A stretch of DNA of 39,269 nucleotides from a virus. Its lineage: Duplodnaviria > Caudoviricetes. A model generated the notes under the pieces. That model saw only the letters and a program-made list of their open reading frames with translations, searched no databases and was not told where the DNA came from. The stretch is from IMG/VR virus record IMGVR_UViG_3300010362_000050, positions 1 to 39,269 of that record; one strand, 5' to 3'. Each line of letters begins with the position of its first letter. Within the stretch, counting starts at the first letter, position 1. The position numbers were made by a program, and so were the translations under genes. Below are positions 1 to 39,269 of this stretch, piece by piece.

Positions 1-136
1 GCAGCGGCGGGACGTCGACGCGGAACAGGACGGCCTGGCCGAAAGCCTGGGTCGTCACGTAGCCGGCGTAGCGCTGATGCCCGAAGATCTCGAGCACGGC
101 CCAGCCTTCGAAGCTGCTCTGCGGCGTGTCAGTCAT
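1..136 (-). CDS. Conserved phage early protein, partial (runs off the left edge)
   Basis: ATG at 136 gives MTDTPQSSFEGWAVLEIFGHQRYAGYVT..., overlapping the stop of the upstream ORF. The WAxLExxGHxRxAGYV pattern is familiar from phage early regions. Confidence 0.65.
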   Translation of the reverse strand, partial: MTDTPQSSFEGWAVLEIFGHQRYAGYVTTQAFGQAVLFRVDVPPL

Positions 137-437
137 GAGTGATTCCTGCCCAGACGTGTTCGAACACGCCTGCGCGAAAGTCGGCATCGAGTTGCAGGAC
201 ATTCTTGAAGTGGTAGCCGGCGACGGTCGCGTCGTGGCCGACCTTCATCACACCGAAGAGTTCACGGTCACGCGCGCTGAAGCCGTCGTACTGGCCGTTC
301 TGGAATATGAGGGATGGCGAGGGGCCTTTACCGATGTTGTAGATCTCGTAGACGACGGCGAGCGAACCCGCGGGGTTGTCCAGGACGGGACGGAGCACCG
401 TAACGAGATCGCCGACGCGGAAAGGTTCACCGGCCAT
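129..437 (-). CDS. Hypothetical protein (102 aa)
   Basis: MAGEPFRVGDLVTVL...; start overlaps the end of 427..702; globular composition. Confidence 0.7.
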   Translation of the reverse strand: MAGEPFRVGDLVTVLRPVLDNPAGSLAVVYEIYNIGKGPSPSLIFQNGQYDGFSARDRELFGVMKVGHDATVAGYHFKNVLQLDADFRAGVFEHVWAGITHD

Positions 438-702
438 TGGTGAAGACCTCGAAGACATGCCAGACGTACGCACCCTGCTGCACGGTTCCGAGGTACTCCA
501 GCGGCTCGACATCGAACGCGTGACCTGTTCCGACGATCCGAAATCTGCGCATGACGCGCGCCGCCTTCGGCTCCACGACCGCCCAGATCGTGATGGTGCC
601 GCCTTGATCCTGGACTTGCAGCAGCTCCGCGTCTGCCGGCATCGAGATCTCGATCGGCTCAGCGGTCAAGGCGAGTCCGTACTTCCAGATTTCAGAGGCC
701 AT
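427..702 (-). CDS. Conserved small phage protein (DUF7352-like)
   Basis: IWKY..., MPADAELLQVQ.Q, IWAVV, RRFRIVGTGH, YLGTVQ..., VWHVFE pattern. Confidence 0.75.
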   Translation of the reverse strand: MASEIWKYGLALTAEPIEISMPADAELLQVQDQGGTITIWAVVEPKAARVMRRFRIVGTGHAFDVEPLEYLGTVQQGAYVWHVFEVFTNGR

Positions 703-787
703 CGCGAACCCCGTAGAGGATGGCGGCCGCCAGACAGCAGACGATGCCCAGGAGGAAGCGGACGGCGAAGGCGAAGGGCGGCGTCAT
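692..787 (-). CDS. Small single-TM protein (31 aa)
   Basis: ATG at 787 in an ATGA overlap; MTPPFAFAVRFLLGIVCCLAAAILYGVRDGL. Confidence 0.5.
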   Translation of the reverse strand: MTPPFAFAVRFLLGIVCCLAAAILYGVRDGL

Positions 788-969
788 GATTTGTTCTGTT
801 CGTCCTGCCGAATGAGATCGAGACCGGCATGAACGGCCATCCCCGCGAGCGCGAAGAACGCGAATGCAGCCCACGAGCGCGGCCACAGGCCGAAGGTAAA
901 CCAGTAATTCCCTAGCGCGAGCCCGAGCGCGACTGCAGCGAGCGCAGCACGGGCGATGGCTCGTGTCAC
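784..969 (-). CDS. Small 2-TM membrane protein (61 aa)
   Basis: Two hydrophobic helices; GTGA overlap with the upstream gene. Confidence 0.7.
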   Translation of the reverse strand: MTRAIARAALAAVALGLALGNYWFTFGLWPRSWAAFAFFALAGMAVHAGLDLIRQDEQNKS

Positions 970-1334
970 GCCTTCCGTCCTTCCGCCTTGGCGATCGCGG
1001 CGTTGATCTGCTGCATCTCGGGATACTGCTCGTACCGTGCCCAGGCCTGATCGTCATCGGCCTTGTTCCGCGAGTAGACCCCGAGGTCGTGGAACGACCG
1101 AATGATGTCGACGGCTTTCTTCAGCGCGGCGAGCAGCTCCGGCGCTGCCGCGATCAGGCGGGCGTCGGCCTCCGTGTTCCGCTTCTCGTGCGCGAAGATG
1201 CACGCGACTTCGGTGTCGATGGAAGCTTCGGCTCCGGCGTGGATCCGACGGATCAGATGTCGCGAGCCCTTCACGGACCACGGTCCCGGCGTGTGCGTGA
1301 GCTGCTCGATGCGGCCGATCTTCAGATCGCTCAC
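966..1334 (-). CDS. Conserved phage protein, HTPGPW...ARLIAAAPELL family
   Basis: HTPGPW and EADARLIAAAPELLAALK motifs. Confidence 0.8.
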   Translation of the reverse strand: MSDLKIGRIEQLTHTPGPWSVKGSRHLIRRIHAGAEASIDTEVACIFAHEKRNTEADARLIAAAPELLAALKKAVDIIRSFHDLGVYSRNKADDDQAWARYEQYPEMQQINAAIAKAEGRKA

Positions 1335-1720
1335 GATCGGCCCTCAGCCTTGAGGATGGCGGCCTGTGCCGCATGGAGTCGGCGGACGAACGCCAGCATG
1401 TCTGCCGTCCAGCCCGGGCGCTCATCACAACTGATGTCGCGGACGAGCACGCCAGTCTCGATGTCCTTCAGGAGCCCCTTGAGGGCAGCCAGGAGTTCCG
1501 GGGCGGCCGCGACAAGCGCGGCATTGGCGAACAGCACGTCGACGCTCGAACGCCCGACCCAATCGTGATCGGCGGTGACGTGTAGACCGACCTGCCGTCT
1601 CTTCCTGTAGTCGCGCATGCTCGCGATCGTTCGCGAGCCGTTGTATTCCTCGACAACCGCCCATGGTCCGCGCGTGTGGCCGGCGATCTGCACGGTGGCG
1701 TCGGCGCGCGGTTCGTTCAT
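1331..1720 (-). CDS. Conserved phage protein, paralog of 966..1334
   Basis: HTRGPW and ANAALVAAAPELLAALK motifs. Confidence 0.8.
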   Translation of the reverse strand: MNEPRADATVQIAGHTRGPWAVVEEYNGSRTIASMRDYRKRRQVGLHVTADHDWVGRSSVDVLFANAALVAAAPELLAALKGLLKDIETGVLVRDISCDERPGWTADMLAFVRRLHAAQAAILKAEGRS

Positions 1721-1935
1721 GCCGCCTCCGATCGCTGGCGCACATCAATCGGCAGCGAGTAGCACCCGCGATCGACGGTCCCGGTGTACGTCCACCGCAG
1801 ACCGCTCTTGCCGACGGCGCGCTCAACTTCGACGCGGCCATCCGCCAGCAGCGTGTATCGATGCCGGCCGCGCACGAACATCGGCCGGACCTTCCGATGT
1901 TCATTCAGGAGGCGGCGGGCTTCGCGCTCGGTCAC
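1717..1935 (-). CDS. Hypothetical protein
   Basis: GTG at 1935 in a GTGA overlap; VTEREARRLLNEHRK... Confidence 0.6.
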   Translation of the reverse strand: MTEREARRLLNEHRKVRPMFVRGRHRYTLLADGRVEVERAVGKSGLRWTYTGTVDRGCYSLPIDVRQRSEAA

Positions 1936-2072
1936 GGACGGCCTCCCGCACACGCCGGGCACAACGAACCATGCGGACAGACGCGCTCCGGAACTGTCGG
2001 CAGCGGCGAGTTGTCGCTGACGAGGGCGATCGGCCGGCCAGCGGCGTCGCGGATCCAGAGATCGACCGTCAT
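1932..2072 (-). CDS. Small Cys/His (putative zinc-binding) protein
   Basis: ATG at 2072 in an ATGA overlap; CPH...CPAC motif. Confidence 0.5.
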   Translation of the reverse strand: MTVDLWIRDAAGRPIALVSDNSPLPTVPERVCPHGSLCPACAGGRP

Positions 2073-2422
2073 GCGCGGCTCCGGTTGACCGCGTATCCCG
2101 TCGGAGGTTTCATCCAACGAGCGATAACGCGCCGTTCTTCATCGTCGAGTGCAACCGGATCGCTGACCGGCGTCTCGTCGTGCGGCTCAACCGAGACGTC
2201 CAGGGCGACATATTCACGCGTGAGCTTCCGAATCCCGCGCTGGAGTCGGTCGATCACGAGACGGTTTTCGCGCGCACGTCGGCCGCGGAGCTGATGCTGC
2301 ACGCTGCGACGGACCGCGAGCTCGGCGCGCGCCACCACGATCGTCATGTGCAGGGATCCACGCTCGGTATAGAACCAATCCGATGAACGGTGACGAGTTG
2401 TGAAGGCCTTCACGCGGGCCAT
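2069..2422 (-). CDS. Hypothetical protein (start uncertain: 2422 or 2347)
   Basis: Fits the tightly coupled leftward operon. Confidence 0.5.
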   Translation of the reverse strand: MARVKAFTTRHRSSDWFYTERGSLHMTIVVARAELAVRRSVQHQLRGRRARENRLVIDRLQRGIRKLTREYVALDVSVEPHDETPVSDPVALDDEERRVIARWMKPPTGYAVNRSRA

Positions 2423-2613
2423 CCTTTCGCGCACCACTCGAGGACGACGCCGTCAGGCAGCCGCGCGATCTCGTAGTCGCCGCTCAGGTGCTCGGCCGTC
2501 GCTCGGGCCGCGGTCAGCGTGCGGAAATACCAGAAGAATGGACCGGCCTTCGGATAGCGACTCCACCAGCGCACGACGAAGCGCCGCGCCTTGAGAATGG
2601 GGCGCCGCCTCAC
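2410..2613 (-). CDS. Hypothetical protein
   Basis: GTGA overlap; 67 aa. Confidence 0.55.
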   Translation of the reverse strand: MRRRPILKARRFVVRWWSRYPKAGPFFWYFRTLTAARATAEHLSGDYEIARLPDGVVLEWCAKGWPA

Positions 2614-2828
2614 GCCGCCCGTCCTTCCGCGCGATCGCCGCGCTCGAACTTCTCGACGCAGTCCTCACAGATGCCGTGACTGACGGGCTCCACGCCATCG
2701 CGCATCACCACGCGGCACCAGCTGCACTCCACCTTCAGCGGCGGCGGATCCAGCCACAGCGGCCGGCTCTGGAGCTTCGCGTCCAGGCGCGCGATCAGGA
2801 AACGACGCAGGGCGGCGAACAGGTGCAT
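2610..2828 (-). CDS. Small zinc-ribbon-like protein
   Basis: CSWC...SHGICEDC motif. Confidence 0.7.
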   Translation of the reverse strand: MHLFAALRRFLIARLDAKLQSRPLWLDPPPLKVECSWCRVVMRDGVEPVSHGICEDCVEKFERGDRAEGRAA

Positions 2829-2844
2829 TGGGGATCCCTTGGGG

Positions 2845-3084
2845 TTACTTGACGGTCGTCAGAAAACGCTGCCGCCGGCGGCGCGGCGCCTGGGTTTGGG
2901 TTTCAGCGAGGTACGCGTCGACTGCCGCACGACTCCACCGCGGCCGCTTGTCGAGCGGCGGCAGCTCCTTGATCGGGAAGCAGCCGTGGCGACGCAACTT
3001 CTCCACGGTGGTCTTGCCGACACGGAGTTCGCGGCAGATGTCGGCCAGGAAGAACACGGCGGGGCGATCGGGCTGCTCGCTCAT
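2845..3084 (-). CDS. Excisionase/AlpA-like winged-HTH protein
   Basis: LADICRELRVGKTTVEKLRRHGCFP...RPRWSRAAVDAYL; second gene of the early operon. Confidence 0.75.
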   Translation of the reverse strand: MSEQPDRPAVFFLADICRELRVGKTTVEKLRRHGCFPIKELPPLDKRPRWSRAAVDAYLAETQTQAPRRRRQRFLTTVK

Positions 3085-3101
3085 CGGAATCGCCTCTATT
3101 C

Positions 3102-3371
3102 CTACGCAGCCGCCGACGGGCGGCGTGTCTTCTTGGCGGCGCGTTTCCGGCGTCGAGCCTTGAGACGATCGAGGTGCTCGACGAACCCTTCGATCCGGTG
3201 CTGCGTGCGCTCGAGCGGTCCTCGCTGGAGGCGATTGGTCAGAGCCCAGTGCAGGGCGCGGGCGCGCACCGGGAAACCGGCCGCAGCCATCTCGGCCGCG
3301 AGGGCCTCGAAGGTGAGGTCACGGTCCAGCCGATACGCGGCGAGCCGTTGCACGTGATGATTGTCACTCAT
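3102..3371 (-). CDS. Cro-like HTH regulator
   Basis: RLAAYRLDRDLTFEALAAEM...; divergent from the repressor. Start at 3371 chosen because it lies just downstream of the predicted promoter. Confidence 0.7.
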   Translation of the reverse strand: MSDNHHVQRLAAYRLDRDLTFEALAAEMAAAGFPVRARALHWALTNRLQRGPLERTQHRIEGFVEHLDRLKARRRKRAAKKTRRPSAAA

Positions 3372-3382
3372 GGTAGGTCGAG

Positions 3383-3412
3383 ACGATAGCATCGTCATGT
3401 AACGAGTGTCAA
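3383..3412 (-). promoter_or_regulatory. Sigma70-type early (lytic) promoter
   Basis: Minus strand reads TTGACA-18 nt-TATCGT with an extended -10 TGn, 11 nt upstream of the cro-like ATG. Confidence 0.7.
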
Positions 3413-3415
3413 GCC

Positions 3416-3561
3416 TGTCATGACATGACTACATTTTCATATTTGACGGTGACACGGGGTTGCCAAATGCGGCATGCTCGAATTCGGCGCCGGGCCGCTG
3501 GCAGCCCACGCAGCATGTCATTGCTGTAAGTTCTGTCATTGTGGTAAAGTGCGCTACCACA
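3416..3561. promoter_or_regulatory. Candidate operators in the cro/repressor switch region
   Basis: Palindrome TGTCATGACA (3416-3425); TGTCATTG twice (3516, 3534); inverted repeat TGTGGTA-8-TACCACA (3540-3561) just before the repressor ATG. Confidence 0.5.
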
Positions 3562-3564
3562 CCC

Positions 3565-4044
3565 ATGACGTTTCGCGTGCTCCTCAAACGGCTGTCGAAG
3601 GCCTATCCCACAGTGAAAGCCTTCGCACAGGCACTCGATGTCGATCCGAGTCATCTGAGTCGCGCGATGCATACCGAACAGCCCTTCGACGTCCGGGGCT
3701 GTCTGCGCTTGGCACGGGTGACGGGGACGAGTCCCGGCGAGGTCCTGCGAGCGGCCGGGAAGGGGGATATCGCGGAATTGATCGAAGAGCTGTACGGCGC
3801 CCCGCAAGTTCTACTGACGGGTGAGCAACGAGAACTGCTCGCCGCGCTCAATGCCATCGACGAACCGAAGGTGCGCGAGGCTCTCCTTACCATGGCGCGC
3901 CGCGCGGCGGGACTCGAACAAGGTGGAAGCGGCAGCGGGAGCGCGGGCGGGCACGGGGGCCCGGGCGGCGGTGTGATTCCACCACCCGTGAAGCCGGATT
4001 ACAAGATGCACCACGAACTGCGGCGTCTGCGGACGGCGCGCTGA
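3565..4044 (+). CDS. CI-like XRE HTH repressor without an S24 peptidase domain
   Basis: TVKAFAQALDVDPSHLSRAM HTH; divergent from cro-like gene and co-oriented with the integrase. Confidence 0.75.
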   Translation: MTFRVLLKRLSKAYPTVKAFAQALDVDPSHLSRAMHTEQPFDVRGCLRLARVTGTSPGEVLRAAGKGDIAELIEELYGAPQVLLTGEQRELLAALNAIDEPKVREALLTMARRAAGLEQGGSGSGSAGGHGGPGGGVIPPPVKPDYKMHHELRRLRTAR

Positions 4045-4052
4045 GGAGCGAG

Positions 4053-4394
4053 ATGCCTACCCCGCCAGATTCCCCCTATCACCCCGACACTGCCGTGTTC
4101 GAACAGCATCTGGCCGGAATGCTGCGCGAAGTCCTCACCATTGAAGAGCGCCGGCTGCTTGATGCGTTTGCCGCCATCCTGAATCCTCTGGTGCGGCGCT
4201 CGCTCGTAGATCTCGCGGTGGCCGCGGCAGGCACCGAAGACGCGGACCCTGGAACGCGGGACCTGGAAGATGCGCATACCCCGCCAGCTCGCGATCCGGT
4301 CGCGGGCGGCGATTCGATTACGCTGCGCCGGGTTCGGGCGCATCTGCTCCGACCCGCCGCGCGTTCCAGAAAGGCGGCTCGCCATGAGCAGTGA
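4053..4394 (+). CDS. Protein paralogous to the repressor C-terminal domain, no HTH
   Basis: 17/34 identity to the repressor segment LLTGEQRELL...ARRAAG; GAGGAG RBS upstream. Confidence 0.65.
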   Translation: MPTPPDSPYHPDTAVFEQHLAGMLREVLTIEERRLLDAFAAILNPLVRRSLVDLAVAAAGTEDADPGTRDLEDAHTPPARDPVAGGDSITLRRVRAHLLRPAARSRKAARHEQ

Positions 4395-4632
4395 CGGTCG
4401 GGTGTCGCGTTCGCCGCGTCGGGTCATCCCAGTCCCCTCGAGGGTTGTGTCGTTTCCGCCAGCGGTGCTCGGGACCGAGGATCTGCCGCCGCACGTGCAA
4501 CGGGCCTTCGCCACCGTGCTCGAGGCGATCCGCGCACACGCCCGTCCCGGAACTCCCGCCGCGACGATCGGGCTGCGCAAGCGCCCCGCCCGCGCGACAT
4601 TGCGACTCGTCACGCCGAAGAAGAGCGCATGA
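4384..4632 (+). CDS. Hypothetical basic protein
   Basis: ATG at 4384 overlapping the previous gene; fills the operon. Confidence 0.45.
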   Translation: MSSDGRVSRSPRRVIPVPSRVVSFPPAVLGTEDLPPHVQRAFATVLEAIRAHARPGTPAATIGLRKRPARATLRLVTPKKSA

Positions 4633-4684
4633 AGCAATCGCGCTCCGATCGGACGGCTCGATGGAACTGGAAAGGCTGTCCGCA

Positions 4685-5035
4685 ATGAAGCGCTGCCCCT
4701 ATTGTCAAGGTGAAAACGCTGACGATGCCGCCTTATGCGTACACTGCGGGCGCGGCCGCGTCGCCGCCGTGCGTGCAGCCGCCGCTCCAGGGCCCTCGCC
4801 AGATCCGAAGCCCCTCGCTGCGCGGCGTGCGTCCCTCGTGCAGTTGTACGCCGAGCAGGGAATTCAATCCGTCCGCATCGTCGACGTCGAGATTCCGTTC
4901 GGTTCCATGTTAGCGCTCACGTTGACCTGGACGCTCGCAGCCATCCCAGCGATGATCGTGGCAAGCGCGGTCATCGGCGGAATGATTCTCTTGCTGATCT
5001 TTCTGGGGGGCTTAATCGGCGCCCTCACGCCCTGA
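4685..5035 (+). CDS. Zinc-ribbon membrane protein (immunity-region type)
   Basis: MKRCPYC...CVHCG followed by VRIVDVEIPFGSM and a long hydrophobic C-terminus. Confidence 0.75.
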   Translation: MKRCPYCQGENADDAALCVHCGRGRVAAVRAAAAPGPSPDPKPLAARRASLVQLYAEQGIQSVRIVDVEIPFGSMLALTLTWTLAAIPAMIVASAVIGGMILLLIFLGGLIGALTP

Positions 5036-5041
5036 TCCCAA

Positions 5042-6064
5042 ATGGCCACGGGCATCTACAGACGGAAGTACGGCTACCTGATTGCGGCGAAGGCGAACGG
5101 TCACGAGCAGTGGCACCGCATCGCGTACACGGTCCCAGACGCCTTCAAGCGGGCCCAGGCATGGCAGGCCGAAGCGCGATCTGCCCTCATGAAGAAGACG
5201 CCGATCGTGACGGGGAATGGCCGGCGTGGCAGCTTCCCGGCGGACGTGAAGGAATACCTCGCGATCGTCAAGCCGCTGATCGGACTGGCGACGTATCGCA
5301 GCCGCGTCTGCGAGCTCGACGCCTACGTCATCGAGTTCCGGAATCGGGCCCGCTCGGAGATCGCGCGCAGCGATCTCTTGGCCCTCCGCACGGCGTGGTT
5401 GACGAAGGAACCCGGCAAGCGGAAGGGATCGAAGGGCGTCACGATCAAGACCGTGCGCAACCGCGAGGGCGCGCTCCGGCATCTCTTCCACATCCTGGAC
5501 GGCAAGAAGGCGCCGACGCCGTTGGACGATCTACCGAAGCTGCCGAAGCCCGAGCCGAATCCCCAGTTCGTGGAGATCGCGGTCATTCGCAGCGTGCTCC
5601 GCAAGCTCACCGATCCGAAGACGCGCGCGCGGTTCATGGTGCTCACGGCCACGGGCCAGCGCCCGGCGCAACTGAAGCGCGCGCAGAAGCCCGACGTCGA
5701 TCTCCGGAGGCGGGTCTGGAGCGTGCGCCGCGCGAAGGGCGGCAACCCCATCCCGGTGATTCTCACCGACGATATGGTGAAGGCGTTCAAGGCCCTGAAC
5801 GGGGCCGACGCCTGGGGCGACTTCGACGGTAGCGACTATGCCAAGGCGCTCTATGCCGCCGGCTGGCCGAAACACATCCGCCCGTACAACGCGAAGCACA
5901 CGGTCGCGATCACGCTGGCGGAAGCCGGGGCGGAATGGAACGACATCAAGGACTTCTTCGGCCACAAGGACGTGAAGACGACGGAAATCTACACGGGGTT
6001 GGTGCGGGCCCGGCTCCGACAGACGAGCAAGAAGCTCGAGGGCCGGTTCGGGTGGAAGACGTAG
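5042..6064 (+). CDS. int: Tyrosine integrase
   Basis: TGQRP (Arg I), AKGG (Lys), PYNAKHT (variant HxxR box), FGHKD...EIY (His/Tyr); adjacent to att core. Confidence 0.92.
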   Translation: MATGIYRRKYGYLIAAKANGHEQWHRIAYTVPDAFKRAQAWQAEARSALMKKTPIVTGNGRRGSFPADVKEYLAIVKPLIGLATYRSRVCELDAYVIEFRNRARSEIARSDLLALRTAWLTKEPGKRKGSKGVTIKTVRNREGALRHLFHILDGKKAPTPLDDLPKLPKPEPNPQFVEIAVIRSVLRKLTDPKTRARFMVLTATGQRPAQLKRAQKPDVDLRRRVWSVRRAKGGNPIPVILTDDMVKAFKALNGADAWGDFDGSDYAKALYAAGWPKHIRPYNAKHTVAITLAEAGAEWNDIKDFFGHKDVKTTEIYTGLVRARLRQTSKKLEGRFGWKT

Positions 6065-6157
6065 GGTGCCAACCGCGAAACCGACTGTGCCAACCCGATG
6101 GGGGTCTGACGCGCACGATCGTGTGGTTTCCTGAACAAATCCGCGGGTACGTAGAAC

Positions 6158-6249
<92 letters not shown>

Positions 6250-6260
6250 GTAGAATCTTC

Positions 6261-6276
6261 CGTTTCACGTGGAACA
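6261..6276. promoter_or_regulatory. parS: parS-consensus palindrome
   Basis: CGTTTCACGTGGAACA (reverse TGTTCCACGTGAAACG) matches the chromosomal consensus TGTTNCACGTGAAACA at 15/16. Confidence 0.7.
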
Positions 6277-6483
6277 GTGGCTGTGTCAACCTATTGTGCC
6301 AACCCACACGCGGTCGCAGGCACCCCGCCGTGGCCCGCCGGAGCCCCGCCCTGCGGCGTGCCGGCGCGATTGGCCCTCTTTCCCCCTTCCCCCGCCCACG
6401 GCCCGTACAGCGCTTCCCTGGCCCTCGGACGGCCGGCCGTGCGATACTGATCGGGCTCCCCCAGCACCAGAACGAAAGGCCCC

Positions 6484-6961
6484 ATGAAGACGAACCTGAT
6501 GTCGTTCGCGCTGGCCGTGCTGTGCGCCGCGCCGCTCTCCGCGCAGTCGCTCGGCGAGATCGCCGCGAAGAGTAAGGCGGAGCACGATTCGAAGCAGAGC
6601 GACGGCAAGACGAAACCGGCCGCGAAGACGTACTCGAACGATGATCTGAAGGGCGTGAAGCCCATCGCGCCCGTGACGGAGGAAATCCCTGTTGTGTCGA
6701 CGCCCCAGGTCGACGCGGCCGAGCGGAAAGACCTGCGGGATGAGATCTACTGGCGGCGACGCCTCAACCCGCTGCTGTCTCTCCGAGCGGCCTATCCAGA
6801 AGCACTACGACGAGGCCGCACTGGACTACGCCGCCGGCCACTTCCTCGCGAAGCGAAGTGTCGAGTTCTGGCAGCGCGCGCTTGATGAGAACGCTGATGA
6901 CATCGATGCCCTCAAGGAAGAGGGCCGACGCGCGGGCGCCCTTCCTGGGTGGTTCCGGTAG
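6484..6961 (+). pseudogene. Secreted helical protein split by a +1 frameshift near 6780-6795
   Basis: First frame: signal peptide, QSLGEIAAK, KTYSNDDL, DEIYWRRR. Second frame continues IQKHYDE...LKEEGRRAGALPGWFR. Removing one base joins them. Confidence 0.7.
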
Positions 6962-7040
6962 CCGCCACGGCCCGCGACGCGGCGGCGGGGCGCCTCGGTT
7001 CCCCGTCTGGACGTTCGCGCCAGCGGGGCTCGTAATCCGC

Positions 7041-7097
7041 TCCTGACGCCCCTACATCTGGTGCCGTTGCGAGCCGATAGCAGAGGGGAGTACAACG
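7041..7097 (+). repeat. Promoter-containing repeat, copy A
   Basis: 44/57 ungapped identity with 8445-8501; contains TTGCGA-18-TACAAC. Confidence 0.75.
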
Positions 7098-7104
7098 GTT
7101 CCAG

Positions 7105-7188
7105 ATGGCGAAGCGCGCCGCATCTCACCTCTACAGCTGTCGACTGCTCGTGACGAAATCACGATTGCAGTACGATGGAGACCGATGA
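7105..7188 (+). CDS. Putative 27-aa leader peptide or gene remnant coupled to the antitoxin
   Basis: ATG 8 nt after the TACAAC box; MAKRAASHLYSCRLLVTKSRLQYDGDR; its TGA overlaps the antitoxin ATG (ATGA). Confidence 0.35.
   Translation: MAKRAASHLYSCRLLVTKSRLQYDGDR
7148..7164. promoter_or_regulatory. Candidate TA autoregulatory operator
   Basis: Inverted repeat TCGTGA-5-TCACGA directly upstream of TACGAT (-10-like, 7171-7176) and the antitoxin RBS. Confidence 0.45.
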
Positions 7189-7970
7189 CTCCGGAGGCCC
7201 AGAACAGGCGGCATCCTGCGGACGCGCCTGCGGCGGATCGCTGGACCCTCTACGGTGGGAGGGATCCGCGAGAGCTCCCGACCTACGCGACCTGGGAAGC
7301 AGCGCGATATCTCCGGATGCCACTACGCACCGTCCAGCGGTGGACCGCCGGATTCAAGTACCCTGGGTCCAAAGGGAGAACCCGGTTTGCGAAGCCCCTG
7401 GTCCTGCCGGCGGATCGCGACCGTCATCTGCTGTCGTTCTTCAACCTGGCAGAGCTGCACGTTCTCGACTCGCTCCGAACCCATCACGAAGTGCCGTCAT
7501 TGAAACTGCGACGGTTGATCGAGTATCTCGAGGACACGTTCGATACGCCGCATCCGTTGGTCAACGAGCGTGTGTTTGTGGCGGGCCGGGCCGTCTTCAT
7601 CGAGAAGGCCGAGCAATTGATCGAAGCGACGCACGGCGGTCAGCTGGCCATGCGACAGGTAATCGAAGCGCATCTGAAACGCATCGACCCCGATCAAGAC
7701 GGCCTGGCGATCCGCCTGTTCCCCTTCGTGCGCCGAAAGCCAGACCCGCGGCTGATCAGCACGCTGGACGAGCCCAAGATCATCTCGATCGATCCCCGCG
7801 TCCGCTATGGACGGCCGGTGATCATCCACACGAGCATTCCGACAGCGGAGATTGCGGAACGATTCCGAGCCGGCGATTCGTTCCAGGACCTCGCTGAGGA
7901 ATATGGGCGCCCGCCACAGGAGATCGAAGAAGCGATCCGCTGCGAACTCACGCTCGACATCGCCGCCTGA
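7185..7970 (+). CDS. DUF433-domain antitoxin (VapB45/Rv2018-like)
   Basis: N-terminal Y...EAARYL HTH, LSFFNLAELHV, C-terminal ISIDPRVRYGRPVI...ERFRAGDS..DLAEEYG...IEEAIR. Confidence 0.9.
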   Translation: MTPEAQNRRHPADAPAADRWTLYGGRDPRELPTYATWEAARYLRMPLRTVQRWTAGFKYPGSKGRTRFAKPLVLPADRDRHLLSFFNLAELHVLDSLRTHHEVPSLKLRRLIEYLEDTFDTPHPLVNERVFVAGRAVFIEKAEQLIEATHGGQLAMRQVIEAHLKRIDPDQDGLAIRLFPFVRRKPDPRLISTLDEPKIISIDPRVRYGRPVIIHTSIPTAEIAERFRAGDSFQDLAEEYGRPPQEIEEAIRCELTLDIAA

Positions 7971-8376
7971 GGCCTACGAATTCTTCGTCGACGAGTGCAT
8001 TTCTCCCAAGTACGTCGGTCAGGTGTTTCGCGACGCCGGCTTTCCCGTCCATGTCCAAGGTCCCGCTACGTTCGGCACGGGCAGCCAGGATGTGGACTGG
8101 CTGCCGAAGGTGGGCGCGCGACGGTGGGTCCTGATTACGAAGGACAAGAATATTCGGAAGCGGGCCATTGAGGTCCGCGCGCTCGTGGAGTCTGGTGTGC
8201 GGGCGTTCGTCTTCACGGGCGGCGGCATGCGAGGCGAAGATCAGGGGATCGTCTTTCGCACGGCCTTGCCAGCCATCCTTCGTATGCTGGCTCGGATACC
8301 GCCGCCGTTCATCGCCAGAGTCACCTCCAGTGGCGACGTCGAACGCATTGACGCGGATCGATATCTGAAGACCTGA
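7903..8376 (+). CDS. PIN-like toxin (VapC45/Rv2019-like)
   Basis: FFVDECI, DVDWL, WVLITKDKNIR acidic PIN motifs; GAGGA RBS before ATG 7903; overlaps the antitoxin. Confidence 0.88.
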   Translation: MGARHRRSKKRSAANSRSTSPPEAYEFFVDECISPKYVGQVFRDAGFPVHVQGPATFGTGSQDVDWLPKVGARRWVLITKDKNIRKRAIEVRALVESGVRAFVFTGGGMRGEDQGIVFRTALPAILRMLARIPPPFIARVTSSGDVERIDADRYLKT

Positions 8377-8444
8377 GAGGCTTCGCGCGCGCCCCGGCGC
8401 CATACCACTCGCCGCCCTTTCGCGGCGGCGGGCCCCCTACGCTT

Positions 8445-8501
8445 TCCTGACGCCACTACAGCTTGGGCTGTTGAACGCCGATAACCGGCCGGAGTACAAC
8501 G
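8445..8501 (+). repeat. Promoter-containing repeat, copy B
   Basis: 44/57 identity with 7041-7097; TTGAAC-18-TACAAC then ATG 6 nt later (leaderless geometry). Confidence 0.75.
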
Positions 8502-8506
8502 AACGC

Positions 8507-8740
8507 ATGGAACCCCCTGCCACTCTTCCCCCACCTCCCACCGTTCGAACCAGTCTCTATCTCTCGCAGGACATGCTCGACGCGCTGCAGCGGCTCGCGC
8601 GCGAAGTGAACACGTCCGTCGCTGAGCTCGTGCGCGCGGCGATCGCGACGGACCGGTTGCTCCGCGAAGCGGTCGATCAAGGGGGCCGCGTCGTCATCGT
8701 CGAGAAGCGCGGGCTGCGCGAGGTCGTCATTCCGCGGTAG
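8507..8740 (+). CDS. Ribbon-helix-helix (CopG-like) protein
   Basis: RTSLYLSQDMLDALQRLAREVNTSVAELVRAAI. Confidence 0.82.
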   Translation: MEPPATLPPPPTVRTSLYLSQDMLDALQRLAREVNTSVAELVRAAIATDRLLREAVDQGGRVVIVEKRGLREVVIPR

Positions 8741-8755
8741 CATGCGCCCGCGCGG

Positions 8756-9076
8756 ATGACTGACGTCCCTACCGACGTCCCTACCGACCAACCCGTTGAT
8801 CTCGAACGCGAGGGACCTCAACGACCGCTGCCCCCGCCCGAGAGTAAGCCGTACGATCCCGCGCCGTTCCGGGACAAGATGCGCGCGGTCCTTGCGGGCG
8901 CACTGGTCGCACTGCTCGGGTTGACGATCCTCGCACCCTTCGTCGTCATTCTGTGGAAACCGGATCGGGCGCCGGCGATTCACGAGCACCTGGCGCTTGT
9001 CTTCACGCCGCTCGTCGCGCTCGTGGCGTCGGCTGTGGGGTACTACTTCGCCACGCGGAACACTGAGCAGAATTGA
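8756..9076 (+). CDS. 2-TM membrane protein
   Basis: Two hydrophobic helices ending ASAVGYYF; N-terminal TDVP tandem (12-bp repeat at about 8762-8788). Confidence 0.8.
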   Translation: MTDVPTDVPTDQPVDLEREGPQRPLPPPESKPYDPAPFRDKMRAVLAGALVALLGLTILAPFVVILWKPDRAPAIHEHLALVFTPLVALVASAVGYYFATRNTEQN

Positions 9077-9079
9077 ACA

Positions 9080-9247
9080 TCAGGTTCCCTTGTCGTCGTC
9101 GCGCCACCGCGCCTCCCGGTGACGCTCGGAGGCTCCCAACGACTTCCGCAGATGGTCATCAGGATCTCTGGGCAGATGCCGCCGGATCTCCCAGATCGCC
9201 AAGAGACAGAAGACCACGGCAAGGACGGCGCTGAGCAGGAGCAACAT
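9080..9247 (-). CDS. Small N-anchored membrane protein (55 aa; below the ORF-track cutoff)
   Basis: MLLLLSAVLAVVFCLLAIWEIRRHLPRD...; ATG directly follows the upstream TGA. Confidence 0.6.
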   Translation of the reverse strand: MLLLLSAVLAVVFCLLAIWEIRRHLPRDPDDHLRKSLGASERHREARWRDDDKGT

Positions 9248-9463
9248 TCAATCGCCGTTCGCGCGCGGGCCCTTCGCGTCGGCTTCGGCCATCGCCCGCC
9301 GCCGCGCGGCATCCGCGATGATGCCGTCGAGCGTTGACGTATCGGCCTCGATGCCGTGCTCGGCCAGGACGCCCTTGATCTTGTTCCACAGCGCCTCGCC
9401 GCCGTTCATGATCTGCGAGGCCAGCGCGAGCCACTGAATCGCGGCGGTCATGGATTCGTCCAC
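9248..9463 (-). CDS. Hypothetical helical protein
   Basis: GGAGG RBS before GTG; amphipathic sequence. Confidence 0.7.
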   Translation of the reverse strand: MDESMTAAIQWLALASQIMNGGEALWNKIKGVLAEHGIEADTSTLDGIIADAARRRAMAEADAKGPRANGD

Positions 9464-9465
9464 GG

Positions 9466-9894
9466 TCAGCCTCCAATCTTCGCGACGAGTTGAGTCTTCG
9501 CCGGCGAGCTCGGGATGAGCCCGAGCACCGTATTCACGATGGTCGTCAGCTCGCCGAGCAGCTGGGTGACGTCCGAGGGCAGGGCCGCCGTGGGCGGGAG
9601 CGCCCGCACCGCGCGCGCGATGCGTTCATCGTAGTCGAACGCCGTCACGAGCTGCGCGCTGATCTGCTGATGCTGATCCGGCGTCACGCAGGCCGGCGCC
9701 ACGGGCGCTTGGGGCTGGCCGCAGACGATCGCTTTCTCGGTGTCCTGGACCGTGCTGAGCACGGCGTGCGCGCTCGCGATCGACACGGTGCCGAGATGGC
9801 GCGGTCCGCCGGCCGTCGCGCACGCGGCCACGACAATGGCCGTCGCGATGGTGCCGCAGGCGATGATCAGAAGCTGTTCAAGTTCTCGTCTCAT
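9466..9894 (-). CDS. Predicted lipoprotein (possible spanin-like lysis accessory)
   Basis: Strong AGGAGGAGG RBS; signal peptide ending VVAAC (lipobox); end of late/lysis operon. Confidence 0.7.
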   Translation of the reverse strand: MRRELEQLLIIACGTIATAIVVAACATAGGPRHLGTVSIASAHAVLSTVQDTEKAIVCGQPQAPVAPACVTPDQHQQISAQLVTAFDYDERIARAVRALPPTAALPSDVTQLLGELTTIVNTVLGLIPSSPAKTQLVAKIGG

Positions 9895-10007
9895 GCCGGT
9901 TCCCCTCCTCCTTTGAAACGCCGTGCGCGTCGCAATCTTCCTGTGTCGGACGTGACCCGTGGCTCCCGGTCGAACAACGCGCGGACCGGGGGGACAAAGC
10001 ATGGCCT

Positions 10008-10274
10008 TCAGGCGGACGACGAAGCCCGTACAAGGTCCGCCGCCCGATCCGATCGAGAAGTTCCCAACGCCTGTGCGGGCGGCTGATCGTGCGCCGCCAC
10101 ACGGCCGAACCATCCGCGGATCCACCGCCGCCACCGCTGGCCGCGCGTCTCCACGGTGAACGCGCGACAGTCGCACTCTTCGACGATGCAGTCGCTCGGC
10201 GGGTCGCAGCTCAGCCAGCCGTTGTGCAGGACGATCGAATGGCCACAGCGGCAGAACTGCCAGTACGCGATCAC
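10008..10274 (-). CDS. Small Cys/His-rich protein
   Basis: GTGA overlap; CRCGH...H...C...C...CDC. Confidence 0.6.
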   Translation of the reverse strand: MIAYWQFCRCGHSIVLHNGWLSCDPPSDCIVEECDCRAFTVETRGQRWRRWIRGWFGRVAAHDQPPAQALGTSRSDRAADLVRASSSA

Positions 10275-11461
10275 TGATTGACGGCCCAGACACAGCAGCA
10301 CGGGCCGCTGTAGACCACGCGCGGCGTCCAGCCCGCGCGCCACTTCACCGAATTCCAATCGCCTTCACCATACGCGACGGTCCACGCCTGATTCCCGCGC
10401 ACGAGGTTCCTGAGCTTCCCGGTCGCGCCCGTCCATGTGATGCCCTCCGTCGGCGCGCCCGACCACGAATCGTTGTAGTACCGCCAGTCCGGCGAGACCG
10501 GGACGGCGGGTAGCAGCTCGCTGGCGATCCCCGGCAAGTTGTCAGCTGACAAGCCCTCGCCCTGCATCCAGTGGTAGGTGTAGCCGCACCCGACAGCAAG
10601 CGCGACCATCTGCGCCGCGGTGAAGGCATCGGGGTCGTTGTCGCGCCGGCCGTCCTGATACTGCGGGCCCGCGCCCATCGGCTCATCGAAGGCGAGGGCC
10701 GTGTCAGGTGCGAGCTCCGGCAGGACGTCGGAGAAGCCCTCGAGGTGATCGATCCAGCGCCGCCACCGCGAGGCATCGCCGTGCGAGCCGCGATCCGGAT
10801 GCATCACCACGATCCGCGAATGCTGCGACAGCGTCACGAGGCGCGCAGTGGTCTCGGCCGACGCATCGGGATTATCGCCGTCCTGCGGATCACCGATCGA
10901 GAAGTCGCGGTGCCTGAGAATCGCGGCGAGCTGCTCGGCGAGCGCGAGCAATGCCGGATCGTCGGCTTCGCTCCAGCCGTTCTTGAACGGCTCATTGGCG
11001 ATCTGGGGAATGACGCCCGGCCGCGGCGCGCAGAAACCGCCGTACTGCGTCATCCAGGCCTGCCGTTCCTGCGGATCCGGCACGATGATCTGCGCGTCTG
11101 CGAAGAAACACGGCTCGAGATAGAGGCCGCGCGCGGTGACGAGGTCGTAGGCGTGCGCAGCTGCGTCCCAGTACCCGGGCGTGCGCGGACTGAAGTTGTC
11201 CGGCGGGTTCCAGTTGAGCATCCCGCACATGCGGACGATCGTCCGATTCGCCGCGGCGTACGCATCGAGCCGATCGACGAGCTGCTGTTCGCGGCCGCCG
11301 TTGAGGATGTAGCCGATGCCCGGGAGATCCGACACGCTGCGCCAGGCGAACCACCCCGCGTCATTCTGGAAATGGCGCTGCACTGCGCGGACACGGCCGG
11401 CGATCACAGAGGATCCGCCGCCGCCCACGCGATACGGGCGCAGCGTCTGAAACGCGATCAC
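10271..11461 (-). CDS. Glycoside hydrolase-like TIM-barrel protein (clan GH-A-like)
   Basis: IANEP (acid/base-like) and FDEP (nucleophile-like) motifs; IVRM, LYLE strands; YTYH near the barrel end. Confidence 0.65.
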   Translation of the reverse strand: MIAFQTLRPYRVGGGGSSVIAGRVRAVQRHFQNDAGWFAWRSVSDLPGIGYILNGGREQQLVDRLDAYAAANRTIVRMCGMLNWNPPDNFSPRTPGYWDAAAHAYDLVTARGLYLEPCFFADAQIIVPDPQERQAWMTQYGGFCAPRPGVIPQIANEPFKNGWSEADDPALLALAEQLAAILRHRDFSIGDPQDGDNPDASAETTARLVTLSQHSRIVVMHPDRGSHGDASRWRRWIDHLEGFSDVLPELAPDTALAFDEPMGAGPQYQDGRRDNDPDAFTAAQMVALAVGCGYTYHWMQGEGLSADNLPGIASELLPAVPVSPDWRYYNDSWSGAPTEGITWTGATGKLRNLVRGNQAWTVAYGEGDWNSVKWRAGWTPRVVYSGPCCCVWAVNQ

Positions 11462-13359
11462 TTGGACACCCAGGAAACCGGCGTCGCGACGAATGGATGC
11501 GGCACATCCGGCGTCTGTTCGTACTCGACCATCAGGAGTTTCGTGCCGTCGGGCATCGCCAGCAGGAACGGCTGCTCATAGCCCTGCGGATCGTCCGGCT
11601 TGAGATAGAACTGCTTCGTGAGGTCGTTCGAGAATTTCGTCATGTCGACGCCGAAGTACGCGCCGGTCGTGATGTGCTGCGCCTGGCCACGGCCGTTCCC
11701 GAGATCGGCGAGCTCGAATTCCGCATCACCCTCGGGCGCGTCGGCATCGAAGTGCAGGGCGTACCAGCCGAACAGCCCCTTGCCGGCATCGGCGTGCGTC
11801 GAGCGGGCGAACTTTCCACCCGGCCCGACCAGTCCTCCACGTTCGGTCTCCATGAGTCCTCCAAGGCCATACGGTGTCAGGAATCTGAACTCGTCCGGAA
11901 GCGGCGGGTCCGGCGGATCCGGCGGTTGAGGTGTCGGGATCGGCATCAGTTCGACGTCCGACCCAGCGGCCGCCTTCAGGTTGGCGAACGTCGCCTGGAG
12001 CTCCGGATGCGCCGTGATGCCGTTCGCGCGCGCGTAGGCGAACGGTGCGACCGCTTTCACGCGTGGCGAGGCGTTGACGAGATCACTCAGGGGGCGCAGC
12101 GCGTCGAGGACCTCGGCGATCGTCCACAGCTCGTTCGGCGGCGCCCCGCCCTGGCAGTAGAACTGGGCGATGAGCCCGAGGTCGTTCGGCCACGCGAGGA
12201 TCAGCGTCATCAGGTTGTCGTGCCAGCGCATGACGCTCTGCTCGAGCGTTTCGGACTTCAGGCGGTAGCACTCGATGAAGGGCAGATCCCACGCGCGGAG
12301 TGCCGCCGGCGGAATCCACGACGTCGGCGCATCGTGCGCCACAAGGCATCGGTCGTTGAGACGGTCGGCCTCGGCGATCGCCGCGCTGGGGTCGGCGGCC
12401 TCCGTGTAGACGCCGAGGCTTCCGTCGTCCATGCGGTACTCCGTGCCCGCCTGGAGGTCCGGATCCTTGTACGGCACGACGAGCACGGGATGATCGAACG
12501 TGAAGGTCGGAATGTGCAGCGGCGGCACGGGCGGTTCTACTGGGTTGACGAGGTCGGCGACCTTGATGTCCGTCCAGAGAATGCCGTCTGGCCGTTCGCC
12601 AGCCGTCATGGCCCAGCAGACGCGGATCGTGTCGGGATCGAGCGCCATCGCGTCGGCGTTGAAGCCGGCGTTGTTGCCCACGATGAGCATGCCGAGCGGC
12701 TCGTTCCACTTCCGAAGCCAGAGCCGCTCGTACCCCGTGACGAGCAGCAGCCGTTCGCGTCCGGTCCAGATCGACTGCGCCGAGAACACCGGATCCGCCT
12801 GCGGGGCCGGATTCGGGACGCCCCACGCGACGACTTGACTGTTCTCGGTCCAGCACGCGACCGCGCGGCTCTCAATCGTCAGCTTGCCGATCGCGATGTC
12901 GGGCAAGACGACGGCGGGCCCGACCGGCGGCAGCAACAGCAGCCCTGAGCCCTCGCCGCGGTTCTGGACCATCGCGAGCGTGCCATCGCGCGCGGCGGCG
13001 CCGCGGCCGTCGCCGGACACCGTGGGGCCTGCCAGGCCGGCAGCCGGCCAGACGTTGCCGGCCGCATCGTAGACGCCGTAGCCGGCCAGCCAGGCCAGCC
13101 ACTTCCCACCGCCGGCGGCGATCGCATTCGCGCCGCGTGCGCCGCCAGGCAGATCGGCAATCGTGCGCGTCGTGATGTCGTACGTCTGCAGCCGCCACAC
13201 CTCCGGTGTCGTGCCCGGCGGCGAGACCAGCCCGTTGAAGACGATCGACGTCGTCGTCAGCCACTGAGCAGACGTGCCCCGCGGCGCCACAACCTGCTTG
13301 TCGTAGCTCACCTGGGCGTCGAAGCCCGCCGCGACGCCGTTGATCCAGATCCTCGGCAC
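11458..13359 (-). CDS. Modular 633-aa protein: beta-rich N-domain, alpha/beta middle domain, Pro linker, fascin/beta-trefoil-like C-domain
   Basis: Pro-rich linkers PVEPPVPP and PIPTPQPPDPPDPPLP; C-terminal EFELADLGNGR...GAYFGV...GYEQ pattern. Fold calls are by eye. Confidence 0.6.
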   Translation of the reverse strand: MPRIWINGVAAGFDAQVSYDKQVVAPRGTSAQWLTTTSIVFNGLVSPPGTTPEVWRLQTYDITTRTIADLPGGARGANAIAAGGGKWLAWLAGYGVYDAAGNVWPAAGLAGPTVSGDGRGAAARDGTLAMVQNRGEGSGLLLLPPVGPAVVLPDIAIGKLTIESRAVACWTENSQVVAWGVPNPAPQADPVFSAQSIWTGRERLLLVTGYERLWLRKWNEPLGMLIVGNNAGFNADAMALDPDTIRVCWAMTAGERPDGILWTDIKVADLVNPVEPPVPPLHIPTFTFDHPVLVVPYKDPDLQAGTEYRMDDGSLGVYTEAADPSAAIAEADRLNDRCLVAHDAPTSWIPPAALRAWDLPFIECYRLKSETLEQSVMRWHDNLMTLILAWPNDLGLIAQFYCQGGAPPNELWTIAEVLDALRPLSDLVNASPRVKAVAPFAYARANGITAHPELQATFANLKAAAGSDVELMPIPTPQPPDPPDPPLPDEFRFLTPYGLGGLMETERGGLVGPGGKFARSTHADAGKGLFGWYALHFDADAPEGDAEFELADLGNGRGQAQHITTGAYFGVDMTKFSNDLTKQFYLKPDDPQGYEQPFLLAMPDGTKLLMVEYEQTPDVPHPFVATPVSWVSK

Positions 13360-13365
13360 GGGGGT

Positions 13366-13584
13366 CTACTTCTCGGCAGGAGAGAAGTCGACGTAGTACG
13401 ACTGGCCGACGGCGAACTGCTCGAGCGCCTTCGGGTTGTCGATTCCAAGCTCGATCGTGCCCCAGGGCGTCGCTTGCGTGAAGCGCGCGTTCTCGCTGTC
13501 CTTCCCTGCGTCGGGTTCGTACACCGTGCGGAAAGTCACGCGATGATTGTTCAGCGATTCACAGGTCACCTTCGCTCTCACCAT
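13366..13584 (-). CDS. Conserved small phage protein (72 aa)
   Basis: GAGGAGGAG RBS; VRAK..C, EN.RF..ATP.G.I.L.IDNP.A...F..G..YYVDF motif. Confidence 0.85.
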   Translation of the reverse strand: MVRAKVTCESLNNHRVTFRTVYEPDAGKDSENARFTQATPWGTIELGIDNPKALEQFAVGQSYYVDFSPAEK

Positions 13585-13595
13585 GGTGCTCCTCC

Positions 13596-15356
13596 TCAGG
13601 CCTGTCGGCCTTCCAATCGAATGCGGTCGTAGATCTGCAACACCGCGGCCGCGTAGTCCTGATTGCGATCGGCGATCGTGTCTGGTTCGTTGTCCGCTGT
13701 ACCGCCATTCCATGCGGCCAGCGCTGAGGCCAGGACGATGGGTTTCCCGATGGTCCCTGCCGCCTTCGCCGCCGCCCATTGCAGGCGTGACGCCAGATAC
13801 TTGGCACCGCAATCGAGATTGGTGTCGGGTTCGCAGAGCTGTGTGAGGAACGCGCCTCGGAAGCCCATCTCGCGCGCGACCGCACCCATCAACTGGCAGT
13901 TGTGTACCGCGGACCTACCAGCAATGAATGAAGAATCTGATGGAACCTCGAGATCGTAGACGGTGCATTCAGCTGCCGCTCGAATGGTCCGAACGGGGAA
14001 ATAGACGAAGTCCGCATCTTTTCGCCACGCCGGTTGGGTGTGTCGACGAAGACGGTCTGGAACCATCGGCCAAATGATGGAGAGCCCCGTAGCCTTCTTG
14101 AAGCGCTCGACGCCGTCGTAAGAATTCAAAGACACGTTGAACCAACTGCGAACTTTTACGATTCGGGAAACGATCTCCAGTCGCGAGAGGAGATGTGCCA
14201 TCGCGTAGGCGTGCGCTTCGCTTGCGGTCGTATAGAAACCATGGCCGAGGCAGCCGTGGCCCAACCACATACCACGCGCCAACGCCGCTTGCTTGGCTTG
14301 GGGTAACCAGAGCATCCACCCAGGAATCCGTTTGGTGAGACCATTTCCCGGGAGTGTGAGAGCCAACCAACGTGCCGCCGGTCCATAGACACAGAGCTGA
14401 ACACCATGGGTCGCTCTGTTTCGGTGCAGTCTGTAATTCGGCGCCACGCCGAAGATCTCGGTAAAGAGTCGGAGCAGAAGAACCTGCAAATGGGTTTCTC
14501 GCTCGTGAAAACTGAAAGCCACACCCTTCTTCTTGTCGAGGACACTACCCTGCGAGAGATAGAGTCCGGCCAGTTCCAGGAGACGTTCGTCGATCGCGAT
14601 CTCGTTGCGAATCCGAGACCGGACTCGTCCGCCATTTCGATAGCGCATGACAAGATCGCCGTCATCCTCAACGTATTCCGTGGCATCTCTCCAACGCTGA
14701 TTTCTGGCGAGAGAGTCCATCACGCTCAGGCCTTCGATATCTCGTGTCGGTGCGTTTCGTGGCATGGCCACCATGTCCCACTCAGTGACTTCTGAAGCGG
14801 GTATCCACTCCGGCTGATCTGCGGTGATCACCCGGCGTCGCCCAGTGCCATAGACTCCCAGTGCTGACTTGCGAACGAAGAGGCGGTGTTCTGCTGTCAC
14901 GCGCAATGGCAGGTTCAGACCGAGGCGAACATCAAGGCATGGAGCGGTCCTGCGGGTTGTTGCGAGAACGCACGATAGATGGCCGTTCCGATCGAGAACT
15001 ATAGATCCCGCTTTCAATTGTTCTATTGGTGTCCAGCCATCCGCAGTGGCGATGGGCGTGCCCTCTGCCACGCACATGCCCCACGATGCCTGCTGTGCCC
15101 AGAATTCCTGATCCGGATCGGTGTCGGGCGGAGCCGGAAAGTCCTTCGGCGGAAACTTCGACAACAGCTCGAGCTCCGTGAGCGGCCGAAAGGGTTTCCC
15201 GCGCTTCACATCCCAGAGATAGCGGTAGCGTGGCTCGGGGTTGTAGGCCCACGGACGATAGCCGCTTTCCCGCTCGGCGATGGCCTGCAGCAGATCGGGA
15301 TCGATCGCGTACTTCCCGGCCGCGGCGACGATCTCTGCCCGGTAAGTGAGCGTCAC
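13596..15356 (-). CDS. Lytic transglycosylase (SLT) endolysin interrupted by an intein
   Basis: IDPDLLQAIAERES (catalytic Glu), SWGM/CQLM, NLDCGAKYL, ALAAWNGG; 586-aa precursor, 194-aa spliced product. Confidence 0.88.
   Translation of the reverse strand: MTLTYRAEIVAAAGKYAIDPDLLQAIAERESGYRPWAYNPEPRYRYLWDVKRGKPFRPLTELELLSKFPPKDFPAPPDTDPDQEFWAQQASWGMCVAEGTPIATADGWTPIEQLKAGSIVLDRNGHLSCVLATTRRTAPCLDVRLGLNLPLRVTAEHRLFVRKSALGVYGTGRRRVITADQPEWIPASEVTEWDMVAMPRNAPTRDIEGLSVMDSLARNQRWRDATEYVEDDGDLVMRYRNGGRVRSRIRNEIAIDERLLELAGLYLSQGSVLDKKKGVAFSFHERETHLQVLLLRLFTEIFGVAPNYRLHRNRATHGVQLCVYGPAARWLALTLPGNGLTKRIPGWMLWLPQAKQAALARGMWLGHGCLGHGFYTTASEAHAYAMAHLLSRLEIVSRIVKVRSWFNVSLNSYDGVERFKKATGLSIIWPMVPDRLRRHTQPAWRKDADFVYFPVRTIRAAAECTVYDLEVPSDSSFIAGRSAVHNCQLMGAVAREMGFRGAFLTQLCEPDTNLDCGAKYLASRLQWAAAKAAGTIGKPIVLASALAAWNGGTADNEPDTIADRNQDYAAAVLQIYDRIRLEGRQA
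13899..15074 (-). mobile_element. Intein (392 aa) with degenerate LAGLIDADG endonuclease
   Basis: Block A CVAEGTPI, block B VTAEH, block F VYDLEV, terminal HN/C; LAGLYLSQG and LARGMWLGHG motifs; visibly lower GC than flanking genes. Confidence 0.92.
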
Positions 15357-15631
15357 GATCCGCTCACCGCCTTTTCGGTCGTCGGGTCTGGTGCTGGCGT
15401 CGGTTGACGGAAGTGCAGATCGTAATCGTCGAGCACTTCGAAGATGCACCGGAGTCCCTCTTGGCTGGCGACCATCGCGTCGCTGTGCCGCAGATCGCCC
15501 AGGCGATCGTCGTGCACCCGGTAGTACTCGTGGATGCCGTCCTTCATGCAGTCGCGAATCCGCTGATAGCACTCGGCGCGAGGATCGTCACTCGCCCGGC
15601 GGCGGAGCACCGCGCGCGGCACAGGAGTCAT
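15353..15631 (-). CDS. Hypothetical protein (92 aa)
   Basis: ATGA/GTGA overlaps on both sides; GAGG RBS. Confidence 0.65.
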   Translation of the reverse strand: MTPVPRAVLRRRASDDPRAECYQRIRDCMKDGIHEYYRVHDDRLGDLRHSDAMVASQEGLRCIFEVLDDYDLHFRQPTPAPDPTTEKAVSGS

Positions 15632-15969
15632 AGCTGTGGATCCTCTCCGTTGACGGCGGCCGTCGTGACGGCGTCGAGCTTCGCGTCTATGGCGGCCAGC
15701 TTCGCCGCCGCCTCCGTTGCCGCGCTGGCCGCCCTCTGGCTCACCTGGGTATTCACGTCGAGCTTCTTCTCCGCACGCTGCCGATCTTCCAGATCCCATT
15801 TCCGGTTGCGCGACTCGCGATAGAGCTGGAACACCTGCGTCGCCAAGGTCGCCAGAAAGCCAATGATGAGCGTCCAGAGGGCGTAGCGCGGATCGAGCGG
15901 GATCGCCGGGGCCGCGGCGGGTTGGTCCTGCAAGACGACGAGGCCGACGGCCAGGAGCGTGAGTCTCAC
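15628..15969 (-). CDS. Holin-like membrane protein with coiled-coil tail
   Basis: Hydrophobic segments LTLLAVGLVVL and ALWTLIIGFLATLATQVF; between tail and endolysin genes. Confidence 0.55.
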   Translation of the reverse strand: MRLTLLAVGLVVLQDQPAAAPAIPLDPRYALWTLIIGFLATLATQVFQLYRESRNRKWDLEDRQRAEKKLDVNTQVSQRAASAATEAAAKLAAIDAKLDAVTTAAVNGEDPQL

Positions 15970-16556
15970 TTCGCGACCCCGTAGATCCGGATGGTACCGC
16001 TCGCGATGGTGCCGCTGTCGAAGAGGAACCGCACCGCATTGACGGCGGTCGTTTGCAGATACCAGCCCGCGACGGTGAAGCCGTAGTAATTCCCGTCGTT
16101 GTGCGCGACGGTGATCTGCCCGACGTAACTCTTGTAGGCGCTCCCGAGCGGATGGGCGATTTCGATGCGGCCGCTCGCGCCGCCGTTGGTGCTCGCCGCC
16201 TTCACGATCCCGATGAGGACGCAGGCCGTCGCGCTGTTGCTGTTGCTGACGCCGGTCGCGCCCGCCGCGTTGTAATACGTCCCGACCCATTTGTAGTTAC
16301 TGCCGCTGTCGTATGTCGCGCCGCCGTCGGTCGAATAGCGTAGCTGCAGGTTCGCCGCCGCCGATCCGACGAGCTGCTGCAGCTCGACGACATAGGTGTC
16401 GTACGTGGACGTGAACGCCGCGGTGAAATCGAGCGTCGCCGAGCCGCTCGCCGAGTGCGATTCGAGGAGGACAAGCGATCCCCCGCCGCCGCCTCCTCCG
16501 CCGGAGATCGTACCGGGAATGATCTGCCGCGTCCCGTCGATCTGCTGGGTGCCCAT
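15966..16556 (-). CDS. Second receptor-binding/tail-fibre head protein
   Basis: Short N-terminal arm, poly-Gly linker, beta-rich domain paralogous to the C-terminus of 16557..21911 (LVLLE...STxGGxxxD...GTIRxYGVAK). Confidence 0.75.
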   Translation of the reverse strand: MGTQQIDGTRQIIPGTISGGGGGGGGSLVLLESHSASGSATLDFTAAFTSTYDTYVVELQQLVGSAAANLQLRYSTDGGATYDSGSNYKWVGTYYNAAGATGVSNSNSATACVLIGIVKAASTNGGASGRIEIAHPLGSAYKSYVGQITVAHNDGNYYGFTVAGWYLQTTAVNAVRFLFDSGTIASGTIRIYGVAK

Positions 16557-19500
16557 CTACTTCGCCACTCCATAGAGGCGGATCGTGCCCGTCTGATTCA
16601 CCGTGGTGAAGCCGTCGGACGTCGCCCAGAACCGCAGGGCGTTCATCGCGGACGCGTTGGTCCAGACGATCGAGATGCGCGCCTGGACGAACGGGGTTCC
16701 GGTCACTGACGAGCGGTACGTCGCGAGCACATCGAGCACCTTGTAGTGGACCGTGTCGAGCGGATCGTGAATCTTGAGCGAGCCTGTAAGGCCGAGCAGC
16801 GTCGTGCTTGAGATCTGCAGGGTGTTGATGCTCGCGCTGTTCGTGCCGCCGATCCCGGACCCATTCGCGCTCGTGCTGTACTCCGACATCTGCTGGAAGT
16901 TTGTTGTCGCCGCGGTGTCCCATGACGTCCCGCCGTTCGTCGACGGCTGGACGTTGATCGTCGCGTTCGCCGCCGGCACCAGGTTGTCCAGTTCAATCAG
17001 GTACTGGTCGAAGTCCGACTGGAAACTCGCGCCGGTCTGCCCGGTGGCATTCCGCGTCGTCAGGTCGATGGCCGCGGCCCCGCTGACCGTTCGCGTCTCC
17101 AGGAGGACGAGCCCGGCCGGCGGGCCGGTCGACCCGCCGCCGCCAGTCATTCCGCCCTCGCCGCCGTAGTCGACGAAGATGTTGTCACCGACGGCCGGCG
17201 CATCCACGAGCGTGAACGTCGTCGACGTCGTCTCGGTGTAGTGCGTGGTCTTCTTGAGCCGAAGCCCGTTCAGGAAGACGGCGAGCTGCGTGTAGGCCGC
17301 GGCCGTCGTGAAGACCTTGTTCGAGCCGTCGATCGCGCCGGTCGGGATCTCGTTCCGCGTCGGGGCGACGCCGCTGCCGGCGGGTCCGGTCGGCCCGGCT
17401 GGTCCGGTGGTATTCGCCGCGAGCAGCTGCCCGACCTGAAAGGTCGTCGCATTGACGCCGCCGAGCACATCGTGCGTCGCCGTGTCGTCGATGAAGACCT
17501 TTACCTCGAGGTAATCGCCGACCGCGAGATCGAGCTGCGTCGCGCACTGGATGATCGGCTGAATGACGTTCGAGCCCTTCGTCTCTGCGACCTTCGTCCC
17601 GTTCTTGGCGATGCGGACGACCTGGGCCGTCGACGTTCCGGAGAACGTCGCCATCGAGACTTGCGCAGTTACGACGTACTTGCCGGCCTTTCCAGTCGGG
17701 ATCGTCAGCCGGGTCGGATGCCCGGAGACATCGAACAGCGCGTCAGTGTCGTAGACAGTCGTGCTGAACGCGATCGCCGTCTCGGTGTTCGGCGTGACCG
17801 CCTGATTCGATGCGCGGTAGATCGACGCCCCGACGACCGAGCTGCCGGACGGCGCGCTCGAGACCTTGAGTCCGGCGGCGCTCTTCGAGAGCGACGACCC
17901 ATCGAGCTTGATGTTCAGGATGTCGGGATCGGCCTGGAGCCCATCGCCGGCGACGACGTCGAGCGACCCGCTGGCGAGCACGAGTCCGTTGCCGGCCGTG
18001 AACGACGTCCCGCCGCCGGCCGCGACCGCCGCGTCGACGTAGCCCTTCGTGGCCGCGTCATCGGCGGCGACCGGGTCGTCGACGTCGGTCAGCTTGTGGC
18101 CGCCCATCGACTCGTCCGCCCCGAACGGCACCGTGCCGTCCGAGCGGATGTCACCGCTCCCGGTCCCGCTGTGCGCATCGACGTACGCCTTCGTGGCGGC
18201 ATCCTGAGCGGTCGTGGGATCGGCGACGTTCGTCAGCTTGTGCCCGCCCATGGATTCATCCGCGGCGAAGGGCACGGAGCCGTCGCTCTGGATGTCCCCG
18301 GATCCAGGCGGGATCGCCGCAATCGCGGCGTCGACGTAGGCCTCGGTCGCGATGGGCTCCGTGGTGTCGAGCGCCAAGCCGACATCGGCGAGCGTGGCGA
18401 TCGTGGGCGCGCCAGAGACGGTGACGGCCAAGGGTGCCGCTGCCGTGACCGTCAGCGCATGCGGTGTGACGCCGCCCGTGCCCCCACCGCCGCCGCTCCC
18501 CCCGCCTCCCCCGCTGAAGCTGCCGCCACCGCTCGGCGCCTGGCCGTCGCCTTTCAAGAGCGCGCGATTGAGGAGATCGTCCAGCGTGAACTGCGTGCTC
18601 GAGGCCGTCACGGCCATGAGCTTCTTCAGTCTCGGGCCGAACTGGAGCTTGCTTTCACGGACAGATTGGATCCGAAGACTCATGTCGACGGCGGGTTGGG
18701 GCAGGTCGAAGGTGGCGATCCGGCCTTCGCGCGTCTTCGGATCGGTGGTCGTGTACTCCACGCTCGTCTGCGGCATGGAGAAGAGCGTGAGTTCGGCCCG
18801 CAGCCGATCGCGGAGCGCGGCCGTCCGCAGATCGGTTTCCTCGATCACCGTGTCGCGAATCCCGTCCCCGCCGAGCCGACCCGCGAGAAACACCTGGGCG
18901 GGTACGTCATCTTCCTGCACCCAGATGTTCACCGGGGACCCGATCGGCATGGCCGCGCGAATCGATCGATCGCCCGTCGACGGAATGCCGACGAGCAGCA
19001 GATGCATGATCGGCGGCAGCGCGCCTGGCGGGGTCTCTCCGCTCGGGAGCAGATCGGCGCCCGATCCGCGTTCGGAGTATTTGCTCGGGGGAAGCGTCGG
19101 CGTGGTGTCGTCGTAGCTCGTCGTCGTGTTGTCGGGGAGCGTCGTCAGCAGCGTGTAGACGTCTGGGTTGTTGGCCTGGGCGCGGTAGATCTTGCGTGCG
19201 ACCGGCTGAAACGAGACGGCATCACCGAGCGTGATGGCGGACCGCAGCGGGGATCGGAGACTGATCGTGCTGGTCGTCGACCCACCCCCTGCGATCGTGG
19301 CGGCGCTCGCGACCGTGTACGTGCCGGCCGAGCCGATCGCGATGACGTTCCCTGCCCCGATCGTGGCGTCGGCGCCGGACTTGGTGACCGAGAGGCTCGA
19401 CATGCCTTCCGCCACATCCGCAGCGACCTGGATATCGCCGCTGGGCACGTCCGCCGCATCGACGTTCGGCATCAGCGGGATATTCGTCAGCGTGATCGTC

Positions 19501-21911
19501 GCGCCGGTGGTGTTCTCGGGCGGGATGCGGACCGTCTGACCCTTGGTGTTCACGACGAGTCGATCTTCCTGGTCGAGGTTCTCTTCCGTCAGCGAGGCAT
19601 CGTTGAAGATGTCGATAAAGGTCGTCGGTCCGCCTTCCGGAATCGTGGCGATGCGGTACAAGCGCGTGTACAAGGCGGAATCCGCGCCGGCGCGTTTCGA
19701 CCGATAGATGCGAATGCCCAGCACCCGCGGATCCGCGAACGCCGCCCCCGTCGTCACCAGGCCGGAGATGTGGATGGCACTGCCGCCGGGATTCGGGACG
19801 CTCACGCCAATCAGCGATCGCTGAAAGCGGACCGTCTCACCCGTGGCTGTGTAGTGCACGATGTCGTACGCGTAGTCGCCGAAGTCCATGGCGCCGGCGC
19901 CGAGCTCCGGCGTGAACGTCGGCAGGCTGATGCTCGGCGCAATCTGGACGTCCCCATACGCATTCGTGGCCGCGCCGCTGAGCGCCGACTCGACGCCGAA
20001 CGCGTCGACGAAGGCGACCTTGTAGAAGACGTCATCGCGGATGGGGCCATTCGCGTGGCTGTCGTTCCGAGCGATCATGCCGCTGCCTGCAGGGCCCGCC
20101 GCACGATTCACGGCCTCGCTCTGCCGACGCGTTCCGGTGTAGGAGAAGATCTGGCCCTTGCTGATCGCTTCGCCGCCGCTGCTTTCGAAGGGCGACAGAT
20201 CGCTCACCTCGAGGACCGTGTTCCCCGCACGGCCCGCGACCGTCACGGTCGATCCAGCGCCACGGCCGTACGCCCGATTGCGAATGTCCGAGACGTTCAC
20301 CGTCACCGTGATCGGCGGTGTGAACTGCAGGCTCGCCGTCGTCGGGGTGATCGGATCGGGCGCCGTCGCCGCTTCCGTCGCGAAGTAGTGCAGCGTCTTG
20401 CCGTCGAGATACCAGTGCAACGGCGTCTCGGCCCCTTTGGCCAAGGCGTCGAACGCTTCGGTCATCGTCAGTGAGCCGTCAAGGGTGATCGTGATGGTGG
20501 CGAGATCGGTCTCGACGTCCGCCGTCGAGAAGTCGGCCGGCGCAAAGCGCGCCATGAGATCGAGCACGACGTCGTCCACCGGGGCGTCCGTCCAGGTGCC
20601 AAACGGCCGCCTCGCGTTGAGCAGCCAGGCCCAATCGGTGACCGTGACTTGATGCGCCGATTGTCCGGGTTTGCCGTCGAACGTTTCGGCGACGGTCAAC
20701 GCGACGCCGGCATAGACCTCGTCCGGATCGGTGAGGACGACGGACACCGGCTGCCCTGGCAGCGGGGCGTCAGGCCCCGCCGAGAAGGTCATCTGCCCAG
20801 GCGTTCCGAAAGGGCGATCGATCGCGGGCTCGGGCTGCCGACGGATGCGGCTCGACCAGGGCGAGCCCGGGGAGTCCGGATCATCGGGGTCCGGCGTCAC
20901 GGCGTCGTACGTGAATGGCGCGGACGGAAAGGCACCGACTCTCACATCGACGACGCCGGCTGAATGCGCGGGGCTCACGGCCGTATACGTCGAACTGTCG
21001 ACGAACGTCACGTCGGTCGCCGCGATCCCGTCGAAGGTGACATCGAGCCCGTCGGTGAATCCCGCGCCGTGAATCGTCACGGTCGTCCCACCGGCCATCG
21101 GCCCATGATCGGGATCGAGCCCATCGTCGGGGATCCCGGTCGCGTCGTAGGTGAACCCGCCCTCGAGCGTCCCGAAGCCCGCATCGGGGTTGGTCACCGT
21201 CACCGAAACAGGTCCGGCCAGGTGCGGCGGCGTCTCACACGTGATGGTCGTCGCGCTGGCGACGTCGACGCTGGATGCCGCGACGTTGTCGAAGTTGACG
21301 ATGGCCCCGCTCACGAACCGCAGGCCGGTGATCGTCACCGATGTGCCACCTACGTCAGGTCCGTGCGACGGCGCGACCGACGTGACCTCCGGTGGCAGGA
21401 TCTCGTCATAGTCGACTGTCACCGTGAACCCGCTCACCGTGAAGTCGATGCTCGTCCAATCCTGCGAGACACCGAGAATTGATCGGCTCTCGAGCGTCCA
21501 AGCGACGAGCGAGGAGAACAGGGCGGCACGATTCGTCCCGTCCAGGATCCCGCCCGTACCCGACCCGCCGGCCGAGAAGTGGACGGTGGGACTCGACTCT
21601 GACGCTTCGGCGAACGAACTGCCGTCGCCGACGACCGCGTGCGGATCGCTCGGACCGCTGATCGCGACGTCGGCGTCGAACTCCAGCATAACGTGCGTGA
21701 TCAGGATGAGCGGCGGGACCGTCCCGTCGTCAACGAGGGTCGCCGACGCGCGCTCCTCGATCTGCTCGCCGGTCGTCCGTGGCGTGACGCCGCTGATCGA
21801 CCCATCGAGCGCCGACGGCCAGTCCTCGAACAAGCCGCCGGTCGCCGCGACCGTGCTGTCGGCCGCGCTGAATGAGAAGCTCGACCCGCCGCTGAAGACC
21901 TTCGTCGGCAT
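16557..21911 (-). CDS. Large modular tail-tip/fibre protein (2x IPT/TIG, hub-like region, stalk repeats, C1q-like domain, gp10-like module, head domain)
   Basis: Directly follows tape measure; PxxGPxxGGTxVTIxG IPT motifs; DAATKxYVD repeats; TRLTIP..AGKY...LAVGDYLEV. Confidence 0.85.
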   Translation of the reverse strand: MPTKVFSGGSSFSFSAADSTVAATGGLFEDWPSALDGSISGVTPRTTGEQIEERASATLVDDGTVPPLILITHVMLEFDADVAISGPSDPHAVVGDGSSFAEASESSPTVHFSAGGSGTGGILDGTNRAALFSSLVAWTLESRSILGVSQDWTSIDFTVSGFTVTVDYDEILPPEVTSVAPSHGPDVGGTSVTITGLRFVSGAIVNFDNVAASSVDVASATTITCETPPHLAGPVSVTVTNPDAGFGTLEGGFTYDATGIPDDGLDPDHGPMAGGTTVTIHGAGFTDGLDVTFDGIAATDVTFVDSSTYTAVSPAHSAGVVDVRVGAFPSAPFTYDAVTPDPDDPDSPGSPWSSRIRRQPEPAIDRPFGTPGQMTFSAGPDAPLPGQPVSVVLTDPDEVYAGVALTVAETFDGKPGQSAHQVTVTDWAWLLNARRPFGTWTDAPVDDVVLDLMARFAPADFSTADVETDLATITITLDGSLTMTEAFDALAKGAETPLHWYLDGKTLHYFATEAATAPDPITPTTASLQFTPPITVTVNVSDIRNRAYGRGAGSTVTVAGRAGNTVLEVSDLSPFESSGGEAISKGQIFSYTGTRRQSEAVNRAAGPAGSGMIARNDSHANGPIRDDVFYKVAFVDAFGVESALSGAATNAYGDVQIAPSISLPTFTPELGAGAMDFGDYAYDIVHYTATGETVRFQRSLIGVSVPNPGGSAIHISGLVTTGAAFADPRVLGIRIYRSKRAGADSALYTRLYRIATIPEGGPTTFIDIFNDASLTEENLDQEDRLVVNTKGQTVRIPPENTTGATITLTNIPLMPNVDAADVPSGDIQVAADVAEGMSSLSVTKSGADATIGAGNVIAIGSAGTYTVASAATIAGGGSTTSTISLRSPLRSAITLGDAVSFQPVARKIYRAQANNPDVYTLLTTLPDNTTTSYDDTTPTLPPSKYSERGSGADLLPSGETPPGALPPIMHLLLVGIPSTGDRSIRAAMPIGSPVNIWVQEDDVPAQVFLAGRLGGDGIRDTVIEETDLRTAALRDRLRAELTLFSMPQTSVEYTTTDPKTREGRIATFDLPQPAVDMSLRIQSVRESKLQFGPRLKKLMAVTASSTQFTLDDLLNRALLKGDGQAPSGGGSFSGGGGGSGGGGGTGGVTPHALTVTAAAPLAVTVSGAPTIATLADVGLALDTTEPIATEAYVDAAIAAIPPGSGDIQSDGSVPFAADESMGGHKLTNVADPTTAQDAATKAYVDAHSGTGSGDIRSDGTVPFGADESMGGHKLTDVDDPVAADDAATKGYVDAAVAAGGGTSFTAGNGLVLASGSLDVVAGDGLQADPDILNIKLDGSSLSKSAAGLKVSSAPSGSSVVGASIYRASNQAVTPNTETAIAFSTTVYDTDALFDVSGHPTRLTIPTGKAGKYVVTAQVSMATFSGTSTAQVVRIAKNGTKVAETKGSNVIQPIIQCATQLDLAVGDYLEVKVFIDDTATHDVLGGVNATTFQVGQLLAANTTGPAGPTGPAGSGVAPTRNEIPTGAIDGSNKVFTTAAAYTQLAVFLNGLRLKKTTHYTETTSTTFTLVDAPAVGDNIFVDYGGEGGMTGGGGSTGPPAGLVLLETRTVSGAAAIDLTTRNATGQTGASFQSDFDQYLIELDNLVPAANATINVQPSTNGGTSWDTAATTNFQQMSEYSTSANGSGIGGTNSASINTLQISSTTLLGLTGSLKIHDPLDTVHYKVLDVLATYRSSVTGTPFVQARISIVWTNASAMNALRFWATSDGFTTVNQTGTIRLYGVAK
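18030..18302 (-). repeat. Two 43-aa fibre stalk repeats (144-nt period)
   Basis: SGDIQSDGSVPFAADESMGGHKLTNVADPTTAQDAATKAYVDA (18174-18302) and SGDIRSDGTVPFGADESMGGHKLTDVDDPVAADDAATKGYVDA (18030-18158). Confidence 0.9.
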
Positions 21912-21914
21912 CGG

Positions 21915-24353
21915 TCACCGCGTCGGCATCTGGCGCATCGGCCGCTGTCGGGCCATCAGGCCTTCGCTGACCGCGTCCGTGAGCTCCTGTTTCGACCGAC
22001 TATCCCAGACGCCGGAGACGTTGACATGAACCGGCTGCGAGGCTGGAGTCAGCGTCGGAAGGACCGCGGCCAGTGTGGCTTGGGCTGCAGCGCGTACGGC
22101 TTGTTCGATTTGGTACTGCTGCGCCGCGAACTCGAACCCGCCACGAATACCTGCGTACTGACGCACGAGTTGTTCTGGCGTCGTGGGCGTCGTATTGAGC
22201 AGGGCGCGCGCGCCTTCGATAGACGAGACATCGAACGATCCGCCCGTATGGAACCGGCGGTAGGCTTCTGCAGGCGTAATCAGCTCACCAGACAGCGTCC
22301 TGACAGTCTTTTCTTTGTCATCGAGTCCTTTGCCCCCAACAGCGAAGGTAGTTGAGGCCATGCTCTGTTTCTCGGAATCTACGATCGCGAGTTGCCGTTG
22401 GAGCGCTTGCGTCGTTTTATCAGCGTGGTCCCGGATTTTGTCTTGCGCATCGGCCCCGACGTTTCCACCGTGTTCGTGCGCCTGGGTCAATTCGCGGACC
22501 TTCTCGATCTGTGCCTGGATCGCCTCACGAGAGACGCCAAGGGTAGTCTCCAAACGAATGAGGGTTGCGATCGCATTGTCGACCTCCTCGCCGGAGGCCT
22601 TCGTCACCTCACGGGTAATAAGGGCGAGATCGATTCCGATGTCCTTAATCAGACCGTCGTACTTCGCCTTGATCAGAGCGATGCTGTGGTCCTTCTCTTC
22701 TTCGGTCTGTTTGTCAGTCGCGCGCACGATGGCGATCTCGTCATTCATCTGTTTGATGAGATGGTTTCTGGCCTGCTCATTGGCCGTCGCACCGACATCC
22801 TGCTGGTGCGCGAGGATGTCGTCCATCAATCGCGTTTGAAATTTGGCTGCTTGTTCGAAGGCCTTGTTACGCTCATCGAGATCGTGCAGTTCCTGTGCGT
22901 GGGCTTTCCGTTCAGCCTCGGCATCCTCCTGGCGCGCCTTCGTGATCAGCGCGAGCAAGCCTGGGGTGATACGGAATGCCTCCTGAATCGTCTTGTGTGC
23001 CACGCCCAGATCGAGGGCTGCGCCGATCGCGTCGCGCTCTTCCTTCGAGAGATTCGCGTACTGTTGCTGCGTGACATCGAGGGTCGCGTTGTAGCCGGCG
23101 ATCGTCGCCTGGAGCTCGGCCATCGCCTTCGATTCCGCGTCGATTTGAGCGGTGAGACTCGGCGGCAGAATGAATCCGGCTGGCGGCTTGATCGCGTTCA
23201 TCTGATCGGCAGCTTCGGCGGCGGCGTTCTTCACGAGCGCCATGTTGCGCGCCATGTCGATGAGACTACCGACGAAGGCGGGTGAGGCCGCGCGGACGGC
23301 ATTCTCGGCCTGGGTGACCAGATTCAGGCCCGTGGACGCATCCTCGGCTGCCTTGTTGATATCGCGCAAGGCCGCTTCGACGATCGGATCCTGCGTAATC
23401 TGCTTCCCGACGGCCTCCTTGATGTTGTCCCAGTTGTTCGCCAACTGTTGAACCTTCCCCGCGTACGTCTCGAGATCGGCTTGCGCCTGACCGCCGAACC
23501 GTTTCTCGATCTGCGAGAAGATGGCATTCGCGCCTTCCGTCGCGAGGCTGGCGTCGTCAATCGCAATGCCGTACCGCTTCAGTGCGCCGGTCTCACCTTC
23601 GAGCGCCTTGCCTACCAAGCGCGTCGCTGATTCGAGATCGATGCCCAGTCCGGACGCCAGATCGGTGGCCGCCTGAAGTGCATTTTTCATGTCTCCTGGG
23701 GCGACGTCTCCGATCTCGGTGAGCAGCGCCTCCATTTGATTGATCAGATCGTCGCTGAACTTGGTGGTGTTCTGGAACGACGTCGCGAGATCGTTGTACT
23801 GCTGGATCACCTCCGGCACCGCGTTACCCTGGGCCTGCAACGCGACGGTCATCTTCTTCGCGGCCGACTCGGCGTTCGCGTAACTGTCGACGGAGCTGCT
23901 GACGAAGTTCGCGAGGCTTCGGAACGCCGTCTCGACTCCGCCGATAATCGCCTGAGCGCTGACGAACCCTGCGGCCGTCGAGACGATCTGTTGGCTGAGG
24001 TCATCGAAGAAACCCGTCGTCGTTTTCGATGCGTCGGCGAGCTTCTGAATCTCCGGAGGAACATCGACGCCGAGCTTGCGCATCTTCTCGGCCGCTTCAG
24101 CCGCCGTGTTGCCCAGGCGCTGGAGTTCCTTCTCAGTCAGAACACTGACGCCTCCGAGGTTTTCGACGGCCGCGGCGGCGAGTGTCGCTTCCTGGACGAT
24201 CTTGCGGCCAGTCAGCGAGTCGGCGACCCGGTTCATCTGCCGCTCAACCTTGGCGCCGCCCTGCTCGAACGACGTCAGTTTGAGATTGGCCTCGTTGACG
24301 GCCTTGACGAACCCCCCGAAATCGCCTTCGAAGACTCCTGTGATCGGCGGCAT
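21915..24353 (-). CDS. Tail tape measure protein
   Basis: 812 aa, Ala-rich helical; ATDLASGLGIDLESA, LKRYGI, FGGQAQA, NNWDNIKE; follows the chaperone genes. Confidence 0.9.
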   Translation of the reverse strand: MPPITGVFEGDFGGFVKAVNEANLKLTSFEQGGAKVERQMNRVADSLTGRKIVQEATLAAAAVENLGGVSVLTEKELQRLGNTAAEAAEKMRKLGVDVPPEIQKLADASKTTTGFFDDLSQQIVSTAAGFVSAQAIIGGVETAFRSLANFVSSSVDSYANAESAAKKMTVALQAQGNAVPEVIQQYNDLATSFQNTTKFSDDLINQMEALLTEIGDVAPGDMKNALQAATDLASGLGIDLESATRLVGKALEGETGALKRYGIAIDDASLATEGANAIFSQIEKRFGGQAQADLETYAGKVQQLANNWDNIKEAVGKQITQDPIVEAALRDINKAAEDASTGLNLVTQAENAVRAASPAFVGSLIDMARNMALVKNAAAEAADQMNAIKPPAGFILPPSLTAQIDAESKAMAELQATIAGYNATLDVTQQQYANLSKEERDAIGAALDLGVAHKTIQEAFRITPGLLALITKARQEDAEAERKAHAQELHDLDERNKAFEQAAKFQTRLMDDILAHQQDVGATANEQARNHLIKQMNDEIAIVRATDKQTEEEKDHSIALIKAKYDGLIKDIGIDLALITREVTKASGEEVDNAIATLIRLETTLGVSREAIQAQIEKVRELTQAHEHGGNVGADAQDKIRDHADKTTQALQRQLAIVDSEKQSMASTTFAVGGKGLDDKEKTVRTLSGELITPAEAYRRFHTGGSFDVSSIEGARALLNTTPTTPEQLVRQYAGIRGGFEFAAQQYQIEQAVRAAAQATLAAVLPTLTPASQPVHVNVSGVWDSRSKQELTDAVSEGLMARQRPMRQMPTR

Positions 24354-24356
24354 GGT

Positions 24357-24889
24357 CTATCCGTTGTCCAGGTTCTCTTGTTCTTCGATGAGCATCTCGA
24401 CCAGCACGGTCTTCACGTCGGGATCGAGTTCGACGACCCACTCGTAGCGCCAGTGGCAGCGGCGGGCGATGGCGAGATCGCTGGCAACGAATGCTCGCCA
24501 CCCTGGCCGTTTTTTTCCGCCGCTCGTTCCTTCGCCTGCTGGATCTGGTGTGCTTCAATGGCCGCGTGGATCTCCTGAAACGACAGCGGATCCAGCCCGT
24601 CCAGCACAACGGCGAGTTCATCTGCGCTGAGCCCAGCGATCGCGACCTTCTCCCCCTCGTCATCGATGACCGACCAATCGAGCAAGTAGGCGAGGATGGT
24701 GGAACGTTGCACGGCGAGCGGGTCCGTGTGCATGGTGCCGTCGGCGGACATGACGTACATCCGCGCGAACATCGCACGCTCCTCGCCGGCGGTGAGACGC
24801 CGGCGCACGACGAGCGTGTCCGGATGGTCCTGCCCCGGCGGCTTCGAAATAGTCAGCGTGCGCGTCTGGGGAGAGACGAAACGACTCAT
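24357..24889 (-). CDS. Tail assembly chaperone GT (programmed -1 frameshift product)
   Basis: A-AAA-AAC at 24515-24509 in the G frame; -1 frame reads RPGWRAFVASDLAIARRCHWRYEWV...LDNG to TAG at 24357. Confidence 0.8.
24413..24889 (-). CDS. Tail assembly chaperone G
   Basis: LLDWSVID...EKN followed by a low-complexity tail; position upstream of tape measure. Confidence 0.8.
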   Translation of the reverse strand: MSRFVSPQTRTLTISKPPGQDHPDTLVVRRRLTAGEERAMFARMYVMSADGTMHTDPLAVQRSTILAYLLDWSVIDDEGEKVAIAGLSADELAVVLDGLDPLSFQEIHAAIEAHQIQQAKERAAEKNGQGGEHSLPAISPSPAAATGATSGSSNSIPT

Positions 24890-24907
24890 GATTGGGACTG
24901 TCCTTTC

Positions 24908-25228
24908 CTACGGAACCGCAGGCCCCAGTTCGGCCTGAATCTCGCCGCGCTCGATATCGCAGCGACGCACCGGCCAACGCCACTCGCCTCGCTTGTGCGG
25001 CGCGACGAACATCAGGGGCTTCTGACGGGCCTTGAACGCGTCGACACTCACGACGGCGGCGCGCAGCGACCAGCGTTCTGGCGTGAGCGAGAGGCGCGTC
25101 AGCGTGTAGCGGCTCATCGTGGCCGCATCGAAGTAGCCCCAGGTCAGGCGCGCCAGCCGCCCGTCCTCCAGGGGCACACCGGCGATGGACGCCGCGATGG
25201 GCGTGAGAGTGGGGCCCTGGACGATCAC
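24908..25228 (-). CDS. Hypothetical tail-region protein
   Basis: 106 aa, between major tail and chaperone genes. Confidence 0.65.
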   Translation of the reverse strand: MIVQGPTLTPIAASIAGVPLEDGRLARLTWGYFDAATMSRYTLTRLSLTPERWSLRAAVVSVDAFKARQKPLMFVAPHKRGEWRWPVRRCDIERGEIQAELGPAVP

Positions 25229-25234
25229 GTCCGC

Positions 25235-25642
25235 CTACGCGACGTTCATCGACCAGTTGCCGGCCGCGTCCCACTTCCCTGTGCCGCGCACTTCGCCCTT
25301 CGCGTTCACGTTGATCGAGCCGTCGATGTTCGCCAGGCCTTCGAAGTTGAACGCGGATTCCAGGCGATTGGGGACCAGCCGCAAGAACGCCGGTAGCCCA
25401 CCGAGCACGACGCCGAAGAAGCGCGGGCTCGTCGCCGAGTTCCACAGGAACCCCAGCGTCCCTGAAAAGTCAGGCAGGCCTGTGACGCGCTGTTTGTTGA
25501 CGTCACCGAAGGCGGTTACCTCGGCCCGGTCGGTCGCCATGTCCAGCGTGAAGGCGTCCATGTCGCCGAGCGCGGTCGGCGTATAGGGGCTGCCGCCAGT
25601 TTCGTCCATCAGGATCTGGCCGTTCTTGCCGTGGATTCTCAT
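25235..25642 (-). CDS. Major tail (tube) protein
   Basis: HGKNG, EVTAFGD.NK..V.GLPDFSGT pattern; GAGGAG RBS. Confidence 0.8.
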   Translation of the reverse strand: MRIHGKNGQILMDETGGSPYTPTALGDMDAFTLDMATDRAEVTAFGDVNKQRVTGLPDFSGTLGFLWNSATSPRFFGVVLGGLPAFLRLVPNRLESAFNFEGLANIDGSINVNAKGEVRGTGKWDAAGNWSMNVA

Positions 25643-25664
25643 GTGCTCACTCCTCGCTGTGATC

Positions 25665-26111
25665 TCACGCGGTGGTCGGGGTCGCCATCAGCCGGTACTG
25701 GCCGCCGCGGCGTTCCCAGCGCACGTTGGGATCGATCTCGTCGACTTCGAGCGGCGGCCGCTCGGCCTGCTCGCGCTCGAGCAGCATGGTCCCGTAGCCG
25801 TCAATGGTCAGCGTCGCCGGCGGATCGGGCGGTTGCGGATCCAGGAGTTGATCGATCCGCTGGGCGCCCGCCACGACGTCCCCGCCCGCGCCTTGGAGCA
25901 TCACGGCCGTTACCGACACGAGCCAGTCTTCGAAGCCGCGGGCCCCGAAGATCGGGACGTCGTTCTCGTCCAGCACGACGACCAGGACGAACCGGCGCAT
26001 GCCCGGCGTCGCCTCGCCTTCGAAGACGCCGTCCGGGCACAGGTCCGTCAGCGCCGCGTCGGCCTGCAGGAAGGCGATCAGCGCGTTGACGGCGGCGGCG
26101 GAGTCCACCAT
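25665..26111 (-). CDS. Tail terminator/completion protein
   Basis: ALIAFLQADAALTDL..DGVF; position before major tail gene. Confidence 0.7.
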   Translation of the reverse strand: MVDSAAAVNALIAFLQADAALTDLCPDGVFEGEATPGMRRFVLVVVLDENDVPIFGARGFEDWLVSVTAVMLQGAGGDVVAGAQRIDQLLDPQPPDPPATLTIDGYGTMLLEREQAERPPLEVDEIDPNVRWERRGGQYRLMATPTTA

Positions 26112-26527
26112 CAGGCGGCTCTCCCGATGACCGTCAGACCGTGCCGTTCGAGCATCTCGCTCAGGTCCTGCAGCATCTCGCGGCGTGATCGAGACGCGAT
26201 CGGGATGAACGTCGGCTGCGCCGGCATCCGGCCGCGATTTGCACCAAGAGCGGTGTGTCGCGCCTGGCTGCCGTTCTCGTACAGCCACGCGATCGGGTCG
26301 CGGGACTTGATGATCACGCTGATGCCAAACGGGGAATGCTCTTCCTCCGATGTGACGCGCCGTTTCAAGGTGCCGTGTGGCCCTTCGTGATAAGCCTCGA
26401 TGATGGCTGCCTTCGCCTGATAGGCTCTCCGCCGCACGATCTCGGTCGCGTCATCGCGCAAATCGGTGGGGAGATTCCGCAAGGCGGTTTTGAACTCATC
26501 GAGGCCGCGGAACCTGAAGCGCATCAC
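26111..26527 (-). CDS. HK97 gp10-like neck/tail component
   Basis: GLDEFKTALRNL, GTLKR, AWLYENGS, MPAQPTFIP. Confidence 0.75.
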   Translation of the reverse strand: MMRFRFRGLDEFKTALRNLPTDLRDDATEIVRRRAYQAKAAIIEAYHEGPHGTLKRRVTSEEEHSPFGISVIIKSRDPIAWLYENGSQARHTALGANRGRMPAQPTFIPIASRSRREMLQDLSEMLERHGLTVIGRAA

Positions 26528-26838
26528 GGTAGCGCCTCGCGAATCTCGACGCCGTACACGGTCTCCATCGCCGCCTGGTGCGTAACGTGATCGACATACG
26601 GCCGACGCTGGCGGTGGAGAAAGAGTTCGGCGTACCCCAGCGTGTCATCCGCGAAGCGACAGCGGTTGGTGACGTCCTCGCCGCGATACCAGACACGCAG
26701 ATGCACGCCTCGGGACTTCAGGAGGCGATGACGGTCGACGTCGACGGGGCCCCAGGGCGCCGCCGGCTTCGCGCGTCGAAGCCTCAACGTGACCAGGAGC
26801 GCGGAGAGCGATTCGAGGAAGCCGCGGCGCGATATCAC
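26524..26838 (-). CDS. Hypothetical protein with twin-arginine-like N-terminus
   Basis: MISRRGFLESLSALLV; GTGA overlaps on both sides. Confidence 0.6.
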   Translation of the reverse strand: MISRRGFLESLSALLVTLRLRRAKPAAPWGPVDVDRHRLLKSRGVHLRVWYRGEDVTNRCRFADDTLGYAELFLHRQRRPYVDHVTHQAAMETVYGVEIREALP

Positions 26839-27197
26839 GGAAGGACCTCACTGCACAGCAGGATCGTCTCGAGCTGCTTCTCTTCGGGCGTCGCCACGCC
26901 GATCACCGAAAACGGTCGGCCGGTGTAGACGACGCGATCGTTGACCTTGATGTCCGCGCGGTAGGGCCCGGTCACGACATGCGAGGCCTGGGCGATCGTC
27001 GAGCCCGACGCGATGCGCTCGAGGCTGCGTGCCGTCGCGGGTTCGATCGCGACGTACCAGTCCCGCGGCGTCGCGTCGATCCACGTCGGCGTCGGCACGC
27101 CGGGATTCGTCGGGTTCGCGGCATTCGGGCCGCGGTGCTGCACGATGACGTGCTTGTCCCGGCGGCCGGTCGCGATGGGGCTCTGGCTGCTGGGCAT
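26835..27197 (-). CDS. Head closure / head-tail adaptor (SPP1 gp16-like)
   Basis: GRRDKHVIVQ, W..IEP, YRADI...DRVVY.GRPFSVIGV..PEE. Confidence 0.8.
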   Translation of the reverse strand: MPSSQSPIATGRRDKHVIVQHRGPNAANPTNPGVPTPTWIDATPRDWYVAIEPATARSLERIASGSTIAQASHVVTGPYRADIKVNDRVVYTGRPFSVIGVATPEEKQLETILLCSEVLP

Positions 27198-27415
27198 TAG
27201 CGAAGCACCCAGTCCATTGCAGGAATGCGCAGCGGCGTCGTCCTATCAAACACCCGTTCATTCGGCGCGCCGCAACCCTCGCAAACGCCAAGCGGGCCAT
27301 ATCGGCGGCAGTAGCCGCAACGCACGATCGGCGGCGGTGGCGGGGCCGGCGGCGCCGGCAACGGGCGCGGCATCGGCGGCCAGCTTTCAGGCGGATCCGG
27401 AGTCAGGCGTCCCAT
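27197..27415 (-). CDS. Small Pro-rich zinc-ribbon protein
   Basis: ATG at 27415; PPAPPPPP then CGYC...CEGCGAP; TAATG overlap with the next gene. Confidence 0.55.
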   Translation of the reverse strand: MGRLTPDPPESWPPMPRPLPAPPAPPPPPIVRCGYCRRYGPLGVCEGCGAPNERVFDRTTPLRIPAMDWVLR

Positions 27416-27417
27416 GG

Positions 27418-27777
27418 TCAGGCCAAGGCCGGATCCCGAAGCCGGCGCAAGATGCTGGTAATGGTAGGCGTCAGCTGCCCGTCTTCGATCTTCGCTGGGC
27501 CCTGTCCCTCGACGTCGTCCCCATGGAAGCGCCACAGTTCGCTCAGCATCAGCAGGATCGCCGACTGCACGCGCGGCGGCACCGTGTTCGGTTGATCGGG
27601 CTCAATCGTCCAGTGTTCCGGCGACGTCGCGGGGATCTTCAGGTAGTCGAGGATGATGTCCTCCGCCTGGGCAAGCTTCAGCGTCAGATCCCGTTCCATC
27701 GGATCGATCGGCGAGGCGCCCAGGATGATCGGAACCCGCAGATGGTCGACGGCCTGCTGCATCGTCACGAGCGCCAT
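27418..27777 (-). CDS. Head-tail connector (HK97 gp6-like)
   Basis: MALVT...HLR, AEDIILDYL, VQSAILL....W, LRDPALA; GGGAGG RBS. Confidence 0.85.
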   Translation of the reverse strand: MALVTMQQAVDHLRVPIILGASPIDPMERDLTLKLAQAEDIILDYLKIPATSPEHWTIEPDQPNTVPPRVQSAILLMLSELWRFHGDDVEGQGPAKIEDGQLTPTITSILRRLRDPALA

Positions 27778-28463
27778 GCCAGCCTCTCGTACATCGAGCA
27801 GTCGCCAATCCACGAGCGCAGCGTGGCGAGCGTCGGATCGGGATGCCACTCCGGACCCGACGGCCGATGCCCGATCCCGAGCCCGGCGCGGCCGGGCAAG
27901 CCCTTGATGCCGACGACCGTTTCCGTGCGCGCGAGGCGCTGCGCCGGCGCCGGCACGAGCTCCCAGAGCTCCGCATCCACGCTGAAGGCGTGTCTCCGCT
28001 GGCAGGCCGCGATGACGCGAGACAGGAGCGGCAACAAGGCCCGCTTCAGTCCCGTCTGGCAGAGCGAGGCCCCGCGATTCTGGAAGACGCGCCAGCACCG
28101 CTGGCGGACGTTGTAGTAGCGCTGCACGTCGTCGCCCGCGATGAGGGCGTCCTCGTCGGCGAGCTGCCCCATCAGCCGTTCGAGGTGCGTCGGCTGGTAG
28201 TGGTCATCGTCCTCGAGGAAGAGAATGACGTCGCCGGTTGCCACCGCCAGCGCGCCTTCGAGGTTGTGCAGGAAGTTCGACGCTCCGGGCGGCCGCGGCG
28301 ATCGCACCACGCGCTGCCCGAGCGTGACGTCAGCCGGCACGATCCCGCCGTCGGCGACGATCCACTCGTCGGGCTGGCGCGTCTGCGCGCGCATGAAGCC
28401 CTCCAGCAGGCCGAACGCCACTGGCCGATCACACGTCGGGGTGATCACGCTCAGGCGCGACAT
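27765..28463 (-). CDS. Glycosyltransferase, GT2/GT-A fold
   Basis: LSVITPT.DRP, WIVADGG, ILFLEDDDHY. Confidence 0.85.
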   Translation of the reverse strand: MSRLSVITPTCDRPVAFGLLEGFMRAQTRQPDEWIVADGGIVPADVTLGQRVVRSPRPPGASNFLHNLEGALAVATGDVILFLEDDDHYQPTHLERLMGQLADEDALIAGDDVQRYYNVRQRCWRVFQNRGASLCQTGLKRALLPLLSRVIAACQRRHAFSVDAELWELVPAPAQRLARTETVVGIKGLPGRAGLGIGHRPSGPEWHPDPTLATLRSWIGDCSMYERLAWRS

Positions 28464-29119
28464 GCCGCCTCCCGCGCGGGCTGATAGAGCGTCCAGCGCG
28501 CGTACGGATTGTCGCGATAGTGGCCGGTCAGATAGCGGACCTTTGTCGCCGTCAGCCAGCGGGCGAAATCGACCGACATCTGATCGCGCCAGTGCCACTT
28601 CCGCACTTCCGCCCACCAGATCCGGTTGAAGTTGGCGATCGGCATCGTGTGCCGTCGCAGGCAGAGGCCGGTCGACGTGATCGCCCGCTGGGTGAAGCCG
28701 AGCGCGGTGTAGGCGGCCACCTGGCGATCGAGCAGGGTCCGGTCGACATAGCCGAGCGTCGCGATCGCCTCGGCTTCCTCCGCGATCGTGCTCCGATGCG
28801 GATGCTGCAGCGCGAGCAGATCCGCGCCGTCCATGAGCGTGACGAGCCCACGCGGGTTGCTCGTGAGCGTGAAGGCCGCATCGTGCCAGAGCGAGAACTC
28901 CGGTGACTCGAGCGCGGGATGATCGGCCAGGATCTTCAGCCGGCGCGACGTCAACCGTGGACCCTCAGCCGGCACGATGCGGATCGTCTCGTACGGCGGC
29001 ACGTGCACCGCACGATCGCTGAAACAGACGTAGCGGACGTCCGGCACGACGATCAGCGGCCGCCGGAGCGGATCGGTATCCCCGAGCACGGCGGTGAAGA
29101 CCGTGAACGGCGCCGTCAT
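28451..29119 (-). CDS. Glycosyltransferase-like protein (DUF616/TOD1-MUCI70-like)
   Basis: VFTAVLGDTD.L, YVCFSD, SLWHDA, HPHR.TI.EE, RDQMS. Confidence 0.75.
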   Translation of the reverse strand: MTAPFTVFTAVLGDTDPLRRPLIVVPDVRYVCFSDRAVHVPPYETIRIVPAEGPRLTSRRLKILADHPALESPEFSLWHDAAFTLTSNPRGLVTLMDGADLLALQHPHRSTIAEEAEAIATLGYVDRTLLDRQVAAYTALGFTQRAITSTGLCLRRHTMPIANFNRIWWAEVRKWHWRDQMSVDFARWLTATKVRYLTGHYRDNPYARWTLYQPAREAACRA

Positions 29120-29721
29120 CGGCGTCGCTCCATGACGAGCAAGCCATGGCTGTCGACGTAGCGCGCGGCAATCTGCCACGAGGGATCCCGGATGCAGGCC
29201 TCGTCGATCGCGGGCCGGATGCCGAGATACGCGCGCGGCACCGATGGGCCGCCGGGCGTGTACGCCCAGGCCGGCCGACCGGTCTCACCGTCGGCGGCGA
29301 TCTCACCGAAGGTCCCGACATCGTGGAAGACGAGAAAGTGCTTCACGCGATCGGCATGCCGGCGGAGCTCCGCATCGCACTGCGCGTACGAATGGAGAGA
29401 GTCGACGAACAGCAGATCGCACGGAGGGATCTCCGCGGTCCGGCTGTCTTCGATGCGGTAATCCCAGTGCGCGCCAGCGGCCGCGGCGAGCCGATCCGCC
29501 TCCGAGGTGCGCACGAGATCGTACGATCGTACGTAGGGCGCCCCGAGCAGCAGCGCGCTCGACGAGGCGCCACGTTTCACGCCGAATTCCACACAGACGT
29601 CACACGACGCGGCCAGCATGCGCAGCCGCGGCAGATGCGCCGTGATCGCGGTCTGCTGGCGCAGATGCCCCTCGTAGATGGCCGCCACGGCCTGAGCGTT
29701 CCAGGTATCGACGGCCGTCAC
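29116..29721 (-). CDS. Class I SAM-dependent methyltransferase (Methyltransf_24-like)
   Basis: VEFGVKRGASS, DLLFVDSLH.Y, LVFHDV, GL.V. Confidence 0.85.
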   Translation of the reverse strand: MTAVDTWNAQAVAAIYEGHLRQQTAITAHLPRLRMLAASCDVCVEFGVKRGASSSALLLGAPYVRSYDLVRTSEADRLAAAAGAHWDYRIEDSRTAEIPPCDLLFVDSLHSYAQCDAELRRHADRVKHFLVFHDVGTFGEIAADGETGRPAWAYTPGGPSVPRAYLGIRPAIDEACIRDPSWQIAARYVDSHGLLVMERRR

Positions 29722-30443
29722 GGGAGCGCCCCCTCGAGCGGCTGGCGCGGCACGCATGTGAGCGCGCTCCAGCGCGACGCATTTACCAGACGCACCCCGA
29801 GCTGCTCGAGCGGCTCGATGCACGTGGCGAAGTGTTCGCGGAAGAGCGCGTAGGGCGATCCGCCGCGCAGCGGCGAAGGATGCGCGCCGAACCAGTGCGA
29901 TCGGGCTTCCCCATCCGGCGCGTCCATGTCGTACCCGAGCAGGACGATCGTTTTCGCGCCGAGATGCACGGCGAGGTTCACCGCGGCGTACCCGGAGTTA
30001 CGACCGTCGCGCAGTCCCGTTGGCGCGAGCTCGATTCCGTCGTGTCCGGTGTTCTCGAGCACCGTCACGCCCCAGCAGGCCGCATGCTTCTCGAGGCTGA
30101 CCTTCAGCCCCACGAACTCGGGTACACCGCGATGGTGCGCCCACCACGCGGAATCGCTAGCCATGAGCGCGTCGGCCCACGGGGCCAGGCGGTACGCGTC
30201 ATTGACGGCGATGACCGTGGCGCGCTCGCGACAGTACGCGACGTCGGCGCGAGAGAGTGAGGGCCCACAGCCAAGACAGACGACCGTGCCGCCATCGCAC
30301 AGGCGCGGCGCGCGAGGCGGCTCCCGTCTATAGACGACCTGTCCGCCCTCCGCCATCGGTACCAGCCGCGCGCCACCCATTCGGAGAATGTCCGGGCGTG
30401 TCGCGCGCTCCGCGGCAGTCAGCTCGCGCACGTCACTCGCCAC
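29718..30443 (-). CDS. MptE/Maf (DUF115)-like, sialyltransferase-fold protein
   Basis: VCLGCGPSL, IAVNDA, NSGYAAVNLAVHLGAKTIVLLGYD, HWFG. Confidence 0.75.
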   Translation of the reverse strand: MASDVRELTAAERATRPDILRMGGARLVPMAEGGQVVYRREPPRAPRLCDGGTVVCLGCGPSLSRADVAYCRERATVIAVNDAYRLAPWADALMASDSAWWAHHRGVPEFVGLKVSLEKHAACWGVTVLENTGHDGIELAPTGLRDGRNSGYAAVNLAVHLGAKTIVLLGYDMDAPDGEARSHWFGAHPSPLRGGSPYALFREHFATCIEPLEQLGVRLVNASRWSALTCVPRQPLEGALP

Positions 30444-30657
30444 GCAGCACCTTCAGTCGGACATCCGGGGCACAGACGACGATCTGCTGATCCGGCCAGA
30501 TAGCCTTGAGTTCATCGCGGATGCGTGCGAACGCCTCGACCGGCAGCTCGCGCGTCAACTCGACCACGATGACGTCCTTCGGACGCACCGGCGCGGCGGA
30601 GATCTTCGCGATCTCCGGCATCGCGACGAGCGCCGCGATGGCTTCGCGCCGATTCAT
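30433..30657 (-). CDS. Hypothetical protein with twin-arginine-like N-terminus
   Basis: MNRREAIAALVAMP; GAGGG RBS. Confidence 0.6.
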   Translation of the reverse strand: MNRREAIAALVAMPEIAKISAAPVRPKDVIVVELTRELPVEAFARIRDELKAIWPDQQIVVCAPDVRLKVLRGE

Positions 30658-30666
30658 CGGCTTCCC

Positions 30667-31512
30667 TCAGTAGGCATTGCGTCCCGGTGTCCCGGGGTCT
30701 CCTTTCGCGCCCTGCGGCCCCACGTCGCCCCGCGGCCCTTCTTTCCCGTCGCGCCCGCGCTTCACCGCCAGCGACCAGAACTTGGCCGCATGCGGGGTGT
30801 CATCCGGGGTCACGCTCGTGGCCGTCTTCGCGATCCACGACGACCCCCCGCGCGTGACGGCATCCCCGCGGGCGTACTCGCGGCCGGCTTCATGCGTGCC
30901 GCGGTTGATGACGATGGGCAGCACGATCGCCCGTTCCTTGACGAGCTCCCCGCGCACGAAGCGGAACGTCACGGTCCGCTCGCCGTCGTAGGCGACGTCG
31001 AAGTCCTCGAGCGAGAACCCGTCGAGGCCGTTCGTCCCGTCGCGGCCGGGGGACCCATCGAGGCCCTTCGCGCCGTCCTGTCCGTCGCGGCCCGGGACGC
31101 CTGGCTGACCGTCACGGCCGTCTCGGCCAGCCTCCCCGGGCTGCCCCGCCGGCCCTCGGTCGCCGGCTGTCCCGGTCTCGCCCTGGAGGCCCTCCTGGCC
31201 GGGTTCTCCGGGCTCGCCGCGCGCGCCAGGCGCGCCCTCAGGACCTTGGGGCCCCACCGGACCGACGTCGCCAGCCAGGCCCCGCGGGCCCTCGGCGCCG
31301 GGCTCACCCGCCGGCCCAGCCGGTCCCGTCGGTCCGATCTCTCCGCGATCGCCCTGAGGCCCGGCCACAGGCGGGCGCGCTTCCAGTTCCGCGATCTTCC
31401 GGATCAGCGGCGTCATGGCCGCCGTGACCGCGGCCTCTACGGACGTCGTCACGAAGCCCTTGAGCGCCGGCACCGTCCCATCAACGAACGCGCGGAGCTC
31501 CTCGGTCGTCAT
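30667..31512 (-). CDS. Collagen-like head-associated protein
   Basis: About 38 uninterrupted G-X-Y triplets, then YARGDAVTRGGSSWIA...WSLAVKRGRDG module; directly after portal. Confidence 0.85.
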   Translation of the reverse strand: MTTEELRAFVDGTVPALKGFVTTSVEAAVTAAMTPLIRKIAELEARPPVAGPQGDRGEIGPTGPAGPAGEPGAEGPRGLAGDVGPVGPQGPEGAPGARGEPGEPGQEGLQGETGTAGDRGPAGQPGEAGRDGRDGQPGVPGRDGQDGAKGLDGSPGRDGTNGLDGFSLEDFDVAYDGERTVTFRFVRGELVKERAIVLPIVINRGTHEAGREYARGDAVTRGGSSWIAKTATSVTPDDTPHAAKFWSLAVKRGRDGKEGPRGDVGPQGAKGDPGTPGRNAY

Positions 31513-32912
31513 GCGGCGAGTGCCTTGCGCACCAGCGAGTCGGTCACGTCGGAGACCGCCTCGAGCGGAATCTCACGTTCGGCCGACGGTGGTGCGGCCG
31601 GTGGCGGCTGTGGCGGCATCGGCGCCGGCGGCGTCGGCGGACGCGTCGGCAGCTCCCGCTCCGCCAGCAGCTCAAGCGGCCAGTTCTGCTCCTGGAGGTA
31701 CGGCGTCTCGCCACCGGCGACCGGTGGGTAATTGATCCGCTTCCGGGCGTCGTTCGGGGAAAAGAGAGCGCCTTGAACCCCCTTGGCGAGCGTGTCGATC
31801 ATCGTCGCCGTGTCCATGCGCAGCAGATCGTCGAGGTCGACGTTCACGCGGTACTTGCTCGGCAGCTCGAGCCCTTCTGTGAGCGCGCACTTCAGCGACT
31901 CGGTGGGCTCCTGGAGCGCCTGTGCGTAGTACCCCTGTTCGAGCGCCTCGATGTTGTTGTATGCGGGTGGCGGCTCGGCGCCGACCTTGTACGCGGGGAT
32001 GTGGAACGGCACCGGCACTTGCGCGGCCGTCCACTTCAACTGTTCGATGAGCTGCGCGTCGATCGCCTTCATGGTGAAGGGTTCGAATTTCAGCCCGTCG
32101 CCGCCGACGGCGACCTTGCCCGCGTTTTCGCCAGAGAAGTTTTCGTTGAAGTACTTCGCGAGCCGGTCCGCGGTCTCCTTGGAAATCGCGCCGGGCGCCG
32201 AGAGGAAACCGCTGAGGATCGCCCCATTGGCGAAGAACGCTGTGGAGTTCTTCTGAATCTTCAGCCCCTGGATCGCCGTCAGGCCGGCGGCTGCGACCGG
32301 CCCGACGCCGACCAAGGGGTGATACAGCGGATACATGATGTCGTGGATGATCTCGCTCGCCGGCACGACAAGGGCGTCGTCCACGAGCGTCGAAAGCGGA
32401 TCCCGTTGGAGCTGGTAGTACACCGAGCCGTCTTCGGCCACAAGCGGCGTCACGCGCGAGGGGTCGAGGATGTAGAGCGCGCTGATCGTGTTGCGATCGT
32501 TGCGCTCCTTCAGCACGTAGGTGTTGCCGGTCCGGAGCTTGGAGATGATCCAGTACATCGCGAACTTGATTCGCGATTGGTAGCGGTTCGGCTTGCGCAG
32601 TAGTGGGCTGAACGCCGGCGCCTCAGTCTCCACCCAGATGCCGTTGCTGTCGCGCTCCTCGAGGAACCATCGCATCTTGGCGATGTCACCGCCGATGAGC
32701 GTCACGCAGGCGAAGAGCGTCGCTTGCGCCAGCACGTTGAGATCGTCGGTGGCGACGATGTTCTGTTGCCACGCGCCCGGGAAGCTCTCGCGGACCAGCG
32801 GCCAGATCCGCCACCAGCCCCGATTCCCCGTGGTATCGAGCGGCATCAGGTTCGCGGCCGTCGCGTCGATCTTCTTCGACCGGACGATGTCGAACCCGAA
32901 AAGCCGCATCAC
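31509..32912 (-). CDS. Portal protein (HK97 family)
   Basis: LLRKPN.YQ, GNTY, SEIIH, FFANGA..SGFL, NAGKVAV, SPNDAR. Confidence 0.93.
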   Translation of the reverse strand: MMRLFGFDIVRSKKIDATAANLMPLDTTGNRGWWRIWPLVRESFPGAWQQNIVATDDLNVLAQATLFACVTLIGGDIAKMRWFLEERDSNGIWVETEAPAFSPLLRKPNRYQSRIKFAMYWIISKLRTGNTYVLKERNDRNTISALYILDPSRVTPLVAEDGSVYYQLQRDPLSTLVDDALVVPASEIIHDIMYPLYHPLVGVGPVAAAGLTAIQGLKIQKNSTAFFANGAILSGFLSAPGAISKETADRLAKYFNENFSGENAGKVAVGGDGLKFEPFTMKAIDAQLIEQLKWTAAQVPVPFHIPAYKVGAEPPPAYNNIEALEQGYYAQALQEPTESLKCALTEGLELPSKYRVNVDLDDLLRMDTATMIDTLAKGVQGALFSPNDARKRINYPPVAGGETPYLQEQNWPLELLAERELPTRPPTPPAPMPPQPPPAAPPSAEREIPLEAVSDVTDSLVRKALAA

Positions 32913-33208
32913 TCCTCCGGTCGCAGATCGGTCCGCTGATACCGACCCTCCGCACGGCGCCGGCCTGGTGCGGGGGACGGCAGATCAGCGGGGGGGGGCT
33001 CAGCAGGAACGGGCTCAGAGGTGTCGTGTCCAGATTCTGCCGCGATCGTGGCGCTGCCAGCGCCGGGTACGGCTTTCTTCTGATAGCGCCACGCCGCGGC
33101 CGTGGCCGCATCGCACGTGAATTCCTCCCCGCTGCGGTACAGCCGGCCGCGGTAGGTGACGTCCTTCAGCGCGCGCATCCGAACCTGTGACATCGGCGGT
33201 GGGCTCAC
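32909..33208 (-). CDS. Small head-region protein (start uncertain: 33208, 33193 or 33178)
   Basis: MRALKDVTYRGRLYRSGEEF...; Pro/Ser/Thr-rich tail; RYQRTDLRPE end. Confidence 0.7.
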   Translation of the reverse strand: MSPPPMSQVRMRALKDVTYRGRLYRSGEEFTCDAATAAAWRYQKKAVPGAGSATIAAESGHDTSEPVPAEPPPADLPSPAPGRRRAEGRYQRTDLRPEE

Positions 33209-33258
33209 GGAGGAGTGGGCTGCGCGACGCTCAACCTCCTCCGTGTTGAGCGCCGCGC
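33206..33258 (-). promoter_or_regulatory. Structured RNA element after the capsid stop (hairpin whose loop is complementary to downstream sequence)
   Basis: 14-bp stem 33258-33245/33235-33222; loop ACGGAGGAG exactly complementary to CUCCUCCGU at 33215-33207. Confidence 0.6.
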
Positions 33259-33268
33259 GCGTCAGGGA

Positions 33269-36200
33269 TTACGCCGCCCAGGCGACGTTGTCGAGCCACG
33301 CCACCGCTTCCGGCCGGCGACGCGCCCAGTTTACGAACCGCTCCGCGCGCAGACCGAGCAGGTTGGCCTGCCAGAGCGAAACCATCGTCGTCGCCACCGG
33401 CGCCGCCGGCGATCCGGCTGCTCCAGAGTTCGTCGGGTTGTCGAGCATCTGGAGCGACGCCTCGCGCGACGCGTCGATCACGACCTGGCCGTCGTCGGCG
33501 AGATAGATGTCCGAGGCGTTGGCGAGGATGACGATGTTGCGGACCGGTGAGCCGCCCAGCGAGGCGTACTGCGAGGCGACGACGGGGATTCCGAGCAGGG
33601 TTCCGCCCTTCATCGTGAGGCCGGCGAATTCCGGCTGGCCGAACGCATTCACCATGAGCGACAGCGCCAGAGCGGTCGTGCTCGGCATGATGAAGACGGC
33701 GTTGTCGGGCGGGTTGTCGTTCTCGACGAACTGGCCGATGAGCGCCGCGAGGGCGACGCGGACCGCAGCGGCGTCGGTCCCGCTGTGCGCCACCGGCGTA
33801 ATGCCGTTGGTGATCGACGCTGGCGAGACCTTGGTGACCGCGGCTTTCGCCGGATCGATGAAGTCCTTGTCCATGCGCTCGATGATGGCCGCGGCCAGCG
33901 CGTTCCGCACGAGCGTCTCGGCCGACGGCGAGGAGAACCGGACCAGTTCATCACTGAGCACGGCGATGTTGGCGACCTTGGCGAATCCGAGCTCAGTCGG
34001 CGTGAAGTCGAACTTGGTGAGCGGCTTCGGCGCGCCTTCTCCGACCCAGTAGCCCTGCCCGCCGCTCGTCTGGCCGATGACGCGAATGTTGAAGGGGACT
34101 TTTTGCAGGCCATCGATGCGGCCGATGATCGTGGCCGGTCGTAGGAACTGGATGAAGTCTCCGGTGAAGTTCTGATAGTCGACGAGACTCCCCGCCCACG
34201 TCGGATCGGTCGTCGTTCCAGCCGCGATGGCCGCCTTGAGGACCGTCTCGATCCGCGGCATGTCCGGGAAGCGCGTCCGGGCGATCTCGAGCGCCTGCGG
34301 CGCGAACCCTTTCGCCGAGAGCAGACACATCGCATAGCGCGCGAATTCGATCCCCGGCTCCAGCGGCTTGCTGACGGTGATCGTGTGATGCGCACCGCGT
34401 GACACGGACGCTTCGTTGGCCGTTGTGCCGAGCGCCGGTCGCGCGTTCGCCTTGTTGATCGTCTCGGCCTGCGTGAGCCGCACGAGATGCTCGTCGAGCG
34501 ACTTGACCTCCCGATCGAGGCTGTCGTACTCCTCGCTCTGCGCCGGGTCGAGCGTCGCGTCACCTGCGGCCTCCATGATGGCGGTCATCCGCGCGGCCTT
34601 GGCCTGACGACTCGCTTCGAACGATTTGATGCGCTCCTGAATGTTGAACATGGGACTTCTCGATCGGTCTGCGCCCGTGGGGCCGGGCTTGACGACGACG
34701 ACCCAGCGGCCAGTGCCTGAGGCGGCGGGCCGCCCGCGGTCGAAGGACTTGATGGTGGCAATGGTGGCGTCTGCGTTCGCGGGAATCGTGACCAGCGAGA
34801 GTTCGAGCAGTTCGGTTTCCAGAAACCGGAACCCGCCGGTCTCACGAATGACCTCGACGGCCTCGTTGAGCGGCCTGAAGCCGATCGAGACGGCGCGGAC
34901 CAACTTTGCAATGACCGAGTCGATCGCCTCGTTGACCCGCTCGCGCAAATTCGTGGATCGAAACGGCGTCGGGTCTGGAATGACGGCGCTAAACGGCAGG
35001 CCCTCGGCGGTCGCCCTCGTGAACGTGACCTGACCGATGGGTTTCTGGGTGTCGTGGTAGAGCAACAGCGACACCGGGTTTTCGAATTGAATGCCGCTTG
35101 TCACGATCTCGTCGCCGACCCGATCTACTTCGGGCGTGGTCGCGATCCCGCTGAATGTTAGGCCGCCGTTCCGGTTCGTGCTGTCGATTTCCTTGATTTT
35201 CAGGACGCTATACGCGCGGTACTCGGTTCTCGCTGGAATCGTCCGTCGCACCATCTTCACCTGAAGATTCTCGGCCATGCGGTAGCGCGAGCCGTGCGTC
35301 TGGACCGCGGTGATCAGTGCGCGCTGCTCGGCCAGCTTGGCGAGGGCCTGCGTCAGCGCCGCCGAGACGGTGAGCCCTTCCTGCTCCTGGATGATCGTCG
35401 CGAACCGGGCGAGCTCGCGGACGTGCGCGCCGGAATAGCCGTCGGTGGCGTCGACCGCGGTCTTCCGATCGGTGGCGGGCAACGACGGCAGCCAGCGCTG
35501 CAGCATCTTCCCGCGCGCGACGGGGTCCGGGAGATCGAACTTCAGGACGTCATGAAAGCGCCCGGGCCGATCGATCAAGGCCTTCGGCAGCAGCTCCGGA
35601 TAGTTCGTGGTCAGGACCGTCACCACGCCCGTGCTCTGCGCAATGCCGTCCATCTCGGTCTTCAGCAGATCGACCGAGTAGCCATCCAGCCAGTTGTCGA
35701 CGTCCTCGATGAAGAGAATCGACGGCGCGTACTCCTTCGCCAGCGAGAATGCGTAGGCGAGCCCGCCGAAGGCGCCGGCGCGGTGGAAGTCGCGCGCTGA
35801 CACCCAGATGAACGTGCCCTTGGCGGCGTTCATCATCAGCCGGCCGGACAGCGTCTTGCCGGTGCCCGGCGGCCCGACGAGCAGCATGCCGCGGTTCTCG
35901 AGCGTCGCGCCCTTCTCGTTGATGAGCGTCACGACACGGCGAATCGCCTTCTCGTTGGCCGGCTCGAGGAAGAGATCGTCCCAGCTCTCTTCGCTCCGCG
36001 TCAGGAACTGGCCGGAGAGTGCGAAGGCCTCGCCCTGGAGCAGCTTCAGGCCGGCCGCGCGCGTCAGGACCTCGTCGAGCAGCTGGTGCGCGACGCCGCG
36101 CTCGTCGCGCTTCGCGTACGTCGTGACGTCGAGCCCGTACCACGCCGGTTGCACGCGCAGCGCGAGCTTCGTGCCCTTCCACTGGAAGAACCGGATCCCA

Positions 36201-36571
36201 TCGACGAGGAAATCCTGACGGAGTCGGGAGTTCAGCTGGATCAGCTCGTAGACCGGCGGCTCTTCCTTGCCGTCCCACGTCAGGTTGCGGATGTCGTCGA
36301 TGATCGCTTCGCGCAGCGATTCGTCCAGCGACTTGAGAAAGCCGCCGATTCGCACCGAGGGGATCACCTCGGTCTCCTCCTGCAGGAGCTTGACCTCGCA
36401 GTCGAGGTACCGGCTGACCAGCGCCTGCTCCGCGGTCCGCGGCGGAAACTGCGCCCGCGCGACGTCGAAGGTCTTCGTCAGCGCGCAGTTCCACCGCACG
36501 GGATCCGTCGGCGGAGCGGCGGCGGAGCCGATCCGGACGACAGGCAGCGGACGTACAGCGGCCTGGGCCAT
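33269..36571 (-). CDS. AAA+ ATPase / HK97-type prohead protease / major capsid protein fusion (1100 aa)
   Basis: Walker A GPPGTGKT (aa 233), Walker B ILFIEDVD, TTN, RPGRF; protease from about aa 452 (FSGIATT, LLYHD, VSIGF, ELSLVTIPAN); capsid from M641 (YWVGEGAPKP, SDELVRFSSPS). Confidence 0.88.
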   Translation of the reverse strand: MAQAAVRPLPVVRIGSAAAPPTDPVRWNCALTKTFDVARAQFPPRTAEQALVSRYLDCEVKLLQEETEVIPSVRIGGFLKSLDESLREAIIDDIRNLTWDGKEEPPVYELIQLNSRLRQDFLVDGIRFFQWKGTKLALRVQPAWYGLDVTTYAKRDERGVAHQLLDEVLTRAAGLKLLQGEAFALSGQFLTRSEESWDDLFLEPANEKAIRRVVTLINEKGATLENRGMLLVGPPGTGKTLSGRLMMNAAKGTFIWVSARDFHRAGAFGGLAYAFSLAKEYAPSILFIEDVDNWLDGYSVDLLKTEMDGIAQSTGVVTVLTTNYPELLPKALIDRPGRFHDVLKFDLPDPVARGKMLQRWLPSLPATDRKTAVDATDGYSGAHVRELARFATIIQEQEGLTVSAALTQALAKLAEQRALITAVQTHGSRYRMAENLQVKMVRRTIPARTEYRAYSVLKIKEIDSTNRNGGLTFSGIATTPEVDRVGDEIVTSGIQFENPVSLLLYHDTQKPIGQVTFTRATAEGLPFSAVIPDPTPFRSTNLRERVNEAIDSVIAKLVRAVSIGFRPLNEAVEVIRETGGFRFLETELLELSLVTIPANADATIATIKSFDRGRPAASGTGRWVVVVKPGPTGADRSRSPMFNIQERIKSFEASRQAKAARMTAIMEAAGDATLDPAQSEEYDSLDREVKSLDEHLVRLTQAETINKANARPALGTTANEASVSRGAHHTITVSKPLEPGIEFARYAMCLLSAKGFAPQALEIARTRFPDMPRIETVLKAAIAAGTTTDPTWAGSLVDYQNFTGDFIQFLRPATIIGRIDGLQKVPFNIRVIGQTSGGQGYWVGEGAPKPLTKFDFTPTELGFAKVANIAVLSDELVRFSSPSAETLVRNALAAAIIERMDKDFIDPAKAAVTKVSPASITNGITPVAHSGTDAAAVRVALAALIGQFVENDNPPDNAVFIMPSTTALALSLMVNAFGQPEFAGLTMKGGTLLGIPVVASQYASLGGSPVRNIVILANASDIYLADDGQVVIDASREASLQMLDNPTNSGAAGSPAAPVATTMVSLWQANLLGLRAERFVNWARRRPEAVAWLDNVAWAA

Positions 36572-36577
36572 GGCAGC

Positions 36578-36712
36578 CTAGTCGCTCTTCGGCGGCGGCG
36601 CGGTCGTCCCGGGCTGTGACGTCGGCGGCTCAGAGGCCGGCGGCGTCGAACTGGGCGTATTGGGATTGGGATTGCTCGTCGGCGGCGCCGGCGGCTTCGC
36701 GGTGTCGGTCAT
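36578..36712 (-). CDS. Putative 44-aa Pro/Ser/Thr-rich peptide
   Basis: MTDTAKPPAPPTSNPNPNTPSSTPPASEPPTSQPGTTAPPPKSD; fills the gap before the capsid fusion. Confidence 0.45.
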   Translation of the reverse strand: MTDTAKPPAPPTSNPNPNTPSSTPPASEPPTSQPGTTAPPPKSD

Positions 36713-36733
36713 GCCCCACAGCATAGGGGCATG
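36710..36733 (-). promoter_or_regulatory. Inverted repeat enclosing a -10-like box (candidate head-gene promoter/operator)
   Basis: CATGCCCC-8-GGGGCATG; minus-strand loop contains TATGCT, 7 nt before ATG 36712. Confidence 0.4.
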
Positions 36734-36739
36734 CCGGAA

Positions 36740-36985
36740 TTACGTAGTACGAAAGCCGTGGACGTCGCTGAGCTCTTTGACCACTTCGTCAGCGGCCGCG
36801 ACGCAGACATCCCGGACGAATTGCGTCAGGCTCTGACCGCTCAGTTCCGCCGCCTGGATGACGCGCGACCGTTCGTCAGGTGACAACCGCACGGTGACCG
36901 TGAGCGATGGCGCTTCGGCGCGCGCGGGCCGGCCGCGATGGGGACCGAAGATCTGCATCGAGGGAGCGTCGGTGAAGTCGCTCAT
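36740..36985 (-). CDS. Ribbon-helix-helix regulator (DUF1778-like) with RGRP motif
   Basis: RGRP, VTVRLSPDER..VIQAAELSGQSLTQFVRD; ATGA overlap with terL. Confidence 0.75.
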   Translation of the reverse strand: MSDFTDAPSMQIFGPHRGRPARAEAPSLTVTVRLSPDERSRVIQAAELSGQSLTQFVRDVCVAAADEVVKELSDVHGFRTT

Positions 36986-38613
36986 GATCGTCCTCCGAGT
37001 ATCACCATTTGAAACTGCTTCTCTCGCAGCGCGCCGGCAGCGATCGCGTCGGTCCGGGCTTCCCAACTCAGCACGGCCGCCATGGTGAGATCGATCTTGT
37101 GCGGGGAATCCGGCCGCTCTTTGCGAATCACCCAGAGTCGTTTGCCGTCCTCATCCCGCTGCAGCAGCTCGTGCTTCCGCGCGTTGCCGATGTGCCCGGT
37201 CAGCCGCGCATCGCCGGAATGATGGATCGTCCCTTCCTTCATCGCGGTGTCGAAGTTCTCGAGCGCCGTGGCCATCGGCTTGTTTCGATTCGTCCACCAC
37301 TCGATGACACGCTTCTCGCTGTCGGGACGATCGGCATCGAGCTCACCCGCCCACTTCGCGATCCATTCCTGCCAGTACGGCGGATCGGCGTAGAGGCGCC
37401 AGACGTGGTAGCGCTCGAAGCATTCGTGGATCCGCGCATCGACCTCCAGCGGTGGGACTTGCCAATTCGGCGGCGGCGGGTACGGACATTCCCACGCATC
37501 GATCACCCACTGATAGCCGTCCTCGACGTCCGTCGCGACGAGCGCGGAGCCATCATGAAACTTCGAGCCATCGAAACCGAGTGTGATGAGCCGACCCTCG
37601 GCGACGGGCTGATGGCGCGCGAGGCTCTTCCAGCGCACGACTGAGAACGCCTGCGTCGAGCTCCGCACGAGGCGATTGCACCAGACACGCTCCCAGTAGG
37701 CGCGGTCCGTCGTCGGATCGAGCCAGAGATTGACGATGGCATCGATGTCGCGCCAGCTGGCGGAGGGCCCGGACGCTTCGATCACCGCGGCGCGCGCGCC
37801 CTCGACCGTGGTCAGATCGTGGGCGTCGCCCGCCTGCCGATGAAAGAAAAACAGCGCCGCATCCTGGACGCGGCCCTCGTCGACCATCTGCGCGTACTCC
37901 ATCGTCGCTTCGGCGACCGAGCCCGCGCCGGGTTCCGGGGCCGTCGTGATCTCGAGCATCCAGGGATCGGCGATCTTCCGCTTCGCGAGATTCGCGAGCA
38001 TCGTCTGGTGGGCCTGCTTCAACCGGGCTGACGTCCACCAATGCGTTTCATCACCAACGGCAAACGTCGTCCGCGCGCCATCGCGTGCGCTCGGACTCGA
38101 CGACAACGACACGGCTTTCCCGTCGCCTTTCTTGCGCACGATGCGCTCGAGCCCTATGTCGAAATCGTCCTTCAGTGGCCCCTTCTCCAGCACGATCCGG
38201 AGCGCCTCGTACGCGAGCTCGCTCGATTGCGCCTCGGTATACGCGACCATCGGGATGTAAGGATCGGTGACCGGCCCGCCGATCGGCTCTCCGCTGTCCG
38301 TGAAGCCCGTGCAGCGCACCGGGGCGTCGGGATGCAGCTCGCACGCGGCGATCCAGGCCGAGAGCTCCGTTTTCCCGACCCCCTTCGTCAGCGAGAGCCC
38401 GGCGCGCTTGAAGCGGCGCCTGCCCTGGAGCCGATGGCCGCGCGGGAAGACTTCGTACATTCGGTAGATGAGGGCGACCTTCTCCTCATCGAGGCGGACG
38501 GGCAACCCGCGGAGATCGCCGGGGCCGTAGACCATGTTCTGTTCGATGAAGTCGCAGACCTGGGGACCCAAGGTCGGATACCACGCGGTGTCGTGCGGGA
38601 CCGTGAGGATCAT
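36982..38613 (-). CDS. terL: Terminase large subunit
   Basis: Walker A TKGVGKTE, Walker B AVGDETH, ITTA, LGFDGS, DPPYW, KIDL.MA. Confidence 0.95.
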   Translation of the reverse strand: MILTVPHDTAWYPTLGPQVCDFIEQNMVYGPGDLRGLPVRLDEEKVALIYRMYEVFPRGHRLQGRRRFKRAGLSLTKGVGKTELSAWIAACELHPDAPVRCTGFTDSGEPIGGPVTDPYIPMVAYTEAQSSELAYEALRIVLEKGPLKDDFDIGLERIVRKKGDGKAVSLSSSPSARDGARTTFAVGDETHWWTSARLKQAHQTMLANLAKRKIADPWMLEITTAPEPGAGSVAEATMEYAQMVDEGRVQDAALFFFHRQAGDAHDLTTVEGARAAVIEASGPSASWRDIDAIVNLWLDPTTDRAYWERVWCNRLVRSSTQAFSVVRWKSLARHQPVAEGRLITLGFDGSKFHDGSALVATDVEDGYQWVIDAWECPYPPPPNWQVPPLEVDARIHECFERYHVWRLYADPPYWQEWIAKWAGELDADRPDSEKRVIEWWTNRNKPMATALENFDTAMKEGTIHHSGDARLTGHIGNARKHELLQRDEDGKRLWVIRKERPDSPHKIDLTMAAVLSWEARTDAIAAGALREKQFQMVILGGRS

Positions 38614-38617
38614 CGCC

Positions 38618-39118
38618 TCAGTTCACCAGGAGCTTCGCCCGCGGGTCTTCGCGCGGCTGGCGTGGAGCTTCAGCAGCGGGCACCGACGGCGGTGGCGCCG
38701 GCGCGATCGGCTCCTCCTCGGGCGGCTGCCGCGTCACGAGCGCGAGTTGCTTGACGATCGCCTGGAAGCGCCCCATCGCGGTCAGCCGCACGCGCAGCGG
38801 CGTCTTGCGATCGTGCGCCGACGTCAGCGCGGCGACGCCGAGCGTGACGAGCTGCTCGTCCGTCGCGTCCAGCGAATAATCGGCACGCACTCGCGACGCC
38901 CAGCCGTTGGGGGTCAAACGGGTCACCGACCTGGTGGTCTTCCTATCTCGACGTGGCCGTGACGTGGCCGGCTTCGGCACCTTACCCGCGGCGATCCACC
39001 GCGTGATCGTCGACTTCGCTACGCCCAACCGTTTCGCGATCACGCGCGGGGTGAGTCCGAGTTCGGCGAGCCGCGCCGCCTCCTGTGCGACGAAGATCCA
39101 TTTGCGAGTGCGTGTCAT
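38618..39118 (-). CDS. terS: Terminase small subunit with N-terminal HTH
   Basis: GLTPRVIAKRLGVAKSTITRW; directly upstream of terL; FQAIVKQLAL...DPR end. Confidence 0.7.
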   Translation of the reverse strand: MTRTRKWIFVAQEAARLAELGLTPRVIAKRLGVAKSTITRWIAAGKVPKPATSRPRRDRKTTRSVTRLTPNGWASRVRADYSLDATDEQLVTLGVAALTSAHDRKTPLRVRLTAMGRFQAIVKQLALVTRQPPEEEPIAPAPPPSVPAAEAPRQPREDPRAKLLVN

Positions 39119-39269
39119 GGTCTGAACCCCTGTATACCCAAGTCCCCGATCAGCAACGCCGCCGGCCCTGCATACCAATTTCGAGGCCAGCGATCACGGA
39201 ATCGGCCCATCAGCGACGGAATCGTCCTCGCGTGAACGCACAAAACTGGTGCAGACACAAAAATCTGCA

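Follow-up and report, generated by a model that had tools for sequence, protein, structure and literature searches.

An uncultured soil phage encodes an N-domain, an AAA+ ATPase, a prohead protease, a delta domain, and a major capsid protein in a single 1100-aa open reading frame (positions 33269..36571, minus strand) of the window, the whole 39,269-nucleotide stretch of DNA that was analyzed. The frame contains no internal stops, and its domains are assigned from Pfam, PHROG, a structural model, and Foldseek. The Pfam matches are AAA at residues 229 to 346 (E = 7e-19), Peptidase_S78 at residues 497 to 607 (E = 5e-9), and Phage_capsid at residues 828 to 1090 (E = 4e-18). PHROG 617, a family of protease-capsid fusions, matches the protein twice, at residues 448 to 613 and 641 to 1098. 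The gene is flanked by those for the terminase large subunit upstream (36982..38613, minus strand; phrog_9, E = 2e-68) and the portal protein downstream (31509..32912, minus strand; PF04860, E = 1e-68). An initial annotation of the sequence had proposed the same three-domain single frame, which is borne out, and the motifs that it quoted, as well as Met residues 432, 440, and 641, are all found in the sequence.

The triple fusion of ATPase, protease, and capsid is genuine and not a chimera. A catalog search for the same architecture, suggested in the initial annotation, revealed the ATPase-protease-capsid order in 24 other clusters at 90% identity (22 plus 2, one of the 22 with a truncated capsid). 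Logan contigs from run X1 span both junctions (34946-35878 and 33000-34925) with 0 differences, which speaks against a stop or chimeric join, raised earlier as a concern; X1 is possibly the source sample, so the independent evidence for the fusion comes from the homologs. An assembly chimera, or a missed stop separating an ATPase gene from a protease-capsid gene, is extremely improbable and largely refuted. Such an artifact would fit a lone metagenomic contig, seen in one run only, whose ATPase clusters with protease-first relatives, apart from the other triple fusions. It is contradicted by the shared order, by the contigs covering both junctions, by the conserved linker between ATPase and protease, through which the frame reads on, and by a search for a cellular stand-alone source of the ATPase module, which found none.

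The N-domain (residues 25 to 190; 36002..36499, minus strand) begins at a conserved RWN motif (W27 in 107 and N28 in 106 of 111 modules). It is followed by the AAA+ ATPase domain (residues 191 to 431; 35279..36001, minus strand; PF00004), which includes the lid and a long C-terminal helix. The Walker A motif (residues 233 to 240; 35852..35875, minus strand) is invariant in the alignment, and Walker B (residues 285 to 290; 35702..35719, minus strand) has the order ED in place of DE, a feature of YjoB and Bcs1 (PMC9565160). K239, T240, E289, and D290 are present in 222/222 modules, and N323, R335, and R338 are present in 219/222, the remaining 3 being gapped; Walker A, sensor 1, and the two-Arg second region of homology are all intact, as had been noted before.

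The N-domain was previously listed as unknown, and as a family it has no match in PHROG, Pfam, or NCBIfam; an ESM Atlas search gave a top score of 0.82, which is a lead only. In the model, however, the N-domain has the α/β fold of the YjoB/Bcs1 N-domain, and the N-domain and ATPase together have a fold like that of Bacillus YjoB and Bcs1. The best PDB match of the modeled module is YjoB (Foldseek E = 4e-18), with Bcs1 next. VIA comparisons, run on the N-domain and AAA domain together, gave Z 18.5 and rmsd 8.5 over 345 aligned residues against YjoB (7W42; model residues 1 to 391) and Z 15.0 and rmsd 16.6 over 311 aligned residues against Bcs1 (6UKP). The family models of FtsH, PAN, and CDC48 scored only 58 to 71 bits against cutoffs of 500 to 1008. 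The pore-loop-1 region is 3 residues shorter than that of VAT, and position 264, a Tyr in 65/111 modules, is an Arg in this protein.

With Bacillus subtilis YjoB (7W42, 7W46; PMC9565160), the module shares the combination of an N-domain with a single AAA domain, the Walker B order, and an extended N-terminal arm. The identity is 18%, and YjoB is a stress protein of the cell encoded on its own, whereas the module is phage-borne and fused to a head protease. It is therefore not a YjoB orthologue, which in Bacillales would be a stand-alone cellular gene of >50% identity. Bcs1 and its phage orthologues (6UKP, 9GSN) share the two-domain fold and the ED motif, but Bcs1 proper has an N-terminal membrane helix; residues 1 to 42 here are unstructured in the model and include no hydrophobic helix, so that this assignment was also rejected. 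In the accessible part of PMC7824862, phage BCS1 proteins are proposed to handle folded head proteins, and no protease or capsid fusion of the jumbo-phage genes is mentioned there. The holdase YjoB is a hexamer with substrate specificity that lets go of its client upon ATP hydrolysis and has a chamber accommodating about 21 kDa, and Bcs1 translocates a folded domain (PMC9565160). By its fold, the module may likewise form a hexamer or heptamer with an internal chamber and nucleotide-gated client binding.

The S78 (HK97 gp4-type) prohead protease occupies residues 448 to 612 (34736..35230, minus strand), scoring 36.9 bits against a cutoff of 21 for PF04586 and 40 bits, below the cutoff of 59, for TIGR01543. 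Residues H506, S562, and E590, which we take to be catalytic, are kept in 22/22 relatives. The helical delta (scaffold) domain (residues 641 to 779; 34235..34651, minus strand; model helices at 644 to 709) ends at K779-A780, the predicted maturation cut, placed there by what we assume to be equivalence to the HK97 maturation site; K779 is found in 22/22 and A780 in 21/22 relatives. The mature HK97-fold capsid protein (residues 780 to 1100; 33269..34234, minus strand; PF05065) scores above the cutoff for TIGR01554 and matches the Bxb1 and HK97 capsids in Foldseek.

The flexible linker between ATPase and protease (residues 432 to 447; 35231..35278, minus strand; pLDDT below 50 at 422 to 447) contains K439, conserved in 20/22 relatives, as a predicted release site. 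The residues that follow K439 and K460 in this protein (M and E) are atypical for cut sites. The conserved Lys sites are consistent with release by self-cleavage, as suggested in the initial annotation. The notion of dense cut sites throughout the module, as in the delta domain, was not upheld: K[AS] occurs 2.7 to 3.4 times per 100 aa in delta and 1.8 to 2.0 times in proteases of this family but only ~1.0 to 1.1 times in the module, compared to 0.8 in cellular AAA controls (non-family loci from a generic-motif metagenome scan, in which family loci were 2/80), and an earlier tally had been confounded by the Walker A Lys-Thr.

The module is found in 309 family clusters at 50% identity. It is linked to the protease in 116/120 members of one set and in 136 of the top 150 representatives of the family, with no recognized partner in 13 of these 150. 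Among 88 loci, 80 are fused, 5 are cut by the contig end, and 3 are unfused yet adjoin, or are split from, the protease gene; the AAA domain is thus far from always being a separate gene in homologs, an outcome that had been considered earlier. Three domain orders are known, the most common being protease-ATPase-tail with a separate capsid gene, and the following large gene encodes a major head protein in 50/53 other loci. The conserved link, overlooked in the initial annotation, is that of the ATPase with the protease rather than with the capsid, and a tether to the head, correctly anticipated there, runs through the protease, the fused partner in most family members.

The module is likely optional, as the majority of this capsid's relatives lack it. 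It is found in 0/80 of the closest protease-capsid loci and in none of the cultured phages, and its presence switches 5 times on the capsid tree, with at least 4 switches forced. The N-terminal slot in relatives is also filled by unrelated small passenger domains, some of which are shared with protease-first ATPase proteins (16/133). Pfam searches of 49 plus 25 relatives turned up no recognized effector domain next to the ATPase, and MuF or portal fusions were absent from the 88 loci and the best 150 representatives. A search for stand-alone proteins of 223 to 713 aa returned ~30 members of the family; most lie on short contigs, and many start within the module or stop in the tail of protease-first proteins. 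A few true stand-alone modules may exist.

Sequence identity is higher in the module than in its protease (75 versus 48% and 50 versus 31%), and the module moves among proteases of 31% median identity. The co-variation of ATPase and protease, in an alignment that omitted the misaligned protease-first His column, is weak (Spearman 0.18 to 0.24, pairs not independent). This hopping among divergent proteases and the weak co-variation would speak against a tailored interface. A single origin of the ATPase-first triple fusion was rejected with the long-branch member P0238 included (p = 0.007; 25 versus 31 rows) but not without it (AU p = 0.063; 23 versus 44 rows), so that two origins are probable, though not firmly established. 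No published description of this fusion was found in the mostly open-access main texts searched.

M641 (34649..34651, minus strand), at which internal translation of the capsid protein is predicted to begin, is invariant (22/22); in split relatives, the capsid gene stands apart and starts at this Met. In ATPase-less relatives, the ribosome-binding site at the capsid Met is strong in 36/39 cases. Among fused genes as a whole, the junction Met has a site at -4 kcal/mol or stronger in 36/43, versus 121/718 for other Met codons. The M641 site of this gene is weak (-3.0 kcal/mol, 7th of 18 internal Met codons), as are the junction sites in all four ATPase-bearing genes with available DNA (-3.0 to -3.7 kcal/mol). 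The earlier proposal of shorter forms arising from internal Met codons holds in part: M641 remains a plausible start by its conservation and by the strong site in ATPase-less relatives, but M432 and M440 do not (-1.7 and -3.4 kcal/mol; M440 in 2/22). In the conserved-residue comparison, 3/19 start coordinates were dropped as not being start codons. A set of 415 copies of residues 1 to 779 would occupy ~43,000 nm3, compared with an assumed lumen of 29,000 to 51,000 nm3; the module could not be carried on all 415 capsid subunits. The strong internal site in ATPase-less relatives hints at how protease-capsid fusions set their stoichiometry.

These features suggest that the module probably serves as an optional chaperone that the protease brings to the head as it assembles. 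More specifically, and tentatively, as this falls somewhat short of probable, a few full-length chains might deliver a holdase ring, gated by ATP, to the site where heads assemble, and cuts directed by Lys residues might then release the ring intact. Most capsid subunits would start at M641, or be trimmed before assembly, so that full-length chains would be few. Six or seven of these would form a ring, joined via their N-domains and anchored on the growing capsomers by the delta-capsid ends or, in protease-first relatives, by the C-terminal helix. Head proteins in a folded or almost folded state would be held by the ring and let go upon ATP hydrolysis, as clients are by YjoB; the protease would then cleave after Lys residues of the linkers, freeing the ring whole while delta and protease are digested. 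The YjoB/Bcs1 fold, the intact motifs, the near-constant S78 linkage, the major head gene next to most other loci, the volume limit on full-length chains, the low cut-site density of the module, and the optional presence argue for this reading; the weak junction-Met sites in all four ATPase-bearing genes, the atypical residues after K439 and K460, and the low identity to YjoB argue against it, and the unrelated slot passengers suit cargo equally well. PAJU2 and other cultured relatives make this head without the module, so any help from it would be conditional. A more far-reaching reading, less likely than not, is that a widespread group of uncultured phages assembles, within the procapsid, an ATP-driven ring of the Bcs1/YjoB type, which the protease would bring in and which would gate proteolysis or move folded proteins as the head matures.

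The main alternative, which we consider unlikely, is packaged cargo: the protease would load the ATPase and free it, and the ATPase would leave the head together with the DNA and target a host protein in counter-defense or takeover, similar to T4 Alt or MuF-fused effectors. Portal passage would demand unfolding of a putatively ring-forming 45-kDa protein, and, in contrast to fast-evolving effectors, the module shows much stronger conservation than the protease fused to it. The optional, mobile character of the module, the interchangeable small domains in its slot, and the lack of enrichment in predicted cut sites favor cargo; the absence of MuF or portal fusions from the loci and representatives surveyed above speaks against it. 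Iyer et al., in the accessible part of PMC7824862, suggest that the folded proteins handled by phage BCS1 are packaged into heads. Head-packaged effectors are an established theme in the available part of PMC5512222, the main text of which does not contain the term AAA, a point against cargo. The polyvalent and MuF-fused cargo described there similarly places variable domains on a head protein, to be freed by proteolysis; here, a prohead protease serves as the vehicle for a conserved, putatively ring-forming ATPase, and any ejection would be hypothetical.

Gating of its own protease by the ring, with the folded 18-kDa domain kept in the chamber until the prohead closes and freed by ATP hydrolysis, is decidedly unlikely. 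It would account for the near-exclusive S78 partnership in either order, and the size of the YjoB chamber and the folded-domain transport by Bcs1 are compatible with it. Most relatives, however, time the same protease without the module, the co-variation is weak, and the linkers range from 24 to 309 aa. Still less likely is an ATP-dependent protease in the sense of ClpXP, FtsH, or Lon, in which the ATPase unfolds delta and threads it into the protease, despite a classical-clade AAA core resembling p97, PAN, and FtsH and the presence of ATPase and protease on one chain. The nearest folds are not those of threading unfoldases, pore-loop 1 is shorter than in VAT, with Arg at 264 here although Tyr in 65/111 modules, and the full-length model has low-confidence linkers (pTM 0.38). 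S78 enzymes are not known to be barrel proteases. The three domain orders and the 24- to 309-aa linkers would speak against a fixed coaxial geometry of ATPase and protease, and the domain orders and the dispensability of the module in close loci also argue against the unfoldase/protease machine for head assembly that had been proposed initially.

In the current understanding, heads of the HK97 type mature without ATP until the terminase acts. A strictly conserved, putatively ring-forming ATPase linked to the maturation protease in ~300 clusters suggests an unstudied chaperone or cargo step, and a ring inside the procapsid, if real, would represent an energy-using step of HK97-type assembly besides DNA packaging.

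Members of the PHROG 617 family from PAJU2, Rhizobium phage RHph_X2_26, and Salmonella phage FSL SP-016 align with residues 441 to 1100 at 45 to 47% identity over 97 to 98% of the query and share the gene order of terminase, protease-capsid, and portal; the 430-aa ATPase extension is found in none of the cultured members. MD8 gp5 (PMC8508860) combines protease, scaffold, and capsid in a single gene, but with a ClpP-like protease and no ATPase. Nested protease/scaffold genes (lambda C/Nu3, HSV-1, and HFTV1 gp17/17.5; bioRxiv 10.64898/2026.09.13.751334) yield, from one frame, a long form with the protease in small amounts and a short form in large amounts; they include no ATPase, and the predicted short form here is the capsid protein itself. 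Because protease, scaffold, and capsid share one frame, the gene could be expressed alone, and its close ATPase-less relatives provide natural controls for it as a test case.

The fused gene (33269-36571, minus strand) contains 1,100 codons without a stop. Its product combines, in this order, the AAA, Peptidase_S78, and Phage_capsid domains of Pfam, and its last 650 residues match PHROG 617, a family of protease-capsid fusions, which bears out the initial annotation of all three parts in one ORF. It lies between the genes for the terminase large subunit and the portal (Pfam, PHROG) in DNA from a soil metagenome; the record, for which CheckV gives a completeness of 78%, probably represents a temperate tailed phage, with an integrase encoded at 5042-6064 (plus strand). 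A Pro-rich 44-codon frame (36579-36713) and a small TacA1/NikA-like DNA-binding gene (36740-37066), both on the minus strand, separate it from the terminase gene. Logan contigs from the sole run containing the window DNA, possibly the source sample itself, span both junctions, ATPase to protease (34946-35878) and protease to capsid (33000-34925), with zero differences, which speaks against a chimeric join. Support that is independent, as that of the contigs may not be, comes from homologous sequences: the same three-domain order is found in 23 of the 120 best long homologues (counting the query and one truncated protein) and in two proteins outside this set. An artefactual fusion appears exceedingly improbable.

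The predicted fold of residues 25 to 431 is confident (pLDDT, 84.7; pTM, 0.80). Among solved structures, Bacillus subtilis YjoB matches it best (Foldseek E value, 4e-18), followed by Bcs1. The VIA alignment with YjoB (345 residues; Z, 18.5; rmsd, 8.5) covers both the ATPase and the N-domain, previously regarded as unknown; the remaining AAA proteins compared by VIA align over ~220 to 250 residues, essentially the ATPase core. Scores against the FtsH, PAN, and CDC48 family models are far below their cutoffs. The query module shares with YjoB and Bcs1 the Walker B order ED, which has been named as an exception common to these two proteins (PMC9565160). According to the same source, YjoB is a hexamer whose chamber has room for about 21 kDa; it suppresses aggregation with substrate specificity and lets go on hydrolysis. 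The motifs are intact, as first annotated: all of 222 modules have K239, T240, E289, and D290, and 219 of them have N323, R335, and R338, so the ATPase is evidently under strong selection.

Sequence comparisons identify the S78 protease as the stable partner of this module (N-domain plus ATPase). The best 120 long homologues, from a search covering proteins of 605 to 1925 aa, include 93 with a protease-ATPase-tail order (protease-first), 23 triple fusions, and 4 without a visible protease. An N-domain profile with no length limit retrieves 309 clusters at 50% identity; among the best 150, the protease is found in 136 (129 protease-N-AAA, 3 protease-N, 3 ATPase-protease, and 1 triple), a fragment in 1, and none in 13. 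Among the 88 loci collected without a length limit, 77 (66 of them distinct) have the protease first, 3 are triple, and 5 are truncated at a contig end; the remaining 3 are unfused, with the protease gene directly upstream in one, directly downstream in another, and a split within the N-domain in the third. In loci L152 (4196-6508) and L106 (3786-7418), the module gene is apart from the protease gene yet adjoins it; in L152, it sits between the portal gene and a protease gene with a Mu I-like scaffold part. A major head protein is encoded by the next large gene in 50 of 53 other loci. A Gly-basic-hydrophobic C-terminal motif, preceded by a helix-like stretch, is found in 47 of 88 protease-first proteins and is read as a putative capsid-binding tail, for which we take HK97 gp4 to be the analogue. 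Some protease-ATPase proteins are very long (1369 to 2035 aa; L009:6771-12878, L134:7206-11543, and L103:7134-11243), with tails of 650 to 1180 aa that have no Pfam match.

The module itself is optional and mobile. The 80 closest protease-capsid loci (49 fused, 22 split, and 9 cut), 63 of which have >1400 bases upstream, all lack it. In a capsid tree (FastTree, 86 rows), the module label switches 5 times, at least 4 of them forced by starred branches. Among 50,697 phage genomes, no record covers >51% of the module and 116, including PAJU2, cover the protease-capsid part; in GTDB, 6 of 11 loci belong to the family, all from metagenome-assembled genomes. Median conservation is 75% for the ATPase versus 48% for the protease in triple fusions and 50% versus 31% in protease-first forms. 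The ATPase tree places the triple fusions other than the query in a single clade within the protease-first forms; the query falls outside that clade. A single origin is rejected only with a long-branch row kept in, and the direction hinges on where the root is placed. In relatives lacking the ATPase, the same N-terminal slot is filled by various small repeated domains, some of which also occur in protease-first ATPase proteins (16 of 133). Several such unnamed domains precede the protease in proteins P0240 to P0258, one being DUF6582; in P0250, the protease is of the ClpP type instead of S78.

Assuming 415 subunits, 1.21 nm3 per kDa, and a lumen radius of 19 to 23 nm, residues 1 to 779 on all subunits would fill 43,000 nm3 of a 29,000- to 51,000-nm3 lumen, so full-length chains must either make up a minority or undergo trimming beforehand. 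The proposal that internal Met codons give shorter forms is partly sustained: M641 is conserved in 22 of 22 sequences and coincides with the capsid gene start in split relatives, but its ribosome-binding site is weak here (-3.0 kcal/mol), as are those of 4 of 12 presumed starts in the window. The junction Met is absent in 3 of 46 distinct fused genes. A site of -4 kcal/mol or better precedes it in 36 of 43 fused genes, and other internal Mets in 121 of 718 cases (kin, non-independent counts); the 7 genes that fall short include all 4 that bear the ATPase. Of 39 ATPase-less fused genes (L175 to L251), 36 have a strong site before the capsid's internal Met, which points to a nested protease/capsid arrangement in this common family. 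Nested protease genes are described in an HFTV1 preprint (bioRxiv 10.64898/2026.09.13.751334), and MD8 carries protease, scaffold, and capsid as a single gene (PMC8508860).

A Lys is kept at each domain border (K439, 20/22; K460, 21/22; K608, 21/22; K779, 22/22), with Ala, Ser, or Thr as the usual next residue, resembling the HK97 delta cut. K[AS] pairs per 100 aa number 2.7 to 3.4 in delta, 1.8 to 2.0 in these proteases, and 0.4 to 0.6 in the mature capsid. Since the module (1.0 to 1.1) is near the cellular background (0.8) and delta is dense, the predicted cuts suggest that the module would be freed whole rather than shredded. The full-length model (pTM, 0.38) has independent domains with low-confidence linkers (422-447 and 597-642) and matches HK97-fold capsids and YjoB/Bcs1 alike.

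We tentatively favor an accessory chaperone in head assembly: a few long chains would assemble through their N-domains as a ring, anchored to capsomers by their capsid ends, that would bind and then free head proteins under ATP control and be severed at maturation. The analysis demonstrates the fusion, fold, motifs, linkage, and optionality, whereas the ring, its clients, the internal start, and the cuts are inferred. That the module is instead ejected cargo agrees with the optional slot and intact release; it is rather unlikely, given the high module conservation and the finding of no fusion to MuF or a portal among the examined proteins and loci. Gating of the protease by the ATPase best explains their exclusive linkage, and we consider it a decidedly minor possibility. 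The ATP-dependent unfoldase/protease initially suggested, a Clp- or FtsH-like machine, conflicts with the fold type, the variable domain order, and the dispensability of the module and is quite improbable.

Each part of the fused gene is of a known kind; their combination is not. No description of an ATPase-protease-capsid fusion was found in the main texts of the mostly freely available literature searched. The nearest statement found concerns the BCS1 orthologues of jumbo phages, which are proposed to translocate folded head proteins (PMC7824862); "AAA" is absent from the main text of the polyvalent-protein paper (PMC5512222).

Elsewhere in the window, a minus-strand cluster (27765-30443) of two glycosyltransferase-like genes (GT2 and MUCI70-like), a methyltransferase gene, and an MptE-like gene (Pfam) is flanked by a collagen-repeat gene and head connectors and resembles the Corndog cluster, proposed to be capsid modifying (PMC4351075). 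Also on the minus strand, a Transglycosylase SLT gene (13596-15572) is split by an intein that carries HINT and LAGLIDADG domains (Pfam), and 16557-21911 encodes a tail protein of 1784 aa that contains TIG repeats and weakly matches a baseplate hub (Pfam, PHROG). On the plus strand, a DUF433/HTH gene (7185-7970) and the adjoining PIN-domain gene (7852-8376) likely form a toxin-antitoxin pair.
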